Counted from the first letter of the stretch, positions 1 through 64,000 are shown. The stretch is DNA of 64,000 bases from an uncultured Spirochaetota bacterium (GCA_963783575.1 CAWAOD010000011.1:416001-480000); one strand, 5' to 3'. The notes: generated by a model not told the origin, from the letters alone. Made by a program: numbers and translations.

Positions 1-1139
1 CGGAATTCATTCAAAGCCGGGTCTTTTTCAAAATTATACTTGATCTGTTCAAGATTATCTCCGCCATACCGGCGGATAAGCGCGTTGGCTATATCAAAAG
101 CAACAGAATTTTCTATAACTACTCCGCAGGCCGCTACGGCAGTTACATCAGAACGTTCTGTAACAGCGGGTTCATCGGTTTTACTTATAATATCAACTGT
201 TTGTAAGGGCCTCATCAGTGTAGGTATGGGCTTCATAACTGCCCTGAAGATAATGGGACTTCCGGTTGACATTCCGCCTTCTATGCCGCCGGAACGGTTA
301 GTTTTCCTGAAAAATTGATTCATAGATTTATCAAAAAATATTTCATCATGAGCGCTTTTACCGCTTATTCCGGCAGATGCAAATCCGAGTCCGAATTCTA
401 TACCTTTAACAGCCTGAATGCTTAAGACCGTTTTTGCAATGCAGGCGTCCAGTTTTTCTTCAAATGTCTGATAACTGCCGAGAAACGGCGGGACAGGTGA
501 TATTATTGTCTCGATTATTCCGCCGATTGTATCGCCTTCGGTTTTTGCCTTATCGATTAAATCTTTAATTTTTTTCACGGTTTCAGAATCACAGGCACTA
601 CGGAGATCAGATTTTCCAACCTTTTCCCTTATTTTCTGCAGGCTCAATCCCGAATCATCAATTTCAATTCCTCCCCAATTCACGACATGTGAAAATATTT
701 CTACACCGAATTCCATAAGGAACTGTTTAATAAAGGCGCCTCCGGCAACCCTTGCGGCGGTTTCCCTGGCGCTTGATCGTTCAAGGACTTTACGTATATC
801 ATCAGTCAGGCCGAATTTATATGCTCCAGTAAGATCTGCATGGCCGGGACGCGGCTTATATACAGGGTCGGGATGCTTGTTTCGCCAGTTTTCCCAGTCT
901 TTATTCCAGATAATCATTGTTACCGGGGAACCTGTTGTTTTTTTGTCCATAACCCCTGAAATAATCTCTGCTCTGTCGGATTCAATTTTCATTCTTTCTC
1001 CGCGGCCGTAACCTCCTTGACGCCTTATCAGTTCCATATTTATTAAATTCTCATCGATTTTCAGGTTTGACGGAATTCCTTTTATCATAACCGTCATGCC
1101 TTTTCCATGAGACTCACCGGATGTAATATATTCAATCAT
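1..1139 (-). CDS. aroC: Chorismate synthase (3' end runs off the window)
   Basis: Manual translation from ATG 1139: MIEYITSGESHGKGM..., RRQGGYGRG, PRPGHADL, ERSSARETAARVA, ERSDVTAV. AGGAG RBS upstream. Absent from the ORF track because it has no stop in the window. Confidence 0.97.
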   Translation of the reverse strand, partial: MIEYITSGESHGKGMTVMIKGIPSNLKIDENLINMELIRRQGGYGRGERMKIESDRAEIISGVMDKKTTGSPVTMIIWNKDWENWRNKHPDPVYKPRPGHADLTGAYKFGLTDDIRKVLERSSARETAARVAGGAFIKQFLMEFGVEIFSHVVNWGGIEIDDSGLSLQKIREKVGKSDLRSACDSETVKKIKDLIDKAKTEGDTIGGIIETIISPVPPFLGSYQTFEEKLDACIAKTVLSIQAVKGIEFGLGFASAGISGKSAHDEIFFDKSMNQFFRKTNRSGGIEGGMSTGSPIIFRAVMKPIPTLMRPLQTVDIISKTDEPAVTERSDVTAVAACGVVIENSVAFDIANALIRRYGGDNLEQIKYNFEKDPALNEF

Positions 1140-1196
1140 AATCAAACTCCTGTAATATCAGTAAGCCAGTTTGCTATTGGGTGATATTCCTGGCTG

Positions 1197-1236
1197 TTGA
1201 CTAATTGACTAATTAACTGAAAGACTAACCGACTGA
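1197..1236. repeat. Five tandem degenerate 8-mers (NNGACTRA)
   Basis: ttgactaa ttgactaa ttaactga aagactaa ccgactga in the aroC upstream region. Confidence 0.7.
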
Positions 1237-1491
1237 AATTTTGTTTAATATTTTAAATCAGTATAAGATATTACTCAAGATAAATATTTGTCATTTCAAA
1301 TTCAAACTTGATAATTAAAAATTTTATTACTATATTATATTAAAGTAATGAAAATATTTTATAGTGAAAAATAAACGAATCTTTAAGGATAATTAATTAT
1401 TTTTTATAATATGTGGAAAATCTTTTTGCATAATTAAAGATTCATCAATTTAATAGGTATAAAGTAAGATTTAAGCAAAAGGTAATTTATT

Positions 1492-3195
1492 ATGAAAGTT
1501 AAATTGATTTTTTTCTTAATTGTAATTTTAGGATTTTATGGGTTGGCAGCCGGCGATAGTAATATAGATTTAATAAATCCCGATGGAAAGGAAATTTCAG
1601 GTATTCAAACCGGCAATGATGTAACAATACTAATACCGGTGTATGATGATATTTATTATAATGATAAAGATTATCGTTTGAAATCCGCAAAATTGCTCAA
1701 TAATACCTGGTTTGATCTTGCCGATGGCAATAGGATATTGTTAAAAGCCGGTTACCGGATTAATTTTTATAAAGATGGAAGCCTTCAGAGCGCTATTTTA
1801 GCCCGGGATGCTTCATTCGGAAATGTCGGAGCATTTTATGCCGGGACTAAAATTGAACTTTATCCTGATGGAAAGTTAATGAGGGCTTATATACTTTCAT
1901 CTGATCATAGAATGGAAATTCTTACTAACTATTCTTCTTTAAAAATTAGCGGTAATACGGATATGATCAGCATAAAACTTCCTGTGGATAAAAAACAGGT
2001 TGAAAACCCGAATGATCAGAATTATAATGCCGGTAAAAGCTCTGATTATAATAAGCCTGCCGGTGTTCCGCAGAATAAACTTGATCCCGATAAAAATCTT
2101 AAAGATGTGTTTTATTATGACAGCGGAATAGTCAAATCAGGTAAACTTCTGTCCAATTTGCATTTTACGCTTCCAGGCAGAAAAACCATACTTCTAAAAG
2201 AAAATACGCCGGTTCAATTTTATGAAAATGAAAATCTTCAATCCGGGACATTAGCTGAAGAGGCAGTTTTTAATGAAATTGCTTTTGACGCCGGAACCAT
2301 AATTGATCTTTATCTTGATGGTAAATTTAAAAGAGCGGTATTGAAACCGAAGGAAAAAGAAGCGGAACCTTCTTTTCCGGAAGCAAAAGTGGTTATTGAA
2401 ATTAATAATAAAATTTACAGATTCAGAGATTCAGGTTTGATAAAAGAAGGCAGATGGTTCAGACTGGCGGGGGACACCGTTTTTTCAGGTATTTTATTTA
2501 AAGATAATTCTATATTATTTCTGGATTCGGATAATACTCTTCTTGAAGGACAGCTTGCCAGGGATCAAAAGATAGGTGTTGATGCTGATAATTCATATTG
2601 GTTTAAAGGAGGTACGGTACTTTCATTTTACACCAATGGAAATATAAAAAGCGGAACTTTATCAGGAAGCCAGAAAATAAATATTGGATCAGGTAATGAT
2701 AGCTCATTAGTCGAATTTAAAAAAGATACTGAAATAACGTTTTATAACGATGGAAACATATTAAGCGGTTTTATTTCGGGACCAGCCAGGATTAAAGGTG
2801 TCAGATTTCCAGAAGGATCTCAGGTATTTTTTGATTCCGATGGTAACACAAAACTGGCAAAGCCTTCAACGGAAATAAATATTTTTGGAATATCATATCA
2901 GCCGTCTTCTGAATTACAAAAGCAGAATATTGTACTTTTTTATAAAAATGGGCTTGTTAGAATGGCTTTACTTTCCGGCAGCCAGTATATAGATATTGTC
3001 AAAAATAGAAAATCAACTTCTGCCCTTTTTAAAGACGGCACTTATATAGAATATTATGAAAACGGAAATGTAAAGAACGGTATTTTAGCCGGAGTGATTG
3101 AAATCGACGGAAAAAGATATCCTGCAGGGACCTATCTTGAGTTCGATCAGGAAGGCTTGGTAACTGTCGTCTCAGAACCGGATTCTTCGGATTGA
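1492..3195 (+). CDS. Secreted repeat protein (about 10 FxxGTxIxFYxNGxLxSGxL units, MORN/YwqK-like)
   Basis: N-terminal signal peptide; recurring (F/Y)(Y/D)xxGx(L/I/V)xSG motifs; duplicated module of about 75 aa in the N-terminal half. Confidence 0.75.
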   Translation: MKVKLIFFLIVILGFYGLAAGDSNIDLINPDGKEISGIQTGNDVTILIPVYDDIYYNDKDYRLKSAKLLNNTWFDLADGNRILLKAGYRINFYKDGSLQSAILARDASFGNVGAFYAGTKIELYPDGKLMRAYILSSDHRMEILTNYSSLKISGNTDMISIKLPVDKKQVENPNDQNYNAGKSSDYNKPAGVPQNKLDPDKNLKDVFYYDSGIVKSGKLLSNLHFTLPGRKTILLKENTPVQFYENENLQSGTLAEEAVFNEIAFDAGTIIDLYLDGKFKRAVLKPKEKEAEPSFPEAKVVIEINNKIYRFRDSGLIKEGRWFRLAGDTVFSGILFKDNSILFLDSDNTLLEGQLARDQKIGVDADNSYWFKGGTVLSFYTNGNIKSGTLSGSQKINIGSGNDSSLVEFKKDTEITFYNDGNILSGFISGPARIKGVRFPEGSQVFFDSDGNTKLAKPSTEINIFGISYQPSSELQKQNIVLFYKNGLVRMALLSGSQYIDIVKNRKSTSALFKDGTYIEYYENGNVKNGILAGVIEIDGKRYPAGTYLEFDQEGLVTVVSEPDSSD

Positions 3196-3250
3196 AGTAA
3201 AAGGGTAAAAAAGCAAATTCAACAAGCGTGCCGCTTGACCCGGGTATGAT

Positions 3251-3421
3251 TCCCCGTAGTTTACGGAGTTTATCCCGAGCGAGCCGAGGGGCTACCTATC
3301 AAGTTGGTTTCCTGCTATTCTGCATTTATTATACCCTGCACTTGCTGCAGGTATTGTTTAAATAACACTTGATAAGTTTAATGAACGGGACGACAGAGCC
3401 TGCCCTAAGGAATCGAATGGG
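3251..3421. repeat. Cluster of short palindromes and degenerate REP-like elements
   Basis: ccgta-gtt-tacgg; cccgagcgagccgaggg (3274-3290); ataccctgca-cttgc-tgcaggtat (3331-3354); gcctgccctaaggaatcgaatggg (3398-3421). GC-rich islands in an AT-rich spacer. Confidence 0.55.
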
Positions 3422-3449
3422 CTTACTGCATAATAAAGGAGTATTTGAA

Positions 3450-4220
3450 TTGGAAATAATGAAAGGCGCTGAGTCATTTATTTATGATAATAATTCGGAA
3501 ATCGGCGTTTTGCTGATTCATGGCATTAGCGGATCGCCTTATGAAATGTCATACCTTGGCAGCAGATTTTCAGGCGCGGGATTTAATGTTTTGGCTCCCC
3601 GCCTTACAGGGAACGGAACCCAATGGCAGGATTTAAACCGGATTAATTACACAGACTGGATCGGCGATGTTGAGACAGCTCTGGTTACTTTAAAAAAAAT
3701 ATCATCTCAAATCTTTACCGCCGGGTTATCTATGGGCGGCGCCCTGACTCTATATTTAGCCGAGAACCATCCTGAAATCAAAGGGATAATAGCAATAAAT
3801 CATGCGCTTTTGCTGAATAATCCGGCATTGTTTTTTCTGCCGGTAATAAAATATTTTATGCCCTATACAAAAAAGAAAAATAGCAGTATCAGCCGTTCAA
3901 TCAAGGATAAAAGCGTAAACCTTGTAACATATGACAGGATGCCTACCGGAGGAGTCAATCAATTGTTAAAATTAGTCAAAATAGTAAAAAAGGATTTATT
4001 TAAGATTAAACAGCCGGTATTGGTCTTCAAATCAATAGAGGATTCCAAATTAATGGGCGGGTTAAGAAATGCCGAATATACCCTCAAACATATAAGCTCG
4101 AAATCTAAAGAGCTTGTGCTGTTAAAGAATTCATACCACATAGCAACTATGGATTTTGATAAAGAAATTATTTGCGGGAAAAGTATTGAGTTTATCAGGA
4201 ATATTCCACATATCGAGTAA
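3450..4220 (+). CDS. Alpha/beta hydrolase, monoacylglycerol lipase / Est30-like carboxylesterase
   Basis: GVLLIHG, GLSMGG nucleophile elbow, SYHIATMDFD catalytic His. AAGGAG RBS favours TTG 3450 over the track start 3369. Confidence 0.88.
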   Translation: MEIMKGAESFIYDNNSEIGVLLIHGISGSPYEMSYLGSRFSGAGFNVLAPRLTGNGTQWQDLNRINYTDWIGDVETALVTLKKISSQIFTAGLSMGGALTLYLAENHPEIKGIIAINHALLLNNPALFFLPVIKYFMPYTKKKNSSISRSIKDKSVNLVTYDRMPTGGVNQLLKLVKIVKKDLFKIKQPVLVFKSIEDSKLMGGLRNAEYTLKHISSKSKELVLLKNSYHIATMDFDKEIICGKSIEFIRNIPHIE

Positions 4221-4293
4221 AGTATTGAAGGGCTTGCTTAATACACCGCAAGCATTTTAAAATCCGGTTGCCGATTATATGGGAGGATTCGTT

Positions 4294-5810
4294 ATGGATC
4301 GTCTTAAAAAATATGTCGGTGCGATCGACCAGGGTACAACCAGCTCCCGATTTATAATATTTAACAGGCAGGGAAGTATAGTATCATCCCATCAGCTGGA
4401 ACATAGTCAAATCTATCCGAAACAGGGTTTTGTCGAGCATGACTGCCTTGAAATTCTGTCAAAAACTTATCAAACAATCCGGATAGCCATGGAAAAATCC
4501 GGTATTGAGGCAGGTGAAATAGCCTCGATAGGGATCACAAACCAGAGGGAGACAACTATTGTCTGGAATAAAAAAAACGGGAAGCCTTACTGCAACGCAA
4601 TTGTCTGGCAGGATACCCGTACCGCTGATATCTGTGATGAATTATCTAAAGAAGGGGTAAACGGCCAATACAGGTTTGCAGGTAAAACCGGTTTGCCTCT
4701 TGCCACCTATTTTTCAGGTCCAAAAATCAGATGGATTCTTGATAATATTCCGGGTGTTAAAGAAGATGCATTGAAAGGAGAAGCGATTTTCGGGAATATC
4801 GACTCCTGGCTGATATGGAATCTTTCAGGTGGCCCTAACGGGGGAGTTCATATGACGGATGTTACTAACGCAAGCCGGACAATGTTGATGGATATTAAGA
4901 CTCTTCATTGGGATGATGAAATGCTTGAAATTATGGGAGTGCCTCGGAATATGCTGCCGGAAATTTCTTCATCAAGCATGGTCTACGGATATACAAAGCC
5001 GGATGGACCGTTTGGCGGGATTATTCCTATAACAGGGGACCTTGGGGACCAACAGGCGGCGCTTTTCGGACAGACCTGCTTCGATGAAGGGGAGGCAAAA
5101 AACACATACGGAACCGGCTGCTTTCTCCTGTTAAATACTGGCCAATCTCCGGTTTATTCCAAAAATGGGCTCCTAACAACAGTCGGCTATAAAATAGGCG
5201 ATGAGCCTGCAGTCTATGCGCTTGAAGGGTCTGTAGCAATAACAGGGCTCTTGTACAGTGGCTCCGCGATAATCTTGGAATGATATCATCATCACCACAG
5301 ATCAGCGAACTTGCGGCCTCAGTTAAGGATAACGGCGGCGTTTATTTTGTTCCTGCGTTTTCAGGTTTGTTTGCGCCATACTGGAAAAGTGACGCCAGAG
5401 GGTTGATAATCGGTCTTACAAGATTTGCCAATAAAGGGCATATAGCAAGGTCTGTGCTGGAAGCAACCGCATTTCAGACCCGTGAAGTATTTGAGGCTAT
5501 GGAAATGGACTCGGGCATAAAACTGAAAAACCTTAAGGTTGATGGTGGAATGGTTGCCAGTGACATACTTCTTCAGTTCCAGGCTGATATACTCGGAGTT
5601 CCCGTCATACGTCCGAAAGTGACTGAAACAACCGGGCTTGGTGCAGCTTATGCGGCAGGTCTGGCAGTCGGTTTCTGGAATAATAAGGAAGAACTTAGAT
5701 CCAACTGGGCTGTTGATAAGGTGTGGAATCCGTCAATGGAAAAAAGAGAGAGCGAAAAAATGTATCATTTCTGGAAGAAAGCAGTTGAAAGGACTTTCGG
5801 CTGGGTATGA
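4294..5810 (+). CDS. glpK: Glycerol kinase, frameshifted at GGG 5245-5247
   Basis: [36 protein letters not shown]. One added G restores [15 protein letters not shown] and joins ORFs 4279..5283 and 5280..5810. Confidence 0.96.
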
Positions 5811-6062
5811 GCTTTCCCGGCGATAGTCTGCCTTAATTTGATAATTTTTTTGTATATTATCGGGAATCATGGCCGGTTTTTTGGAACTGGTGGTCCCAAT
5901 ATCAGAAAAAAACATATCCATGTAAGAATGCCCCTGATATGACAGGCGTTAAAGACTGTAAATATGTTTTGGTAGTGCGGCATTATGTCGCTCGCGGAAC
6001 TAGCGTTCTGAACTAGGGCAGAATACTTCACCAGTTTGATAGAATGATTTGTTTAATTCAAT

Positions 6063-6101
6063 CTCTTGAGGTACAAGAGTAATAACCTCGTACCTCAAGA
6101 G
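6063..6101. terminator. Hairpin between convergent glpK and fba
   Basis: ctcttgaggtac ... gtacctcaagag, a perfect 12 bp inverted repeat 10 bp past the fba stop. Confidence 0.65.
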
Positions 6102-6111
6102 CAGTGTAATA

Positions 6112-7119
6112 TTATTTCTTTAAAAGCTTCATAATTTCAGGGGCTCTTCCGGCGCTACCCAGCACATTTTTATTTTTTGCCATATACATCTGCTTTAATG
6201 CTTCCCTTGCAGGTCCAAGATATTTCCTGGGATCGAACTCTTCGGGCTTGGTTGCCAATACTTCCCGAATCTTTGCAGTCATAACCAGCCTTCCGTCGGA
6301 ATCGATATTAATCTTACAGACTGCCGATTTTGCGGCCTCTCTGAGTTGAGGTTCTGGGATGCCTATGGAATCTTTTAGTTTTCCGCCGTATTTGTTTATC
6401 GTGGCAACGGCTTCCGGTGGAACTGAAGAAGATCCATGTAGAACAATCGGAAAACCGGGCAGTTTCTTTTCAATCTCATGCAGAATATCAAGCCTTATTT
6501 CGGCTTTCTGGCCAGGTTTAAATTTATAAGCGCCATGAGAAGTTCCGATAGCTATTGCAAGCGAGTCGACTCCTGTTTTACCGACGAAATCCTGGACTTC
6601 TTCAGGTCTTGTATAAGTATGGTGTTCAGCTTTAACTTCATCCTCAACACCGGCAAGGACACCCAATTCACCTTCAACTGTAATATCAAATTTATGGGCG
6701 TATTCGACAACTTTTTTGGTTAGTGCGACATTTTCTTCATAAGAATTATGGGAACCGTCGATCATAACGGATGAAAATCCGGAATCGATGCATGAAACGC
6801 AGGTTTCATATGAATCGCCATGATCCAGATGAAGGGTTATTGGTATTTCTCCCAGACCTTTATCTTTTGCGGCTTTCTTCATCATCTCAACCACGCCCTG
6901 GCCCATATAACGAAGAAGGGTTTGATCCGCATAATCTCGTGCGCCTTTTGAAACCTGCAGTATTACAGGGGATTGGCTTTCAAGACAGCCCATAACGATG
7001 GCCTGAAGCTGTTCCATGTTGTTAAAATTATAAGCCGGAACAGCAAACCCGCCTTTTACTGCCGCCTGGAACATTGCCCTTGTGTTAACGAACCCTAAAT
7101 CCTTAAAACTGACTGACAT
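6112..7119 (-). CDS. fba: Class II fructose-1,6-bisphosphate aldolase
   Basis: AYNFNNME, LHLDHG, SSVMIDGS, VEGELG, GTSHGAYK, VLHGSSS, KINIDSD. Confidence 0.96.
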   Translation of the reverse strand: MSVSFKDLGFVNTRAMFQAAVKGGFAVPAYNFNNMEQLQAIVMGCLESQSPVILQVSKGARDYADQTLLRYMGQGVVEMMKKAAKDKGLGEIPITLHLDHGDSYETCVSCIDSGFSSVMIDGSHNSYEENVALTKKVVEYAHKFDITVEGELGVLAGVEDEVKAEHHTYTRPEEVQDFVGKTGVDSLAIAIGTSHGAYKFKPGQKAEIRLDILHEIEKKLPGFPIVLHGSSSVPPEAVATINKYGGKLKDSIGIPEPQLREAAKSAVCKINIDSDGRLVMTAKIREVLATKPEEFDPRKYLGPAREALKQMYMAKNKNVLGSAGRAPEIMKLLKK

Positions 7120-7321
7120 TTTATTTCTCCTTATTTAAAATAAAAATATTTTCAGCAAGTGTACCGCTTAATTATTATATAAAATACGAATACAATGCCA
7201 TATTGTCAATTGTGCGCCCCCCTTTTGTTTCATTTGCGCTCACCACAGGCACTAGTTTTGGGCAGACTTCTTTTGAATCCAAGATACAATTTCTCAAAGC
7301 TTTGCTTCGAGCATACACTAT

Positions 7322-8137
7322 TTAAATTAAATCGCCGGTTAAGCTGTAAGCGTTTTTATAAAAGATCATTTCTTCATCATTTTTCTCAAAATGAAGATTC
7401 TTAATTTTTTCAAATATATTAATTTGCCTTTGCCAGGGAAAATCACTGCCGAAAAGGATTTTTTCCGCGCCATGCCCTATTATAATCTCCTTCATCTGTG
7501 CCGGATTCATTTCCTCCGAAAAAGCTGTGTCGAAAAATACGGAAGGCAGGCCTATAAGATATTTTTCAACGTCATTCCAGGTTTGATAACCTCCCATATG
7601 TGCGCAAACTATTTTTAAATCGAAGATTTCCGCTACCTGTGCAAATCTTCGCGGAGTCCCATGGATTTCTTTAAATGCAAGGTCTCTTCCACCGTGAAAA
7701 AGTATAATCATTTTCATTTTGTTGCAAGTTTCATATATTTCGGCCATTTTTGGATCGTCGGGGTAAAAATCCTGGTATTCGGGATGAAGTTTAATTCCCT
7801 TTATTCTATTTTCCGAAAGGTATTGAATTTCATCTTTAACCGATCCGAAATTCTTAAAATCCGGATGCATAGCGCCGAAAGATATTACATTGTTACCCTG
7901 ATTATTCAATTCAGCCATTTGCCTGTTAATTGTTTTAACCTGTTCGGCTTTTGTCGCTACAGGCTGATTAATTGCATAATTTATGCCGTCTTTTTTCATG
8001 TATTCCTTCAGAGAATCCAGGCTTCCGTTGCCGTTCGGTTTAATCCCGGCGGCTTTGCTAAGGGAAGCGATGGCTTTTTCATGGATATTATCAGGGAAAA
8101 AATGTACATGAAAATCGATAACCTGTAAACCGTCCAT
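7322..8137 (-). CDS. Amidohydrolase_2 family TIM-barrel metallohydrolase
   Basis: DFHVH, GIKLHPEYQ, AHMGG, FDTA, LFGSDFPW. Start overlaps the alr stop. Confidence 0.88.
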   Translation of the reverse strand: MDGLQVIDFHVHFFPDNIHEKAIASLSKAAGIKPNGNGSLDSLKEYMKKDGINYAINQPVATKAEQVKTINRQMAELNNQGNNVISFGAMHPDFKNFGSVKDEIQYLSENRIKGIKLHPEYQDFYPDDPKMAEIYETCNKMKMIILFHGGRDLAFKEIHGTPRRFAQVAEIFDLKIVCAHMGGYQTWNDVEKYLIGLPSVFFDTAFSEEMNPAQMKEIIIGHGAEKILFGSDFPWQRQINIFEKIKNLHFEKNDEEMIFYKNAYSLTGDLI

Positions 8138-9273
8138 TACCTCTTATCCTCTTTCCTCAAGTAAATTCTTGGAACCCTTTTTGAAATATCGCATGTTACT
8201 TCGTAGGGGATTTTATTGCACATCTTAGCGAATTCTTCAACCCTTATCTTGTCATTTCCAAAAATAACCGCTTCGTCACCTACTACAATGCCGTTTGGGT
8301 TGCTTCCAAGGGAAATCATAGTATAATCCATGCAGATTCTGCCTGCTACCGGATAATAAGCATTTTTAATATAAACCTTGCCCTTGTTGGAATATGTTGT
8401 CGGTATACCGTCCGCGTAACCTATTGGAAGAACGGCAATATATTCCTCATCCTTCTGGATCTTATAAGTTCTCAAGTAGCTTACGGTATCCCCTTTTTTT
8501 AATTTGTTTATAACCAGGATCTTTGTTTTTAATGTCATAGAATTCAGCAGATGTACTTCTTTATTTGATGTATAACCGTATAAAGCCAGGCCGGTTCTGA
8601 CCATTGTAAACGGGGATTTAGTCGTTTCAGGTATATTGAAAATTGCTGCGCTGTTTGCTATATGGAAATGCCTTACCTTAATTTCATATTTTTTCAATTC
8701 ATGGGCAAGTTCTTTTATTTTCTCTATCTGAAAAGCGGAAAATTCCGGATCGGTATCTGCCGATGGAAAGTGGCTATATATTCCGTCAACTATAATTCCT
8801 TCCATTTTCGAAATCTGCTCGATATCAAGCAGCGCTTTTTCATATGGAATTCCAATTCTGCCCATTCCGGTGTCTATTTTAATATGCACTTTCGGGTAAA
8901 TACCACGGTAACGGTATGCGTCGGAAAGTTCCCTGGCATATTCCACGCTTATAACTGTCGGATAGATGTTAAATTCGATAAGCTTGCCGAATTCGGCAGG
9001 TTCAACCGGCCCTAAAAGAAGAATTGGGGATGATATGCCTGAACTGCGGAGTTCCATTGCTTCGTCAATATTTGATACAGCAAGGTATTCCACACCGAGT
9101 TTTAATAATTCCTGTGAAATGGATACGGCGCCATGACCATAAGCATCGGCTTTTACAACTCCCATAAGCTGTATCTGATCATTACATTTATTTTTGATAA
9201 CCTGAAAATTATATTTAATCGCATCCATATCTATTTCGGCCCAGGTCGGCCTGTGAGACTTATATAGATACAT
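8137..9273 (-). CDS. alr: Alanine racemase
   Basis: VVKADAYGHG (PLP lysine), KIDTGMGRIG, IGYADG, GRICMD. Confidence 0.96.
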   Translation of the reverse strand: MYLYKSHRPTWAEIDMDAIKYNFQVIKNKCNDQIQLMGVVKADAYGHGAVSISQELLKLGVEYLAVSNIDEAMELRSSGISSPILLLGPVEPAEFGKLIEFNIYPTVISVEYARELSDAYRYRGIYPKVHIKIDTGMGRIGIPYEKALLDIEQISKMEGIIVDGIYSHFPSADTDPEFSAFQIEKIKELAHELKKYEIKVRHFHIANSAAIFNIPETTKSPFTMVRTGLALYGYTSNKEVHLLNSMTLKTKILVINKLKKGDTVSYLRTYKIQKDEEYIAVLPIGYADGIPTTYSNKGKVYIKNAYYPVAGRICMDYTMISLGSNPNGIVVGDEAVIFGNDKIRVEEFAKMCNKIPYEVTCDISKRVPRIYLRKEDKR

Positions 9274-9341
9274 AATATCCCCCGTTTGATATGCATTAAC
9301 CGGTATTATGATAAAATTAAACTAATATTTTTACAAATATT

Positions 9342-10343
9342 TCATAATTGTTCAAGAACTTTTTGAATTAATGTATCTTTAAACTTTTCATAATCCATTT
9401 TATCCGTTTTACACCCGGCAGCCCTCATGTGACCTCCCCCATTGAAATATAAAGCAATCTTGGCCACATCGACATTATATTTGCTTCTTAGACTGGCGGA
9501 AAATAAGTCAGGTTTTTTTTCTTTAATGAATATATATACCGATACGCTTTCGATCATTCCCAGGTATTCTATAATGCCATCGGTATCAACATCTTCAACA
9601 TCTCTGAAATCATTATAAAATAATGAGGAAATGACTATTTTATTATCCTGGTGCATCTCCAGCCTAGATAATACAAGCGCCAGAAGTTTAACATATGAAA
9701 GGCTTTTATTCTGGTTTAAATAAATATTGAAATCAGAAGGCACAACTCCCTTTTTCAATAAATCGGCGGTAATCAAATGAACCTCGGGGTGCATGCAGTC
9801 GTAACGGAAAGACCCGGTATCTGTGATAATTGATATATAAAGATCGACAGCGATATTATAACTGATTTCTATATTATTCTTTTTGAAAAAATAATATAAT
9901 AATTCACCGATACTGCAAGCATTTTCCAAGACTATATTTAAATCTCCGAAATTTGTGTTTCCTTCATGGTGGTCAATATTTATGATCTTTTGTTTTTTAA
10001 TAAATTTTCTTATGTCACCGATTCTTTCAATATCTCCGCAGTCGACAATGATTACGAGATCATATTCATCTGATGTTACTTGAGTTTCAGTGATATTAGT
10101 TATTAATTTTAAATTTGGAAGAAATTGGTAGGATTTGGGAATATCTTCGCTCCAGGCAATTATAAATTTCTTCTTTATAGATAAAAGATATTCTCCGAGA
10201 GCTAATTGACTGGCAATATCATCACCGTCAGGATTTATATGCCCGGCGACAATAATTCCCTTTGAATTCTTTATAAGATGTAAACAATCTTTCAGCTTGT
10301 TATCAAGATTCAGGTAATTCATCTTTCTCAGCAAGTTTTTCAT
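9342..10343 (-). CDS. nrnA: DHH/DHHA1 nanoRNase / pAp phosphatase
   Basis: HINPDGDD, IDHH, TDTGSF, GGGHMRAAG; usual position after rbfA. Confidence 0.92.
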   Translation of the reverse strand: MKNLLRKMNYLNLDNKLKDCLHLIKNSKGIIVAGHINPDGDDIASQLALGEYLLSIKKKFIIAWSEDIPKSYQFLPNLKLITNITETQVTSDEYDLVIIVDCGDIERIGDIRKFIKKQKIINIDHHEGNTNFGDLNIVLENACSIGELLYYFFKKNNIEISYNIAVDLYISIITDTGSFRYDCMHPEVHLITADLLKKGVVPSDFNIYLNQNKSLSYVKLLALVLSRLEMHQDNKIVISSLFYNDFRDVEDVDTDGIIEYLGMIESVSVYIFIKEKKPDLFSASLRSKYNVDVAKIALYFNGGGHMRAAGCKTDKMDYEKFKDTLIQKVLEQL

Positions 10344-10692
10344 TGTTAGTAATTTCCTTTAGTTTAAAATACATAGAAACTCCCTCTTCAATTGAGTTAG
10401 AGCTTTCAAAATGTATCCGTGGAGCCCATTTAAGCCGGAGTTCTTTGCTGACTATAGAACTGATATATCCAGAAGCACTATTAAGAGCTTCAAAAGTTTT
10501 CAGGTTTTCAATTTCATTATTGCCGAAAATACTGACAGTTACTTTAACATGTCTCATATCATTGCTGATAGATGCATCAAGAACCGAGACCATTGAAATT
10601 ATACGCGGATCTTTTAATTCCCTTGAAATAATCTCGCTGATTTCTTTCATAAGTGTTTTATTGATCCTTTGGATCCTTCTATTATTTGGCAT
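10303..10692 (-). CDS. rbfA: Ribosome-binding factor A
   Basis: ELKDPRI, LNSASGYI, LRLKWAPRIHF; follows infB. Confidence 0.93.
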   Translation of the reverse strand: MPNNRRIQRINKTLMKEISEIISRELKDPRIISMVSVLDASISNDMRHVKVTVSIFGNNEIENLKTFEALNSASGYISSIVSKELRLKWAPRIHFESSNSIEEGVSMYFKLKEITNNEKLAEKDELPES

Positions 10693-10708
10693 AAATTTTT
10701 TTTATCCT

Positions 10709-10881
10709 TGCGGCATCGTGCCGTTCGCCGAACACCGTTCGGCATTTAGTGTGATTAAACAGAAAATTTCATGGCACATCCTGTGCCCATTGTTACTTGG
10801 CTCGCCTATGCGGCATCGTGCCGCTCGCCGAACACCGTTCGGCTGTTTGTATGATTAAACAGAAAACTTCATGGCACGTCC
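10709..10881. repeat. Two direct copies of a 73 bp palindrome-rich unit, period exactly 100 bp
   Basis: tgcggcatcgtgccg(t/c)tcgccgaacaccgttcggc...tgattaaacagaaaa(t/c)ttcatggcac(a/g)tcc at 10709-10781 and 10809-10881. Confidence 0.93.
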
Positions 10882-10926
10882 GAAGCCTTATTCAGCTTGA
10901 GCTTGGTAAACTTGTGTTTGCCGATA

Positions 10927-13317
10927 TCACAGCGGTTTGATTACCTCGGAAGTAAAGCATTCCACAATATCGCCCTTCTTGAAATTCTCATAATTTATAA
11001 AAGAAAGGCCGCACTCGAATCCTTCCTGTACTTCCGAGACATCGTCTTTAAACCGCTTGAGGGTGTTGATCTTTCCTTCCCAGACCTGTACCCCGTCTCG
11101 ATAAATCCGGACTTTTTCGCTTTTACGGATATATCCTTCCTTAACAATACCTCCGGCGATTTTACCCACATCTTTAATCTTAAATATATCAGTGATTTCG
11201 GCGTTTCCGATAACCTGTTCCTTAATTTCGGGAGTAAGCATTCCTTTCATTATCCCGTTGACATAATCAATCAATTCATATATGATATTAAATCTTTTGA
11301 TTATTATGCCTTCTGATTCGGCTTTTTCCTTTGCAATGGTATCCACCCGGACTCTGAAAGCCAGAATAATTACACCAATCTCGGCCGTGTTAGCCGTTGA
11401 TGATGCGAAAATAAGGTCGCTTTCCACAACGGCGCCGACTCCCGCATGAATCACGGTTACTTTAACCTCTTCATAAACAAGCCCAGATAATGCGTTTTTT
11501 ATTGCCTCAACCGATCCCTGAACGTCGCCTTTAATAATTACTTTTAATTCCTTCAAAGTCCCGGTTGACATTGCTTCCATTGCGTTCTGCATCTGTATTT
11601 TCTTTATATTTTTTATTTCTTCAATTTTTTTCAAATCCTGTCTTTTTGAAGTTATCTGTTTAGCAATTTCTTCATTTTCAACTATATAAAATTTATCCCC
11701 GGCATTCGGCACTTCATTAAAACCCATGATTTCTACCGGGTAGGAGGGCATGGCAACTTTTATTTTATTACCGTTCTCGTCAAACATTCCCCTGACTTTT
11801 CCCATTGTAATTCCGGCCAGGAAATTGTCCCCGATCTTTATGCAGCCGTTTTTGACTATAACTGTGGCAACAGCTCCTCTTCCGATATCCATTTTTGACT
11901 CGATTACATAACCTATACCCATCTTGTCCGGGTTGGCCTTTAATTCCAGAACTTCCGCCTGGAGGATTATCGCATCCAGAAGCTCCTGTATCCCGGTTTT
12001 TTTCAAAGCGGAAATATTCACAAACATATTTTCTCCGCCCCAATCCTCGCTCAGAATACTATGTTCCGACAACTGCTGTTTGACCCTCTCAGGATTCGAA
12101 TCCGGAAGGTCGGTTTTATTAACCGCTACTATGATTGGTACTTTAGCCGCCTTGGCATGGTTTAATGCTTCTAGAGTCTGAGGCATAACTCCGTCCACGG
12201 CTGAAACAACCAGAATTACAATATCCGTAACGTTTGCACCTCTTGCGCGCATTGCCGTGAATGCTTCATGGCCCGGTGTATCTATAAAAGTAATATCTCC
12301 TTTCGGGGTTTTAACACGGTAAGCGCCTATGTGCTGAGTAATACCGCCGCTCTCATGCTCTGCAATGGATGAATTCCTAATAGCATCGAGCAGCTTTGTT
12401 TTGCCATGATCGACATGACCCATAATGGTAACAACAGGAAACCTTGATGATAATGATTTTAAATCATCCGTTGCTTCTTTAATTTCTACTTCTTCTTTCA
12501 GGCTTTTAATATTTACCTTGCAGTTAAATTCGGACGCTACAATTGAAGCGGTGTCCGCATCGATCGTATCGTTAATTGTCGCTTGCACTCCAAGATCCAC
12601 CAGTTTTTGAATAATCCCCGATGCTTTTAAATTCATTTTTTTGGCAAGATCCGATATTTTAATAACTTCACCAATCTCAATTTCAGCCGGGATTACAGCC
12701 TCTCCCTTTTTTGTTTTTTTTCTTATTGAATCTTCCATTTTTGAAAGAAGAATTTCTTCCTCGCGGTATTTTAATTTCTCTTTTATATCGGCACCGCTTT
12801 TCGCCCTTGATACAAATGTAGTACGGTGTTTGCCCTTTCCGAGATGATCCTTTTCCTGTGAAGATTGCTCGGGTTGAACCGGTTTAAATGCGAACCGGTT
12901 TTGAAAACTTCCGCCTGCCGCTCTATCTTTAGACGGCGGTCCCCTTCTAACCCCATCTCTCTGAAATCCTGGCCTGGGACTTTGACCTGAAACAGGCCTT
13001 GCATCTTTATTGTGTCTTTGATATTCGAATTTTCTGGGTTTGTTGTCAAGAGCAGCCGATTCTTCAGGTTTCATCATCTTTGCAAACTTTTCATTCATTC
13101 TTTTCAAATGATCGCCGGGGGCTTCGACTTTTGGTTCTTCGGCTTTTGCAGGCTTGCTTTTTGTCTCTACCGCAGCTTTTTTTACCTTAACTTCTTCAGA
13201 TTTTTTTGTTTCTTCAGTCTTTTCAACAGCAGAAATATTATCAATAGGGGTTGAGACTTTTAGTTTTATCTTCTTTTTTATGACTTTTTTCTGGTTTTGA
13301 TCTTCATTCATAAACAA
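10927..13317 (-). CDS. infB: Translation initiation factor IF-2
   Basis: [46 protein letters not shown]. Confidence 0.98.
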
Positions 13318-13368
13318 GCCTCCTGAACTTAAACAAAAATGTCTGAAGAAATTCCGGTAATAATTTGA

Positions 13369-14724
13369 TTAATCTGTTTCCTCTTCAATTTCCACGTTAT
13401 CTTCAATGACCTTCCATATTGCCATTGCTTCATCGATCGTAATATCACACTTTCTTGCCAGGTCTTCTATTGAGTATTCAATTATTTCAGCTATATCCTC
13501 AAACCCGGAATTTTCAAGTATATCGGCCTGCTCAGGGCTGAAAGGAAGCATTGATATAGGTATCTGCTCCTCTTCAATAAACTCTACCTGTTCGTCGCCG
13601 GAAATCCCTAGAATCTGATCGACTTCTTTCTGTTTTTCTGCAATTTTTATTTCAAAATCTGAATATGGAATAAAACGGATATTCCAGCCGGTTATCCGTT
13701 CGAGCATTCGCTGATGTACTCCTTTTTTGCCTATTAATGGAGCTACGAATTCATTAGGAACAACAACATATGCTTCTTTTGAATCCCCGGATAAATCCAC
13801 ATCAAATACTTCTGCAATTCTGTTTTTCAGTACCCTGCTTGCGGCGATTGAATTTTTTATTAATATTTTCGGATCATCGTTCCATTTTATTATTTCTATT
13901 CTTTCGGTCCCCAATTCGGCTCTAATGGGTTTAATCCTGGAACCCTGCTTCCCGATTGTTACACTAATCGGATCAATTGAGTCATTACTGGAATGCAGAA
14001 CAACTTTTGTAACCTCGCCGGCTTTTCTGGCAATTGCCCTGATAGAAAATGTGCTATCCGCAATTTCAGGAATATTTGCCCTGAGAAGTTCTTTAACAAA
14101 ATCTTCGCTGGTCCGGGACAATATAAGCTGTGAATCCTCGCGGTTGGAAACCTGGTTTACCTGCAGGAGTATGGCTTTTAAGAAATCACCCCTCTCGAAG
14201 GATTCATCGGGGATAGATTCGCTGTAAGGCAGAAACGCTTCGGTATCCTTGGGTTCAAGTGAAACATAATATCCGCTGAAACGGTAACCGTCGGTTTTTG
14301 ATTTTATCTTACCGACCACGATTTCGCCGACTTTGTTCTTATATTCATTGTAAATGACATCTTTCTGAATTTCACTTATTTTCTGCTTTAATATCTGTTT
14401 TACAATCTGCGCGATCTGTCTCCCGAATCCCTCAATTTCTATTGGTATTTTTACAAAGTCGCCAATATCAAGGGTTTTCTTTTTCGAATATTGCCTTGCT
14501 TCATCAAGATTTATCTCTGTTACGGCATTTTCAACATTTTCCACAATCTGCTTGATCTGGAACATTGAAAGTTTTTTTTCAAAATCTATTTCAACATTTT
14601 CAAATTCTTTTCCGTATTTCTTCTTATAGACACTTAGAAGAGCTTCCCTTAATATCTGGGTTGCCAATTCCTTGGAAATTTTATTTTCTTTTGCAAATTC
14701 TGAAATATAATCTAATATTGCCAT
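13369..14724 (-). CDS. nusA: Transcription factor NusA with acidic C-terminal HhH extension
   Basis: FGRQIAQIVKQ, S1 and KH regions (LILSRT, ERIEIIKW); lies between rimP and infB. Confidence 0.92.
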   Translation of the reverse strand: MAILDYISEFAKENKISKELATQILREALLSVYKKKYGKEFENVEIDFEKKLSMFQIKQIVENVENAVTEINLDEARQYSKKKTLDIGDFVKIPIEIEGFGRQIAQIVKQILKQKISEIQKDVIYNEYKNKVGEIVVGKIKSKTDGYRFSGYYVSLEPKDTEAFLPYSESIPDESFERGDFLKAILLQVNQVSNREDSQLILSRTSEDFVKELLRANIPEIADSTFSIRAIARKAGEVTKVVLHSSNDSIDPISVTIGKQGSRIKPIRAELGTERIEIIKWNDDPKILIKNSIAASRVLKNRIAEVFDVDLSGDSKEAYVVVPNEFVAPLIGKKGVHQRMLERITGWNIRFIPYSDFEIKIAEKQKEVDQILGISGDEQVEFIEEEQIPISMLPFSPEQADILENSGFEDIAEIIEYSIEDLARKCDITIDEAMAIWKVIEDNVEIEEETD

Positions 14725-14738
14725 TAAAAATCCTCCAG

Positions 14739-15218
14739 TTATAGGTATTTTTTTATATCAAAATATAATCTTGCCGAGAAATCGTTATTATCCAGTTTAT
14801 ATTCCGTATCGTTATGTTTGATAATGACTTTATTATCTTCAAACCTTAAAATGTTTCCGATCAGGACAGAGTCTTTTATACCGTATTTATCAGGCTTTTT
14901 TATTACAAACCGGATTTCTTTATCGCTGAAGATCTTTAATTCTTCCAGACTTTCAAGCTTTCTATCTACTCCCGGAGATTCGACTAAAAGGTCATAATTC
15001 TCGGAAAAGTCCGGGATTTCAAGTTCAAGCCTTCTTAGCAGAACATTGGAAACCTTCGCGCAGTCATCCATGGATATATCGGAATTTTTTTTATAAATAA
15101 CGGCTTTTAGCGTTCTGCCGCTTTTACTTACGGCTAAGTTAATATCAACACTTATATAACCAAGTGTTTCGATCGTATCTTTTGCCATAGAAATAATTTT
15201 TTCTTTTAGAGGTAGCAT
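14739..15218 (-). CDS. rimP: Ribosome maturation factor RimP
   Basis: ISMDDCAKVS, YDLLVESPGVDRKL. ATG 15218 preferred because the track start lies in the leader U-tract. Confidence 0.92.
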   Translation of the reverse strand: MLPLKEKIISMAKDTIETLGYISVDINLAVSKSGRTLKAVIYKKNSDISMDDCAKVSNVLLRRLELEIPDFSENYDLLVESPGVDRKLESLEELKIFSDKEIRFVIKKPDKYGIKDSVLIGNILRFEDNKVIIKHNDTEYKLDNNDFSARLYFDIKKYL

Positions 15219-15243
15219 ATCAATACCCGATACTTTGTTTAAC

Positions 15244-15272
15244 AAAAAAGGAGTCGGTTATTCCGACTCCTT
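15244..15272 (-). terminator. rimP leader attenuator-type hairpin
   Basis: Minus strand ggagtcgg-aataa-ccgactcc followed by T6, between the promoter and the rimP start. Confidence 0.8.
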
Positions 15273-15297
15273 CATGTTCATCCAATCAACCGCATAT

Positions 15298-15326
15298 ATT
15301 TTAAATAATCAGTGTAAATATGTCAA
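15298..15326 (-). promoter_or_regulatory. Sigma70 promoter of the rimP operon
   Basis: TTGACA-17 bp-TAAAAT on the minus strand. Confidence 0.8.
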
Positions 15327-15387
15327 TAATTGTTTGCTCAGTTTAGAATTTTAACTCTAAATTATTTTCACTTATCAAAGCACCCGG

Positions 15388-16263
15388 TTATTTCTTTAAC
15401 GGAATAACCCCAGCCATTTCACCAAGGACATTAACCAGGTCAGACCCTGCCGGGACTACTATTTTCATATTATTTTTTAATGATTCTTCAAGCATCTGTA
15501 TCTTCCTGAGGATCTGGGCATTACCGATAAAGTATTGATTGGCCGCTTCATTTACAACCTTGATTGCCTGTGCCTCGCCCTCAGCCTCCAGAATCTTAGC
15601 CTGCCTTATGCCTTCCGCTTTCTTTATTTCCGCCCTCTTTTGACCGTCAGCTGCGGTTTCTGTCGCTGTCGCGAAGTCTATGGCTGCTATTTTCTCATTC
15701 TCAGCTTTTACAACCTTGTTCATTGTTTCCTGGACATCCTTTGGCGGGTCGATTTCCTTAAGCTCGGTACGAACAATCTCAAGTCCCCAGCTTGCAGTTT
15801 CTTTGCATAGCGTATCCAATAAATCGGCATTTATCCTGCTTCTTTCGCTGTTAGCTGATTTCAAAGTCATCGTACCTATTATATTTCTCAGGGTGGTTCT
15901 TGCGAGGTTAACAATCTGATTCTGATAATTATATACGTTATACTGCGATCCTTTAACGCTATCCTCATCAGGTTTTACCTTAAAATATACCTGGGCGTCA
16001 ACCCTGGCATTCAGATTGTCATTAGTGATTATTTCCTGCGGTTCCGCATTAACCATCTGCTCGGTTATGTTGATTTGATACATTTTTTCTATTATCGGAA
16101 TGATCCAGTGGAATCCGGGAAATGCAAAATGAACATACTTGCCGAGCCGTTCAATCAAGCCGCGGTGAGTCGGCCGGACAATCCTGATTCCGGAAAAGAA
16201 AATGATCAATAACAAACAAACCAGTAACGTAATCAACCATCCGTAATTACTGATCTCTGACAT
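15388..16263 (-). CDS. SPFH/band-7 (QmcA/stomatin-like) membrane protein
   Basis: N-terminal TM; ERLGKY, QEIITNDN, LARTTLRNIIG, AEGIRQAKILEAEGEA. Confidence 0.92.
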   Translation of the reverse strand: MSEISNYGWLITLLVCLLLIIFFSGIRIVRPTHRGLIERLGKYVHFAFPGFHWIIPIIEKMYQINITEQMVNAEPQEIITNDNLNARVDAQVYFKVKPDEDSVKGSQYNVYNYQNQIVNLARTTLRNIIGTMTLKSANSERSRINADLLDTLCKETASWGLEIVRTELKEIDPPKDVQETMNKVVKAENEKIAAIDFATATETAADGQKRAEIKKAEGIRQAKILEAEGEAQAIKVVNEAANQYFIGNAQILRKIQMLEESLKNNMKIVVPAGSDLVNVLGEMAGVIPLKK

Positions 16264-16619
16264 ATTAGCCTCCTAAATTTCAATTGAATTCTTTAATCAA
16301 TCGACTCGTGACATTGATCCTTGCCGAAGGGAAGTTCAGACAAGTTTTCCTGTGAAATAACTATTCGGCCCCATAAATCTATACTTGTTTTTACCCAATA
16401 ATTACAAAAACTGGTGTAAATTTATGAGATTTGTAGCATAAAGACAAGAAAAGTATATGCCTGAGTGGTAATAAATAAAGATAATAAAGAATGTGATATA
16501 TGTCAACAGAAAAATGTTAAATCAATAGATATTTACATCATTATTACTAAAATATTGGCTATATCATTTTTTTATCTTTAAAATATGAATAAGCATATAA
16601 TAATTAAAGGAAAGATTTT

Positions 16620-17933
16620 ATGCCGTCATATGAAAAATTATATAATCAGATGCCGGATGGTACTTTAAAGCAGATAAATCCATACAATGGAACTGAGGTC
16701 TGGTGTGTTGAAGAAAGGAAAAGAGGGCCGGCGATAAATCCTCCTCCGGAAAATCCTCAGCTTTTAACTGTTAAGACCCCTGAAGATTATTGCCACTTCT
16801 GTGAGAGAAAATATTTGTATTGCACACCTGAAAAGGCCAGGGTTATTAAAGATAAAAATGGAATATGGCAGAAGATATATCATATTCTTCCGGAAGAACT
16901 GGATAATATATATGCCGATTTCAGAAGAATGGGAAATCTTTATGAAATAGTCACATTTGATTATTGGGCTAGGAACTATGGCTATCGTATGAAGCGGGAA
17001 ATGCTTGACTGGAAAGAAAACTACCTGTCTTCTTCGAAAGGCTATGAACATGTTATGAATATGCTGGCAATTAAAATGAAAAGAATAGGCCTTGATTTAA
17101 AAAAAATGAGCAGGGAAAAGAGGCTTGAAAGAAGCAATTCCTTTTTCGGCGGATGTCATGAACTAATAATCGGGAGAAAACATTATAAAGATGGGGCGCA
17201 CTATACCCATGAATTATGCTCCTCAGGGGAGTTGACGGCGGAAGAGCATTATCAATATTTTAAGTTTACCGTAGAATGCATATCGGATCTTTATGAGCAG
17301 AATCCTTTCATCCGTTATGTGAGCGTTTTTCAAAACTGGCTGAGACCTGCAGGCGCCTCATTTGATCACCTTCATAAACAGCTTGTCGGACTGGATGAAT
17401 GGGGCGTGCAGTTTGAACATGAAATAGCCGAATTGAGCAAAGACCCGAATCTATATAATGAATATTCGGTTAATTTCGCGGTTTATAATTCCCTTTTAAT
17501 CGCTGAAAATGATTATGCCATTGCTCTTTCAGAGATCGGGCACAGGTTTCCGACAGTTTCAATATACTCAAAAAGCGATAAAAGCCGGCCCAATGAACAC
17601 AGCCAGGAAGAAATCAGGGGAATGAGTGATATCGTTCATGCCATTCATACCGTTATAACAAGCCAGACAACATGCAACGAAGAATGGTATTATTCTCCTA
17701 TTGATTCAATTTTTAAATCGCCATGGCATATTTCTATAAAACTGAGGGTTAATACACCGGCTGGATTTGAAGGAAATACAAAGATATATATTAATCCTAT
17801 AAGTCCGCATAAATTAACCGAGGAAATTATAGGAGCCTTGCAGAATATGAAGCTGAAAGGGAAGATAGGGCGGTGGATTTTGATCGGAGAAGAAGTGAAG
17901 AGAAAACCGAATGCTTTGAATTATTATAAATGA
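16620..17933 (+). CDS. DUF4921-like protein (GalT/HIT nucleotidyltransferase-like fold)
   Basis: MPDGTLKQINP, CHFC zinc motif, FQNWLRPAGASFDHLHKQLV resembling GalT NxGxxAGASxxHxHxQ. Confidence 0.8.
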   Translation: MPSYEKLYNQMPDGTLKQINPYNGTEVWCVEERKRGPAINPPPENPQLLTVKTPEDYCHFCERKYLYCTPEKARVIKDKNGIWQKIYHILPEELDNIYADFRRMGNLYEIVTFDYWARNYGYRMKREMLDWKENYLSSSKGYEHVMNMLAIKMKRIGLDLKKMSREKRLERSNSFFGGCHELIIGRKHYKDGAHYTHELCSSGELTAEEHYQYFKFTVECISDLYEQNPFIRYVSVFQNWLRPAGASFDHLHKQLVGLDEWGVQFEHEIAELSKDPNLYNEYSVNFAVYNSLLIAENDYAIALSEIGHRFPTVSIYSKSDKSRPNEHSQEEIRGMSDIVHAIHTVITSQTTCNEEWYYSPIDSIFKSPWHISIKLRVNTPAGFEGNTKIYINPISPHKLTEEIIGALQNMKLKGKIGRWILIGEEVKRKPNALNYYK

Positions 17934-18053
17934 AACCTCCGAGTATCTTAAATCTCAGAAATTAGATACTTAGATTTTGTTTATTTCTATCCGGTTAGTT
18001 ACCGATAAAACATAAGTAAATCTTATTACCCATTTCCATGCAGGAGATATTAG

Positions 18054-19198
18054 ATGTCTTTAATTGAATTTCAAATACCAACCAACATTATTTATGGAAA
18101 TGACAGCCTTCTCAGAATTCCCGAAATTGCTACACCTAATGGGGAAAAGGTTGTTATTGTTACTGAAAGCAATGCTTTTGATCTTGGATTGACAAACCGT
18201 GTAAAAAGATTGCTTGAAGGATACGCTTATGATATTATTATTTATGAAGTGCCTGAAAAAGCAAATACAAAGGATCTCTTTGAAGGGGTCAATATAACAA
18301 AAAGCGGAAGGGCTGATGTTGTTATCGGAATCGGCAAAGAAAACGCCCTTTCAATCGCGAAATGCATAGCTCAGTTCAGTACACAGGAATTAACTAAAGA
18401 GGAACAAAAGAGCCATAAAAAGTTTGCTCTTAAAAAGGTGAAATATATTGAAATTCCATATATGCAGACACTATCCTGGGGACTTTTGCCTCTTACTTAT
18501 ATTATAGATGAGTCTGATAAAATTAAAAAACCTTATGCTGATAAGGAAGCTGTGGCAGCGGCATTGATAATAGACCCGTCAATATGCGAGGAAGTGCCGC
18601 TTATGGATGTAATATATGCGGGCCTGGAGGCTATATCATATTCTTTTGATGCATACATATCCAAAAAGGCTACGCCTCTGTCGGATTCTTTCAGTTTGAA
18701 GGCTATAGAATATTTAAGCATTAATCTAAAGAGGCTTGCGCTGGAACCTGCCAATACTAAAATTAAGGGCAACCTGAGTATGGGGCTCTTCTGGCATCAT
18801 TGGCTATTTTTACATCTTCGCTGGGAATGGCTTCAGCCTGTTCAATGGGGTTGGTTGCCGTTACGAATATGACGGAACAAAGGGTATCGAGCGTGATTTT
18901 ACCTCATATTATGGAATTCAATCTGACGGCAGCTGCAAATAAATTCATACAGATAGCGATGGCCCTTGGTGAGAAAGTTGCCGATATCACAGTAATTGAA
19001 GCTGCAATTATGGCGATTGAATCAATCAGAAGAATGATGATTGATCTTCATATTCCGCAGAGACTGTCTGAATATAATATAACACAGGAAAATATCGAAT
19101 ATGCTTCAAGAATCGCTTCACAATATGATTTTTTAACATTTATACCGAGGCCGGCAGGAAGAAATGAAATCAACGAGATTTTTTCTGCCGCATTATAG
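18054..19198 (+). CDS. Iron-containing ADH-fold protein lacking metal ligands, frameshifted at G4 18782-18785
   Basis: FQIPTNIIYG, IIDP, ILPHIMEFN, LHIPQRLSEY. One added G gives MGALLASLAIFTSSLG and joins the two ORFs. Confidence 0.85.
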
Positions 19199-19223
19199 TA
19201 AGTATAAACGGAGGAAATGATCT

Positions 19224-20978
19224 ATGGCTTTAAAAATTAATGATTTGCAGGCAGTTTTGGAAATTAATAGAAAGATAAATTCAATCGGAGACGTAAAAAG
19301 TATTTTAAATGATATATCGCATTATGCAGGTGTACTGTTGAACTCCGAAGGAGCCTCAATTTTATTAGTCGATCAGCCGACGGGTAATCTTCATTTTGAA
19401 GTAGCTTTTGGTCAAAGTGTTAATACGCTGCTCGATATTATTGTCCCCAAAGGCAAGGGTATCGCCGGTTTTTCAGCGGCGACAAAACAGCATGTTGTTG
19501 TAAACGATGCTCAGAATGATGAAAGATTCTATAAAGAAGTGGATGAAAAAACAAATATTCAGACCAGAAGCCTTGTTGCTATGCCTCTCGTCCATAAAGA
19601 CACAGTTATCGGCGTTATTGAGGTGATTAATCCTGAGAACGGTATTTTTACGGAAGATGATATTATTCTGCTGAGACAGTTTGCCGAACAGGCGGCGATT
19701 GCTATTGCCAATGCCCTATTGTACAAACAGTTAATGGATAAAGCCAGCGAACTTGAATACCTATATCAGATCAGTAATTTAACAAACACGATTTATGATA
19801 AGCGAGAACTTTTTGATAAGATTGCCATTCTTATTTCAAAAGCATTTTCTTCCAACAGGGTTTCAATTATGTTTATCAATGAAGAATCGGGAAAATTATA
19901 TATTGAAAGCTCTGTGGGCATTCCGGAAGATGTTCTTGATAAAGTGGAAAACAGCATCAATCTGTCGAAAATTTCAAGTAGAGTCATTACTCTGGGTAAA
20001 GTTGTTTTCGGGAATGATATTGAAAAAGCAGGTCATGGCAGGAATAAAAAACTCCGGTATAGTAAAACCGCTTTTATAAGCCTTCCGATCAAGGTTAAGA
20101 ATATTCCTATCGGTGTTATAAATATATCTGAACCAAATGAGAATACAAGGTATTCCACCGGTATAATCAAAACCCTTGAAACAATTGCAAATCAGCTCGG
20201 GCATTCTTATGAAAGTATTTTAAATCATTTGGAAACAATTGAAAATGAGAAGATCAGGAAGGAAATCGATATAATGAAAACCCTTCAAAACGCTTTATTG
20301 ATAAAAGATTTCAGTAATTATAAAAATATTTCCATTTATGCCAGGATGGTAAGCGCAGAGGTTGTCGGCGGAGATTTTTATGATGTCTACCGCTTTTCTC
20401 CGGCAAGGATAGGTTTTGTAATAGGCGATGTGTCAGGTAAGGGTCTGCCTGCTTCGCTGTATATGGCTGTATCCAGAAGCGTGATTAAGGCATATGCCTA
20501 TCAAATTAGCGAACCGAGTAAATTGCTGGAATATTCTAATGAGATTTTGGTTGATGATTCAAGGGTTGGCATGTTTGTTACTGTCTTCTATGGTATTCTG
20601 GACCTTGAAAGCAGAACATTTGTGTTTTCGAATGCGGGACATAACCAGCAGTATTTATATAACCCGTTAAAAGGTGAGTTTTATTCCCTTTCAAGCAAGG
20701 GCATTCCTCTCGGAATTTCAAGGCTTGAAAAATATCAGCCCCTGAAAGTAAAACTCGATTCAGGTGATATAATATTTTCCTTTACGGATGGTGTTACCGA
20801 TGCCGTTAATGATAAAGGCGAAGACTTTGGCCTTGACAGGCTTAAAAATGTTGTAAAAAATTATGCTCCTGCAAACTCTCCGACAATTGTCAATTCTATT
20901 ATCAGGGAAGTTGATGCCTGGGCTAATGGCGTTCCTCAATGGGATGACATTACTGTTATTGCATTCAAAATGCCTTAA
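19224..20978 (+). CDS. GAF-GAF-SpoIIE/RsbU-type PP2C phosphatase
   Basis: Two GAF domains; VGGDFYD, IGDVSGKG, NAGH, FTDGVTDA, DDIT. Confidence 0.92.
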   Translation: MALKINDLQAVLEINRKINSIGDVKSILNDISHYAGVLLNSEGASILLVDQPTGNLHFEVAFGQSVNTLLDIIVPKGKGIAGFSAATKQHVVVNDAQNDERFYKEVDEKTNIQTRSLVAMPLVHKDTVIGVIEVINPENGIFTEDDIILLRQFAEQAAIAIANALLYKQLMDKASELEYLYQISNLTNTIYDKRELFDKIAILISKAFSSNRVSIMFINEESGKLYIESSVGIPEDVLDKVENSINLSKISSRVITLGKVVFGNDIEKAGHGRNKKLRYSKTAFISLPIKVKNIPIGVINISEPNENTRYSTGIIKTLETIANQLGHSYESILNHLETIENEKIRKEIDIMKTLQNALLIKDFSNYKNISIYARMVSAEVVGGDFYDVYRFSPARIGFVIGDVSGKGLPASLYMAVSRSVIKAYAYQISEPSKLLEYSNEILVDDSRVGMFVTVFYGILDLESRTFVFSNAGHNQQYLYNPLKGEFYSLSSKGIPLGISRLEKYQPLKVKLDSGDIIFSFTDGVTDAVNDKGEDFGLDRLKNVVKNYAPANSPTIVNSIIREVDAWANGVPQWDDITVIAFKMP

Positions 20979-20994
20979 ATCTCTGTGGTAAAAT

Positions 20995-21783
20995 TTGAAT
21001 TTATTGACAAAAATCATGCGAAATTTAAGAGAATTTAAAATGGTTAAAAATAATCCAGAATATATTCTGTTTCCGGATTTTTCAAGTAAAAAAATGGTTT
21101 GTGGAACTACAATAAAAGGCATGAATTTTGCTCTTCATACAATTTATAATCAAACGGATAAAGAATGGGTAAGCAATAATAGAAAAGATTTACTTGAAAA
21201 TCTAGGATATCAGAACTTAATTACCCTTAATCAAATTCATTCGAGCAGGGTACACTTAATTACAGAAAATAACTTAAACCGGTTCTTAAACAATTCATTT
21301 ATAGAAGGGGATGGAATCTTAACCTCTTTAAAGGGAATCATTATTGGGATTTTGTCAGCCGATTGCGTACCGGTTTTTTACACTAATGCCAAAAACTCAT
21401 TTTGCGGTATAGTCCATGCCGGATGGAAAGGGATCTGCCAAAAAATACATCTAGAAATGCTTGCAAAAATAATTACTGAACATCTATGCAGTAATGATGA
21501 GTTACAGATAATTATAGGACCGCATATCAGGAAATGTTGTTATGAAATAAAAAGAGACCTGTTATTAAAGATGGATACAAAATTCTTCATAATGACTAAT
21601 AATAAAATTTATCTTGACCTGGAATCCATCATTATTAATGAACTTATTTTGAACGGTATAGATAAAAATAATATAATCAAAACCAAAGTCTGTACAAAAT
21701 GCAATAAAAACCCTGAATTTTATTCATATCGTAATGGTGATTTTACCGGGCGAAACCTGTCGTTTATAGGAATTAAAAATTGA
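20995..21783 (+). CDS. pgeF: YfiH/PgeF family purine nucleoside phosphorylase / peptidoglycan editing factor
   Basis: QIHS, ADCVPV, HAGWKG, GPHIRKCCYE, FYSYR. True start may be a later ATG. Confidence 0.9.
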   Translation: MNLLTKIMRNLREFKMVKNNPEYILFPDFSSKKMVCGTTIKGMNFALHTIYNQTDKEWVSNNRKDLLENLGYQNLITLNQIHSSRVHLITENNLNRFLNNSFIEGDGILTSLKGIIIGILSADCVPVFYTNAKNSFCGIVHAGWKGICQKIHLEMLAKIITEHLCSNDELQIIIGPHIRKCCYEIKRDLLLKMDTKFFIMTNNKIYLDLESIIINELILNGIDKNNIIKTKVCTKCNKNPEFYSYRNGDFTGRNLSFIGIKN

Positions 21784-21789
21784 CCGCAA

Positions 21790-23865
21790 CTATATAATAA
21801 TATTATACTCTTCCATCTTGCTTCTAAGAGTATTTCTGTTGATACCGAGAAAATCGGATGTTTTGACTTTATTCCTGTTATTATGGATAAGCGCTTTGTT
21901 AATCAATTCTTTTTCAATGTGTGTTATAATTTTATTATATACCATTCCATTGTAAGCCGAATTTTTGACAAAAGCTTCAATCCATTTTGAGATATGGATA
22001 TCGGGAATTTCTTCTGTTTCAAGCAGAAACGCCGGAAGATTATTTACTTCTATCGTATTGGTTTTTGCTAAAAGCAAAGCTCTTTCGATGACATTTTCAA
22101 GTTCCCTTACATTCCCAGGCCAGTTATATGATTGCATCAGCCTTAATGCTTCCTGCGAAATTCCCATTAACTTCCTATTATCCCTTTCGGAATATTTTTT
22201 AATGAAATAATTGGCCAGAAGCGGGATGTCGTCTTTTCTTTCCCGGAGAGGAGGTATAGGAATCTCTACGACATTGAGACGGTAATACAGGTCTTCCCTG
22301 AATTTACCGTCTTTTATGAGATTTTCCAGAATTTTATTTGTCGCAGACAGGATCCTTATGTCAATTTTTATTTTCGATTCGCTTCCAATAGGCTCTATCT
22401 CCCTTTCCTGAATAGATCTTAGCAGCTTGGCCTGAAGATAAAGCGGCATATCTCCTATTTCATCAAGGAATATTGTTCCTCCGTTAGCCAGAAGAAATTT
22501 GCCCTTTTTATCGCTGTTTGCCCCGGTAAACGCACCTTTCTTATAACCGAATAGCTCAGATTCCAGAAGGTTTTCCGGGATTGATGCGCAGTTTATACTA
22601 ACAAACGGAGCATCCTTCCGGCTGCTTCCTATATGCAACGCCCTTGCGACAAGCTCTTTACCCGTACCGCTTTCACCTAAAATCAGGATTGAAGAATTAC
22701 TGTCGGCAACAGTTTTTATAAGGTCAAATACTTCTTTCATTTTATTATTGTTGCCGATTATATTTTTTATCCCAAAATTCTTGAATAATTCTTTTTTTAA
22801 ATTGATATTTTCCACCATTAGAGTCTCTTTTTCTTCATAAAGTCTTTCACATGCTCTAACCTTATTTGCTATGAGGTTTGAGATCAATACCATCATATCT
22901 TCCTCATCCTGAAGATTGAGTTCGTTTTCAAAATATTTCTCTACAGCAAGAACTCCGATTACTATCCCTTCGGTCTTAATTGGTACTGCTATAAAGGAAA
23001 TTGGGATCGATTTATCCCTTTTAATCTGCATCTTATTCAGAAATTCCGGATCTTTATTTATGTCTTCTATTGAGATTGCTTTGCCCGCTTCAACAACCTT
23101 TCCGACTACTCCTTCTCCTACCTTATAAATTCCCCTTGACATTTCTTCTTCTGTAATATTATATGCGGTAAAAATGGATAATTCGTTGGATTCTTTGTTT
23201 TCGAACAATACAAGGATGCCCCTGATAATATTGAATCCGTCTGCAAGTTTTTTCATCACAATATCAAAAGTGTCTTTCAATTCGAATACTTTTTCTGTAG
23301 ATTGTGCAATTTCAATCAGAACATCCTTCAATTTCATTTTCATTTCAAGTTCTTCATAGAGGTTTGTCCGGACAAGAATTTGAGCGGCTTGGTTTGATAT
23401 TGTAAGCAGCAGTTCCATATCATCTTCAGTAAAGGCGCCTTTTCGGGTACTGTCAACATTAACCACCCCAATAACTTTTCCATGAACGCTCAATGGAACA
23501 GCCAATTCGGATTTGACATCTTTTTTTACCTTTATGTATACCGGTTCCATAGTTACATCATTAACCAGCCTGGGTACACCGTCCTGGAATACGGTACCGG
23601 TTACACCCTCACCTATTGTAATTTTTGTGTTTTTAATGATTTCCTCATCCAGACCTTTTATTACTTCAAATCTCAACATTTTTGAATGCTGTTCCTTAAG
23701 CATAATAGATCCGCTGTCCGCTCCCGTGAGTCTAATACATTTATCAAGCATTAAATTCAAAAGCTCTTTTGAATCCGTTGTCTCATTCATTGCAATTGTT
23801 AGATATTGTATTAATTTCAGCCTTTTGATCTTCTCTTCCAACGCATTGATATTTTTTTCTTCCAT
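21790..23865 (-). CDS. Sigma54-dependent activator, GAF-GAF-AAA+-HTH, no receiver domain
   Basis: [29 protein letters not shown]-terminal [11 protein letters not shown]. Confidence 0.94.
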
Positions 23866-24017
23866 AATTAATATACCTGCCTATTTTTTGATCATAATAA
23901 TAATATATGGGTAAAATATAATCAAGTAAATGATTATTAAGATTTTGTTAATTTGATTATATTAATCTAATTGCATACCTATCAAATAAAAATATTATTT
24001 TATTTCTGCTTAAATAT

Positions 24018-24033
24018 TGGCATTATTGTTGCA
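24018..24033 (+). promoter_or_regulatory. Sigma54 (-24/-12) promoter of glnA
   Basis: TGGCAT-TATTG-TTGCA with correct GG-N10-GC spacing, 63 bp before the ATG. Confidence 0.85.
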
Positions 24034-24096
24034 ATGATTGCAATATTATATTATTATTATTGTCAAATAATATTTTCCAATTAAGGAGGAAATGAT

Positions 24097-25515
24097 ATGG
24101 ATTCGAAAAGCGTGTTAGAGTTTATCAAAAAAGAAGGTATTGTTCAGGTTGACCTTCGATTTATGGATTTTCCGGGGATCTGGCAGCATTGTTCTTACCC
24201 GGTTTCAGAATTCAAGGATGAGAGTCCTTTTGAAGAAGGGCTTGGTTTTGACGGTTCTTCAATCCGCGGCTGGCAGGGTATTAACGAATCGGATATGCTT
24301 TTAATGCCCGATCCTTCAACGGCGGTGGTTGATCCATTTGCAAAGTACCCGACTTTATTGATGATTGCAGACATTAGAGACCCGATTACCGGTCAGGATT
24401 ATTCCAGAGATCCAAGGCATATCGCGAAAAAAGCAGTCAATTATCTGAAAAGCACAGGAATTGGTGATACGATATATTTCGGTCCGGAACTTGAGTTTTT
24501 TATTTTTGACGATATCAGGTATTCTCAAAGTACTAAAGAGGGATATTATTACATTGATTCTGATGAAGGAGTCTGGAATACAGGAAGAGTAGAGGAAGGC
24601 GGTAACAAAGGAACTAAAATACGTCATAAAGAGGGATATTTTCCGGTGCCTCCAACCGATTCATTATGGGATATCAGGACTGAAATGGTTCAGATGCTGG
24701 AAAAGGTGGGAATTCGCATAGAAGCCCATCATCATGAAGTAGCGACTGCCGGTCAGGCTGAAATTGATATGCGTTTTTCCGAACTTGTAAAAATGGCTGA
24801 TAATGTCATGATGTATAAATACATTACTAAGAATGTTGCGGTAAAGAACGGAAAAACAGTGACCTTTATGCCCAAACCACTTTTCGGTGATAACGGTTCC
24901 GGGATGCACTGCCATCAAAGTATATGGAAAGGCGGGAAGAACTTATTTGCGGGAAATAAATACGCAGGATTTTCCCAGGAAGGATTGTGGTATATCGGCG
25001 GTATTATTAAACATGCTTCTGCACTTGTAGCTATAACCTGCCCGACAACAAACTCGTATAAGAGGCTTGTTCCCGGTTTTGAAGCTCCTATCAAACTTGC
25101 TTATTCCGCAAGAAACAGAAGCGCAGCAGTAAGAATACCTATGTATTCCAACAATCCGGCGGCAAAAAGGCTTGAATTCAGAACACCCGACCCAAGTTGC
25201 AACCCGTATCTTGCGTTTTCCGCTATGACTATGGCGGGGCTTGACGGTATCCAGAATAAAATAGATCCCGGCGAACCGCTTGACAAAAATATTTACGATC
25301 TTCCGCCTGAAGAACAGGCAAAAGTCGGCAATATCCCCGGTTCTCTGGAAGAGGCGTTATGCAGTTTGAGCAATGATAACGAATTTTTACTTAAAAGCGA
25401 TGTTTTCACAAAAGATGTAATTGAAACCTGGATCGATTATAAGATGGCCAATGAAGTCAGGGCTGTTCAGCAAAGGCCGCATCCCTATGAGTTTTTCCTT
25501 TATTATGATATTTAA
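24097..25515 (+). CDS. glnA: Glutamine synthetase type I (adenylylatable GSI-beta)
   Basis: [41 protein letters not shown]; adenylylation loop NIYDLP. Confidence 0.98.
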
Positions 25516-25525
25516 TTAATAAAAA

Positions 25526-25557
25526 TAAGGCGGTGGAATCTAAATTTCACCGCCTTA
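25526..25557. terminator. Hairpin between convergent glnA and glnE
   Basis: taaggcggtg...caccgcctta inverted repeat with an adjacent A-run. Confidence 0.75.
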
Positions 25558-25560
25558 AGT

Positions 25561-28500
25561 TTATTCATACGGTAACATGCAAATGTCCTTTAATTTATTG
25601 AAAACTGATATTATCATATTTTTGTAATAATTGACTTTTTCCTTCAACAAGTCTTTGGATTCCTCACCGATGATTCCTATGAAAAAGCTTCTTTTAATAA
25701 GATATCCATATTCAATACTGTCTTCCGGATATATATTAAGATCTTTGGCGTTTCCCTTAACCATTCTGAGAATGTTGATAAGATTCCTGTAAAATATATA
25801 ACATTCAGATAAATTTGTATACATATCCAGGAAAATAATATTTTCTTTTAACAGGGATTTAAGTGCTTCAAGTGTCGAAACGGTCTTTAATGAAGCGTAT
25901 TTGTACCCGTATCTTATCTGCAAAATTTGTACGATATATTCCATATCCACAAGTCCGCCTCTGGAATACTTAATGTTGAAGGTTTGAAAATCTTTAATAT
26001 TGGCGTTTAGCTGTTTCTCTCGAACCTTGTATAATGATTCAAGGTCGGGATTGATGCTGCTGTATACGTAGCCATCTCTATGGATTAATATTGAATCCCT
26101 CAGATATGAACCGCTTTTATTGGATGATAAGAAACGCAGTTTAATAAGTGATTGTCTCTCGAAGAAATAGGCTTTTCCACCGGCAGAGAAATAATCCATA
26201 AAGTTTTGTTTAGAGACAGCAAGTTTACCTTCTTTACCGAATGGTCTTAGATTCAGATCGATCTCAAAAATTCCTTCCCTTTTTGTATGAATTGCCTGTA
26301 AAAACATCTGAAGCATTTTTTCAAAATAGCCGTCTATCAACTGAAATTCCTTCAGATTTTCCGGGATATCATAAATAAGCATAAGTTCAATATCCGAAGC
26401 ATACCCCAATTCCCTTCCGCCCATTTTTCCCAGTCCGAAAATCGCCCAAGGCGGAAGTTCCGGGAAAGAATATTTTTTCAGCAGCTCAGTTTCAATTCTG
26501 GTAAGTGTTAATTCAATAATGGCTTCTGCCAGATCACTAAGCTCAAAAGCAAAATTGATAATATCAATCTTTTTCAATAACTGCCTTAAATCGATCCGGA
26601 ACATTTCCTTATCTTTATATTGATTGAGCGCTTCTACAAATTTACTGTAATCCGGTTCAACTTCCTCTTTATTAAATAAATTATTATTATGGAAATTCTC
26701 AATGAGTTCTTCTTTATTAAACCGGTATTCAATGCTTTTTTCGGTCAATATGGGAAGCAGTGTATGATACTGAAGCCTTATTAAATCTTCCCATAGAAAA
26801 TCGCTGATACCAAAAATAGCGGCAAGTTTTTTCTGCACATCGGATTGCCCCAGGATAGGGAGCTCTTTCTTTTCTCCGCTTTCCAGAACCCGGTTTAACA
26901 GTTCGTCGAAATAATGCAGGGCTTTGTCTGGATTGATGGTATTCAGCAAAATTGAAGAATACTGCTTGATAAGTGTTACGGTTATTTTTAATTCCTCTAT
27001 CTTTTCCTTAGATACAATCTTACTCCCATCCGCAGTCATAATAAAAAGCCTGTCGATTGCAGTATCCTGAACCGTATCGATTTCGACTTTAAAAATATAG
27101 TAATTCTTCAAAGCGAGAACGTTTGTAAATGTATAAAGAAAGGCAAAACTGTCTCTTGATTTAATATGAAGTATTGTATATTGGCTGCTGCTTTCGTTAT
27201 CCACGTCTATCTCCACTGGATAAAGTGAAGTAGCCATTGATGATGGAATTTTCGGTATAATATTTAATATTCTATTATTAAGGTATTCTTCCGCCAGCCT
27301 TACTTCCTTATTATCAAGGTAATGAAGAATCCGGTTCAGATCAGTTTTAAAACGGCTCCAATCCGGTGAATATTCACCTGGGCCGATGCTGCCGTCAGGT
27401 ATGGTATCCATAATTTTTGCTGTTACTGTACAGACAATTTTTCTTTTATATAAAAAACTGCTGTTATTATCTTCAATATGTCCTGAATATATCTGTTTTT
27501 TTCTTCTTCTATAAAATTGTTCCCTGTAATCAGGTGATATCATTCTGTAATCGCAGTAAGTGAAAGACTCGCCTTTTATAATCTTGAGATAGTTTGCCGA
27601 AATCAAACCGGATATTTTGGAAAATTCATAATAATAATCAAAGGCTATTATGCAGAGTTTCCATTCTTCACGGCCGGTTTCATGAATGGTAATTTCAACG
27701 AGATTATCATTGTTTAATTTTTCTATCATCTTTATATGCTCAACAATTTCCGCCTCATTAAACTGTAAAAAATATTCGCTGTCCATCCTTAAAAAATGGT
27801 CATCAAGAAGCTGCTTATTTAAATCGGGATATCCGGCTATAAGGCTATCCTTGACTTTTAAATAACGGATTGTATCGTCGAACAATGAAGTGAAAATGTT
27901 TCTGACGCTTTTCATATTATTTTCGGCCATAATTTTGAAATCCGCGGCAAATTTATTTATTGTAAATTCACCCTGATCCATAAACCATGGGAAGAATATC
28001 TCAATAATAATTTCATTTTTTGCAGGAAGTACCTGTTCGGCAGTATTAAACCTGAATTGCAGGATATTTTCAATTTTTCTGAATAGAATATAATTTGAAG
28101 ATAATATTTCATATTCTTTTTCAGTAATGATTTTGAATGTTTTTAATGATTGCAGGGCACTCATGGAATTGTTTTTTCGAATTTCGGGATACCTGATGCC
28201 ATGAATAAGCTGCAGGAACTGAATAATAAATTCAATATCCCGTATTCCGCCGGGAGATAATTTAATATTTATGCCTTTTGTACTGCGCTGAATTCTACTT
28301 TCAATACTTTCTTTTATTTCCCTTATCTCTACCAAAATTTTCTGTGGGTTATGATGGGCGTAAATGATTTTTTCAATAGATTCCCGGAATTGCAGATATA
28401 AATTCTCATTGCCCCAGACAAGACGGCTTTTTATCATTGCCTGCAATTCCCATTGCCTGCTTCTTGTACGGTAGTACTCAATTGCATTATTGACACCCAT

Positions 28501-29229
28501 CATTACAGGGCCTGATTCTCCTTCCGGCCGGAGCCTTAAATCGACTCTATATAAAAATCCTTCAGGGGATGAATTTCGTAGAAAACCAAGCAAGTTTATT
28601 AAAATTTCATTCAAATTGTTCGGTTTATTTTCATCAAGCAATATTTCATCTTTTACAAAAAAGATCAAATCTATATCGGAACTTATATTAAGTTCTTCTC
28701 CGCCCAGCTTTCCCATTGCAATTATTAATAAATTGTCTTTAATTTCTTCAACGGACATTCCGTATTTATTTTTAAGTTTCAATACAGATCCCTTTATTGA
28801 ATAATAAATACAAAAATCGGCTAATATTGAAAGATGCCAAATCGTCTGTGCGACTGTATTGATTTTGAGAAATTCCATCATACCCAAAATTACAGTTTCT
28901 TCATTTTTTATTAACCTGAGTTTTTCAAATAAAAAATTAATATCTTCAATACTATCTATTTCAGGATATAAATTATAATAATTCAATTTGTTATGATAAT
29001 TTAAATGGAATTCGCCTTTTCTTAAATCAAGTATAAAAACTATGAATTTTAAAATCAAATACGGACTTTTTTCCATAACCAGGCATGCATAATTACTAGA
29101 TTTGAGAAACAATTCAAGCTTATTTTCAATTTCATAGTCAACGATTTGATTGATTTTATTTTTAAGTTCAGAATCATTTATTTTTGAAATTATTTCCATC
29201 ATATTATTTATCCGCTTTATTATGTTCAT
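25561..29229 (-). CDS. glnE: Glutamine synthetase adenylyltransferase with central GlnD-like ACT domains
   Basis: Two NTase halves (AMGKLGGEELNISSDIDL...VDLRLRPEG; GLGKMGGRELGYASDIE...IDLNLRPFG) plus KLSPGGIRDIEF and KYSRGGLVDMEY; 1222 aa. Confidence 0.9.
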   Translation of the reverse strand: MNIIKRINNMMEIISKINDSELKNKINQIVDYEIENKLELFLKSSNYACLVMEKSPYLILKFIVFILDLRKGEFHLNYHNKLNYYNLYPEIDSIEDINFLFEKLRLIKNEETVILGMMEFLKINTVAQTIWHLSILADFCIYYSIKGSVLKLKNKYGMSVEEIKDNLLIIAMGKLGGEELNISSDIDLIFFVKDEILLDENKPNNLNEILINLLGFLRNSSPEGFLYRVDLRLRPEGESGPVMMGVNNAIEYYRTRSRQWELQAMIKSRLVWGNENLYLQFRESIEKIIYAHHNPQKILVEIREIKESIESRIQRSTKGINIKLSPGGIRDIEFIIQFLQLIHGIRYPEIRKNNSMSALQSLKTFKIITEKEYEILSSNYILFRKIENILQFRFNTAEQVLPAKNEIIIEIFFPWFMDQGEFTINKFAADFKIMAENNMKSVRNIFTSLFDDTIRYLKVKDSLIAGYPDLNKQLLDDHFLRMDSEYFLQFNEAEIVEHIKMIEKLNNDNLVEITIHETGREEWKLCIIAFDYYYEFSKISGLISANYLKIIKGESFTYCDYRMISPDYREQFYRRRKKQIYSGHIEDNNSSFLYKRKIVCTVTAKIMDTIPDGSIGPGEYSPDWSRFKTDLNRILHYLDNKEVRLAEEYLNNRILNIIPKIPSSMATSLYPVEIDVDNESSSQYTILHIKSRDSFAFLYTFTNVLALKNYYIFKVEIDTVQDTAIDRLFIMTADGSKIVSKEKIEELKITVTLIKQYSSILLNTINPDKALHYFDELLNRVLESGEKKELPILGQSDVQKKLAAIFGISDFLWEDLIRLQYHTLLPILTEKSIEYRFNKEELIENFHNNNLFNKEEVEPDYSKFVEALNQYKDKEMFRIDLRQLLKKIDIINFAFELSDLAEAIIELTLTRIETELLKKYSFPELPPWAIFGLGKMGGRELGYASDIELMLIYDIPENLKEFQLIDGYFEKMLQMFLQAIHTKREGIFEIDLNLRPFGKEGKLAVSKQNFMDYFSAGGKAYFFERQSLIKLRFLSSNKSGSYLRDSILIHRDGYVYSSINPDLESLYKVREKQLNANIKDFQTFNIKYSRGGLVDMEYIVQILQIRYGYKYASLKTVSTLEALKSLLKENIIFLDMYTNLSECYIFYRNLINILRMVKGNAKDLNIYPEDSIEYGYLIKRSFFIGIIGEESKDLLKEKVNYYKNMIISVFNKLKDICMLPYE

Positions 29230-29495
29230 ATTTTATATCTATTTGTATAAATCATCCAATTTTATTTTAAATTAAATATCATGGCCTATTCGGTTGGCAG
29301 ACAAACTTAGGACAGTTTGCTTAACCAGGTTCAATTATGGTTAATATTTAGTCAGAATATTATTAATTGCACAAAATATATGCTTTTATTATTATTATAC
29401 CAGCCAAAGCATAAGGTTAAAATACTAAAAGTAAAACATAGTGATTTAATAATATATAATAGGTAATTATTAACTTTGAGCTGTCCTGTAGGAAT

Positions 29496-29511
29496 TGGCA
29501 TAATTCTTGCG
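29496..29511 (+). promoter_or_regulatory. Sigma54 (-24/-12) promoter of the GSIII gene
   Basis: TGGCAT-AATTC-TTGCG with correct GG-N10-GC spacing. Confidence 0.82.
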
Positions 29512-29544
29512 TTTATGAGCTAAATTTATAATGGAGGTTTGTTT

Positions 29545-31740
29545 GTGTCAATAAGAGAAGACGCTATCAAGGAAATAGTTAAAAGGGATTGCACAACTGT
29601 AAGCGGTGAAACGGTTAAAGGTATGAAGATATCCGAAATTTACGGGATGAATGTCTTTAATGATGAAGCGATGAAGAAATTTCTGCCCTATTCAGCGTAC
29701 AAAAGATTAAGAAATATTATTAAACATGGCGGTAAGATTGATGATCAGCTTGCCGAAGAAGTCGCTCATGGAGTAAAAGAATGGGCAATCAGCAAGGGCG
29801 CCACACATTTTACCCATTGGTTCCAGCCGATGACCGGTTTAACCGCTGAAAAACATGACAGCTTCTTAAGTTTCGATCAGGACGGTTTACCCATAGACAG
29901 GTTTTCCGGAAAAAATCTTAGCCAGGGGGAACCAGATGCTTCCAGTTTTCCGAGCGGTGGTATTCGCGCAACATTCGAAGCCAGGGGTTATACAGCCTGG
30001 GATCCGACTTCACCCATATTTCTCGCCGGGCATAGCAATGGTGCTACAATCTGTATACCCACGCTTTTTCTCTCTTATACCGGGGAGGCTCTTGATAAAA
30101 AAACACCGCTGTTAAGATCCATAGAAGCATTAAATAAAGCTGCGCTAAGAGTATTGAAGCTTTTCGGCAACCATTCTGCAACAAGAGTTTATTCTACCGT
30201 AGGTCCGGAGCAGGAGTACTTTTTAATTGACAAGGCTTTTTATTTAAGAAGACCGGATCTGCTGTTAACCGGGCGAACAATATTCGGCGCGGGTTCACCC
30301 AAAGGCCAGCAAATGGAAGATCATTATTTCGGCAGCATAAGGGAAAGAATCATAAATTTTATGCAGGATGTTGAAACCGAATTGTATAAACTGGGTATAC
30401 CTGCAAAAACAAGACACAATGAAGTTGCCCCCGCTCAGTTTGAGATTGCACCTGTTTTTGAGGACAGCAATATAGCGACAGATCATAATCAAATGGTTAT
30501 GGAAACACTTCGCAGGGTTGCCGTAAAATATGATTTATCATTCTTAAGTCATGAAAAGCCGTTTGCAGGCATCAACGGCTCCGGAAAACATAATAACTGG
30601 TCGATGTCGGATTCGGAAGGTAATAATTTGCTTGAACCGGGCAGCACACCTCATGAAAACCTCCAGTTTTTGACTATTTTGACGGCAATAATAAAAGGAG
30701 TTTATAAATACGCTGATATTTTAAGAGCATCCATTGCTTCTGCCGGAAACGATCACAGGCTGGGAGCCAATGAGGCACCACCGGCTATAATTTCAATATT
30801 CCTCGGCGAACAGCTGACAAGTATACTTGATAATCTTGAACATAACAGAAAGCATGATTATTCGGATAAGCAGATTATCGATCTGGGTTTAAGCAAGCTT
30901 CCGGTGATAAGCAAGGATAACACTGATAGGAACAGGACTTCGCCTTTTGCTTTTACAGGTAATAAGTTTGAGTTCAGAGCGGTCGGTTCATCACAATCGA
31001 TTGCGCCCGCAAACTATACTATTAATACCGTAGTTTCTACTCTTTTAAACGAATTTGCAGATAAAATCGAAACGAATTTAAAAAATGGAATGGACCTGAA
31101 TAAAGCAGTTATGGAAGTCATAATTCCCGCGATCAGGGAAAGCAAGCATGTGCGTTTTGAGGGCAATAACTATGATCGCGCCTGGGAAATCGAGGCTGAA
31201 AAGAGAGAACTGCCCAATAAAAAAACAACGCCCGAATCGCTTAAAGATATGGTTTCAGATAAGAATAAAGAGATTTTTATTAAAAATAACGTCTTCAGTG
31301 AAAGGGAAATCGAAGCTAGATATCATATTTTTCTTGAGCAATATTCTAAGCTGGTAAATATTGAAGCTGAAACTGCCGTAATGATTGCAAAAACAATGAT
31401 TCTACCGCCGGTTTTGAAATATCAGACACTGATTGCTCAATCGATATCTTCTCTTCAGGGAGTTGAAGGCATAGATAAATCTCTGATAAAGCCCCAAAAA
31501 GATTTATTAAATGAATATTCAGGATTAATAAACGAAATGCAGAATAGAGTCGGAAATCTTGAGAAGGCGCTTAATGAATCCAAGAGCGATGAAGATATTG
31601 AAAATCAGGCAAATCATTATTGCTGTTCGGTTATGCCCGCTTTGTCAATATTAAGGCAAGCAGTTGATAAACTTGAGGAAAAAACTGCCGATGAATTTTG
31701 GCCGCTGCCGAAATACCGCGAAATGTTGTTTATCTATTGA
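29545..31740 (+). CDS. glnN: Glutamine synthetase type III
   Basis: THWFQPMTG, EPDASSFPSGG, RHNEVAP, EKPFAGINGSGKHNNWS, DRNRTSPFAFTGNKFEFR. GGAGG RBS favours GTG 29545. Confidence 0.97.
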   Translation: MSIREDAIKEIVKRDCTTVSGETVKGMKISEIYGMNVFNDEAMKKFLPYSAYKRLRNIIKHGGKIDDQLAEEVAHGVKEWAISKGATHFTHWFQPMTGLTAEKHDSFLSFDQDGLPIDRFSGKNLSQGEPDASSFPSGGIRATFEARGYTAWDPTSPIFLAGHSNGATICIPTLFLSYTGEALDKKTPLLRSIEALNKAALRVLKLFGNHSATRVYSTVGPEQEYFLIDKAFYLRRPDLLLTGRTIFGAGSPKGQQMEDHYFGSIRERIINFMQDVETELYKLGIPAKTRHNEVAPAQFEIAPVFEDSNIATDHNQMVMETLRRVAVKYDLSFLSHEKPFAGINGSGKHNNWSMSDSEGNNLLEPGSTPHENLQFLTILTAIIKGVYKYADILRASIASAGNDHRLGANEAPPAIISIFLGEQLTSILDNLEHNRKHDYSDKQIIDLGLSKLPVISKDNTDRNRTSPFAFTGNKFEFRAVGSSQSIAPANYTINTVVSTLLNEFADKIETNLKNGMDLNKAVMEVIIPAIRESKHVRFEGNNYDRAWEIEAEKRELPNKKTTPESLKDMVSDKNKEIFIKNNVFSEREIEARYHIFLEQYSKLVNIEAETAVMIAKTMILPPVLKYQTLIAQSISSLQGVEGIDKSLIKPQKDLLNEYSGLINEMQNRVGNLEKALNESKSDEDIENQANHYCCSVMPALSILRQAVDKLEEKTADEFWPLPKYREMLFIY

Positions 31741-31752
31741 GATTATTTTATT

Positions 31753-31777
31753 TTCCGGCCGGGGACCCCGGCCGGAA
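31753..31777. other. Perfect GC-rich palindrome after the GSIII gene
   Basis: ttccggccgggg-a-ccccggccggaa; no following U-tract on the + strand. Confidence 0.7.
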
Positions 31778-31874
31778 GTATTATTACCAGTCGATTTTTT
31801 ATATTTTACAAACTTGTTTTTTTAAACGTTTTTATATATAATATACGACTTGTATACTATGTGAGGTAATACTT

Positions 31875-32971
31875 ATGTCTTATAATTATGAAGACGCAGT
31901 ACCATATCAGGAAAAAGATATATCAGGATGCGGGCTGTTGGGATTAATCCGGCAGGATGGATCGACAGTTGATGGTACTGATATCATCAAAGGCATAGAA
32001 CATTTAAAAGAAAGGGGTAACGGCCTTGGCGGAGGTTTTGCGGTATATGGTCTTTATGAATCCTATAAAGATTATTATGCCTTTCATATAATGTATGACG
32101 ATTCTTGTGCAATGGAAAAAGGAAAAGAATATATACGGATGAACTTTGACATAGTTTATGAAGAGCAGATACCCACAAGAAAAAACATACATATATCCAA
32201 ACCCCCGCTTTTTTTCAGGTATTTCTGCCAGGTTGCGGAAACAAAAATTGTCAATGAAAAAGAAGACGACTATGTTATGTCGAAAGTCATGTTCATTAAT
32301 AAAAATATTGACGGTGTATTTGTAATCTCAAGTGGAAAGAACATGGGGGCTTTTAAAGGCGTCGGCGAAGCCCATGAACTTGGCGATTTTTTCAGGCTTG
32401 AAGAATACCAGGCGCACACATGGATTGCTCACAGCCGTTTTCCCACAAATACTCCCGGCTGGTGGGGGGAGGGGCTCACCCTTTCACAATGCTTAACTAT
32501 TCGGTTGTCCATAACGGTGAAATTTCCTCTTATGGCATAAATAAAAGGTATCTGGAAAGTTTTGGTTATGAGTGCACAATGAGGACGGATACCGAAGTTG
32601 TGGCATATGCTGTGGATTTATTAAAAAGGCGGCATAATCTTCCCTGGCCGATTGTTGCAAAAATATTTTCCTCACCTTTCTGGAAAGATATTGATAAAAT
32701 GGATGATAATGATAAAGAGCTTTATTCAAGGCTCAGGATTGTCTATGGAAGCTTATTGCTGAACGGTCCTTTCGCTTTTATAATCGGTTTTTCCGGCGGT
32801 TTTATGGCTTTATCCGATAGGGTAAAACTAAGGCCCTTAGTAGCCGCACTCAAGGATAAGACATTATACGTTTCAAGCGAGGAGGGAGCAATCCGTCTGA
32901 TACAACCCCAGCTTGACAGGGTCTGGCACCCTGCTGCCGGTGAACCGGTATACGGGTTCATAAAACAATAA
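31875..32971 (+). CDS. Archaeal-type glutamate synthase, glutamine amidotransferase subunit (GltB1/GlxB-like), frameshifted at G6 32464-32469
   Basis: SGCGLLG, ERGNGLGGGFA, AHSRFPTNTPGWW|GGAHPF, VHNGEI, TDTEV, DRVKLRP. Confidence 0.9.
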
Positions 32972-33138
32972 GTTTTATAATAAATAATCAATATGCTTTT
33001 GAAGTTTAAAATAATAAGGAAGTTTTTTCAAACAGTAGTGTGTTGATTTTGTTTGGAGAATTATTTATAATATAAGTTATTCTATTAGGTTATAGCAATT
33101 AAACTTGTACGAAATTGAAATTATCAAAGGAGATTTTG

Positions 33139-33972
33139 ATGAAGGTTCTTAATGCCGAAGGGTTACACTATAAAAATTTAAATGAATTGATATTTGAAGC
33201 AATAAATTCCGGTGAAGATCATATAAAAGTTGAGAATGTGATGGGGCACCGGTATATCGGCGACGGCTTAAAGGCGGATGAATCGGTCCGTATTGATGTC
33301 TACGGAACTGCAGGTAATGATCTTGGAGCTTTTATGAACGGCCTTTCCATAAGGATTTATGGTAATGCCCAGGACGGTATCGGAAATACAATGAACGCGG
33401 GGAAAATCTTTGTTCATGGCGACGCCGGGGATGTCTTATGTTATGGTATGCGCGGGGGCGAGGTTTATATTAAGGGCGATGTAGGATACCGTGTCGGGAT
33501 ACACATGAAGGAATATATGAATTTTATTCCTAAGGTTGTTATAGGCGGATGTGCAGGTGATTTTTTCGGTGAATATATGGCGGGCGGATATTTGATACTG
33601 CTGGGATTGGATAAAAGCGATCAGAAACCTGTAATAGGAGATTATATTGCAACCGGTATGCACGGCGGCAGGATTTATATCAGGGGAAATGTTGATTCCG
33701 ATAAATTAAGCAAGGAAGCAAAGGTATTTGATCTTGATCAGGATGATTTTAATATTATTCAGACTCTTATAGTAAATTTCTGCAAAGAGTTTGATCTGGA
33801 TATAAAGAACATAATGAATGAAAAATTTGTCAAATTGATACCTGTCAGTAAAAGGCCGTACGGGAGACTCTATGTTCCAAGCTGGCATACTATTACAAAC
33901 AGGAAAGAAGTCGTACCCGGTTCTTTTGAAACTAACGGTTATCCGAAAATAAGAAATATCAGGGAAAGATAG
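33139..33972 (+). CDS. Glutamate synthase GXGXG beta-helix subunit (GltB3/GlxC-like)
   Basis: GNDLGAFMNG, GDVGYRVGIHMK, GEYMAGG, TGMHGG. AAGGAG RBS before ATG 33139. Confidence 0.9.
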   Translation: MKVLNAEGLHYKNLNELIFEAINSGEDHIKVENVMGHRYIGDGLKADESVRIDVYGTAGNDLGAFMNGLSIRIYGNAQDGIGNTMNAGKIFVHGDAGDVLCYGMRGGEVYIKGDVGYRVGIHMKEYMNFIPKVVIGGCAGDFFGEYMAGGYLILLGLDKSDQKPVIGDYIATGMHGGRIYIRGNVDSDKLSKEAKVFDLDQDDFNIIQTLIVNFCKEFDLDIKNIMNEKFVKLIPVSKRPYGRLYVPSWHTITNRKEVVPGSFETNGYPKIRNIRER

Positions 33973-34025
33973 CGGTTAAATATCTTAAGATATTACAATC
34001 GCTCCATAATTCAGAGGAGAAGTAT

Positions 34026-35559
34026 ATGTTGTTTCAACCTAATGTATCGAATTATTATGATTTCAAGGTTGTAAGAGATTATGATAGATGTATAAAGTGT
34101 ATGGGTTGTGTAACACAATGCTCATACGATGCAAATTTCTGGGATGAGGACAGGCAGAAAATCGACACAATTCATAGTAAATGTATCGGATGCCACAGGT
34201 GTGAGGTATTTTGCCCCACCGATGCGATTTCCATTCAGCATAATCCTTCGAAATTCAGGGAAAACGGTTATTGGTCAAAAAGGGATATAAGAAACATCTA
34301 CATGAACGCAGAAACCGGCGCTATTGGGACAACAGGAATGGGCAATGACCTCGCTACTCAACCGGTTTATTTCGACAGGATACTTTTTGACGCCTGCCAG
34401 GTTACAAATCCATCCATAGATCCTTTAAGGGAACCGATGGAGCTGACCACTTATATTGGAAACAGGGGAAGAAGCCTGGAAATCAGAGAAGAAAACAATA
34501 AATACAATATTATCAACCCGGTTATGAAGCTTTTAAAGCTTGAAGTACCTATTATTTTTGGCCCTATGTCATATGGTTCGATCAACCTGAATGTTCAAAA
34601 AGCCCTGGCTGGTGCGGCAAAAGAACACGGCACATTATGGAATACAGGCGAAGGAGGTCTCCACAGGGATTTATACAAATATGGGGAAAATACAATAGTT
34701 CAGGTCGCTTCAGGACGTTTCGGCGTTCATGAAGAATACCTGAAAGCCGGCGCCGCGATTGAGATAAAAAATCGGCCAGGGGGCTAAACCAGGAATAGGC
34801 GGGCATCTGCCCGGTGAAAAAGTTCTTGAGGAAGTATCAAAAACAAGAATGATACCTCAGGGCAGCGATGCCATTTCACCGGCGCCGCATCATGACATTT
34901 ATTCGATCGAAGATTTAAGACAGCTCATATATGCGTTAAAAGAAGCTACCAGGTATGAAAAGCCCGTTCAGGTAAAAGTATCCGCCGTTCATAATATAGC
35001 GGCGATTGCTTCAGGTATTGCAAGAGCCGGGGCGGATATTATTGTTGTTGACGGATACCGGGGAGGTACCGGTTCAACCCCGACCATAGTGAGGGAACAT
35101 ACCGGAATACCGATAGAACTTGCGATAGCTGTTGTTGATGAAAGACTCAGGCAGGAAGGGATCCGAGAAAATGTCGGGCTTATAGCTGCCGGAGGAATCC
35201 GGAGCGCTTCGGATGTTTTAAAAACAATCGCCTTGGGCGCAGATGCGGTTTATATAGCTACGGCGGCTTTAATGGCGGTCGGCTGTACTTTATGCCAGCA
35301 ATGTCATACGGGAAGGTGTGCATGGGGAATTACAACCAATGATGCATACCTTGCGAAACGACAAAACCCGAACATAGCCACGGAACAGGTTTCCAATCTT
35401 CTACGCGCATGGAAAATAGAGATGAAGGAAGTGCTTGGAAGTATGGGGTTGAATGCCATAGAAAGCCTGAGGGGCAACAAAGAAAGGCTCAGAGTGGTTG
35501 GAATGAACGATAAGGAAATGGAAGTCCTTGGTTTAAAACAAGCCGGTTTAGGAATGTAG
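34026..35559 (+). CDS. Archaeal-type glutamate synthase FMN subunit with N-terminal 2x[4Fe-4S] (GltB2/GlxD-like), frameshifted at A6 34766-34771
   Basis: Two CxxCxxCxxxC motifs, MSYGS, NTGEGG, QVASGRFGV. Removing one A gives [22 protein letters not shown]; then SPAPHHDIYSIEDL and CTLCQQCHTGRC. Confidence 0.93.
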
Positions 35560-35568
35560 GAGGTTATT

Positions 35569-36090
35569 GTGAAGCGAGTTTATCCTGTTGAAGAATACTG
35601 CATAGCTTGTCATCTATGTGAAGTGGCCTGTATTGTTGAACATTCAAAATCTAAAAATATATTTTTTGCATTTTCGGAAATGCCGAAAGTCAATTCAAAA
35701 ATAGAAGTAGAGATGAGCGGCCCGCTTTCATTTTCGGCCAGTTGTAGAATGTGCGAACACCCTGAGTGTGTGGAAGCCTGCCCAGTTGCGGCTGTTACCC
35801 GGAATGAAGAAACCGGCCTTGTTAAAATTCTGGAAGACCGCTGTATCGGATGCTGGATGTGCATAATGGCCTGCCCGCAGGGTTCGGTAACAACTCGTGT
35901 TGATGAGGAAGCGAACCTGCGAGTATCTGACAAATGTGATTTATGTGAAAATAGAACATCCGGACCGGCCTGTGTTCAGGCCTGTCCCAATGATGCTTTG
36001 ATTTTTGAAGACCGCGATTTTGAATCAAAAGGACAACCGACACTCCGGGGTTCATATCATGTTTTCAGCGAAGGAACAATGGAAGATTAA
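35569..36090 (+). CDS. 4Fe-4S dicluster protein (CooF/HydN-like)
   Basis: CIACHLCEVAC, CRMCEHPECVEACP, CIGCWMCIMACP, KCDLC; GTG start with GGAGG RBS. Confidence 0.9.
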   Translation: MKRVYPVEEYCIACHLCEVACIVEHSKSKNIFFAFSEMPKVNSKIEVEMSGPLSFSASCRMCEHPECVEACPVAAVTRNEETGLVKILEDRCIGCWMCIMACPQGSVTTRVDEEANLRVSDKCDLCENRTSGPACVQACPNDALIFEDRDFESKGQPTLRGSYHVFSEGTMED

Positions 36091-36152
36091 AATCATAATG
36101 AATGTTTTGATAAAATCAATTGTTTTCCCAAATGATATCAGGAGGAAAATTA

Positions 36153-37448
36153 ATGCAAAAAGCGAAATTTGTCACTATCGGATATTCAGCCGGTGCGATA
36201 GGAATGATTGAGGCTATTAGGAAAAACGATAAAGCAAACAGAATTCTTGCCGTCTCAAAGGAAAAATACCCGGTCTACGGAAGACCGGCGATCCTGAATT
36301 ATGTTATGGGACAGATTAATGAGGACGGACTGTTTTATGGCGGAATAGGCTATACAAAGCAAAAAAATGTTGACACAATACTTGGGGTCGAAGTTGTAAA
36401 AATCAATCCCGATATGCATACACTCGAATTATCTGATGGAGAAACTGTAGAATATGAGAAACTTCTGCTTAATTTAGGCGGTAAACCGATTAGTCCGCCG
36501 ATTCCCGGAAAGGAGCTGGAAGGTGTTCTCAATTTCTTTAGCCTTGATGATGCAAAAAATATGATGATGCAGGTTAGAGAAGCCGGCGCAAAAATAGCAG
36601 TTGTAATCGGCGGAGGGCTTATAGGACTTAAGGCGGCGGAAGCCCTGATTAAGCTTGGTGTAAAAGTTTCGATTGTCGAACTTGCTCCTACGATTTTGAG
36701 CCGGGCACTGGATCCGGTCAGTTCAATGCTTATGGCCGATAAAATGAAGAAACTTGGAGTTGTGATAATAACCGAAACAAGTGTTGCGGAAATCATAGGA
36801 GATAAAAAGGTTAAGAAAGTGAAACTAACGAATGGACAGATAATGGATACCGATATGGTATATATGTCGATCGGTGTGAATCCGGACTCAAAACTGGCTG
36901 AATCGGCAGGGATTGCTGTTAACAGGGGTATTGAGGTTGATCGTTTCATGAGTACTAATAAAAAAGATATATTTGCCGCAGGGGATGTTGCTAAAGGCTA
37001 TAATTTCTTGACTGGAGAGAATATGGTTCTTGCGATCTGGCCTGTGGCGCGGAAGATGGGTTTTTATGCCGGATTAAATATGATGGGGGCCGGAGTTAAG
37101 TATGACGGTTCCATATTATTGAATTCCCTTTATTTTGAGGATCTATATACTATATCTTATGGAGAAACTAACCCCCAGAATCCTGAAAAATACGAAATAC
37201 TTGAAAAATTTTATTCCGATGGAAGATCTTATAGAAAATTCTTTATCAAAGATGACTTAATCCATGGTGCTGTTTTTGTTAACGATATCTCAAGGGCTGG
37301 AATTGTAAAAGGGCTGATGTATGAAAAAATACCTGTATCTATGTACAAGGATTTTCTTCTGAAAAAGGATTTTTCATTTATTCATTTACCGAAGTATTAC
37401 AGGGACAATGTTTACAGGAAACCTTACACTGAGCTTATTGCCAGATAA
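36153..37448 (+). CDS. NAD(P)/FAD-dependent oxidoreductase (NirB/rubredoxin-reductase-like)
   Basis: IGYSAGA, VIGGGLIG, IFAAGDVA. GGAGG RBS before ATG 36153. Confidence 0.88.
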   Translation: MQKAKFVTIGYSAGAIGMIEAIRKNDKANRILAVSKEKYPVYGRPAILNYVMGQINEDGLFYGGIGYTKQKNVDTILGVEVVKINPDMHTLELSDGETVEYEKLLLNLGGKPISPPIPGKELEGVLNFFSLDDAKNMMMQVREAGAKIAVVIGGGLIGLKAAEALIKLGVKVSIVELAPTILSRALDPVSSMLMADKMKKLGVVIITETSVAEIIGDKKVKKVKLTNGQIMDTDMVYMSIGVNPDSKLAESAGIAVNRGIEVDRFMSTNKKDIFAAGDVAKGYNFLTGENMVLAIWPVARKMGFYAGLNMMGAGVKYDGSILLNSLYFEDLYTISYGETNPQNPEKYEILEKFYSDGRSYRKFFIKDDLIHGAVFVNDISRAGIVKGLMYEKIPVSMYKDFLLKKDFSFIHLPKYYRDNVYRKPYTELIAR

Positions 37449-37451
37449 AAT

Positions 37452-37485
37452 AAAAAGGCTGTTCTCATTTTGAACAGCCTTTTTT
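37452..37485. terminator. Bidirectional intrinsic terminator
   Basis: aaaaaggctgttc-tcatttt-gaacagcctttttt between convergent genes. Confidence 0.88.
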
Positions 37486-37539
37486 GTCTAAAATAAAATA
37501 TCTTGTATTTAATTTCATATCGATCAAGCGGCATGCTTG

Positions 37540-38997
37540 CTAATCTTGATTTCTATTGGGATTTGAAAACTTTTTAATATCCTCGTCAAATACCTTTATC
37601 TGATATTGTTTCTTTAAGTTATCAAACCAATCTTTACGAGAGGCTGAAATTTTGAAATTCATATATGCAAGCGCGACATCCTGATCAATATTTTGATAGA
37701 CTATATTTGTACTGACGCCTTTGGAAATCTCTTTAATGATAACGATATAATCGTCATTATTAAATGTTTTACTGACATCATTTTTATTAGCTGAAAATAT
37801 GAATTCAGTCCAGGCATCATTCTGAATCAAGGGCAGGGGTATGATATTATCCTTTTCATCTTTCAAGGTTACCGAAACCGGTGATATTTTACCGGTTTTT
37901 ACATAGCTCATACCGGTTGCATTGGCAATTGTTCTGAAATCCGATTTTGACTTAATCATTTCTTCCGCTTTATGTACGGAATCTTTTATATCGGCATCAA
38001 ATTTTGTTCTAAGATTTGTATATTCTTTCGAAACATAATCATTTTCAAGGATGTTTTTATTGCTTATATTCAAATTGTTTATATTTGGAAAACCTATAAT
38101 TTTTAGAATATGATACATGCCGTTTTCGAATTGCGGTTTTTGGGTTATATCACCGGTTTTTGCGGTTAATGCAAGAAAAAACCTCTTGGACAGCCCGGGT
38201 AAATTTTTTAGAGTTAATTGATTGGTATAAATGTACTTTCCTTTATAATTATCAATCATTTTATTCCAGCCGCCTTCCTGAGAGAATTTATTCATTTCAT
38301 AAGCCAAAGCCTTGTTGCTAATTGAAACTTCCTCAACATAAGCTTCTGTGGAATAATTGCTTATGTTCTGCAGATAAAAACCTTCAATATCCTTTTCGGA
38401 AATCTTACCGATGATATAATTTGTGATATTTATATACAGTAGTTCTGTTTGAGCCATGAAGTTCAGCAGATCATAATATTGATACAATTCAGCTATTGTA
38501 ACCGGAGTTATTGAATTTGCAAGATCACCGTTTTCTCCTGAGAATGTCAGATTAGCATATTCCATACTGCCGTATTCCATAAGACCTTTATCCGGGAGGG
38601 CATTAAGCCTTCCTCTAAGAATATACTCGATAATACTTCTAAGCGTTTCTTTTGATGGAGAAATACCTATCTTATTAGCATAGTCGTTCATAATATCATA
38701 ATTAACCAGAAGTTGCGCTGCATATTTATTGATTGTGTATTGATCGATATTTTCTTTATTTTTTCCGGTAATACTTGATCTGATCGTATTTGCCAAATAA
38801 TAATAAGAGGATCCGGGCTGATATACAAAAGTATTCTTATTTATTTCTGCAATCTTTGTTGATTCTATTCTCGGACCTCTGTTCCAGGGCGTATATACGA
38901 GTCCGACGATAAAAGTAATGATCACCAGCGATATTATTGTATAAATAATCGCTTTGTTTACAATTTCCCTAAACTGCTTTTTCTTCTTCCTTTCCAT
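37540..38997 (-). CDS. Membrane-anchored SurA/PpiD-like periplasmic chaperone (putative)
   Basis: Basic N-terminus plus TM, IAEINK, YANKIGISPS, IFSANKNDVSK, WFDNLKKQYQIKV. AAGGAG RBS before ATG 38997. Confidence 0.6.
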   Translation of the reverse strand: MERKKKKQFREIVNKAIIYTIISLVIITFIVGLVYTPWNRGPRIESTKIAEINKNTFVYQPGSSYYYLANTIRSSITGKNKENIDQYTINKYAAQLLVNYDIMNDYANKIGISPSKETLRSIIEYILRGRLNALPDKGLMEYGSMEYANLTFSGENGDLANSITPVTIAELYQYYDLLNFMAQTELLYINITNYIIGKISEKDIEGFYLQNISNYSTEAYVEEVSISNKALAYEMNKFSQEGGWNKMIDNYKGKYIYTNQLTLKNLPGLSKRFFLALTAKTGDITQKPQFENGMYHILKIIGFPNINNLNISNKNILENDYVSKEYTNLRTKFDADIKDSVHKAEEMIKSKSDFRTIANATGMSYVKTGKISPVSVTLKDEKDNIIPLPLIQNDAWTEFIFSANKNDVSKTFNNDDYIVIIKEISKGVSTNIVYQNIDQDVALAYMNFKISASRKDWFDNLKKQYQIKVFDEDIKKFSNPNRNQD

Positions 38998-39023
38998 AAT
39001 TACTCCTTTATTTAGTAGCACGA

Positions 39024-39091
39024 CCCTTTGGTTCGGCAAGCCTTGTGGTGAAACTGTCGAACTATCACCATAAGCCAGCTTCAGGGCAGGC
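39024..39091. repeat. Nested REP-like element
   Basis: tggttcggcaagc...tcaccataag interrupted by an inverted copy cttgtggtgaaactgtcgaacta, all inside ccctt...tcagggcaggc. Confidence 0.6.
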
Positions 39092-39109
39092 TTCTTGATC
39101 AGTATTTAT

Positions 39110-39763
39110 TTACCATTTCTTAAGCCCGTCATCCTTTTTGAGAAGTTTTATTAAATCAGTTGTTGATATTTCAATATCGGTAATAATGTTGTCAATTTTC
39201 GTCTGCAGAAAATTATACGCTACAACAGCCGGTATGGCAACGCAAAGTCCGAATGCTGTTGAAATAAGTGCTTGAGCGATTCCTGCAATAAGCTGCGAAG
39301 GATTACTGGTGCCCTGTTTGGCCAGAACCGTACAGGACAATATCATACCTATCACGGTTCCCAAAAGTCCAAGAAGTGTTGAAATGCTTACAACAGTTGA
39401 CAATACAGGCATATTTTTCTGAAGTTTTGGGATTTCATATTTTGCTGCATCTTCCATACTTCTTTCGATATCTTCCCTGGGTTTCGGTGAAGCTTCCAAT
39501 CCGGCTTTTATTATATTTGAAGCGGGCCCGGGATGATTTTCGCATACTGCGATAGCTTCGTCAAGACGCAACCCCTTAAGTTTTTCCCTGATTCTTTCCA
39601 TTACAATTTTTCCGTTTTTTCTAACCCGTTCCAGATATATAAATCTTTCGATAAAAACAGACAAACCCATTATTGATGCGAGCAGGATGAAGTACATGAC
39701 AGGTCCGCCCTGTTGAAAATATGAAATCAGCATATACTCCTCTGAAGGTTTAAAAGTAAGCAT
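39110..39763 (-). CDS. MotA/TolQ/ExbB proton channel protein
   Basis: GGPVMY, TLLGLLGTVIGMI, GIAQALISTAFGLCVAIPA. Confidence 0.92.
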   Translation of the reverse strand: MLTFKPSEEYMLISYFQQGGPVMYFILLASIMGLSVFIERFIYLERVRKNGKIVMERIREKLKGLRLDEAIAVCENHPGPASNIIKAGLEASPKPREDIERSMEDAAKYEIPKLQKNMPVLSTVVSISTLLGLLGTVIGMILSCTVLAKQGTSNPSQLIAGIAQALISTAFGLCVAIPAVVAYNFLQTKIDNIITDIEISTTDLIKLLKKDDGLKKW

Positions 39764-39873
39764 AGTATTCGATTAATATAAAAAACCATTAATAATTATA
39801 AGATATTCTATAATATTTGTCATTTTTATGAGAAGGGATTTATGTTAAATGAGAACCTAAACTTTGCGATTCT

Positions 39874-41790
39874 TTATATTACAATCAAAAATTCAACTCC
39901 ATTTTTTGTATTTCTTACGGTTAATCTTCCACCCATATTTTTTTCAATAATCATTTTTGACATATAAAGGCCGATACCTGTACCTTTTTCTTTAGTTGTA
40001 AAATAGGGATCGAATATTTTTTCTATAATATTTTCCTCAATACCGCCTGCATTATCATAGATTGAAACGGCCGATTTATTGTTTTGTTCAAATAATTTTA
40101 TTATTATTTCCGGATCGGGAATTTTCCTTTCAATTATTACATCTTTCGCATTATTTATAATATTCAGTATAACCTGATTATATTCATTCTGATAGCCCAT
40201 TATTTTAATGTCTTTTTCAATTTTGATTTCGATATTTATATTATATTCCTGAAAACTTACCATTAAAAAAGAGACTGTTTTTCTTATAGTTTCCATCAGG
40301 CTGAAAAGTTCTTTTTCCTTGTTAGGTTTAAAGAAATTTCTAAAATCATCAATTGTCTGGGACATATGCTTGAGAATCTGCAAAGATTTTTCAACAGCTG
40401 TGTTCAGATATTCAATATCTAATTTATTAAATTCATATGCCCCCATAATGTTTTGGATAATAATTCCAATGGCGTTCAGTGGCTGCCGCCACTGGTGCGC
40501 TATATTACCGATCATCTCACCCATTGCGGCCAATCTTGATTGCTGAATCAAAATCTGATCTTTTTCCCTGTTTTTTAAAACTTCTTCCTTGATTTTTTTA
40601 TCAAGATTCTGGTTTAAATCGGCAAATTCCTGCATTGTTTTCTGTAAGGCTTCCTCTGCCTTAATTCGTTCCGTAATATCATCTTTAATAATTGCAAAAT
40701 TAATTATTTTACCATTCGAATTAACCAGGGGAGATATTATGGTTTGCTCCCAGAAAGGTTCGTAATTTTTTTTCATGCTTTTCGATAAACCCTGCCAAAT
40801 AATCCCCGACTTAATCCTTTCCCATCTGTTTGAAAATTCATTGTCGGTAATCTCTTCAAGATGCAGGTCTTTTATGTTTCTACCGATTATTTCTTCCCTG
40901 CTGTATCCGGTCAATTGAATAAATTTCTTGTTAATATATTCAACAAATCCCTGTATATTAATTATTATTATTGAATTTGGACTCTGTTCTACCATATATG
41001 AAAGTTTGATTATTTCATTTTCATTTTTTTGTTTTTCAGTAATATCTCTAAATATTACAGTCACCCCGGATATTTCTCCATTGTCATTTTTTATAGATGA
41101 TATCCTGCTGTCAATAAGTATTTTTTTCCCGGTTATGGATAAAAGAATATTATATTTTTTCAGATCGAGGTTTTTCTCCCTTATTATCAGGTCAAAATCA
41201 TCATTTTTTGGAGAAAAGGTCATATTTTCATCGGTAATATGAAAGACTTCGGAAATATGCCTGCCAACAGCATTTTCTTTTTCCCACCCGGTAAGTTCCA
41301 GGGCAATTTGGTTGATGACTTTTATGCTGCCATCTCTATCTGTTGCTATTACAGCATCTCCTATACTTTCTATTGTTGTTGAGAACCATTGTTCGCTTTC
41401 TTTTAATTTTTTTTCCATTTGATACCGGTACAATCCCATTTCAATACAAGTTAATAACTCTCTTTCATTAAAAGGTTTCAAGATATATCCGAATGGTCCG
41501 CTGATTTTTGCTCTCTGGAGAGTTTTATCATCGGAGTATGCCGTAAGATAAATAACAGGAATATCATAACGGTTATGTATAATCTCAGATGCTTCGGTTC
41601 CATCCATTTCACCTTTTAGCAGTATATCCATAATGATGATATCGGGTTTCAAAGTTCCGGCTTTTTCTATTGCTTCGATTCCAGCCGTAGCAATTCCCAA
41701 TATTGAATATTCAAGTTTCTGAAGCCTGAATTCCAAATCTTTTGCTACAATCAGTTCATCCTCGACTATTAAAATTTTGGTTTGCCTCAT
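39874..41790 (-). CDS. Cytoplasmic hybrid sensor kinase REC-PAS-PAS-HisKA-HATPase
   Basis: ILIVEDE, MDI, KPF; two PAS domains; IAHQWRQPL; DNAGGI, FTTK, GTGIGL. Confidence 0.92.
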   Translation of the reverse strand: MRQTKILIVEDELIVAKDLEFRLQKLEYSILGIATAGIEAIEKAGTLKPDIIIMDILLKGEMDGTEASEIIHNRYDIPVIYLTAYSDDKTLQRAKISGPFGYILKPFNERELLTCIEMGLYRYQMEKKLKESEQWFSTTIESIGDAVIATDRDGSIKVINQIALELTGWEKENAVGRHISEVFHITDENMTFSPKNDDFDLIIREKNLDLKKYNILLSITGKKILIDSRISSIKNDNGEISGVTVIFRDITEKQKNENEIIKLSYMVEQSPNSIIIINIQGFVEYINKKFIQLTGYSREEIIGRNIKDLHLEEITDNEFSNRWERIKSGIIWQGLSKSMKKNYEPFWEQTIISPLVNSNGKIINFAIIKDDITERIKAEEALQKTMQEFADLNQNLDKKIKEEVLKNREKDQILIQQSRLAAMGEMIGNIAHQWRQPLNAIGIIIQNIMGAYEFNKLDIEYLNTAVEKSLQILKHMSQTIDDFRNFFKPNKEKELFSLMETIRKTVSFLMVSFQEYNINIEIKIEKDIKIMGYQNEYNQVILNIINNAKDVIIERKIPDPEIIIKLFEQNNKSAVSIYDNAGGIEENIIEKIFDPYFTTKEKGTGIGLYMSKMIIEKNMGGRLTVRNTKNGVEFLIVI

Positions 41791-42015
41791 TTGGATATCC
41801 TTATTATATTTGTACTAGTCATCTTTTTTAAGTATAAATCCGGCAGGATAAAACTGCAAGATTTGAGGATAATTGTATAGTCAGGCGATGATAGCGGAAA
41901 AATATTTTGAATGAGATGTTAATGATTATAATAAAATTTACCGAAAATAAAATTAGGGAAATTGCGTTTTTTATTGACCTTTGATACAATGATATTCAAT
42001 ATTAGGGGTTTATTT

Positions 42016-44412
42016 ATGAAGGCCAGAAAGATCATTTTAATATTGCTACTGATCTTTTCAGTATTTTCTATGATTACAATTGTTTATTTCGCTAAAAATA
42101 AAATGGGGCTTTTTGGCAAGCTTTATGATGACTATGTTATGTCAAGATCGGTTCAGATAAGAAATACCATAAAAACTAATCTTGACCAAATTACAATTGA
42201 GATTAAGAGCTTATCTGAAGATAATATTGTTCGGGCAGTTTATGTAAGTTCTTCTATTGGAGAGAATACAGAAAAATACAACGAAGATTTTAATAAAATA
42301 AAAAACGGTATAGCAGACTGTGATAAAATTCAGATTATTGACAATGATGGAAAAATCATTTATTCATCGGTTTCCGAAGAAATCAACGATCAAAGAATCC
42401 GGCCTATAATAATAGAAGAGATTAAGGAATATTATTCGCAAAGCACAAATATGATCAAGTATTTTTTAGTCACAAATCAAATTGTTGCAATTTATCCAGT
42501 GACAACAACTATTCAAAGCGGATTTGTATCTTTGTATTATAAAAGCGATAGGTTTTTAAGGGGATTAAAGGACAAGAATTTGAGCATCCCTTTTTCTTCG
42601 GGTAATTTTGTTTTTTTATCCTCGACAGTCGTTGATAAGAATGATATAAGTAAAATCATCAATTACTACAGCAATCCTGAAAGTCAAAAAAAAGAATCAA
42701 TCAGTCCTACAATTGCCAGTATATCTCAATTTAGCGGCTTCAACTTTATTTATTATGCCAAAAATGAAAAATTTATTTCGCCATGGACTATGATTATTCT
42801 TTTGGTTGATTTCTTTTTACTGGGCACTGTAATTTTTACATTATTCCAGATGATGAAAGAAGAAAAAATTTACAAGGAAGTACCTCTTTCAACTTTTGAA
42901 AGAGATATTGAGGACAATCAGCTTAAAGTCAGTCCGGATTTTGGCGGGGAAAATATACATGGCCTGGTACAGGATATTGAGGAAAACAAAAACTTTGATG
43001 AGAGTTTCGCCAAGCAGGGTATTGAAGAAATGATTATGTCAAATGATATTAATCTTACTGATCTTCCCGAAGATAAATTATTAGGGAAAGAAGAAGAAAA
43101 AAGCGAATTTCATGACGAAATAATAAATGAGGAAGATAAAATGGAAACTTATGATAATATAAAACCAAGCCATGAAACTGAAATTCTTGCCGAACAGGAT
43201 AGAATTATGAGCGGTGTGAATAATGAGGCTTTTGAAATTAAACCGGAAGAACCGCTTAAAGAAAATGCTCCGGAAAATACTTTGATAAATGAAGAAAAAC
43301 AATCTGGAGATATTGAGCCAAATGAGAAAGAAATTCCTGAAATTAATTTATCTGATGGAACAATTGAAGAATTTAATGAGGCGATTGAAATAGACAGCAG
43401 GGATTTTCCGACTTTTAATTTTGAAACTGCAGAACAGGAAGAATTAAAAACTGAAGTTAAAGAAACAGAGCTTGCTGAAGTAAAATTTGAAAGTTTAGAA
43501 ATTCCATCTTTTGAGCAGAAATCAATGGAGGCTTCTGAAGAAGAATCAAAACCGGCGGAAACCAGGGACTTTGTTCTGGAAATTCCGGAAGAGCCTGGTG
43601 AAATCATCACACACGAAGAAATTCCGGTTATGAGCATTCCGATAGAGTCAGAAGAAGTTGGGAATGAAGATTTAAAGACAGATAATATCCCTGAAGTTAA
43701 TGAGAGAAACGAAGTCCCGGAAGAAATTAATAACTTTGAAGAATTGAAAAATGAGCCGGTTGGCGAGATATTCCCTGAATCGGAAGGCGATGTAATATTA
43801 TTTAATTCATCTGAAGAGATTGTGCCGGAAAAAGAAACTGAAATAAAAGAGGAAGAGATTGTTATTCCTGAACCGGTTGAGATTGAACCTTCTGCAAATG
43901 AACCAGTATTCGAAAAATCAAAGTCCGAAGAGACTATTGAAATGCCTGAGCCTGTAAATTTGCAACATGTTTTAGCCGAACCGCCGACAAAAATCAGTTC
44001 TATAATAAGTGTTGAAGACTATGGAAAAGTTGCTGTTGATCTTGCGAAAAACAGTTTGAATATTAATAAGATTTTTGTGCTTAAGAAAATGGGAGACAAA
44101 TATACCTCAATAATGGCAACAGGTTTTCAGATATCTGATTTTACAATGAGCGGAAATGATCCTATCTTAAAATTGTTCCTTTCAAAAATGAAAAGTGTTG
44201 ATATTAAAGGCGATATTAAAGATACCCGCTATTTAAAGGAAAGGTTTCCGGAATCTGAATTGAATAATGTTGAAGAGATGTTTATTGTTCCCGTGATCCG
44301 GCATAATGATGTAGAGGGAATCGCGGTCTATGCAAGGGAAACTGGAACGATTGAACCCACGAATTTTCAAAAATCTGAAATATTCAATCTTGGTTTTTTA
44401 CAGGAAATGTAG
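42016..44412 (+). CDS. Two-TM membrane protein: Cache-like outer domain, long Glu-rich linker, C-terminal GAF-like domain
   Basis: Two hydrophobic segments; IQIIDNDGKIIYS; about 370 aa Glu/Pro-rich region; terminal FIVPVIRHNDVEGIAVY. Confidence 0.6.
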   Translation: MKARKIILILLLIFSVFSMITIVYFAKNKMGLFGKLYDDYVMSRSVQIRNTIKTNLDQITIEIKSLSEDNIVRAVYVSSSIGENTEKYNEDFNKIKNGIADCDKIQIIDNDGKIIYSSVSEEINDQRIRPIIIEEIKEYYSQSTNMIKYFLVTNQIVAIYPVTTTIQSGFVSLYYKSDRFLRGLKDKNLSIPFSSGNFVFLSSTVVDKNDISKIINYYSNPESQKKESISPTIASISQFSGFNFIYYAKNEKFISPWTMIILLVDFFLLGTVIFTLFQMMKEEKIYKEVPLSTFERDIEDNQLKVSPDFGGENIHGLVQDIEENKNFDESFAKQGIEEMIMSNDINLTDLPEDKLLGKEEEKSEFHDEIINEEDKMETYDNIKPSHETEILAEQDRIMSGVNNEAFEIKPEEPLKENAPENTLINEEKQSGDIEPNEKEIPEINLSDGTIEEFNEAIEIDSRDFPTFNFETAEQEELKTEVKETELAEVKFESLEIPSFEQKSMEASEEESKPAETRDFVLEIPEEPGEIITHEEIPVMSIPIESEEVGNEDLKTDNIPEVNERNEVPEEINNFEELKNEPVGEIFPESEGDVILFNSSEEIVPEKETEIKEEEIVIPEPVEIEPSANEPVFEKSKSEETIEMPEPVNLQHVLAEPPTKISSIISVEDYGKVAVDLAKNSLNINKIFVLKKMGDKYTSIMATGFQISDFTMSGNDPILKLFLSKMKSVDIKGDIKDTRYLKERFPESELNNVEEMFIVPVIRHNDVEGIAVYARETGTIEPTNFQKSEIFNLGFLQEM

Positions 44413-44643
44413 CATCAATGGGCAGTTCGAAAATCTCATTAAAAATATTTTTAATAAATGGAAATGTCCTATATGGTAGAAAGCCAAAGCACTTCTAATA
44501 ATAAGTTTTTGAAGTTTCTATATGTCATTTGAAAAAAAATAAAATAACATCTATAATGAATGCTTGCTCAATGCAGTTTGTTAAGAAAAATCGATTCGGC
44601 ACCGGGAAACGATTTCATTCTTGAATAATTTGAGGTGTAATGG

Positions 44644-45522
44644 ATGATTGTTTATTTTATTATTTTCTTAATAGTTGTGATGTCAATCGCATTTATATTA
44701 TATTCAAATAAAATAGAGGCAAATAATATTAAAATTCAACACATTACAGTTAAAACGGATAAAATCAAATCTTCATTTTTAATAATGCAGGTTTCCGATT
44801 TTCATCTTTTTGCAAACATGAGCAAGACAAGACTTATTAATATTAAAAATAAAATTCAGGAAATTATCAAACAGAAAATACCGGATCTGGTTTTCCTGAC
44901 CGGGGATTTTATAGATAATAATTCGGGGATTGATCTTCTGCCGGACGTTCTGAATTTGTTCAAGTCGAAATATGGCATTTATGCGGTATTCGGCAATCAC
45001 GATTACTTTCAATATAATGTTCTGCATATTTTTTCGCCGGTCTTTTTTATGAATGAAAAAAAAGCCACCGATCTTCCAAAATTGAAAGAAGTTCTTAATT
45101 CGGCAGGAATAGAATTGTTGATAGATGAAATCATTGATGTCAGAATCAATGAGAATACACTGGATCTAATCGGAATTGATTCGCTTTCGATATTAAAGAA
45201 AAAACTTCACAAAATTGAAATCAAAGACAATGAAAGGTTTAAAATAGTCCTATCGCACTATCCCGATGCGATCAAGTATCTCAGGGGGAAAGTGGATATT
45301 TTATTCTCAGGGCATACTCATGGAGGTCAGGTTACAATATTTGGCATCCCAATCACAGCAAAAAGCAAAATTAAGAAAAATCAGGCAAAAGGCGCATCCA
45401 TACATGAGGATACGATATTATTCATTTCAAAGGGGGTTGGCGTGAGCCATTATTTTCCATTCCGTTTCTTCGCAAATCCCGATATAAGTCTAATAACTAT
45501 TGAGGAAAGTAAATATGAGTAA
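44644..45522 (+). CDS. Calcineurin-like metallophosphoesterase (YkuE-like)
   Basis: SDFH, TGDFID, GNHD, LSHYPD, SGHTHGGQ; N-terminal TM. Confidence 0.92.
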   Translation: MIVYFIIFLIVVMSIAFILYSNKIEANNIKIQHITVKTDKIKSSFLIMQVSDFHLFANMSKTRLINIKNKIQEIIKQKIPDLVFLTGDFIDNNSGIDLLPDVLNLFKSKYGIYAVFGNHDYFQYNVLHIFSPVFFMNEKKATDLPKLKEVLNSAGIELLIDEIIDVRINENTLDLIGIDSLSILKKKLHKIEIKDNERFKIVLSHYPDAIKYLRGKVDILFSGHTHGGQVTIFGIPITAKSKIKKNQAKGASIHEDTILFISKGVGVSHYFPFRFFANPDISLITIEESKYE

Positions 45523-46168
45523 ATTTGTATATTATCTTTTATTTCTTATTTTATCAGCCAATTCTTTGCTTTTTTCCGATGATATTTCAAATGAAGCCGA
45601 TAAAATAAAGAATTTTTCCAGGCAAAATCAGAATCAAAGTATTATTAAAAGCGGAATGTCTATTATAGATGCCGTTTTTCAAAAGATAGAAAAAAATATT
45701 CTGAATTATGTACCGGTTATTGCTGGATATAACCTTATTGAAGGCAATACCTATTATACAGCCTCGGATAATAATGGAATAATTGAGTTCTATATCCAGG
45801 CTGATAAAATAATTTCAAACAAGACGACTTTACTTAAAATAACATTTGATAATTCCCTGAATAACGTAGAAAGATTTTCCTCATTAATGAAAAGTTTTGA
45901 TTATCTGATGGACAAAGGCGGTTATAGAAAAATCAATATAACAGTTGACGGCGGGAGCAATTTTTGTCTGGAAAACAGCAATACGGTGAATTCGGTTTTT
46001 GTCTTTGAGGAAAAAGATGATGCCGCCGTTTCCGGTTTATCAGTCAGCTTTGATTATAATTTTCTTAATAATATAAGTGATGCTGATAAAAATAAAATAA
46101 TTGAATCGGATATACATCAGTTTTTTGATAAATTAAAATTAAAAGAAATATCTTCATTTCTTAAATAG
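45515..46168 (+). CDS. Hypothetical exported protein
   Basis: Signal-peptide-like N-terminus; tightly packed against both neighbours. Confidence 0.65.
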   Translation: MSKFVYYLLFLILSANSLLFSDDISNEADKIKNFSRQNQNQSIIKSGMSIIDAVFQKIEKNILNYVPVIAGYNLIEGNTYYTASDNNGIIEFYIQADKIISNKTTLLKITFDNSLNNVERFSSLMKSFDYLMDKGGYRKINITVDGGSNFCLENSNTVNSVFVFEEKDDAAVSGLSVSFDYNFLNNISDADKNKIIESDIHQFFDKLKLKEISSFLK

Positions 46169-46169
46169 G

Positions 46170-48203
46170 ATGAGTAAAAGTATGGCAGGACAGAATTTTA
46201 CTGAACTAAAACAGGAAGAAGTATTTGCTTATATTGATAAAGATTTGAAAAAAGACAGGGGCTTTAAGGTTTTACAGTTTGCGCAGAAAACTAAAAAGAA
46301 TTTTTTTCTTGTAATGATTATAGATTTAGTTGCATTATCTATAGCGATCGGAGGTTTTTACATCGTTTATAACATTTTTAAAGCCGGCGAATATAAGTTA
46401 GTCGGTACTGAAGGCAGCATTAAAGGACTTGAAGATGTACTTTATAAAGAATTACAGAAAAAAGCCAATCTTGATCTTGAAAAAAAACAGAAAGAATTGG
46501 ATGAAGCAAAAACTAAATATAATATGCTTTCAAGCCAGCTTGACAGCTTAAAACAGGATCAACAGAAGATTTTGAAATCCAATCTTGAAAAATTACAGTC
46601 AGAATTAAATGAAAAAATGAATCAGGAATTAAAAAATACAACTATTCAGCAAAGAGAAGCAATTCGTAAAAAGTATGAGGATGAACTGAAATCAAGAGAA
46701 TCTCAAATGAACATTGATGCACAAAAAAGGGAAGAAGAATTGAAAAAACAGATGGAAAGTGAAAAACAGAAATTTGCAGCCGATGAGAGTGCAAGGGAGA
46801 AAGAACTTAAACAAACACAAACAAGTCTTGAAAAAGTTAATACCGATTTACAGAATAAAATTCTAGAAGTCCGGACAAGCAGTGAAAAAGCTATGGCTGA
46901 TTTAAATTCGCAACTCAAATCCAGACAAAGCCTTGATGATTTTAATAACCAGCTAAATCAGCAATTAAAATCCGCCATTGAAGTTTATCAAAAAAAAGAA
47001 TATAGCCTTGCAAAAGAAAGATTTAATTCTATAAATACCTTTTATCAAAAGCGGATTAATAATTTTCCAGAACTAACTGAAAGAAAAAATATTGATATAT
47101 TTTTTACCGGGACTTTGAATGATTATATTGATTTAAAAGAAAGCCCCTATTATAGCGATAGAATTAAGAATGAGGAAAAATTGGCCCAGCTTCAATTGCT
47201 CTCGAATTTTGGAAACCAGCTTAAAAAAGGGGAATTTAATGGAAAACTTAAAGACGAGGAAAAAAATTATGATCAGTTATCGGCAAAATTACCGGATGTT
47301 TTCTCATTTTATGATAATTATGACGGTTTTAAAAAATATATAGACGATTCAAGGGCGGAAACTGTATTAAAATCAGCGAATAATCAATTCATTAATAAAG
47401 AATACAAAAAATCCATTAGCAATTATATTACTATATTAAAAAATTATCCGCAAACAACCGGCCGAAATTCTATTCTTGACAGAATTCTGCTTGTAAATAG
47501 CGGTAGTATTTTACTGGATGATGATGAATTGAACAGAAAGGCAGAACCTTTATTTTCCGCCGCTGTATCCTTATATCAATCAAAGAAATATGATCAGGCG
47601 ATTGGCAAGTTTCAAGAGATTTTGACAAATTATCCGAATTCAAAATATACTCTGGATTCCGTGGATTATATCAACAAATCTTATAATAATGAATTTTCAG
47701 CCTTTATGATGAATGTGAGCAATCAAACAGCTCTGGCATTGGAGTTAACAAAAAAAGACCAGAATATAAAAGCCTCCAGGCTTTACGAAGATGCTCTAAA
47801 GGATGAAAAATCAAGTCTTTTTGATTCTGCAGGGGATAAATATTTTAATATACTTATTAAATATCCGTTATCGGATTATCTTTCAAACAGCTTACAGGGA
47901 ATAAACCGATCTTTTACGGCAAAATACAGGCAGGGAACTGTTACTGTTCAATCTGCCGAGTTTTTACGCAATTCCATAGGTAAAATAGTCGATAATATGG
48001 GTGATGAAATTGTTTTATACCTTGAAAAAAGCGATGATTTTAATATCGGATCAAAGGTTTATATTTACCGAAAAGAAAATGAAGAGATTTTACGGTATAT
48101 CGGCGATGCGGTTGTTACCGAATTCTCACCGGTTATGACTAAAGCCAGTATTGTAAAAAAAGTTGAAGATGTGCATGTCGGCGACCTTATATATAAAAAA
48201 TGA
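46170..48203 (+). CDS. TM + coiled-coil + TPR-like (BamD/CpoB-type) protein
   Basis: One TM, about 190 aa E/K/Q coiled coil, repeated Y..A...F/Y..IL..YP.S/T units, beta-rich C-terminus. Confidence 0.7.
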   Translation: MSKSMAGQNFTELKQEEVFAYIDKDLKKDRGFKVLQFAQKTKKNFFLVMIIDLVALSIAIGGFYIVYNIFKAGEYKLVGTEGSIKGLEDVLYKELQKKANLDLEKKQKELDEAKTKYNMLSSQLDSLKQDQQKILKSNLEKLQSELNEKMNQELKNTTIQQREAIRKKYEDELKSRESQMNIDAQKREEELKKQMESEKQKFAADESAREKELKQTQTSLEKVNTDLQNKILEVRTSSEKAMADLNSQLKSRQSLDDFNNQLNQQLKSAIEVYQKKEYSLAKERFNSINTFYQKRINNFPELTERKNIDIFFTGTLNDYIDLKESPYYSDRIKNEEKLAQLQLLSNFGNQLKKGEFNGKLKDEEKNYDQLSAKLPDVFSFYDNYDGFKKYIDDSRAETVLKSANNQFINKEYKKSISNYITILKNYPQTTGRNSILDRILLVNSGSILLDDDELNRKAEPLFSAAVSLYQSKKYDQAIGKFQEILTNYPNSKYTLDSVDYINKSYNNEFSAFMMNVSNQTALALELTKKDQNIKASRLYEDALKDEKSSLFDSAGDKYFNILIKYPLSDYLSNSLQGINRSFTAKYRQGTVTVQSAEFLRNSIGKIVDNMGDEIVLYLEKSDDFNIGSKVYIYRKENEEILRYIGDAVVTEFSPVMTKASIVKKVEDVHVGDLIYKK

Positions 48204-48212
48204 GGCTATATT

Positions 48213-49899
48213 ATGGATGAAAAGATGAAAATCAAAGCCAGGATCAGGTATAAAATACTGCTTGTTGTCCTTCCGATACTTCTTTTAACATCCGTTTTTA
48301 TCGGACTTACTGCTTATTACTCGTCAATGAACGGCATTACAGGGATTGCAAAAGAATTGCTGGGTTATAAACTGAATGAAATTTATAAATATTCCGCACG
48401 TCAAACATCATTAATAAAGGAAATGAATCTATCCGGAAACAGCGACCTTATGGATAATGCCAAAAATTCGGTTTTGGATTATGTAAAAACATTATTAACT
48501 TCGGAGACCGGAGCATTTCTTGCTTTGAATACTAATGCAGGAATGGATTTTGGAACTTTATCAAATTCAAGCCATGCCGGGTTGAGTAATATACTTTCAA
48601 TTATCAACGGGAAAACCAGCGGATGGATTGAATTCAACCTGTCAGGAATCAGAAGGGTAGGCGTTTTCATAAAATATATTGAATGGAACGATTATTTTAT
48701 CATATTCGATAACAGGGATTCTTTTTACAGCAATGTCAACCAGATCCTGAACTACCTGATTATCATTTTAACCTGCAGCATTATCATATCTTCAATTTTA
48801 CTTTTATATTTTATATCAAAAATAACGCAGCCTATAATCGATTTTGTGAAAACCATCCAGGACATTACCGATCGGATGGACCTGACCCGCAGGGTAAAAA
48901 TTTATTACAGGGATGAGATCGGATATCTTGCAACATATTTTAATAATATGATATCTGACCTGGAGTCCGCATACAATCAGATCAAGAATTATGCTTATCA
49001 AACCGTCCTGGCCAAAAATAAAGAAGAAAGGATAAGGTTTATTTTTCAGAAGTATGTACCTTCGGAAGTCATAAATAATATTCTTAATATAGCGTCGGAT
49101 ACCATGCTGATCGGCAATAAACAGAAAATTTCTGTATTATTTTCCGATATCCGGAGTTTCACAACAATTTCTGAAGGTTTAACCCCTGAAGAATTGGTGT
49201 TATCATTGAACGCGTATTTCAATAAAATGGGTTCCGAGATAAGCCGTTTCAACGGGATTATAGATAAATTTATAGGCGATGCAATAATGGCGATTTTCGG
49301 GGGCTCCGCTTGTACGCCCGAATGATGCCGAGAATTCCATATCGGCGGCATTATTTATGATCAGGTCTCTTGATGATTTTAATAAAATTCAGACGGAAAA
49401 GGGTAAGGTTAATTTTAAGATCGGAGTGGGTATTAATACCGGGGAAGCAATTGTCGGGAATATCGGAAGCGAACAAAAGATCGATTACACTGTAATTGGA
49501 GATCCTGTCAACCTTGCGTCGCGTCTTGAGGGCCTGACAAAAAAATATCATTCAAGGATAATAATCAGCGAATTTACCAAGAATGAAGTTGGGCAGGATA
49601 AGTTTTATTTCAGGGAACTTGATAATGTTAGGGTTAAGGGTAAAAATGAACCTGTAAAAATTTATGAGCCTTTTTCCATTGAAGAAGCCTCGCCTTTGTT
49701 TTCATATTACCAGGATTTTCAGAAAGCCCTTGAATTATATTATTCGGGAAACTTTCAGGAATCTGTTATTATTTTCAATAAATTGATCGAAAAAAAACAC
49801 GATGATTATCTTGGATTTCTATACAGGGAACGATGCGAGTATCTGATGCTGAATCCCCCGGAAAAATGGGACGGAGTAGAAACCTGGACCGAAAAATAA
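48213..49899 (+). CDS. Two-TM HAMP class III adenylate cyclase, frameshifted at G5 49299-49303
   Basis: RDEIGYLA (HAMP), FSDIRSFT, DKFIGDAIMAIFG|APL after removing one G, DYTVIGDPVNLASRLE, VKGK. Confidence 0.92.
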
Positions 49900-49914
49900 A
49901 GTATTGAGGTCTCT

Positions 49915-50427
49915 ATGGACAAACCAGCCTGGAATGAAGAAATTTTTATTAAAAACTGGAAATTTGCCGATTTGATGATAATAATGAAGAAAATTATGGA
50001 AAAGGACAGTCAGGATAAAATTAAACTGGAAATAAATAAACATTATCCTATTTATAAAGACCTTTTCGGAGTAAAAATCGAATCGGGAAATATTCTTATT
50101 AAAAAATCAAACATTGATGAAGCCATTGAATTATTAAACCTTTTTATAGAGATTAAACAGAAATCTAAAAATAAATTCATCTTTCTGCCTTTAAATAATT
50201 TTAACGGCGTGGTTCAAATCGCCGAAAAGCTCGGACTGGAAAAACCCGAATTTTCAGCGGTTCAGGGTTATATTCTTAATAATGAACTTGTTAATTTCAT
50301 CAGGGAAGAACAAGATTTCATCAAACTTAAATTTAAAGATAACCCCGAAAATATTTTTTATATATATAAATTATATTTTTTTCAGTATAAGAATGATTTG
50401 TTTCTTGTGATTGAAAAAAATATCTAA
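49915..50427 (+). CDS. Hypothetical protein
   Basis: 170 aa ORF with GAGG RBS, 15 bp after the cyclase. Confidence 0.6.
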   Translation: MDKPAWNEEIFIKNWKFADLMIIMKKIMEKDSQDKIKLEINKHYPIYKDLFGVKIESGNILIKKSNIDEAIELLNLFIEIKQKSKNKFIFLPLNNFNGVVQIAEKLGLEKPEFSAVQGYILNNELVNFIREEQDFIKLKFKDNPENIFYIYKLYFFQYKNDLFLVIEKNI

Positions 50428-50450
50428 TAAAATTCCTCGCAGAATTTCAG

Positions 50451-51038
50451 TTAGACTTTAAATATAACTATCAAACATTTTAAATAATCAACCATCTTGT
50501 TCTCCAGGTCATAGCCGTTATCATGCAGTACCCAGTCGTATACTATTCCTCTGCCCATAATAAACAAATAGTCGGCTATATCTCCCGGAGGCATTTCATT
50601 TTTGATCTCGTTCTTTTCCTGGCCTTCTTTAATGATTTTTTCAAGCAGGATATGCATATATCTGCCTTTTGCAATGAAGAGTTTGTTTTTCGAGTTATAT
50701 AACTGGCTAATAGCGTCTAATCCCTGATTACTATTATATTTCGCGTAAACCCTGAAGAAGAAAACGATTTGATCGACGGAACTTTCCTGGACCAGTAAAT
50801 TTGAGACTTCATTCTTAAAATAATCATCTGCAATTTTATAAATTTCATAAAAAATAGCTTCCTTAGAACTGAAATAATGATAAAAAGCCCCGATTGATAC
50901 TCTGGTTTTTTTACAAATATCTTTTATCGTAACTTTATCGAAACCTTTCTTATTTATCAGTTCCATTGCGATTTTATAAATATACTCTTTTGATTTTATT
51001 GCCTGAAGCTTTCTTTTAGTAAAAGATTTTTGTTTCAT
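50451..51038 (-). CDS. TetR/AcrR family regulator
   Basis: KGFDKVTIKDIC...VSIGAFYHYFSSKE HTH; divergent from mmsA. Confidence 0.94.
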   Translation of the reverse strand: MKQKSFTKRKLQAIKSKEYIYKIAMELINKKGFDKVTIKDICKKTRVSIGAFYHYFSSKEAIFYEIYKIADDYFKNEVSNLLVQESSVDQIVFFFRVYAKYNSNQGLDAISQLYNSKNKLFIAKGRYMHILLEKIIKEGQEKNEIKNEMPPGDIADYLFIMGRGIVYDWVLHDNGYDLENKMVDYLKCLIVIFKV

Positions 51039-51194
51039 AATCGCCTATTTTTGAATAGATTTTTGAAAAAACTCGTTAAATACTATTTAAAAAAGCTAAC
51101 TATATTAATTATGACAGAATATTTTAAAAAAAGCAATAAAGTCATTCTTTAAGGTAAATAAATCACCTTGTAAATTAAATAAAAGTACTCCTTC

Positions 51195-51253
51195 TTGACT
51201 TCTTTTTTATATCAATATAAAATGAATATATTCAGTGAACATGTTCGGTGAAT
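51195..51253 (+). promoter_or_regulatory. Sigma70 promoter with overlapping tandem operator (copy 1)
   Basis: TTGACT-17-TAAAAT, then aatgaatatattcagtgaacatgttcggtgaat (51221-51253). Confidence 0.85.
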
Positions 51254-51272
51254 TTAAATTTAAGGAGATTAT

Positions 51273-52790
51273 ATGAGTAGTGTAAAAAAATTGAGTTATT
51301 TTGCCGGTGGAAAATGGATCGAATCGAAGACATCAAAGTATATGGATATCTGGAATCCGAGCACCGGAGAAAAGCTGGCAGAGGCTCCTTGCTGTACTCC
51401 TGAAGAGGTGGAGTCTGCCGTTATAGTAGCGAAAAAAGCTTTCCCTGAATGGGCGGCCACTCCTGTGCTGAAAAGAGTCCAGGTACTCTATAAATTCAGA
51501 GAGCTTTTGCTGAAGAATCTTGATGAACTTACAATGATTTGCTGTAAGGAACATGGTAAAGTATGGGAAGAATCAAAAGGAGATATTCTCAAAGTCATAG
51601 AGCCTGTCGAGATGGCTTGCGGCGCTCCGGTCTTGATGATGGGCGAATCTCTGATGAATACATCAACCGGTTTTGATACCGTACTTTACCGGGAACCGGT
51701 CGGAGTGTTCGCCGGTATAGCTCCATTCAACTTCCCTGCCATGATTCCAATGGGATGGATGATGCCGCTTTGCATTGCTACCGGAAATACAATCGTTATA
51801 AAAGCCTCCAGCAGTACGCCGATGACATCGATGAGGTGCGCAGAACTCCTTCAGGAAGCCGGACTTCCAAACGGTGTGGTAAATATTGTAACTTGCAGCC
51901 GGAACGAGGCGGAGATATTCTTAAAACATCCTGATGTGAGGGGGATATCCTTTGTAGGGTCGACATCGGTTGGATTACATATTTATTCAACCGCAGCAGC
52001 CAACGGGAAGAGGGTTCAGGCTCTATGCGAGGCGAAAAACCATGCGCTTGTTATGGAGGATGCCGCGCTGGAAAGGACTGCACGCGGAATAATCAATTCC
52101 GGGTTCGGTTGCTGCGGAGAAAGATGCATGGCGCTCCCTGTAATTGTAGCACACGAAAAAATAGCAGATAAACTTGTTTCTTTTCTTGTAAAATATGCAA
52201 ACGAATTGAAGATCGGACCGGCTTATGATAAAAATTCGGAGCTCGGACCTGCTGTAACCGAAAGTCAGAGAAAATCGATTCTGGAATGGATCGAGACCGG
52301 CATTAAGGAAGGCGCCAAACTGGTGCTGGACGGCCGGAAAGTGACTGTAAAGGGATATGAAAATGGTTTCTATCTCGGCCCGACAATATTCGATCATGTC
52401 GGACCGGAAATGTCTGTCGGAAACGATGAAATATTCGGACCGGTAATCTGTGTGAAGCGGGTAAAGAGCTTCGAGGAAGGGCTTGAGCTGATGAACAGCA
52501 ACCGGTTCGCAAACGGCTCCGTAATCTATACCCAGAACGGCTATTACAGCCGTGAATTCGCTTCCAGGACACACGGCGGAATGGTCGGAATCAATGTCGG
52601 AATACCCGTCCCTGTTGGGATATTCCCATTTTCCGGTCATAAGGATTCATTCTTCGGCGATCTTCATACTCTCGGGAAAGACGGAGTCCGTTTCTATACG
52701 GAGACAAAGGTTGTAACAACAAAATGGTTTGATGAAGAGGACATGAAAAAAACCAAGGTGGACAGTTGGGACGGAACGATATCAAGGTAA
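51273..52790 (+). CDS. mmsA: CoA-acylating (methyl)malonate-semialdehyde dehydrogenase
   Basis: PFNFPAMIP, SFVGSTSVG, GKRVQAL.EAKNH, GERCMA, GINVGIPVP, SFFGDLH. Confidence 0.94.
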   Translation: MSSVKKLSYFAGGKWIESKTSKYMDIWNPSTGEKLAEAPCCTPEEVESAVIVAKKAFPEWAATPVLKRVQVLYKFRELLLKNLDELTMICCKEHGKVWEESKGDILKVIEPVEMACGAPVLMMGESLMNTSTGFDTVLYREPVGVFAGIAPFNFPAMIPMGWMMPLCIATGNTIVIKASSSTPMTSMRCAELLQEAGLPNGVVNIVTCSRNEAEIFLKHPDVRGISFVGSTSVGLHIYSTAAANGKRVQALCEAKNHALVMEDAALERTARGIINSGFGCCGERCMALPVIVAHEKIADKLVSFLVKYANELKIGPAYDKNSELGPAVTESQRKSILEWIETGIKEGAKLVLDGRKVTVKGYENGFYLGPTIFDHVGPEMSVGNDEIFGPVICVKRVKSFEEGLELMNSNRFANGSVIYTQNGYYSREFASRTHGGMVGINVGIPVPVGIFPFSGHKDSFFGDLHTLGKDGVRFYTETKVVTTKWFDEEDMKKTKVDSWDGTISR

Positions 52791-52835
52791 ATAAAGGCAT
52801 TTATCAGTGGTAATGACTTTAAAAAGGGATAAAAA

Positions 52836-53406
52836 ATGAAAAAGATAAAAACCGGGGTATTTATTCCACTGCCAGTGGAACCGATAGTTTTAGTTGGCGC
52901 TAATGTTAATGGAAAGCCAAATTATATGGCTGTGGGATTTGTCGGCGGTGTAAACCATAATCCGGATATTATTTGCGTTAGCCTGAACAAAAATCATTAC
53001 ACGCCGAAGGGAATCATCGAGAACGGTACATTCAGTATCAACGTACCTTCTGTCGAATATGTTACAGAAACTGATTACTGCGGATTGGTCAGTGGTCGAG
53101 AAGTAGATAAGTCCGGAATTTTTACCACTTTCTATGGTGAACTTGAAACAGCGCCCATGATTGAAGAGTTCCCGATTGTCTGTGAATGCCGCTATACAGG
53201 CCAAAGAATGGAGTTCTCCATGGATATCGCATATTTCGGAGAAGTAGCGCAAGTGTATATTAACGAAAATCTTGTACGGGAAAACAATGAGATTGATGTC
53301 ATAAAAGCTAATCCAATATGTTATGCACGTATCGATTAAAAAATATCGTTCTTTAGGGGAAGAAGTAGGTCAGGGGTGGATGACAGGCAAGCTGTATAAG
53401 GCCTAG
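52836..53406 (+). CDS. Flavin reductase / flavoredoxin-like protein, frameshifted near 53336-53343
   Basis: GKPNYM, DYCGLVSG, APMIEE. Removing one base continues into KYRSLGEEVGQGWMTGK to TAG 53406, a family-like C-terminus. Confidence 0.85.
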
Positions 53407-53547
53407 CTTTTGTGATAAAATATAACGGCTATGGACGCCGGGATAAAAGCGGCTAAGGTATCAGATTATCCGGATGTGATCGAGAAAAAATTACTTCCGC
53501 CGGATGACAGGAAACTTTATATTCCAAATAATATATAGGAAAAATCT

Positions 53548-54390
53548 ATGTTTAAAATACTGGAAAAATGTTGTCTCGGGCCAAAGATTCAACTGGCTGA
53601 GATTGATGCTCCGCTGATAGCTGAGAAAGCGATGGCAGGCCAGTTTGTCATCATACGAATGAAGGAAAAAGGAGAAAGAATTCCGTTAACAATTGCCGAT
53701 TATAACAGGGACAAAGGTACAGTAACGCTTGTTTTTCAGGAATTGGGCAAATCTACGCATCAGCTTGGAAGCATAAAGGCCGGCGATTATCTGATCGACA
53801 TGCTTGGCCCTCAGGGAAACCCTACGGAGATAGAAAATTTCGGAAATGTCGTTGTGATCGGCGGAGGGATTGGGATAGCGCCGGTATTTCCTCTTGCAAG
53901 AGAACTGAAAAAATCGGGTAATAAAGTATTGTCTATTATCGGCTACAGGTCTAAAGATCATGTTTTCTGGGAAGATAAAATGCGTTCGGTTTCCGATACG
54001 GTTATGGCAATGACTAACGATGGATCTTATGGTAAAAAAGGTCTTGTCACCGATGCTCTGATTAATCTCCTGATAAAAAGTGAAAAAATTGACAGGGTTT
54101 TCGCCATTGGACCGGCTGTCATGATGAAGGCGGTAACAAAGATGACAAAACCATTAGGGATTCCCACGATAGTCAGTCTGAACTCCCTTATGGTTTGTGG
54201 AATGGGGATGTGCGGAGCATGCAGGGTAACCGTCGGAGACAAGACTAAATTCACCTGCATGGATGGAGCAGATTTTGAGGGGAGTGATGTGGATTTCGAT
54301 GAACTGATGAAACGCCTTGACACATACAAACCGCAGGAAAAGTCATGTATGGAAAACTGGGATGTGGAGTGTTCCAATGTCCATCAGTAA
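53548..54390 (+). CDS. nfnA: Electron-bifurcating transhydrogenase small subunit (NfnA/SudB-like)
   Basis: GQFVI, ERIPLTIAD, GGGIGIAP, MVCGMGMCGAC, CMDG. Confidence 0.88.
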   Translation: MFKILEKCCLGPKIQLAEIDAPLIAEKAMAGQFVIIRMKEKGERIPLTIADYNRDKGTVTLVFQELGKSTHQLGSIKAGDYLIDMLGPQGNPTEIENFGNVVVIGGGIGIAPVFPLARELKKSGNKVLSIIGYRSKDHVFWEDKMRSVSDTVMAMTNDGSYGKKGLVTDALINLLIKSEKIDRVFAIGPAVMMKAVTKMTKPLGIPTIVSLNSLMVCGMGMCGACRVTVGDKTKFTCMDGADFEGSDVDFDELMKRLDTYKPQEKSCMENWDVECSNVHQ

Positions 54391-55783
54391 AAAAGCAGTG
54401 CCGATGCGGGAACAGCCTGCAGGGGAAAGAAGAAATAATTTCAATGAAGTTCCTTATGGATATTCTATTGAAGAAGCGATAACGGAGTCAGAAAGATGCC
54501 TTCAATGTAAGAATAAACCATGCATTGAAGGCTGTCCTGTAAACATTGATATCCCGGGTTTTATCCTTGCCGTAAAGCAGAAGGAATTTATGAAGGCCAG
54601 CGAAATAATTCATGCTACCGACGCTCTTCCCGCAATAACCGGCCGTGTATGTCCTCAAGAGGAACAGTGCCAATGCAGATGTGTTGCCGGAAAAATTGGA
54701 GACCCCGTGGCAATTGGAAGACTTGAGAGGTTTGTAGCCGACTGGGAACTCGCAGAGAGAAATAAAGGAAATGTTAAAATACCGGGAAAAAATATTACAA
54801 AAACCGAAAAAATAGCGGTCATCGGTTCAGGCCCTGCCGGGGTTTCTTGCGCTGCCGACCTCGCTATGATGGGTTATGAAGTTACTGTTTACGAAGGTTT
54901 TCATAGCCTTGGCGGTGTACTTGTATATGGAATTCCCGAATTCAGGCTGCCAAAGGATATTGTAAAAACTGAAATTGAATCTTTGAAGAACATGGGGGTC
55001 TATTTTCAGACGAATGTTCTGATCGGGCGTGCTCTGACAATTAATGACCTCTTTAAAAAAGGTTTTAAGGCTGTTTTTATCGGAACAGGTGCCGGATTAC
55101 CGGTTTTCATGGGTATACCTGGTGAGAACCTTAATGGCGTCTACTCAGCCAACGAGTATCTTACAAGGGTTAACCTTATGAAGGCATATGAATATCCTCA
55201 TAATTCCGAAACACCTGTTCTGATGGGGAAACGAGTAGCTGTTATAGGCGGAGGAAATGTGGCAATGGACGCCGCGAGGACGGCAATACGGCTGGGCGCC
55301 GAACATGTTTATTTGATTTACAGAAGAACGGAAAAGGAAATGCCGGCCAGAGTAGAAGAAGTGCACCATGCGAAGGAAGAAGGCATTGAATTTCAGTTTT
55401 TATCTGCGCCGTTGTATTATATCGGCGATGAAACGGGTTTTATAGAATCCGTGAAGTGTATCAGAATGGAGCTTGGCGAACCGGATTCATCTGGAAGGAG
55501 GAGGCCTATAGAAATCAAAGGATCGGAATATATGCTTGAAATCGACCAGGTGATTGTCGCTATAGGAACTACGCCCAACCCTCTGATTAAAAAAACGACA
55601 CCGGAACTGACAACAAAGAAGCATGGTGAAATAGAAGCCGATGAGGATGGGAAGACATCTATGGAAGGAGTTTTCGCTGGAGGCGATATTGTTACCGGAG
55701 CAGCTACTGTTGTCACAGCCATGGGCGCAGGAAAAAAAGCGGCAGCGGCTATAAACTCCTATATCGTTTCCCAACAAAACTGA
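54377..55783 (+). CDS. nfnB: Electron-bifurcating transhydrogenase large subunit (NfnB/SudA, GltD-like)
   Basis: RCLQC, CP, GRVCPQE.QC, GSGPAG, GGGNVAMD, YRR, FAGGD; overlaps nfnA; ATG 54377. Confidence 0.88.
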   Translation: MSISKKAVPMREQPAGERRNNFNEVPYGYSIEEAITESERCLQCKNKPCIEGCPVNIDIPGFILAVKQKEFMKASEIIHATDALPAITGRVCPQEEQCQCRCVAGKIGDPVAIGRLERFVADWELAERNKGNVKIPGKNITKTEKIAVIGSGPAGVSCAADLAMMGYEVTVYEGFHSLGGVLVYGIPEFRLPKDIVKTEIESLKNMGVYFQTNVLIGRALTINDLFKKGFKAVFIGTGAGLPVFMGIPGENLNGVYSANEYLTRVNLMKAYEYPHNSETPVLMGKRVAVIGGGNVAMDAARTAIRLGAEHVYLIYRRTEKEMPARVEEVHHAKEEGIEFQFLSAPLYYIGDETGFIESVKCIRMELGEPDSSGRRRPIEIKGSEYMLEIDQVIVAIGTTPNPLIKKTTPELTTKKHGEIEADEDGKTSMEGVFAGGDIVTGAATVVTAMGAGKKAAAAINSYIVSQQN

Positions 55784-55895
55784 CAGGGATTGTTAAGATA
55801 AAATTTAATAGCAGTCTCAAGTAATACTAATAGCATCTTCATACCAGCAGTATTTACTGTAATGCGAATTTTAGATAAATGGTTAAATATACAAT

Positions 55896-55924
55896 TCCCC
55901 CGGTTCGATAAACTTACCGGGGGA
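55896..55924. repeat. REP-like hairpin between the convergent operons
   Basis: tcccccggt-tcgataaactt-accggggga; core ggttcgataaacttacc resembles the 39024 elements. Confidence 0.65.
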
Positions 55925-55942
55925 TGGGCATTATTTAGTAAT

Positions 55943-57597
55943 TTAGTTTTTTCCTAACGCTGGAATTGATGGCAAAGTTGTATACATTCTGTCTCCAATA
56001 TTGTTAGGATCGAAAATCTCTTTAATTTTTGCCTGGTACCAGAATACAAGCGGTTGTTTCAATTTTCTCAATTCTTCATGAATCTTTTCGTCTGTCCAAC
56101 CGACTTGCAGGTATATAAATTCTTTCCCGGGCGGATAGCCGTTAGAAACTGCGTCTCTTACCGCATCTTCCATGTGTTTGATGGCAGCAGCGTTGGAAGC
56201 AGCATCGGCTGGGTCATAAGAAACAAACTGTTCGAATCCCATTGCTCCTCCCCCGTAAGGCCGCTTCCGCAACCCATTAAAGCATCGCCTCCGCACTGAA
56301 CAAGATTTCCGCTTTCAGCATCCCTTGCCAACCCTGCGATGGCGATAGGGGCATAACCTTTTACAAGATCAGGGGTTCCGGATTGCATCCAGCTGCCGAG
56401 GTAGCCGCCCACCCAGACAAAATTCAGGTGCTTATGCCCCAATCTTTGCAGATACATATTTGTAAATTCGGCCATTTCCTGTTCACAGTATTTTTTTACC
56501 TTAAAGCCGCCGGTTTCTTTTAGAATTTCATCAAGAATTTTATCCTGAAGTTCAATATCTTTAATGGAGCGGCCTGAAAGAATTATCTGAAATGAAATTC
56601 TCATTTCTTCCGTGAGCTTTTTAATTTCCGGATCATTGACCATTGTCTCAACATCATTGAGTGTTTTTTTATAATCATTGTACATCAGCCAGAAGGCTGG
56701 AGCCAGATTAGCGCCGGCAAGATTGAATTGTCTATGGAAGATATAACCTATTTCATTATCATAGATTTTGTAATAACTGTCGGCCCATGCGTCCCAGTTC
56801 GGCATTGCAAGAGTATAAACCCTGAAATTATCCCCGACCGGCAGACGGTAGGCTGGAACAGTACCCTTTACATCCAATTTCGCCGGGCCATTCCAGGGGG
56901 ATAGTTTAATAGCGCATTTCGTATATACACCTAATCCGCCTCTTGAACCCATTACGCCTCTGAGTATACCCCTTATGCTCGATCCCGGGCCTTCGCTGCA
57001 GAAACACTCTCCGGTGGAATTGAATGAACCGATTGTTAAAACTTCACCTTCCGGAGTAACCCACTCCATACCAAGAAGGTTATCTGAATTATGTCCCATA
57101 TAATATGTGCTCGGTCCCGGTCCAAAGTAGGCGCAAGCGCTTGCCACAATCGATGTGGTTGATCCTGCCCCAATAATATTAAGATTCAATCCAAGTTTCA
57201 TTACTTCGGCTTGAAGTTGTGCACAGATAACATAAGGTTCAACTATCGCCACCATGTTTTTTTCATCGATTTTAATAATCTTGTTCATTCTTCTGAGATC
57301 CAGTTGGATTGTATCTTCACTGTCCTTTAAAGGCGCAGCCCAATGGTACCAGCCTGTTGAAATCGGTTTTAATTTTATTTTATATTTGTTGCATACTTTG
57401 GTAATTGCCTGTACCTCTTTTGTACTTTCAGGCATTATAACCGCAACAGGCCGGGGCATGAATTTACTGTAGTTTTTACGGACGGTTTCCGCCATCCATT
57501 CAAAAGCATAGGAATCGAGAAATGCCGGATCATCTGTTATATATTCTGGTCCTACTATATCTTCAAATTCACGGTAAGCTTCTTTTGATAACGCCAT
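55943..57597 (-). CDS. FAD-binding oxidoreductase (VAO/PCMH superfamily), frameshifted near 56250-56258
   Basis: PVAVIMPESTKEVQ, LDLRRMNKI, VEPYV, GGLGVYTK; C-terminal IFDPNN in the second ORF. Confidence 0.85.
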
Positions 57598-57618
57598 ATT
57601 TAATCCTCCTTACAAAAT

Positions 57619-58890
57619 TTACACAGCCAGGTCTATAAGTTCCATGATGTCAAATATTTTCATTTTTCTATTTCTTCCATTTTCGGCTTCAATAAAATTA
57701 TCCTCACACCATGGGCAGGCAGTCACAAGAGCTTCGGCACCGGTAGATTCAGCTTCCTCTATTCTTTCCGAGGCGGTCGCGCTTGAAAACTCGGGATAAG
57801 CCTCTTTAACTCCGCCACCGGCTCCGCAACACCACGCGGATTCCCTATTGCGCTCCATTTCAATCAGTTCCAGACCCGGTATCGCATTTAAAATATTTCT
57901 CGGCTGATCATAAATTCCATAAGCGCCGATATATCTTGGTCTTGGAGGATCATAGATAACAGCCTGACCGAAAATCTTTTTTTCCTTGCCATTCCACTCA
58001 ACATAAGGCTCTCCCTGTCTTCCCAGATAACAGGGATCATGGTAAGTTACTTTCATATTTACTTTTTTAGTAAATTTTAACTTACCTTCTTTAATAAGCT
58101 TATCCGTAAATTCAACCATGTGCATCACCTCAATTTTTGAGCCGTCCTTTGCATAAAGCCTTTTAAAAGTATGGTAACAATCGGCACATGGAGTAACAAC
58201 TGTCTTTATTCCGGCTTTTTCCCATGCGGCTAAATTACTATTCAGGCCATTTTCATAATCTTTTTTGTAACCCATATGGTAGGCCCGGCCGCCGCAGCAT
58301 CCCTCGTTTTGCCCGAAAATTCCGAAATCGATTTTTGCTTTTTGCATGATTCCGACAGAAATTCTGGCGATTTTTTGCAGGTCAGGATTATATGAATATT
58401 GACAGCCCGCATGAAAAACAACTTCGGCTTTTTCTTTTGAAAGGTCTTTAATTTTAAGATCTTTTGCCCAATCACCTCTTTTATCTTTAGGCTTTTTGAG
58501 CATATTGTTCAGTTTTCGATAGCCTTCCATAACCTTGTCATTCTGGGGTATTGTCTTTCCGTCTTCAACCAGTTTAAATCTCAATTCATGCAATGCCGCT
58601 AATGGTTCCATATCATAACGGCATATTTTACAGGTAACATCGCAGTTCCCACAGAGCTGGCATTTAAAAACGGAGTCTTTCACCTTATCGGTAACCTCGA
58701 TCCTGCCTTCCAGCAAAGATAACAAAGTCACCAGCCTTCCGCCGGCCGAATAAGAATGAAAATGATTATATTCTATACTCGGACACCCTTTTGCAAATCT
58801 CCAGCTTTTTATTTGATCAATAGGAATCCACTTGCAATAAGCGCATCTTGTACAACGTAACGCATCATTTTTATAATCTTCAAGCGCCAT
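57619..58890 (-). CDS. (Fe-S)-binding protein with two CCG domains (GlcF/HdrD-like)
   Basis: CTRCAYC, CQLCGNCDVTC, CCGG, TPCADC, YHDPCYLGR, CCGAGGG, TACPWC. Confidence 0.9.
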   Translation of the reverse strand: MALEDYKNDALRCTRCAYCKWIPIDQIKSWRFAKGCPSIEYNHFHSYSAGGRLVTLLSLLEGRIEVTDKVKDSVFKCQLCGNCDVTCKICRYDMEPLAALHELRFKLVEDGKTIPQNDKVMEGYRKLNNMLKKPKDKRGDWAKDLKIKDLSKEKAEVVFHAGCQYSYNPDLQKIARISVGIMQKAKIDFGIFGQNEGCCGGRAYHMGYKKDYENGLNSNLAAWEKAGIKTVVTPCADCYHTFKRLYAKDGSKIEVMHMVEFTDKLIKEGKLKFTKKVNMKVTYHDPCYLGRQGEPYVEWNGKEKKIFGQAVIYDPPRPRYIGAYGIYDQPRNILNAIPGLELIEMERNRESAWCCGAGGGVKEAYPEFSSATASERIEEAESTGAEALVTACPWCEDNFIEAENGRNRKMKIFDIMELIDLAV

Positions 58891-58909
58891 AATATATTCC
58901 TCCTATAAT

Positions 58910-60382
58910 TTAATTAAAACACAATTTTCCCGGATTCATAATATTGTTAGGGTCGAATAATTTTTTGATTTTTCTCAAAGTAATTTTACTGTCAGCATCT
59001 TTTTGATACATCAAATCCGACCACATCCCATACGGTCTTGAAAAATAAGCTCCATCCAGCGAGTGCAAACTGCTTGCTTTCATGAATAATTCTTTTACCA
59101 TTGCCGTCTCTTCCTTATCACCGGGATTATAGGGAAGATTGAACTCACAATGATAGGATGCTCCCTGGTGTTGCGGCTGCAGGTAGACGCCTATATCAGT
59201 TGAAGGATAATTAAATTCTTCAGCCGCCGAGTTCATTGTCTTTAAAAATTGAGGGGTTTTATCAAGTGTCGTCAAGAAAAATATATCAGTGCATCCGCCT
59301 TTGTAATTAAATTTCCAGTATTTTTCAGATGAAGGGTTCAAAATAGTATCCAGAATTACATTGTTACTTACCTGTGAAATACCGGTAAGGGCTTCCAAAC
59401 CATGCTGTTGTGCATAAGCAATGATATCACTCTCCATAACTTCCACTTTTTCTTCAGGAAATAACGCTCTTCCCGATATACCGATGAGCATTGTCCATAA
59501 TGGTAAAATTTTCTTAAAATTATCAATTTTTTTCGCATCTTTCCCGATCATATTTGCAAGCTGGGAATTATTGACTATGATAACTTCATCACCCATCCTT
59601 TGTTTCTGGATTTCATAGGAAAAATCAATAAGATTTTCGAGCTTTTTAGCAGGGATAATTAAGAGTTTGCGAATGCTCGGTAATATTTCACATTTTACAG
59701 AAGCCCAGAATACGATTCCCATTGTACCTTGTGAACCTGTCAATATTTTAATAAAATCGGTCGCATTTGGACCTTTAGGGTCTACCTGTACGGTACCGGA
59801 TTTCCATTGATCTTCCAGATTAAGGGAAGAATTTCCGGCATCACCGGTATAAATAATATCTCCGTTCCCGAACACTACTCCACAAGTTCTTAATGGCTCT
59901 GTAAGCGAATATTGATATCTTGGTATTGTAGTAGGCTGTCTTTCGAGAAGACTTGCTATTACAGATTTGTTTGCTTTTGGAAGCAGAGGCATTGTTACTC
60001 TTAAGCCTTCCTTAGCAAGAGCCGTTTCCAGCTGGCTATAAGTTACACCGGGTTCTATGACTGCTATCCTATTCCTGCTGTCAATTCTCAGGATTTTGTT
60101 CATTCCGCTCAAATCTACAATTACAGCGCTGGTAACGCTGGGAACAGTGTCGCCGTAAAAATGGGGCGATCCTGAACTGACAGGTATAAGCGGAGTTTTT
60201 GTTTCATTCGCCCATTTTACAAGTTCCTTAATTTGATTTACTCCGGTTGGTTTTACTATAAACCATGGTTTAATCTGCTTAACGAAGCTGTTATCACTTT
60301 TGTAATTATCAAGAATCTCCGGGTTGTCTATAACACTGCTGTTATCGAAAATCTTTAAAAGACTCTCTTTGGTGCTGTTCAT
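58910..60382 (-). CDS. FAD-binding oxidoreductase (VAO/PCMH superfamily)
   Basis: IVDLSGMNKIL, IEPGVTY, GSQGTMGIV, FDPNNIMNPGKL. Confidence 0.88.
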   Translation of the reverse strand: MNSTKESLLKIFDNSSVIDNPEILDNYKSDNSFVKQIKPWFIVKPTGVNQIKELVKWANETKTPLIPVSSGSPHFYGDTVPSVTSAVIVDLSGMNKILRIDSRNRIAVIEPGVTYSQLETALAKEGLRVTMPLLPKANKSVIASLLERQPTTIPRYQYSLTEPLRTCGVVFGNGDIIYTGDAGNSSLNLEDQWKSGTVQVDPKGPNATDFIKILTGSQGTMGIVFWASVKCEILPSIRKLLIIPAKKLENLIDFSYEIQKQRMGDEVIIVNNSQLANMIGKDAKKIDNFKKILPLWTMLIGISGRALFPEEKVEVMESDIIAYAQQHGLEALTGISQVSNNVILDTILNPSSEKYWKFNYKGGCTDIFFLTTLDKTPQFLKTMNSAAEEFNYPSTDIGVYLQPQHQGASYHCEFNLPYNPGDKEETAMVKELFMKASSLHSLDGAYFSRPYGMWSDLMYQKDADSKITLRKIKKLFDPNNIMNPGKLCFN

Positions 60383-60411
60383 CTATTACCTCCCTTGAAA
60401 ATTAGAAATAT

Positions 60412-60443
60412 GTTACGAGTGGCATTTATCTGCCACTCGTAAC
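60412..60443. other. Perfect 13 bp intercistronic hairpin
   Basis: gttacgagtggca-tttatc-tgccactcgtaac between the MFS and first FAD gene. Confidence 0.75.
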
Positions 60444-60502
60444 TGTTAAACTTTTATCCCTTGGCTATCCCTAGGATTATTATAAGTTATGTTTATCTGA
60501 AT

Positions 60503-61720
60503 TTATGCCTGCTGCTGTTTCTTTATCCTATTGGCAACAGGCAAAGCCAATATTCCTCCCAAAAGTATAATCGGGATCAAAACGATAAGCACCTGTGCCG
60601 CGGTTTTTCCACTACCAAGCAAAATACCGGCAAGCATAGGCCCACAAAAAGTACCAAGGCGTCCGAAGGTTACAGCTGCTCCTACACCTGTATTTCTTAT
60701 TTCAGCAGGATAGCAAAGCGGCGCGAAAGCTAGAAGTATACACTGTGCGGCGCCTACTGTCAGGCCCAGGAAAAAGCCTACCGGCAATATTTGACCGAAT
60801 TTAAGTGTAGCAAAACCTATAACAGCCAGGAATACTGCCAGTCCTATATATGCGGTTATTGGAGTGGAGTAAATTAATTTCTTATCCAGGAGATATCCCG
60901 CCAGAGCAGCTCCTATACAAAAACCCAGGTTAAAAATAATCTGGACAACCTGAGCATTCTGCTTGGATAATCCCATGGCTTCCATTAATGAAGGCATCCA
61001 GCCTAAAAGTAAATACATGACAAGCAGTGTCATAAATGTAGCCAGCCATATGGATATCGATGTGGCTGCCTGACCCTTTCCAAAGATTCCGGAAAATACA
61101 TTTTTGCCTAATGCCTTCGATTCATCTTGCTTGCCGGATGATATTGGTGATTCTTTAGGAAGTAAAAAAGCAAGAAGGGGCGCTACAATAATAGGAGCCA
61201 GACCGCCTATAAGGTAAACTGGCTTCCAGTTATTGCCGAAAGCTCCGATCATCATTACCACGCTTGAAAGAACTCCTCCTATCGGGATGGCGCTGTAAAT
61301 AAATCCCACAGCTCTTTTCTTTAGTTGTACCGGGCTGTGGTCACTGGCCATTGCTATAACAAGCGGCATGGCTGCCCCAAGTCCGAGACCGGTAAAAAAC
61401 CTTGCTATCATAAGCGTCGAAAGTCCTGTGGCAAACACCGTTGAAATAGATGAAATACCGAATAATAAAATACCTGTTATTAGGACCGGTTTACGTCCGA
61501 AACGATCGGCCAGAAAACCGCCTATTATAGCAGCAAGAAAGACACCAATTGCGCTTGAGCTAAGAAAAACGCCCATCTGGGCAGGCATAAGATGAAAAGC
61601 CGGTGCGATTCTTGGCGCAGAAACACCGGCAGCCTGGAGATCAAATCCCTCCAGTAAAATAACAAGAGCACATAAAACAATGACACGATAGGTGTGAAGC
61701 GATTTTACAGAGTTTTCCAT
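60503..61720 (-). CDS. MFS transporter, aromatic acid:H+ symporter family (MhpT-like)
   Basis: LEGFDLQAAGVSAP, ADRFGRKPVL, ARFFTGLGLGAAMP, YLLLGWMPSL, TGVGAAV.FGRLG. Confidence 0.88.
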   Translation of the reverse strand: MENSVKSLHTYRVIVLCALVILLEGFDLQAAGVSAPRIAPAFHLMPAQMGVFLSSSAIGVFLAAIIGGFLADRFGRKPVLITGILLFGISSISTVFATGLSTLMIARFFTGLGLGAAMPLVIAMASDHSPVQLKKRAVGFIYSAIPIGGVLSSVVMMIGAFGNNWKPVYLIGGLAPIIVAPLLAFLLPKESPISSGKQDESKALGKNVFSGIFGKGQAATSISIWLATFMTLLVMYLLLGWMPSLMEAMGLSKQNAQVVQIIFNLGFCIGAALAGYLLDKKLIYSTPITAYIGLAVFLAVIGFATLKFGQILPVGFFLGLTVGAAQCILLAFAPLCYPAEIRNTGVGAAVTFGRLGTFCGPMLAGILLGSGKTAAQVLIVLIPIILLGGILALPVANRIKKQQQA

Positions 61721-61740
61721 GAATATCCTCCAAATTATTT

Positions 61741-61798
61741 ATTCACCGAACTAGTTCAGCGAACAGATTCATTCTATATTAATTTGAAAAAAAGTCAA
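61741..61798 (-). promoter_or_regulatory. Sigma70 promoter with overlapping tandem operator (copy 2)
   Basis: Minus strand TTGACT-16-TAGAAT, then aatgaatctgttcgctgaactagttcggtgaat (61773-61741). Confidence 0.85.
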
Positions 61799-61900
61799 TA
61801 GTTTTAACAAAATATTTTTTACAAATAAACAAATTTTGCATAAGTTCAAATTTTTCAATTTTCATATGGTCTGTATTGGGTGAAAGTAAACATTTTCTAT

Positions 61901-61929
61901 TTGACTTTTTATAAATTGTAAATTATAGT
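61901..61929 (+). promoter_or_regulatory. Sigma70 promoter of the corrinoid cluster
   Basis: TTGACT-17-TATAGT. Confidence 0.6.
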
Positions 61930-61976
61930 TTTTTAACTTTATAAATTATGAATTAATTATTATAAATGAGGATGTT

Positions 61977-62647
61977 ATGAGTAATATATTGGAACAGCTG
62001 GCTTTATGTATCGAGCGCGGTAAGATGGATGCAAATTCTTCCTATCCTCCGGATATGAAAGGGCAAAAAGGAGCCGATGAATTGACAAAAGAGGCTATTG
62101 CGGCTAATATTCCGGTAAATGATATACTTGAAAAAGCCCTCATAACAGGAATGAACAATATCGGAATCAAATTTAAGGAAAACAAGGTTTTTGTTCCTGA
62201 TTTGATGATGGCGGCAAAGGCTATGAAAACAGCGATGAATTATTTAAAACCCTATTTTCAGAAAGGAGAGGCAAAAAAGAAAGGTACATTGATTATAGGA
62301 ACAGCGGCAGGTGATTTGCATGATATAGGAAAAAAGTCGTGGTTGCCCTGATTATTGAAGGAGCCGGATGGGAAGTAATAGACCTTGGCGTTGATGTTAA
62401 AACGGATAAATTCCTGAATGCAATCAATGAAAAACCTCAAGCGGTGGTAGGTTTAAGTTCTTTGTTAACAACCACAATGATGTCCATGGCTCATTCTGTT
62501 AAAGCCATAAAGGAGAAATTCCCGGGCACAAAGATTATTGTAGGCGGAGCCCCCGTCACCAAGGCGTTTGCCGATAAAATCGGGGCTCATGCTAACGCAT
62601 CCGATCCTCAAAGCGCAATAAAAGTCCTTAATGATTTGGTTTCATAA
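61977..62647 (+). CDS. Corrinoid (cobalamin-binding) protein, frameshifted at A6 62330-62335
   Basis: VFVPDLMMAAKAM cap domain, GDLHDIGK, VIDLGVDV, SSLLTTTM, IVGGAPVT. Confidence 0.92.
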
Positions 62648-62729
62648 TCAAATTTGCAATTGAAAATATTAGAATATCAATGCAGAAGTGGAAAAATACT
62701 GAACAAAATAATATTCAAGAAAGAGGAGT

Positions 62730-63449
62730 ATGTTAGAAAATATAGAAAAACCTTTTATATTTAAAATAGATATTGATAATGATTTTGAAATAACAAAAGG
62801 GTCATTATTGGAATTCATGGGATACCGATCCGAATCTTATCCCGAAGTACTGGATGATTGTTTTGAAATATTATTTAAAAATCTTTCAAGGCATTATAAA
62901 CCTCAAGCAGGATTCTGCATTTGTAAAAAGGTCAGTGCGGCTGGAAAAGGTTTTATTTGTGAAGATGTCTTTTTTTCAACCGGGAAAATAATCGCCGAAA
63001 GGCTGAGACGCTCGGAGCATCTTGCTTTTTTCATATTGACCGCAGGAGCCGAAATGGATGAATGGTCCGGTAAATTGTTCAGTGAGGATAATACATTATT
63101 GGGTTATATAGTCGACTGCGCCGGTTCCGAATTGGCTGAAAATCTTGCGGATAAAGTCCAAAATAAACTGGAGGAGATTTGCAAGGCGGAAGGGCTTTTT
63201 ATAACAAACCGTTATAGCCCGGGATATTGCGGATGGGACACAAAAGAACAAAAGAAGCTTTTTTCATTTTTCCCTGATAATTTCTGCGGGGTAAGTTTAA
63301 ATGAGTCATGTTTGATGAACCCTATTAAATCTATTAGCGGAGTTATCGGGCTGGGTAAAAAGGTCGCAAAACAGGAATACCAATGTTCAATTTGCGGCCG
63401 TAAGGATTGTTTTAAAAAAACAATAAAAAAAGCAGGTAAATATGAATAA
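62730..63449 (+). CDS. Stand-alone methionine synthase activation (AdoMet-binding) domain
   Basis: FILTAG, DCAGSELAE, RYSPGYCGW, MNPIKSISGVIG; terminal CxxCxxxxC. Confidence 0.88.
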   Translation: MLENIEKPFIFKIDIDNDFEITKGSLLEFMGYRSESYPEVLDDCFEILFKNLSRHYKPQAGFCICKKVSAAGKGFICEDVFFSTGKIIAERLRRSEHLAFFILTAGAEMDEWSGKLFSEDNTLLGYIVDCAGSELAENLADKVQNKLEEICKAEGLFITNRYSPGYCGWDTKEQKKLFSFFPDNFCGVSLNESCLMNPIKSISGVIGLGKKVAKQEYQCSICGRKDCFKKTIKKAGKYE

Positions 63450-64000
63450 GATTGTAAGCGAGCTTAAAACAGGAGAAATAATGATTTCAGATGGTGCATG
63501 GGGAACATTTCTTCAGCAGAAAGGCTTAAAAGTTGGGGATTGTCCGGAGTTCTGGAATATTACAAACCGGGAAGATGTTCTTGATATAGCGGAATCGTAC
63601 GTTAAAGCCGGGGCGGATATGATTGAGTCGAATAGTTTCGGCGGCTCAAGAATTAAGCTTGATTATTATGGATTGGGGGAACAAACGGCCAGAATCAATG
63701 AAACGGCGGCGGTTATTTCCCGGAAAGCGGCAGGAGATGACCGGCATGTTATCGCGTCAATAGGACCCACCGGAAAAATGCTGATAACCGGAGATGTGAC
63801 AGAGGAACAATTGTATGATGTTTTTAAAGAACAGTCTATGGCCCTGGAAAAAGGCGGTGCAGACGCAGCTTGTATTGAAACTATGTCGGCTCTGGATGAG
63901 GCGGTCATCGCAGTAAAAGCAGTAAAGGAAAATACAGGTCTTGAAATTTTAGCATCTTTTACTTTTGAACAAAAAGATAGAAAATATTATACGATGATGG
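63442..64000 (+). CDS. Homocysteine S-methyltransferase domain protein (runs off the window)
   Basis: Manual translation: ISDGAWGTFLQ, CPEFWN, AGADMIESNSFG, ASIGPTG, IETMS. Absent from the ORF track. Confidence 0.92.
   Translation, partial: MNKIVSELKTGEIMISDGAWGTFLQQKGLKVGDCPEFWNITNREDVLDIAESYVKAGADMIESNSFGGSRIKLDYYGLGEQTARINETAAVISRKAAGDDRHVIASIGPTGKMLITGDVTEEQLYDVFKEQSMALEKGGADAACIETMSALDEAVIAVKAVKENTGLEILASFTFEQKDRKYYTMM

Follow-up and report, generated by a model that had tools for sequence, protein, structure and literature searches.

Positions 51273..61720 of the window (the whole 64,000-nucleotide stretch that was analysed, from an uncultured Spirochaetota bacterium) carry a FAD/CCG/FAD trio, two flavoprotein genes (FAD1 and FAD2) with a CCG Fe-S protein gene between them, which belongs to a large, uncharacterised family of anaerobes and shares an operator with mmsA. 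Judged from the sequence, our best reading, held tentatively and somewhat short of even confidence, is that the trio would carry out oxidative aryl-C3 cleavage, by which hydroxyphenylpropionates would be split into a polyphenol and malonate semialdehyde. Directly observed are the genes, the operator they share and the folds of their products, the absence of the GlcD metal/EHG site, and the fact that trios lie time and again beside mmsA and genes of phenolic catabolism; the reaction steps are inferred. We know of no flavoenzyme that cleaves an aryl-C3 bond in this way.

Organization of the locus

The features of the locus were as follows.

50451..51038, minus strand, TetR-family regulator (PF00440), divergent from mmsA
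51195-51200 (TTGACT) and 51218-51223 (TAAAAT), sigma-70-like promoter of the mmsA side
51231..51252, palindromic operator, copy 1, directly 3' of that promoter
51273..52790, plus strand, mmsA, CoA-acylating (methyl)malonate-semialdehyde dehydrogenase (TIGR01722, 563 bits, cut-off 448.5)
52836..53339, plus strand, flavin reductase/flavoredoxin-like (PF01613)
53548-54390, plus strand, nfnA (nfnA and nfnB together above cut-off for NF004862/TIGR01316)
54374-55783, plus strand, nfnB (as for nfnA)
55943..57597, minus strand, FAD2, VAO/PCMH-superfamily flavoprotein of ~551 aa (PF01565), interrupted near 56254 by a frameshift of 1 bp
57619..58890, minus strand, Fe-S subunit, GlcF/HdrBC-like (PF13183 and two PF02754, two CCG domains)
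58910..60382, minus strand, FAD1, VAO/PCMH-superfamily flavoprotein of 490 aa (PF01565 and PF02913)
60503..61720, minus strand, MhpT-like aromatic acid:H+ symporter (MFS), first gene of the trio operon (NF008586, 392.9 bits, below the cut-off of 410)
61742..61763, palindromic operator, copy 2, 3' of the MFS promoter
61977-62647, plus strand, corrinoid protein (split)
62730-63449, plus strand, MetH reactivation domain
63442 onward, plus strand, homocysteine methyltransferase, the group running to 64000
L001:3495-4511, outside the window, UroD/MtaA-family methyltransferase, last gene of a second cassette

Profile matches placed all genes named in the preliminary description within 51273..61720, in two convergent operons, the mmsA-nfn side on the plus strand and the MFS-trio side on the minus strand, and not in one operon. 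Immediately outside the window lies a second, paralogous trio cassette, which also has the operator, includes a methyltransferase and is headed by a paralogue of the carrier (81% identity). Both carriers are MhpT-like, and the NF008586 score (398.4 for the paralogue, also under the cut-off) does not fix their substrate. No operator was found ahead of the corrinoid/MetH/methyltransferase genes at 61977..64000, which are likely the methyl-transfer partners of the UroD/MtaA-family methyltransferase closing the second cassette.

The FAD2 ORF (56158-57597) is cut off by the frameshift near 56254, and its C-terminus is encoded in 55943-56254. FAD2 is one gene. The break is most likely an assembly error, because five further genes in the 64-kb window are also broken within Pfam/NCBIfam domains. 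FAD2 homologues are at least 540 aa long in 117 of 119 cases, the nearest relative (L003, 92% identity) differs by a single 1-bp gap, and compared with it the downstream piece has 15 synonymous vs 2 non-synonymous changes.

NfnAB and the flavin reductase had been counted as part of the pathway, and the 159 related loci speak against this: nfn genes adjoin the trio in two loci, both of them one sequence, and flavin reductase in one. NfnAB, of which a second copy (69% identity) lies on contig C13, is possibly an electron sink, yet no conserved partner of the trio. The earlier remark that Etf is absent holds at the locus and fails beyond it, with etf genes on contig C14 of the same genome and EtfB in 11/159 related loci, while the absence of iol genes agrees with iolD having no match at its cut-off anywhere in the genome.

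The trio compared with GlcDEF and 4-phenol oxidoreductases

All three genes were present in 72 of the 79 genome loci, the family comprised 256 clusters at 50% identity (E<=1e-30), and 74 of 401 sampled genomes from the phylum of Desulfatitalea contained it. The Fe-S subunit has two CxxCxxC motifs and two CCG domains, with motifs at residues 13, 77, 198 and 354. FAD1 and FAD2 are ~20% alike, and E147-R148, Y400, Q402, H411, E413 and S448-R449-P450-Y451 are near-invariant in FAD1.

Like GlcDEF, the trio has two FAD-oxidase genes and one CCG Fe-S gene, but it scored far under the cut-offs for GlcD (64.7 vs 567.9 bits), GlcE (29 vs 284), GlcF (44.7 vs 333) and YdiJ (50.9 vs 1350). Identity to glycolate dehydrogenase GlcDEF and the D-lactate dehydrogenases LctD/LDHD was 16-18%, and gene order and neighbours differ. 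The GlcD-type HAGDGNLH aligns with QHQGASYH in FAD1, so that the His/Glu metal site is replaced, and SGEHG aligns with SRPYG in FAD1 and PPGKE in FAD2, which confirms that neither flavoprotein has a C-terminal EHG; we take HAGDGNLH and EHG to be the metal/catalytic motifs of D-2-hydroxyacid dehydrogenases. No close homologue that oxidises glycolate or lactate was found, which would have spoken against the earlier proposal; the solved relatives are 16-21% identical.

By fold, the subunits are equally near D-lactate dehydrogenase and PCMH, and among solved structures it is PCMH, vanillyl-alcohol dehydrogenase and eugenol oxidase that match best in sequence. With these 4-phenol oxidoreductases (PCMH PchF, VAO, eugenol oxidase, vanillyl-alcohol dehydrogenase) the trio shares the VAO/PCMH two-domain fold (TM-score up to 0.82 for FAD1), and FAD1 keeps the Glu-Arg motif and the C-terminal Arg. 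However, identity is 17-21% and the phenolate-pocket tyrosines appear not to be in place; moreover, the 4-phenol oxidoreductases use cytochrome c or O2 and one flavoprotein type, whereas the trio has a CCG Fe-S partner and two different flavoproteins. By sequence alignment, the phenolate pocket, Tyr-Tyr-Arg in PCMH/VAO-type enzymes, appears to be kept in part: Arg449 of FAD1 was kept in 126/128, Ser448 stands where PCMH has Tyr, the adjacent Tyr451 is near-invariant, and position 76 is R, H or Y. This partial pocket and the equal nearness by fold to D-lactate dehydrogenase count against our best reading.

Linkage to mmsA and the shared operator

The mmsA of the window is the sole copy found in its genome (a single tblastn match), and its product keeps the catalytic Cys283 and the adjacent Arg282 (ERC motif), with Lys107 where 1T90 has Arg. 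Linkage to mmsA, which had been suggested as a check, proved to be conserved: mmsA adjoins the trio in 38/159 loci from eight phyla (22/79 genome loci and 16/80 metagenome loci, sets that overlap by at least five sequences and in which related loci are not independent), and the chance level is about 0.5% per 21-kb locus (about one mmsA per 4.4 Mb, from 36 matches in 48 genomes). Among the neighbouring aldehyde dehydrogenases scanned, 21/22 scored best on TIGR01722, 16 above the cut-off. The trio-adjacent mmsA genes come from four or more distinct clades, and some share as little as 34-42% identity with that of the window. Since mmsA-bearing loci also lie in each half of the FAD1 tree, mmsA was recruited repeatedly.

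The remaining 121 of the 159 trio loci had no mmsA, and it was found in 0/20 of the more distant Desulfobacterota loci. Of 48 genomes searched, which are incomplete, 15 had no mmsA match; these 15 include the Bacillota and Desulfatitalea genomes, whose trios are in part among the closest. Twenty mmsA regions were taken from genomes of this set: 19 had no trio, and many had class-III aminotransferases, which is a beta-alanine context. In trio loci of at least 15 kb, mmsA and AOR never occurred together (22 vs 16), possibly because another aldehyde is formed or another reaction takes place.

The operator sites at 51231 and 61742 each lie directly 3' of a TTGACT-17-TA(A/G)AAT promoter, and a third site is at C11:487424. 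Allowing at most 3 mismatches, the genome had 4 matches, and three shuffled versions of it had 0, 1 and 0; the shared operator, already noticed in the preliminary description, is real. It is likely bound by the TetR-family regulator. Homologues of this regulator adjoin the trio in 7/159 loci. L149 has both TetR and operator, and L004-L006, L008, L058 and L189 have TetR or its context with no operator match. The same palindrome stands 50-160 bp 5' of FAD1 in the unrelated loci L134, L139, L149, L158 and L171.

Phenolic neighbours

The trio family is accompanied by MhpT/HcaR-like genes, O-demethylase parts, UbiD, transhydroxylase and feruloyl esterase, and these neighbourhoods point to plant phenolics. 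At least one phenolic marker was present in 41/69 trio loci of at least 15 kb, the markers being UroD-family methyltransferase, AAHS carrier, HcaR-like LysR, UbiD, transhydroxylase-like Mo enzyme, cyclase, chalcone-isomerase-like protein and tannase/feruloyl esterase; these labels are family-level, and the MhpT and HcaR scores are under their cut-offs. The AAHS transporter taken by itself, which had been expected as a regular partner, was seen in 5/159 loci only. Locus L144 unites methyltransferase, UbiD, trio, mmsA, UbiX and transhydroxylase, and in G049, of the same genus as the window's host, a second trio is adjoined by a corrinoid activator, two UroD proteins, methyltransferase II and a corrinoid protein. 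Holophaga foetida has two trios with mmsA after each and three transhydroxylase homologues, and it grows on ferulate anaerobically (PMC6486533).

The broad substrate list given earlier is narrowed by these neighbourhoods in the direction of hydroxy-phenylpropanoids, and a plain 3-hydroxy acid has become less likely. The earlier interpretation as a whole is partly supported; it did not include the second cassette or the resemblance to the benzene-induced trio published in 2026.

Proposed reaction and alternatives

FAD1, the Fe-S protein and FAD2 are likely the three subunits of a soluble dehydrogenase. Hydrocaffeate, dihydroferulate or a trihydroxy analogue would be imported by the MhpT-like carrier, and the benzylic hydride of the phenolate would pass to the flavin to give a quinone methide as in PCMH/VAO. 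After addition of water, protonation of the chain-bearing ring carbon, perhaps at the second flavoprotein, would release catechol, guaiacol or pyrogallol and OHC-CH2-COO-. Electrons would exit through the Fe-S subunit to the carrier of the host (Nfn/ferredoxin, Etf), and MmsA would convert the semialdehyde to acetyl-CoA and CO2 with formation of NADH. Each of the paralogous cassettes would serve its own ring pattern, and O-methyl groups would be taken off by the corrinoid methyltransferase. In the genome of the window (90% complete), queries for transhydroxylase, UbiD, cyclase and AOR were unmatched, therefore a side-chain product would explain the gain of the host, which would live on the side chain and the methyl groups and release the ring, whereas in Holophaga-like hosts pyrogallol would enter the phloroglucinol pathway.

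PCMH-like benzylic hydroxylation or desaturation of a phenolic C6-C3 compound or alkylphenol (or hydroxycinnamate reduction in reverse), with no C-C cleavage, is unlikely, though it has the top solved-structure matches on its side, and Arg449 and His411 of FAD1 align with an Arg and a His of PCMH that we take to be active-site residues. The Fe-S subunit would here replace the cytochrome, alcohol dehydrogenase and AOR would process the product, and mmsA would be a later or parallel step. Zn-alcohol dehydrogenase and AOR do each occur in 20/159 loci, but neither is matched in the genome of the window, and it would be left unexplained why mmsA was recruited several times, from distinct clades, and why mmsA and both cassettes have an operator in common. 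In a further reading, a 3-substituted propionate would be oxidised at the carbon that bears its heteroatom (aryl-O, N or S), and the hemiacetal or imine would hydrolyse to malonate semialdehyde. This is chemically easier than C-C cleavage, and the VAO/PCMH superfamily offers precedents in cytokinin dehydrogenase and ether chemistry. Candidate substrates would include aryloxypropionates, chromanone-derived acids and N-substituted beta-alanines; class-III aminotransferases are found in 3/159 trio loci, and chalcone-isomerase-like and cyclase neighbours suit flavonoid C-ring fragments. However, no common natural substrate was identified and the carrier and regulator resemble phenylpropionate-type ones, which makes this reading quite improbable. 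The least probable is a GlcDEF-like dehydrogenase that would deliver 3-hydroxypropionate or 3-hydroxyisobutyrate directly to MmsA, the aromatic neighbours reflecting shared niches, since the metal-binding His/Glu and EHG are replaced, two 50%-identical trio paralogues per genome ill suit one small acid, and MhpT-like, HcaR-like and O-demethylase genes are co-transcribed with or lie beside the trio.

Relation to the benzene-induced heterotrimer and known side-chain routes

Anaerobic benzene activation is a long-standing question, for which the foremost candidate enzyme is the benzene-induced 'Magic' heterotrimer (ORM2 WAC08370/69/68, PMC13101534; BzS1_12970/80/90, PMC13416013), a member of the trio family whose activity is uncharacterised. 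Labelled 3-phenylpropanoate suggests that benzene and a C3 unit are joined there (PMC13416013). The two systems share the FAD-FeS-FAD order, a first subunit with both FAD domains and a third with the N-terminal one only, similar sizes (488/~430/577 aa in 'Magic' vs 490/423/~551 in the window), a TetR nearby and a phenylpropanoate link. By eye, over its first 400 residues, the ORM2 first subunit keeps 42/56 conserved FAD1 columns; computed controls kept 23 and 20 (GlcD-type) and 41 (a 33%-identical family member). Identity to the window trio is probably about one-third by the same by-eye estimate, far outside the 63-89% of the benzene-degrader core group, and three of four short ORM2-type motifs were in none of 390 proteins nor in 20 Desulfobacterota loci. 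The core flanks of 'Magic' (acyl-CoA synthetase, MaoC dehydratases, class-III CoA transferases) are all absent around both cassettes here, whose flanks are instead mmsA, an aromatic-acid carrier and O-demethylase parts, and the direction is likely opposite, cleavage in the window trio vs addition in 'Magic'.

Hydroxycinnamates, the same likely substrate class, are also handled by Fcs/Ech deacetylation, beta-oxidation, decarboxylation and reduction. The routes in the accessible part of a review (PMC9108465) remove C1 or C2 or reduce the side chain, and none of them takes the C3 chain off whole or employs such a trio. If true, the cleavage would be a flavin reaction of a new kind that breaks C-C bonds; it would supply a missing lignin-monomer route for anoxic soils and might be put to use in turning hydroxycinnamates into catechol or pyrogallol.

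A wider reading, which we consider rather doubtful, is that the FAD/CCG/FAD family would comprise flavin-dependent aryl-C3 lyases/ligases, most members stripping an intact C3 from lignin- or flavonoid-derived phenylpropionates as malonate semialdehyde, and the most abundant enzyme of benzene degraders being a member running in reverse. This would imply that microbes of peat, sediment and digesters widely use an anaerobic route not yet described, and that the co-substrate sought for anaerobic benzene activation is a C3 unit at the malonate-semialdehyde/acrylate level. The trio subfamily offers clues that the benzene system is missing, namely mmsA, a phenylpropionate-type carrier and regulator, O-demethylase and water-soluble candidate substrates, and with two copies in the cultured type strain H. 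foetida DSM 6591, benzene-type chemistry would become testable in a cultured relative.

Results

Two convergent operons lie in the window (C11:416001-480000 of the host genome G000): mmsA, a flavin reductase gene and nfnAB on the plus strand, and an MhpT-like carrier, FAD1, a CCG Fe-S protein and FAD2 (the last three being the trio) on the minus strand, with a TetR gene divergent from mmsA. Domain and family searches bore out the gene set of the preliminary description (importer, FAD/CCG-FeS/FAD proteins, semialdehyde dehydrogenase, flavoredoxin and NfnAB). The mmsA product exceeded its own family cut-off in the profile search, and mmsA was the sole copy found by genome search in the host genome G000 (4.9 Mb, 90% complete), whose nearest trio-bearing record was a Spirochaetota MAG (L003).

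In the assembly FAD2 appeared as a 479 aa ORF with its tail set apart. Among 119 homologues, 117 reached at least 540 aa and ran on into the tail in another frame. The FAD2 DNA was 92% identical to that of L003, with a single 1-bp gap near 56254, next to a G run, and the tail differed by 15 synonymous and 2 non-synonymous changes. Genes for glycerol kinase, Fe-alcohol dehydrogenase, a glutamate synthase domain, adenylate cyclase and a corrinoid protein were also split in the window. Judged from sequence, the splits in FAD2 and other genes are likely long-read sequencing errors.

Genes other than FAD2 apparently split in the window (five of six confirmed by domain continuity)
4279-5810, split gene
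18054-19198, split gene
31875-32971, split gene
34026-35559, split gene
48213-49899, split gene
61977-62647, split gene

The window also carries a nitrogen-assimilation block (24097-37448; genes read from translations, with two pieces profile-scanned) of GlnA type I, a GlnE-like adenylyltransferase, GlnA type III and a multi-gene archaeal-type glutamate synthase. Two contigs of G000, C17 (13 kb, 49% GC, where a UroD-like gene is split and one match is hydroxyisobutyrate-dehydrogenase-like) and C7 (49 kb, 52% GC), were far from the other contigs in GC (33-39%) and are possibly bin contamination.

The shared operator described earlier, a palindrome, was present at both window sites, where it follows the promoters of mmsA and of the carrier. 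The regulon is larger than described: a third copy (C11:487424, pattern search of G000) heads a second cassette outside the window:
L001:3495-10446 (G000:C11:480494-487445), second cassette

Its identity to the window genes was 81% for the carrier, 54% for FAD1, 56% for the CCG protein and about 50% for FAD2, which is frameshifted here too and is followed by a terminal UroD/MtaA-family methyltransferase gene. The cassette converges on corrinoid, MetH-reactivation and homocysteine-methyltransferase genes. The operator pattern was derived from the two window sites, and all remaining sites are its only test: besides the third copy, it was found ahead of mmsA, the carrier and FAD1 in G049/L003 (same genus) and ahead of FAD1 in five unrelated metagenome loci, and three shuffled genomes gave 0, 1 and 0 matches. 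TetR would bind this operator, a pairing that we can only infer since the pattern search found no site at several loci with a TetR homologue. Paired paralogous trios also occurred in G049, H. foetida (G002) and G004.

Relatives exist in the thousands: FAD1 relatives made up 4785 of 8000 scored candidates, and FAD2 relatives formed 256 clusters (50% identity, E<=1e-30). We ranked 327 genome loci and 525 metagenome loci, the latter from scanning 22 of 64 parts, and studied the top 79 and 80, respectively; the two sets have at least five sequences in common. All three genes were present in 72/79 and 54/80 loci, the misses being largely short contigs. Hosts included H. foetida, other Acidobacteriota, Thermoleophilia, Dehalococcoidia, Bacillota, Myxococcota, Alphaproteobacteria and one Promethearchaeota archaeon; the phylum of Desulfatitalea had a match in 74 of 401 sampled genomes, and only 1 of 60 relatives of G000 had the trio. 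L206 (G446:C3:269624-275603) has a pair of FAD1-type genes separated by about 4.5 kb, which suggests tandem trios, and many genomes of its phylum have at least three copies. On Agrobacterium vitis plasmids (L194:14983-19477) a 33-35% identical trio lies beside MFS, porin, P450, acyl-CoA ligase and aldehyde dehydrogenase genes, without mmsA.

The proposed co-occurrence of the trio with mmsA held: linkage was found in 38 of 159 loci (22/79 genome and 16/80 metagenome loci, three more being cut by contig ends) vs a background near 0.5% for each locus, estimated from 36 matches in 48 genomes (about 159 Mb). The aldehyde dehydrogenase beside the trio scored best as MmsA in 21 of 22 cases with family profiles. 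A quickly built tree of 41 proteins placed trio-adjacent MmsA at four or more positions: one clade rich in Acidobacteriota, the clade of the window copy, a Chloroflexota clade in which Arg replaces Lys107, a long archaeal branch, and a single copy among genes of beta-alanine context. Trios paired with mmsA were spread over both halves of the FAD1 tree. In many Chloroflexota-type loci (8/80 metagenome loci) a ferritin-like protein of about 145 aa and unknown role follows mmsA:
L149:6086-6532, ferritin-like protein
L080:4875-5315, ferritin-like protein
L101:2686-3123, ferritin-like protein

Of the 69 loci that span 15 kb or more, 41 had at least one phenolic marker, a raw count for markers picked after the neighbourhoods were seen. 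Across the 159 loci we found UroD-family methyltransferases (23), cyclases (13), chalcone-isomerase-like proteins (13), HcaR-like regulators (9), transhydroxylase-like Mo enzymes (9), UbiD (8) and tannase/feruloyl esterases (3); AAHS transporters were at only 5 and are not supported as regular partners. UroD-family proteins with corrinoid partners carry out aryl-ether demethylation, and the MhpT-like carrier and HcaR-like regulators resemble those of phenylpropionate type. The second trio of G049 adjoins an activator, two UroD proteins, methyltransferase II and a corrinoid protein. In H. foetida, mmsA follows both of the two trios, its first copy being split; the organism is reported to grow on ferulate (PMC6486533). 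Ring-degradation queries matched in H. foetida and gave no match in G000 (90% complete).

Discussion

In two 2026 reports on anaerobic benzene degraders (PMC13101534, PMC13416013), an uncharacterised FAD/Fe-S/FAD trio accounts for the most abundant proteins. This "Magic" trio matches ours in gene order, sizes and domain layout, and differs in its neighbours. Of the 56 FAD1 columns conserved at >=95%, a comparison by eye found 42 kept within residues 1-400 of the first ORM2 subunit. Among computed controls, a family member of 33% identity kept 41, and two GlcD-type proteins kept 23 and 20. From the matching layout and column count, the two trios would therefore be distant kin in one broad family. 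Labelled 3-phenylpropanoate was found in the BzS1 study, whose authors propose that benzene joins a C3 co-substrate. Their options are enolpyruvate, acrylyl-CoA or the C5 compound glutaconyl-CoA, and the sections consulted do not name malonate semialdehyde; the trio was about equally abundant on toluene (PMC13416013).

One branch makes an aryl-C3 bond, and another consumes a C3 aldehyde next to phenylpropionate-type genes, which suggests that both share one chemistry. The flavin would oxidise the substrate to a quinone methide; after addition of water the ring would leave as a polyphenol, with malonate semialdehyde as the other product. Every catalytic step of this oxidative aryl-C3 cleavage is inferred, and we hold it as a tentative reading with somewhat under an even chance. 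The best evidence for a (methyl)malonate semialdehyde product is that narrow-specificity MmsA was recruited repeatedly; against it count the 121 of 159 trio loci lacking mmsA and the 15 of 48 searched genomes giving no mmsA match. The link is also opposed by 19 of 20 distant mmsA regions without the trio, by 20 of 20 more distant Desulfobacterota trio loci without mmsA, and by the finding that mmsA and AOR shared none of the 69 long loci (mmsA in 22, AOR in 16), an exclusion overstated by non-independent kin loci.

FAD1 and FAD2 matched only general FAD-oxidase domains in the profile search and scored far below the GlcD, GlcE and YdiJ family cut-offs. Among the rival readings, a PCMH-like oxidation without C-C cleavage is unlikely though worth keeping in mind. 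Heteroatom cleavage seems improbable, and a small 3-hydroxy acid dehydrogenase is a slightly poorer prospect still. The trio architecture is already in print with its role there unexplained, and the literature searched gave no account of the mmsA-linked form.

Thermoleophilia loci (L009-L020, L056, L072-L079) had UroD/corrinoid methyltransferase, chalcone-isomerase-like, EthD-like, SDH-flavoprotein-like, cyclase and AOR genes round the trio, and from their gene content these clusters appear to be islands for the anaerobic degradation of polyphenols, in a class that has received little study.
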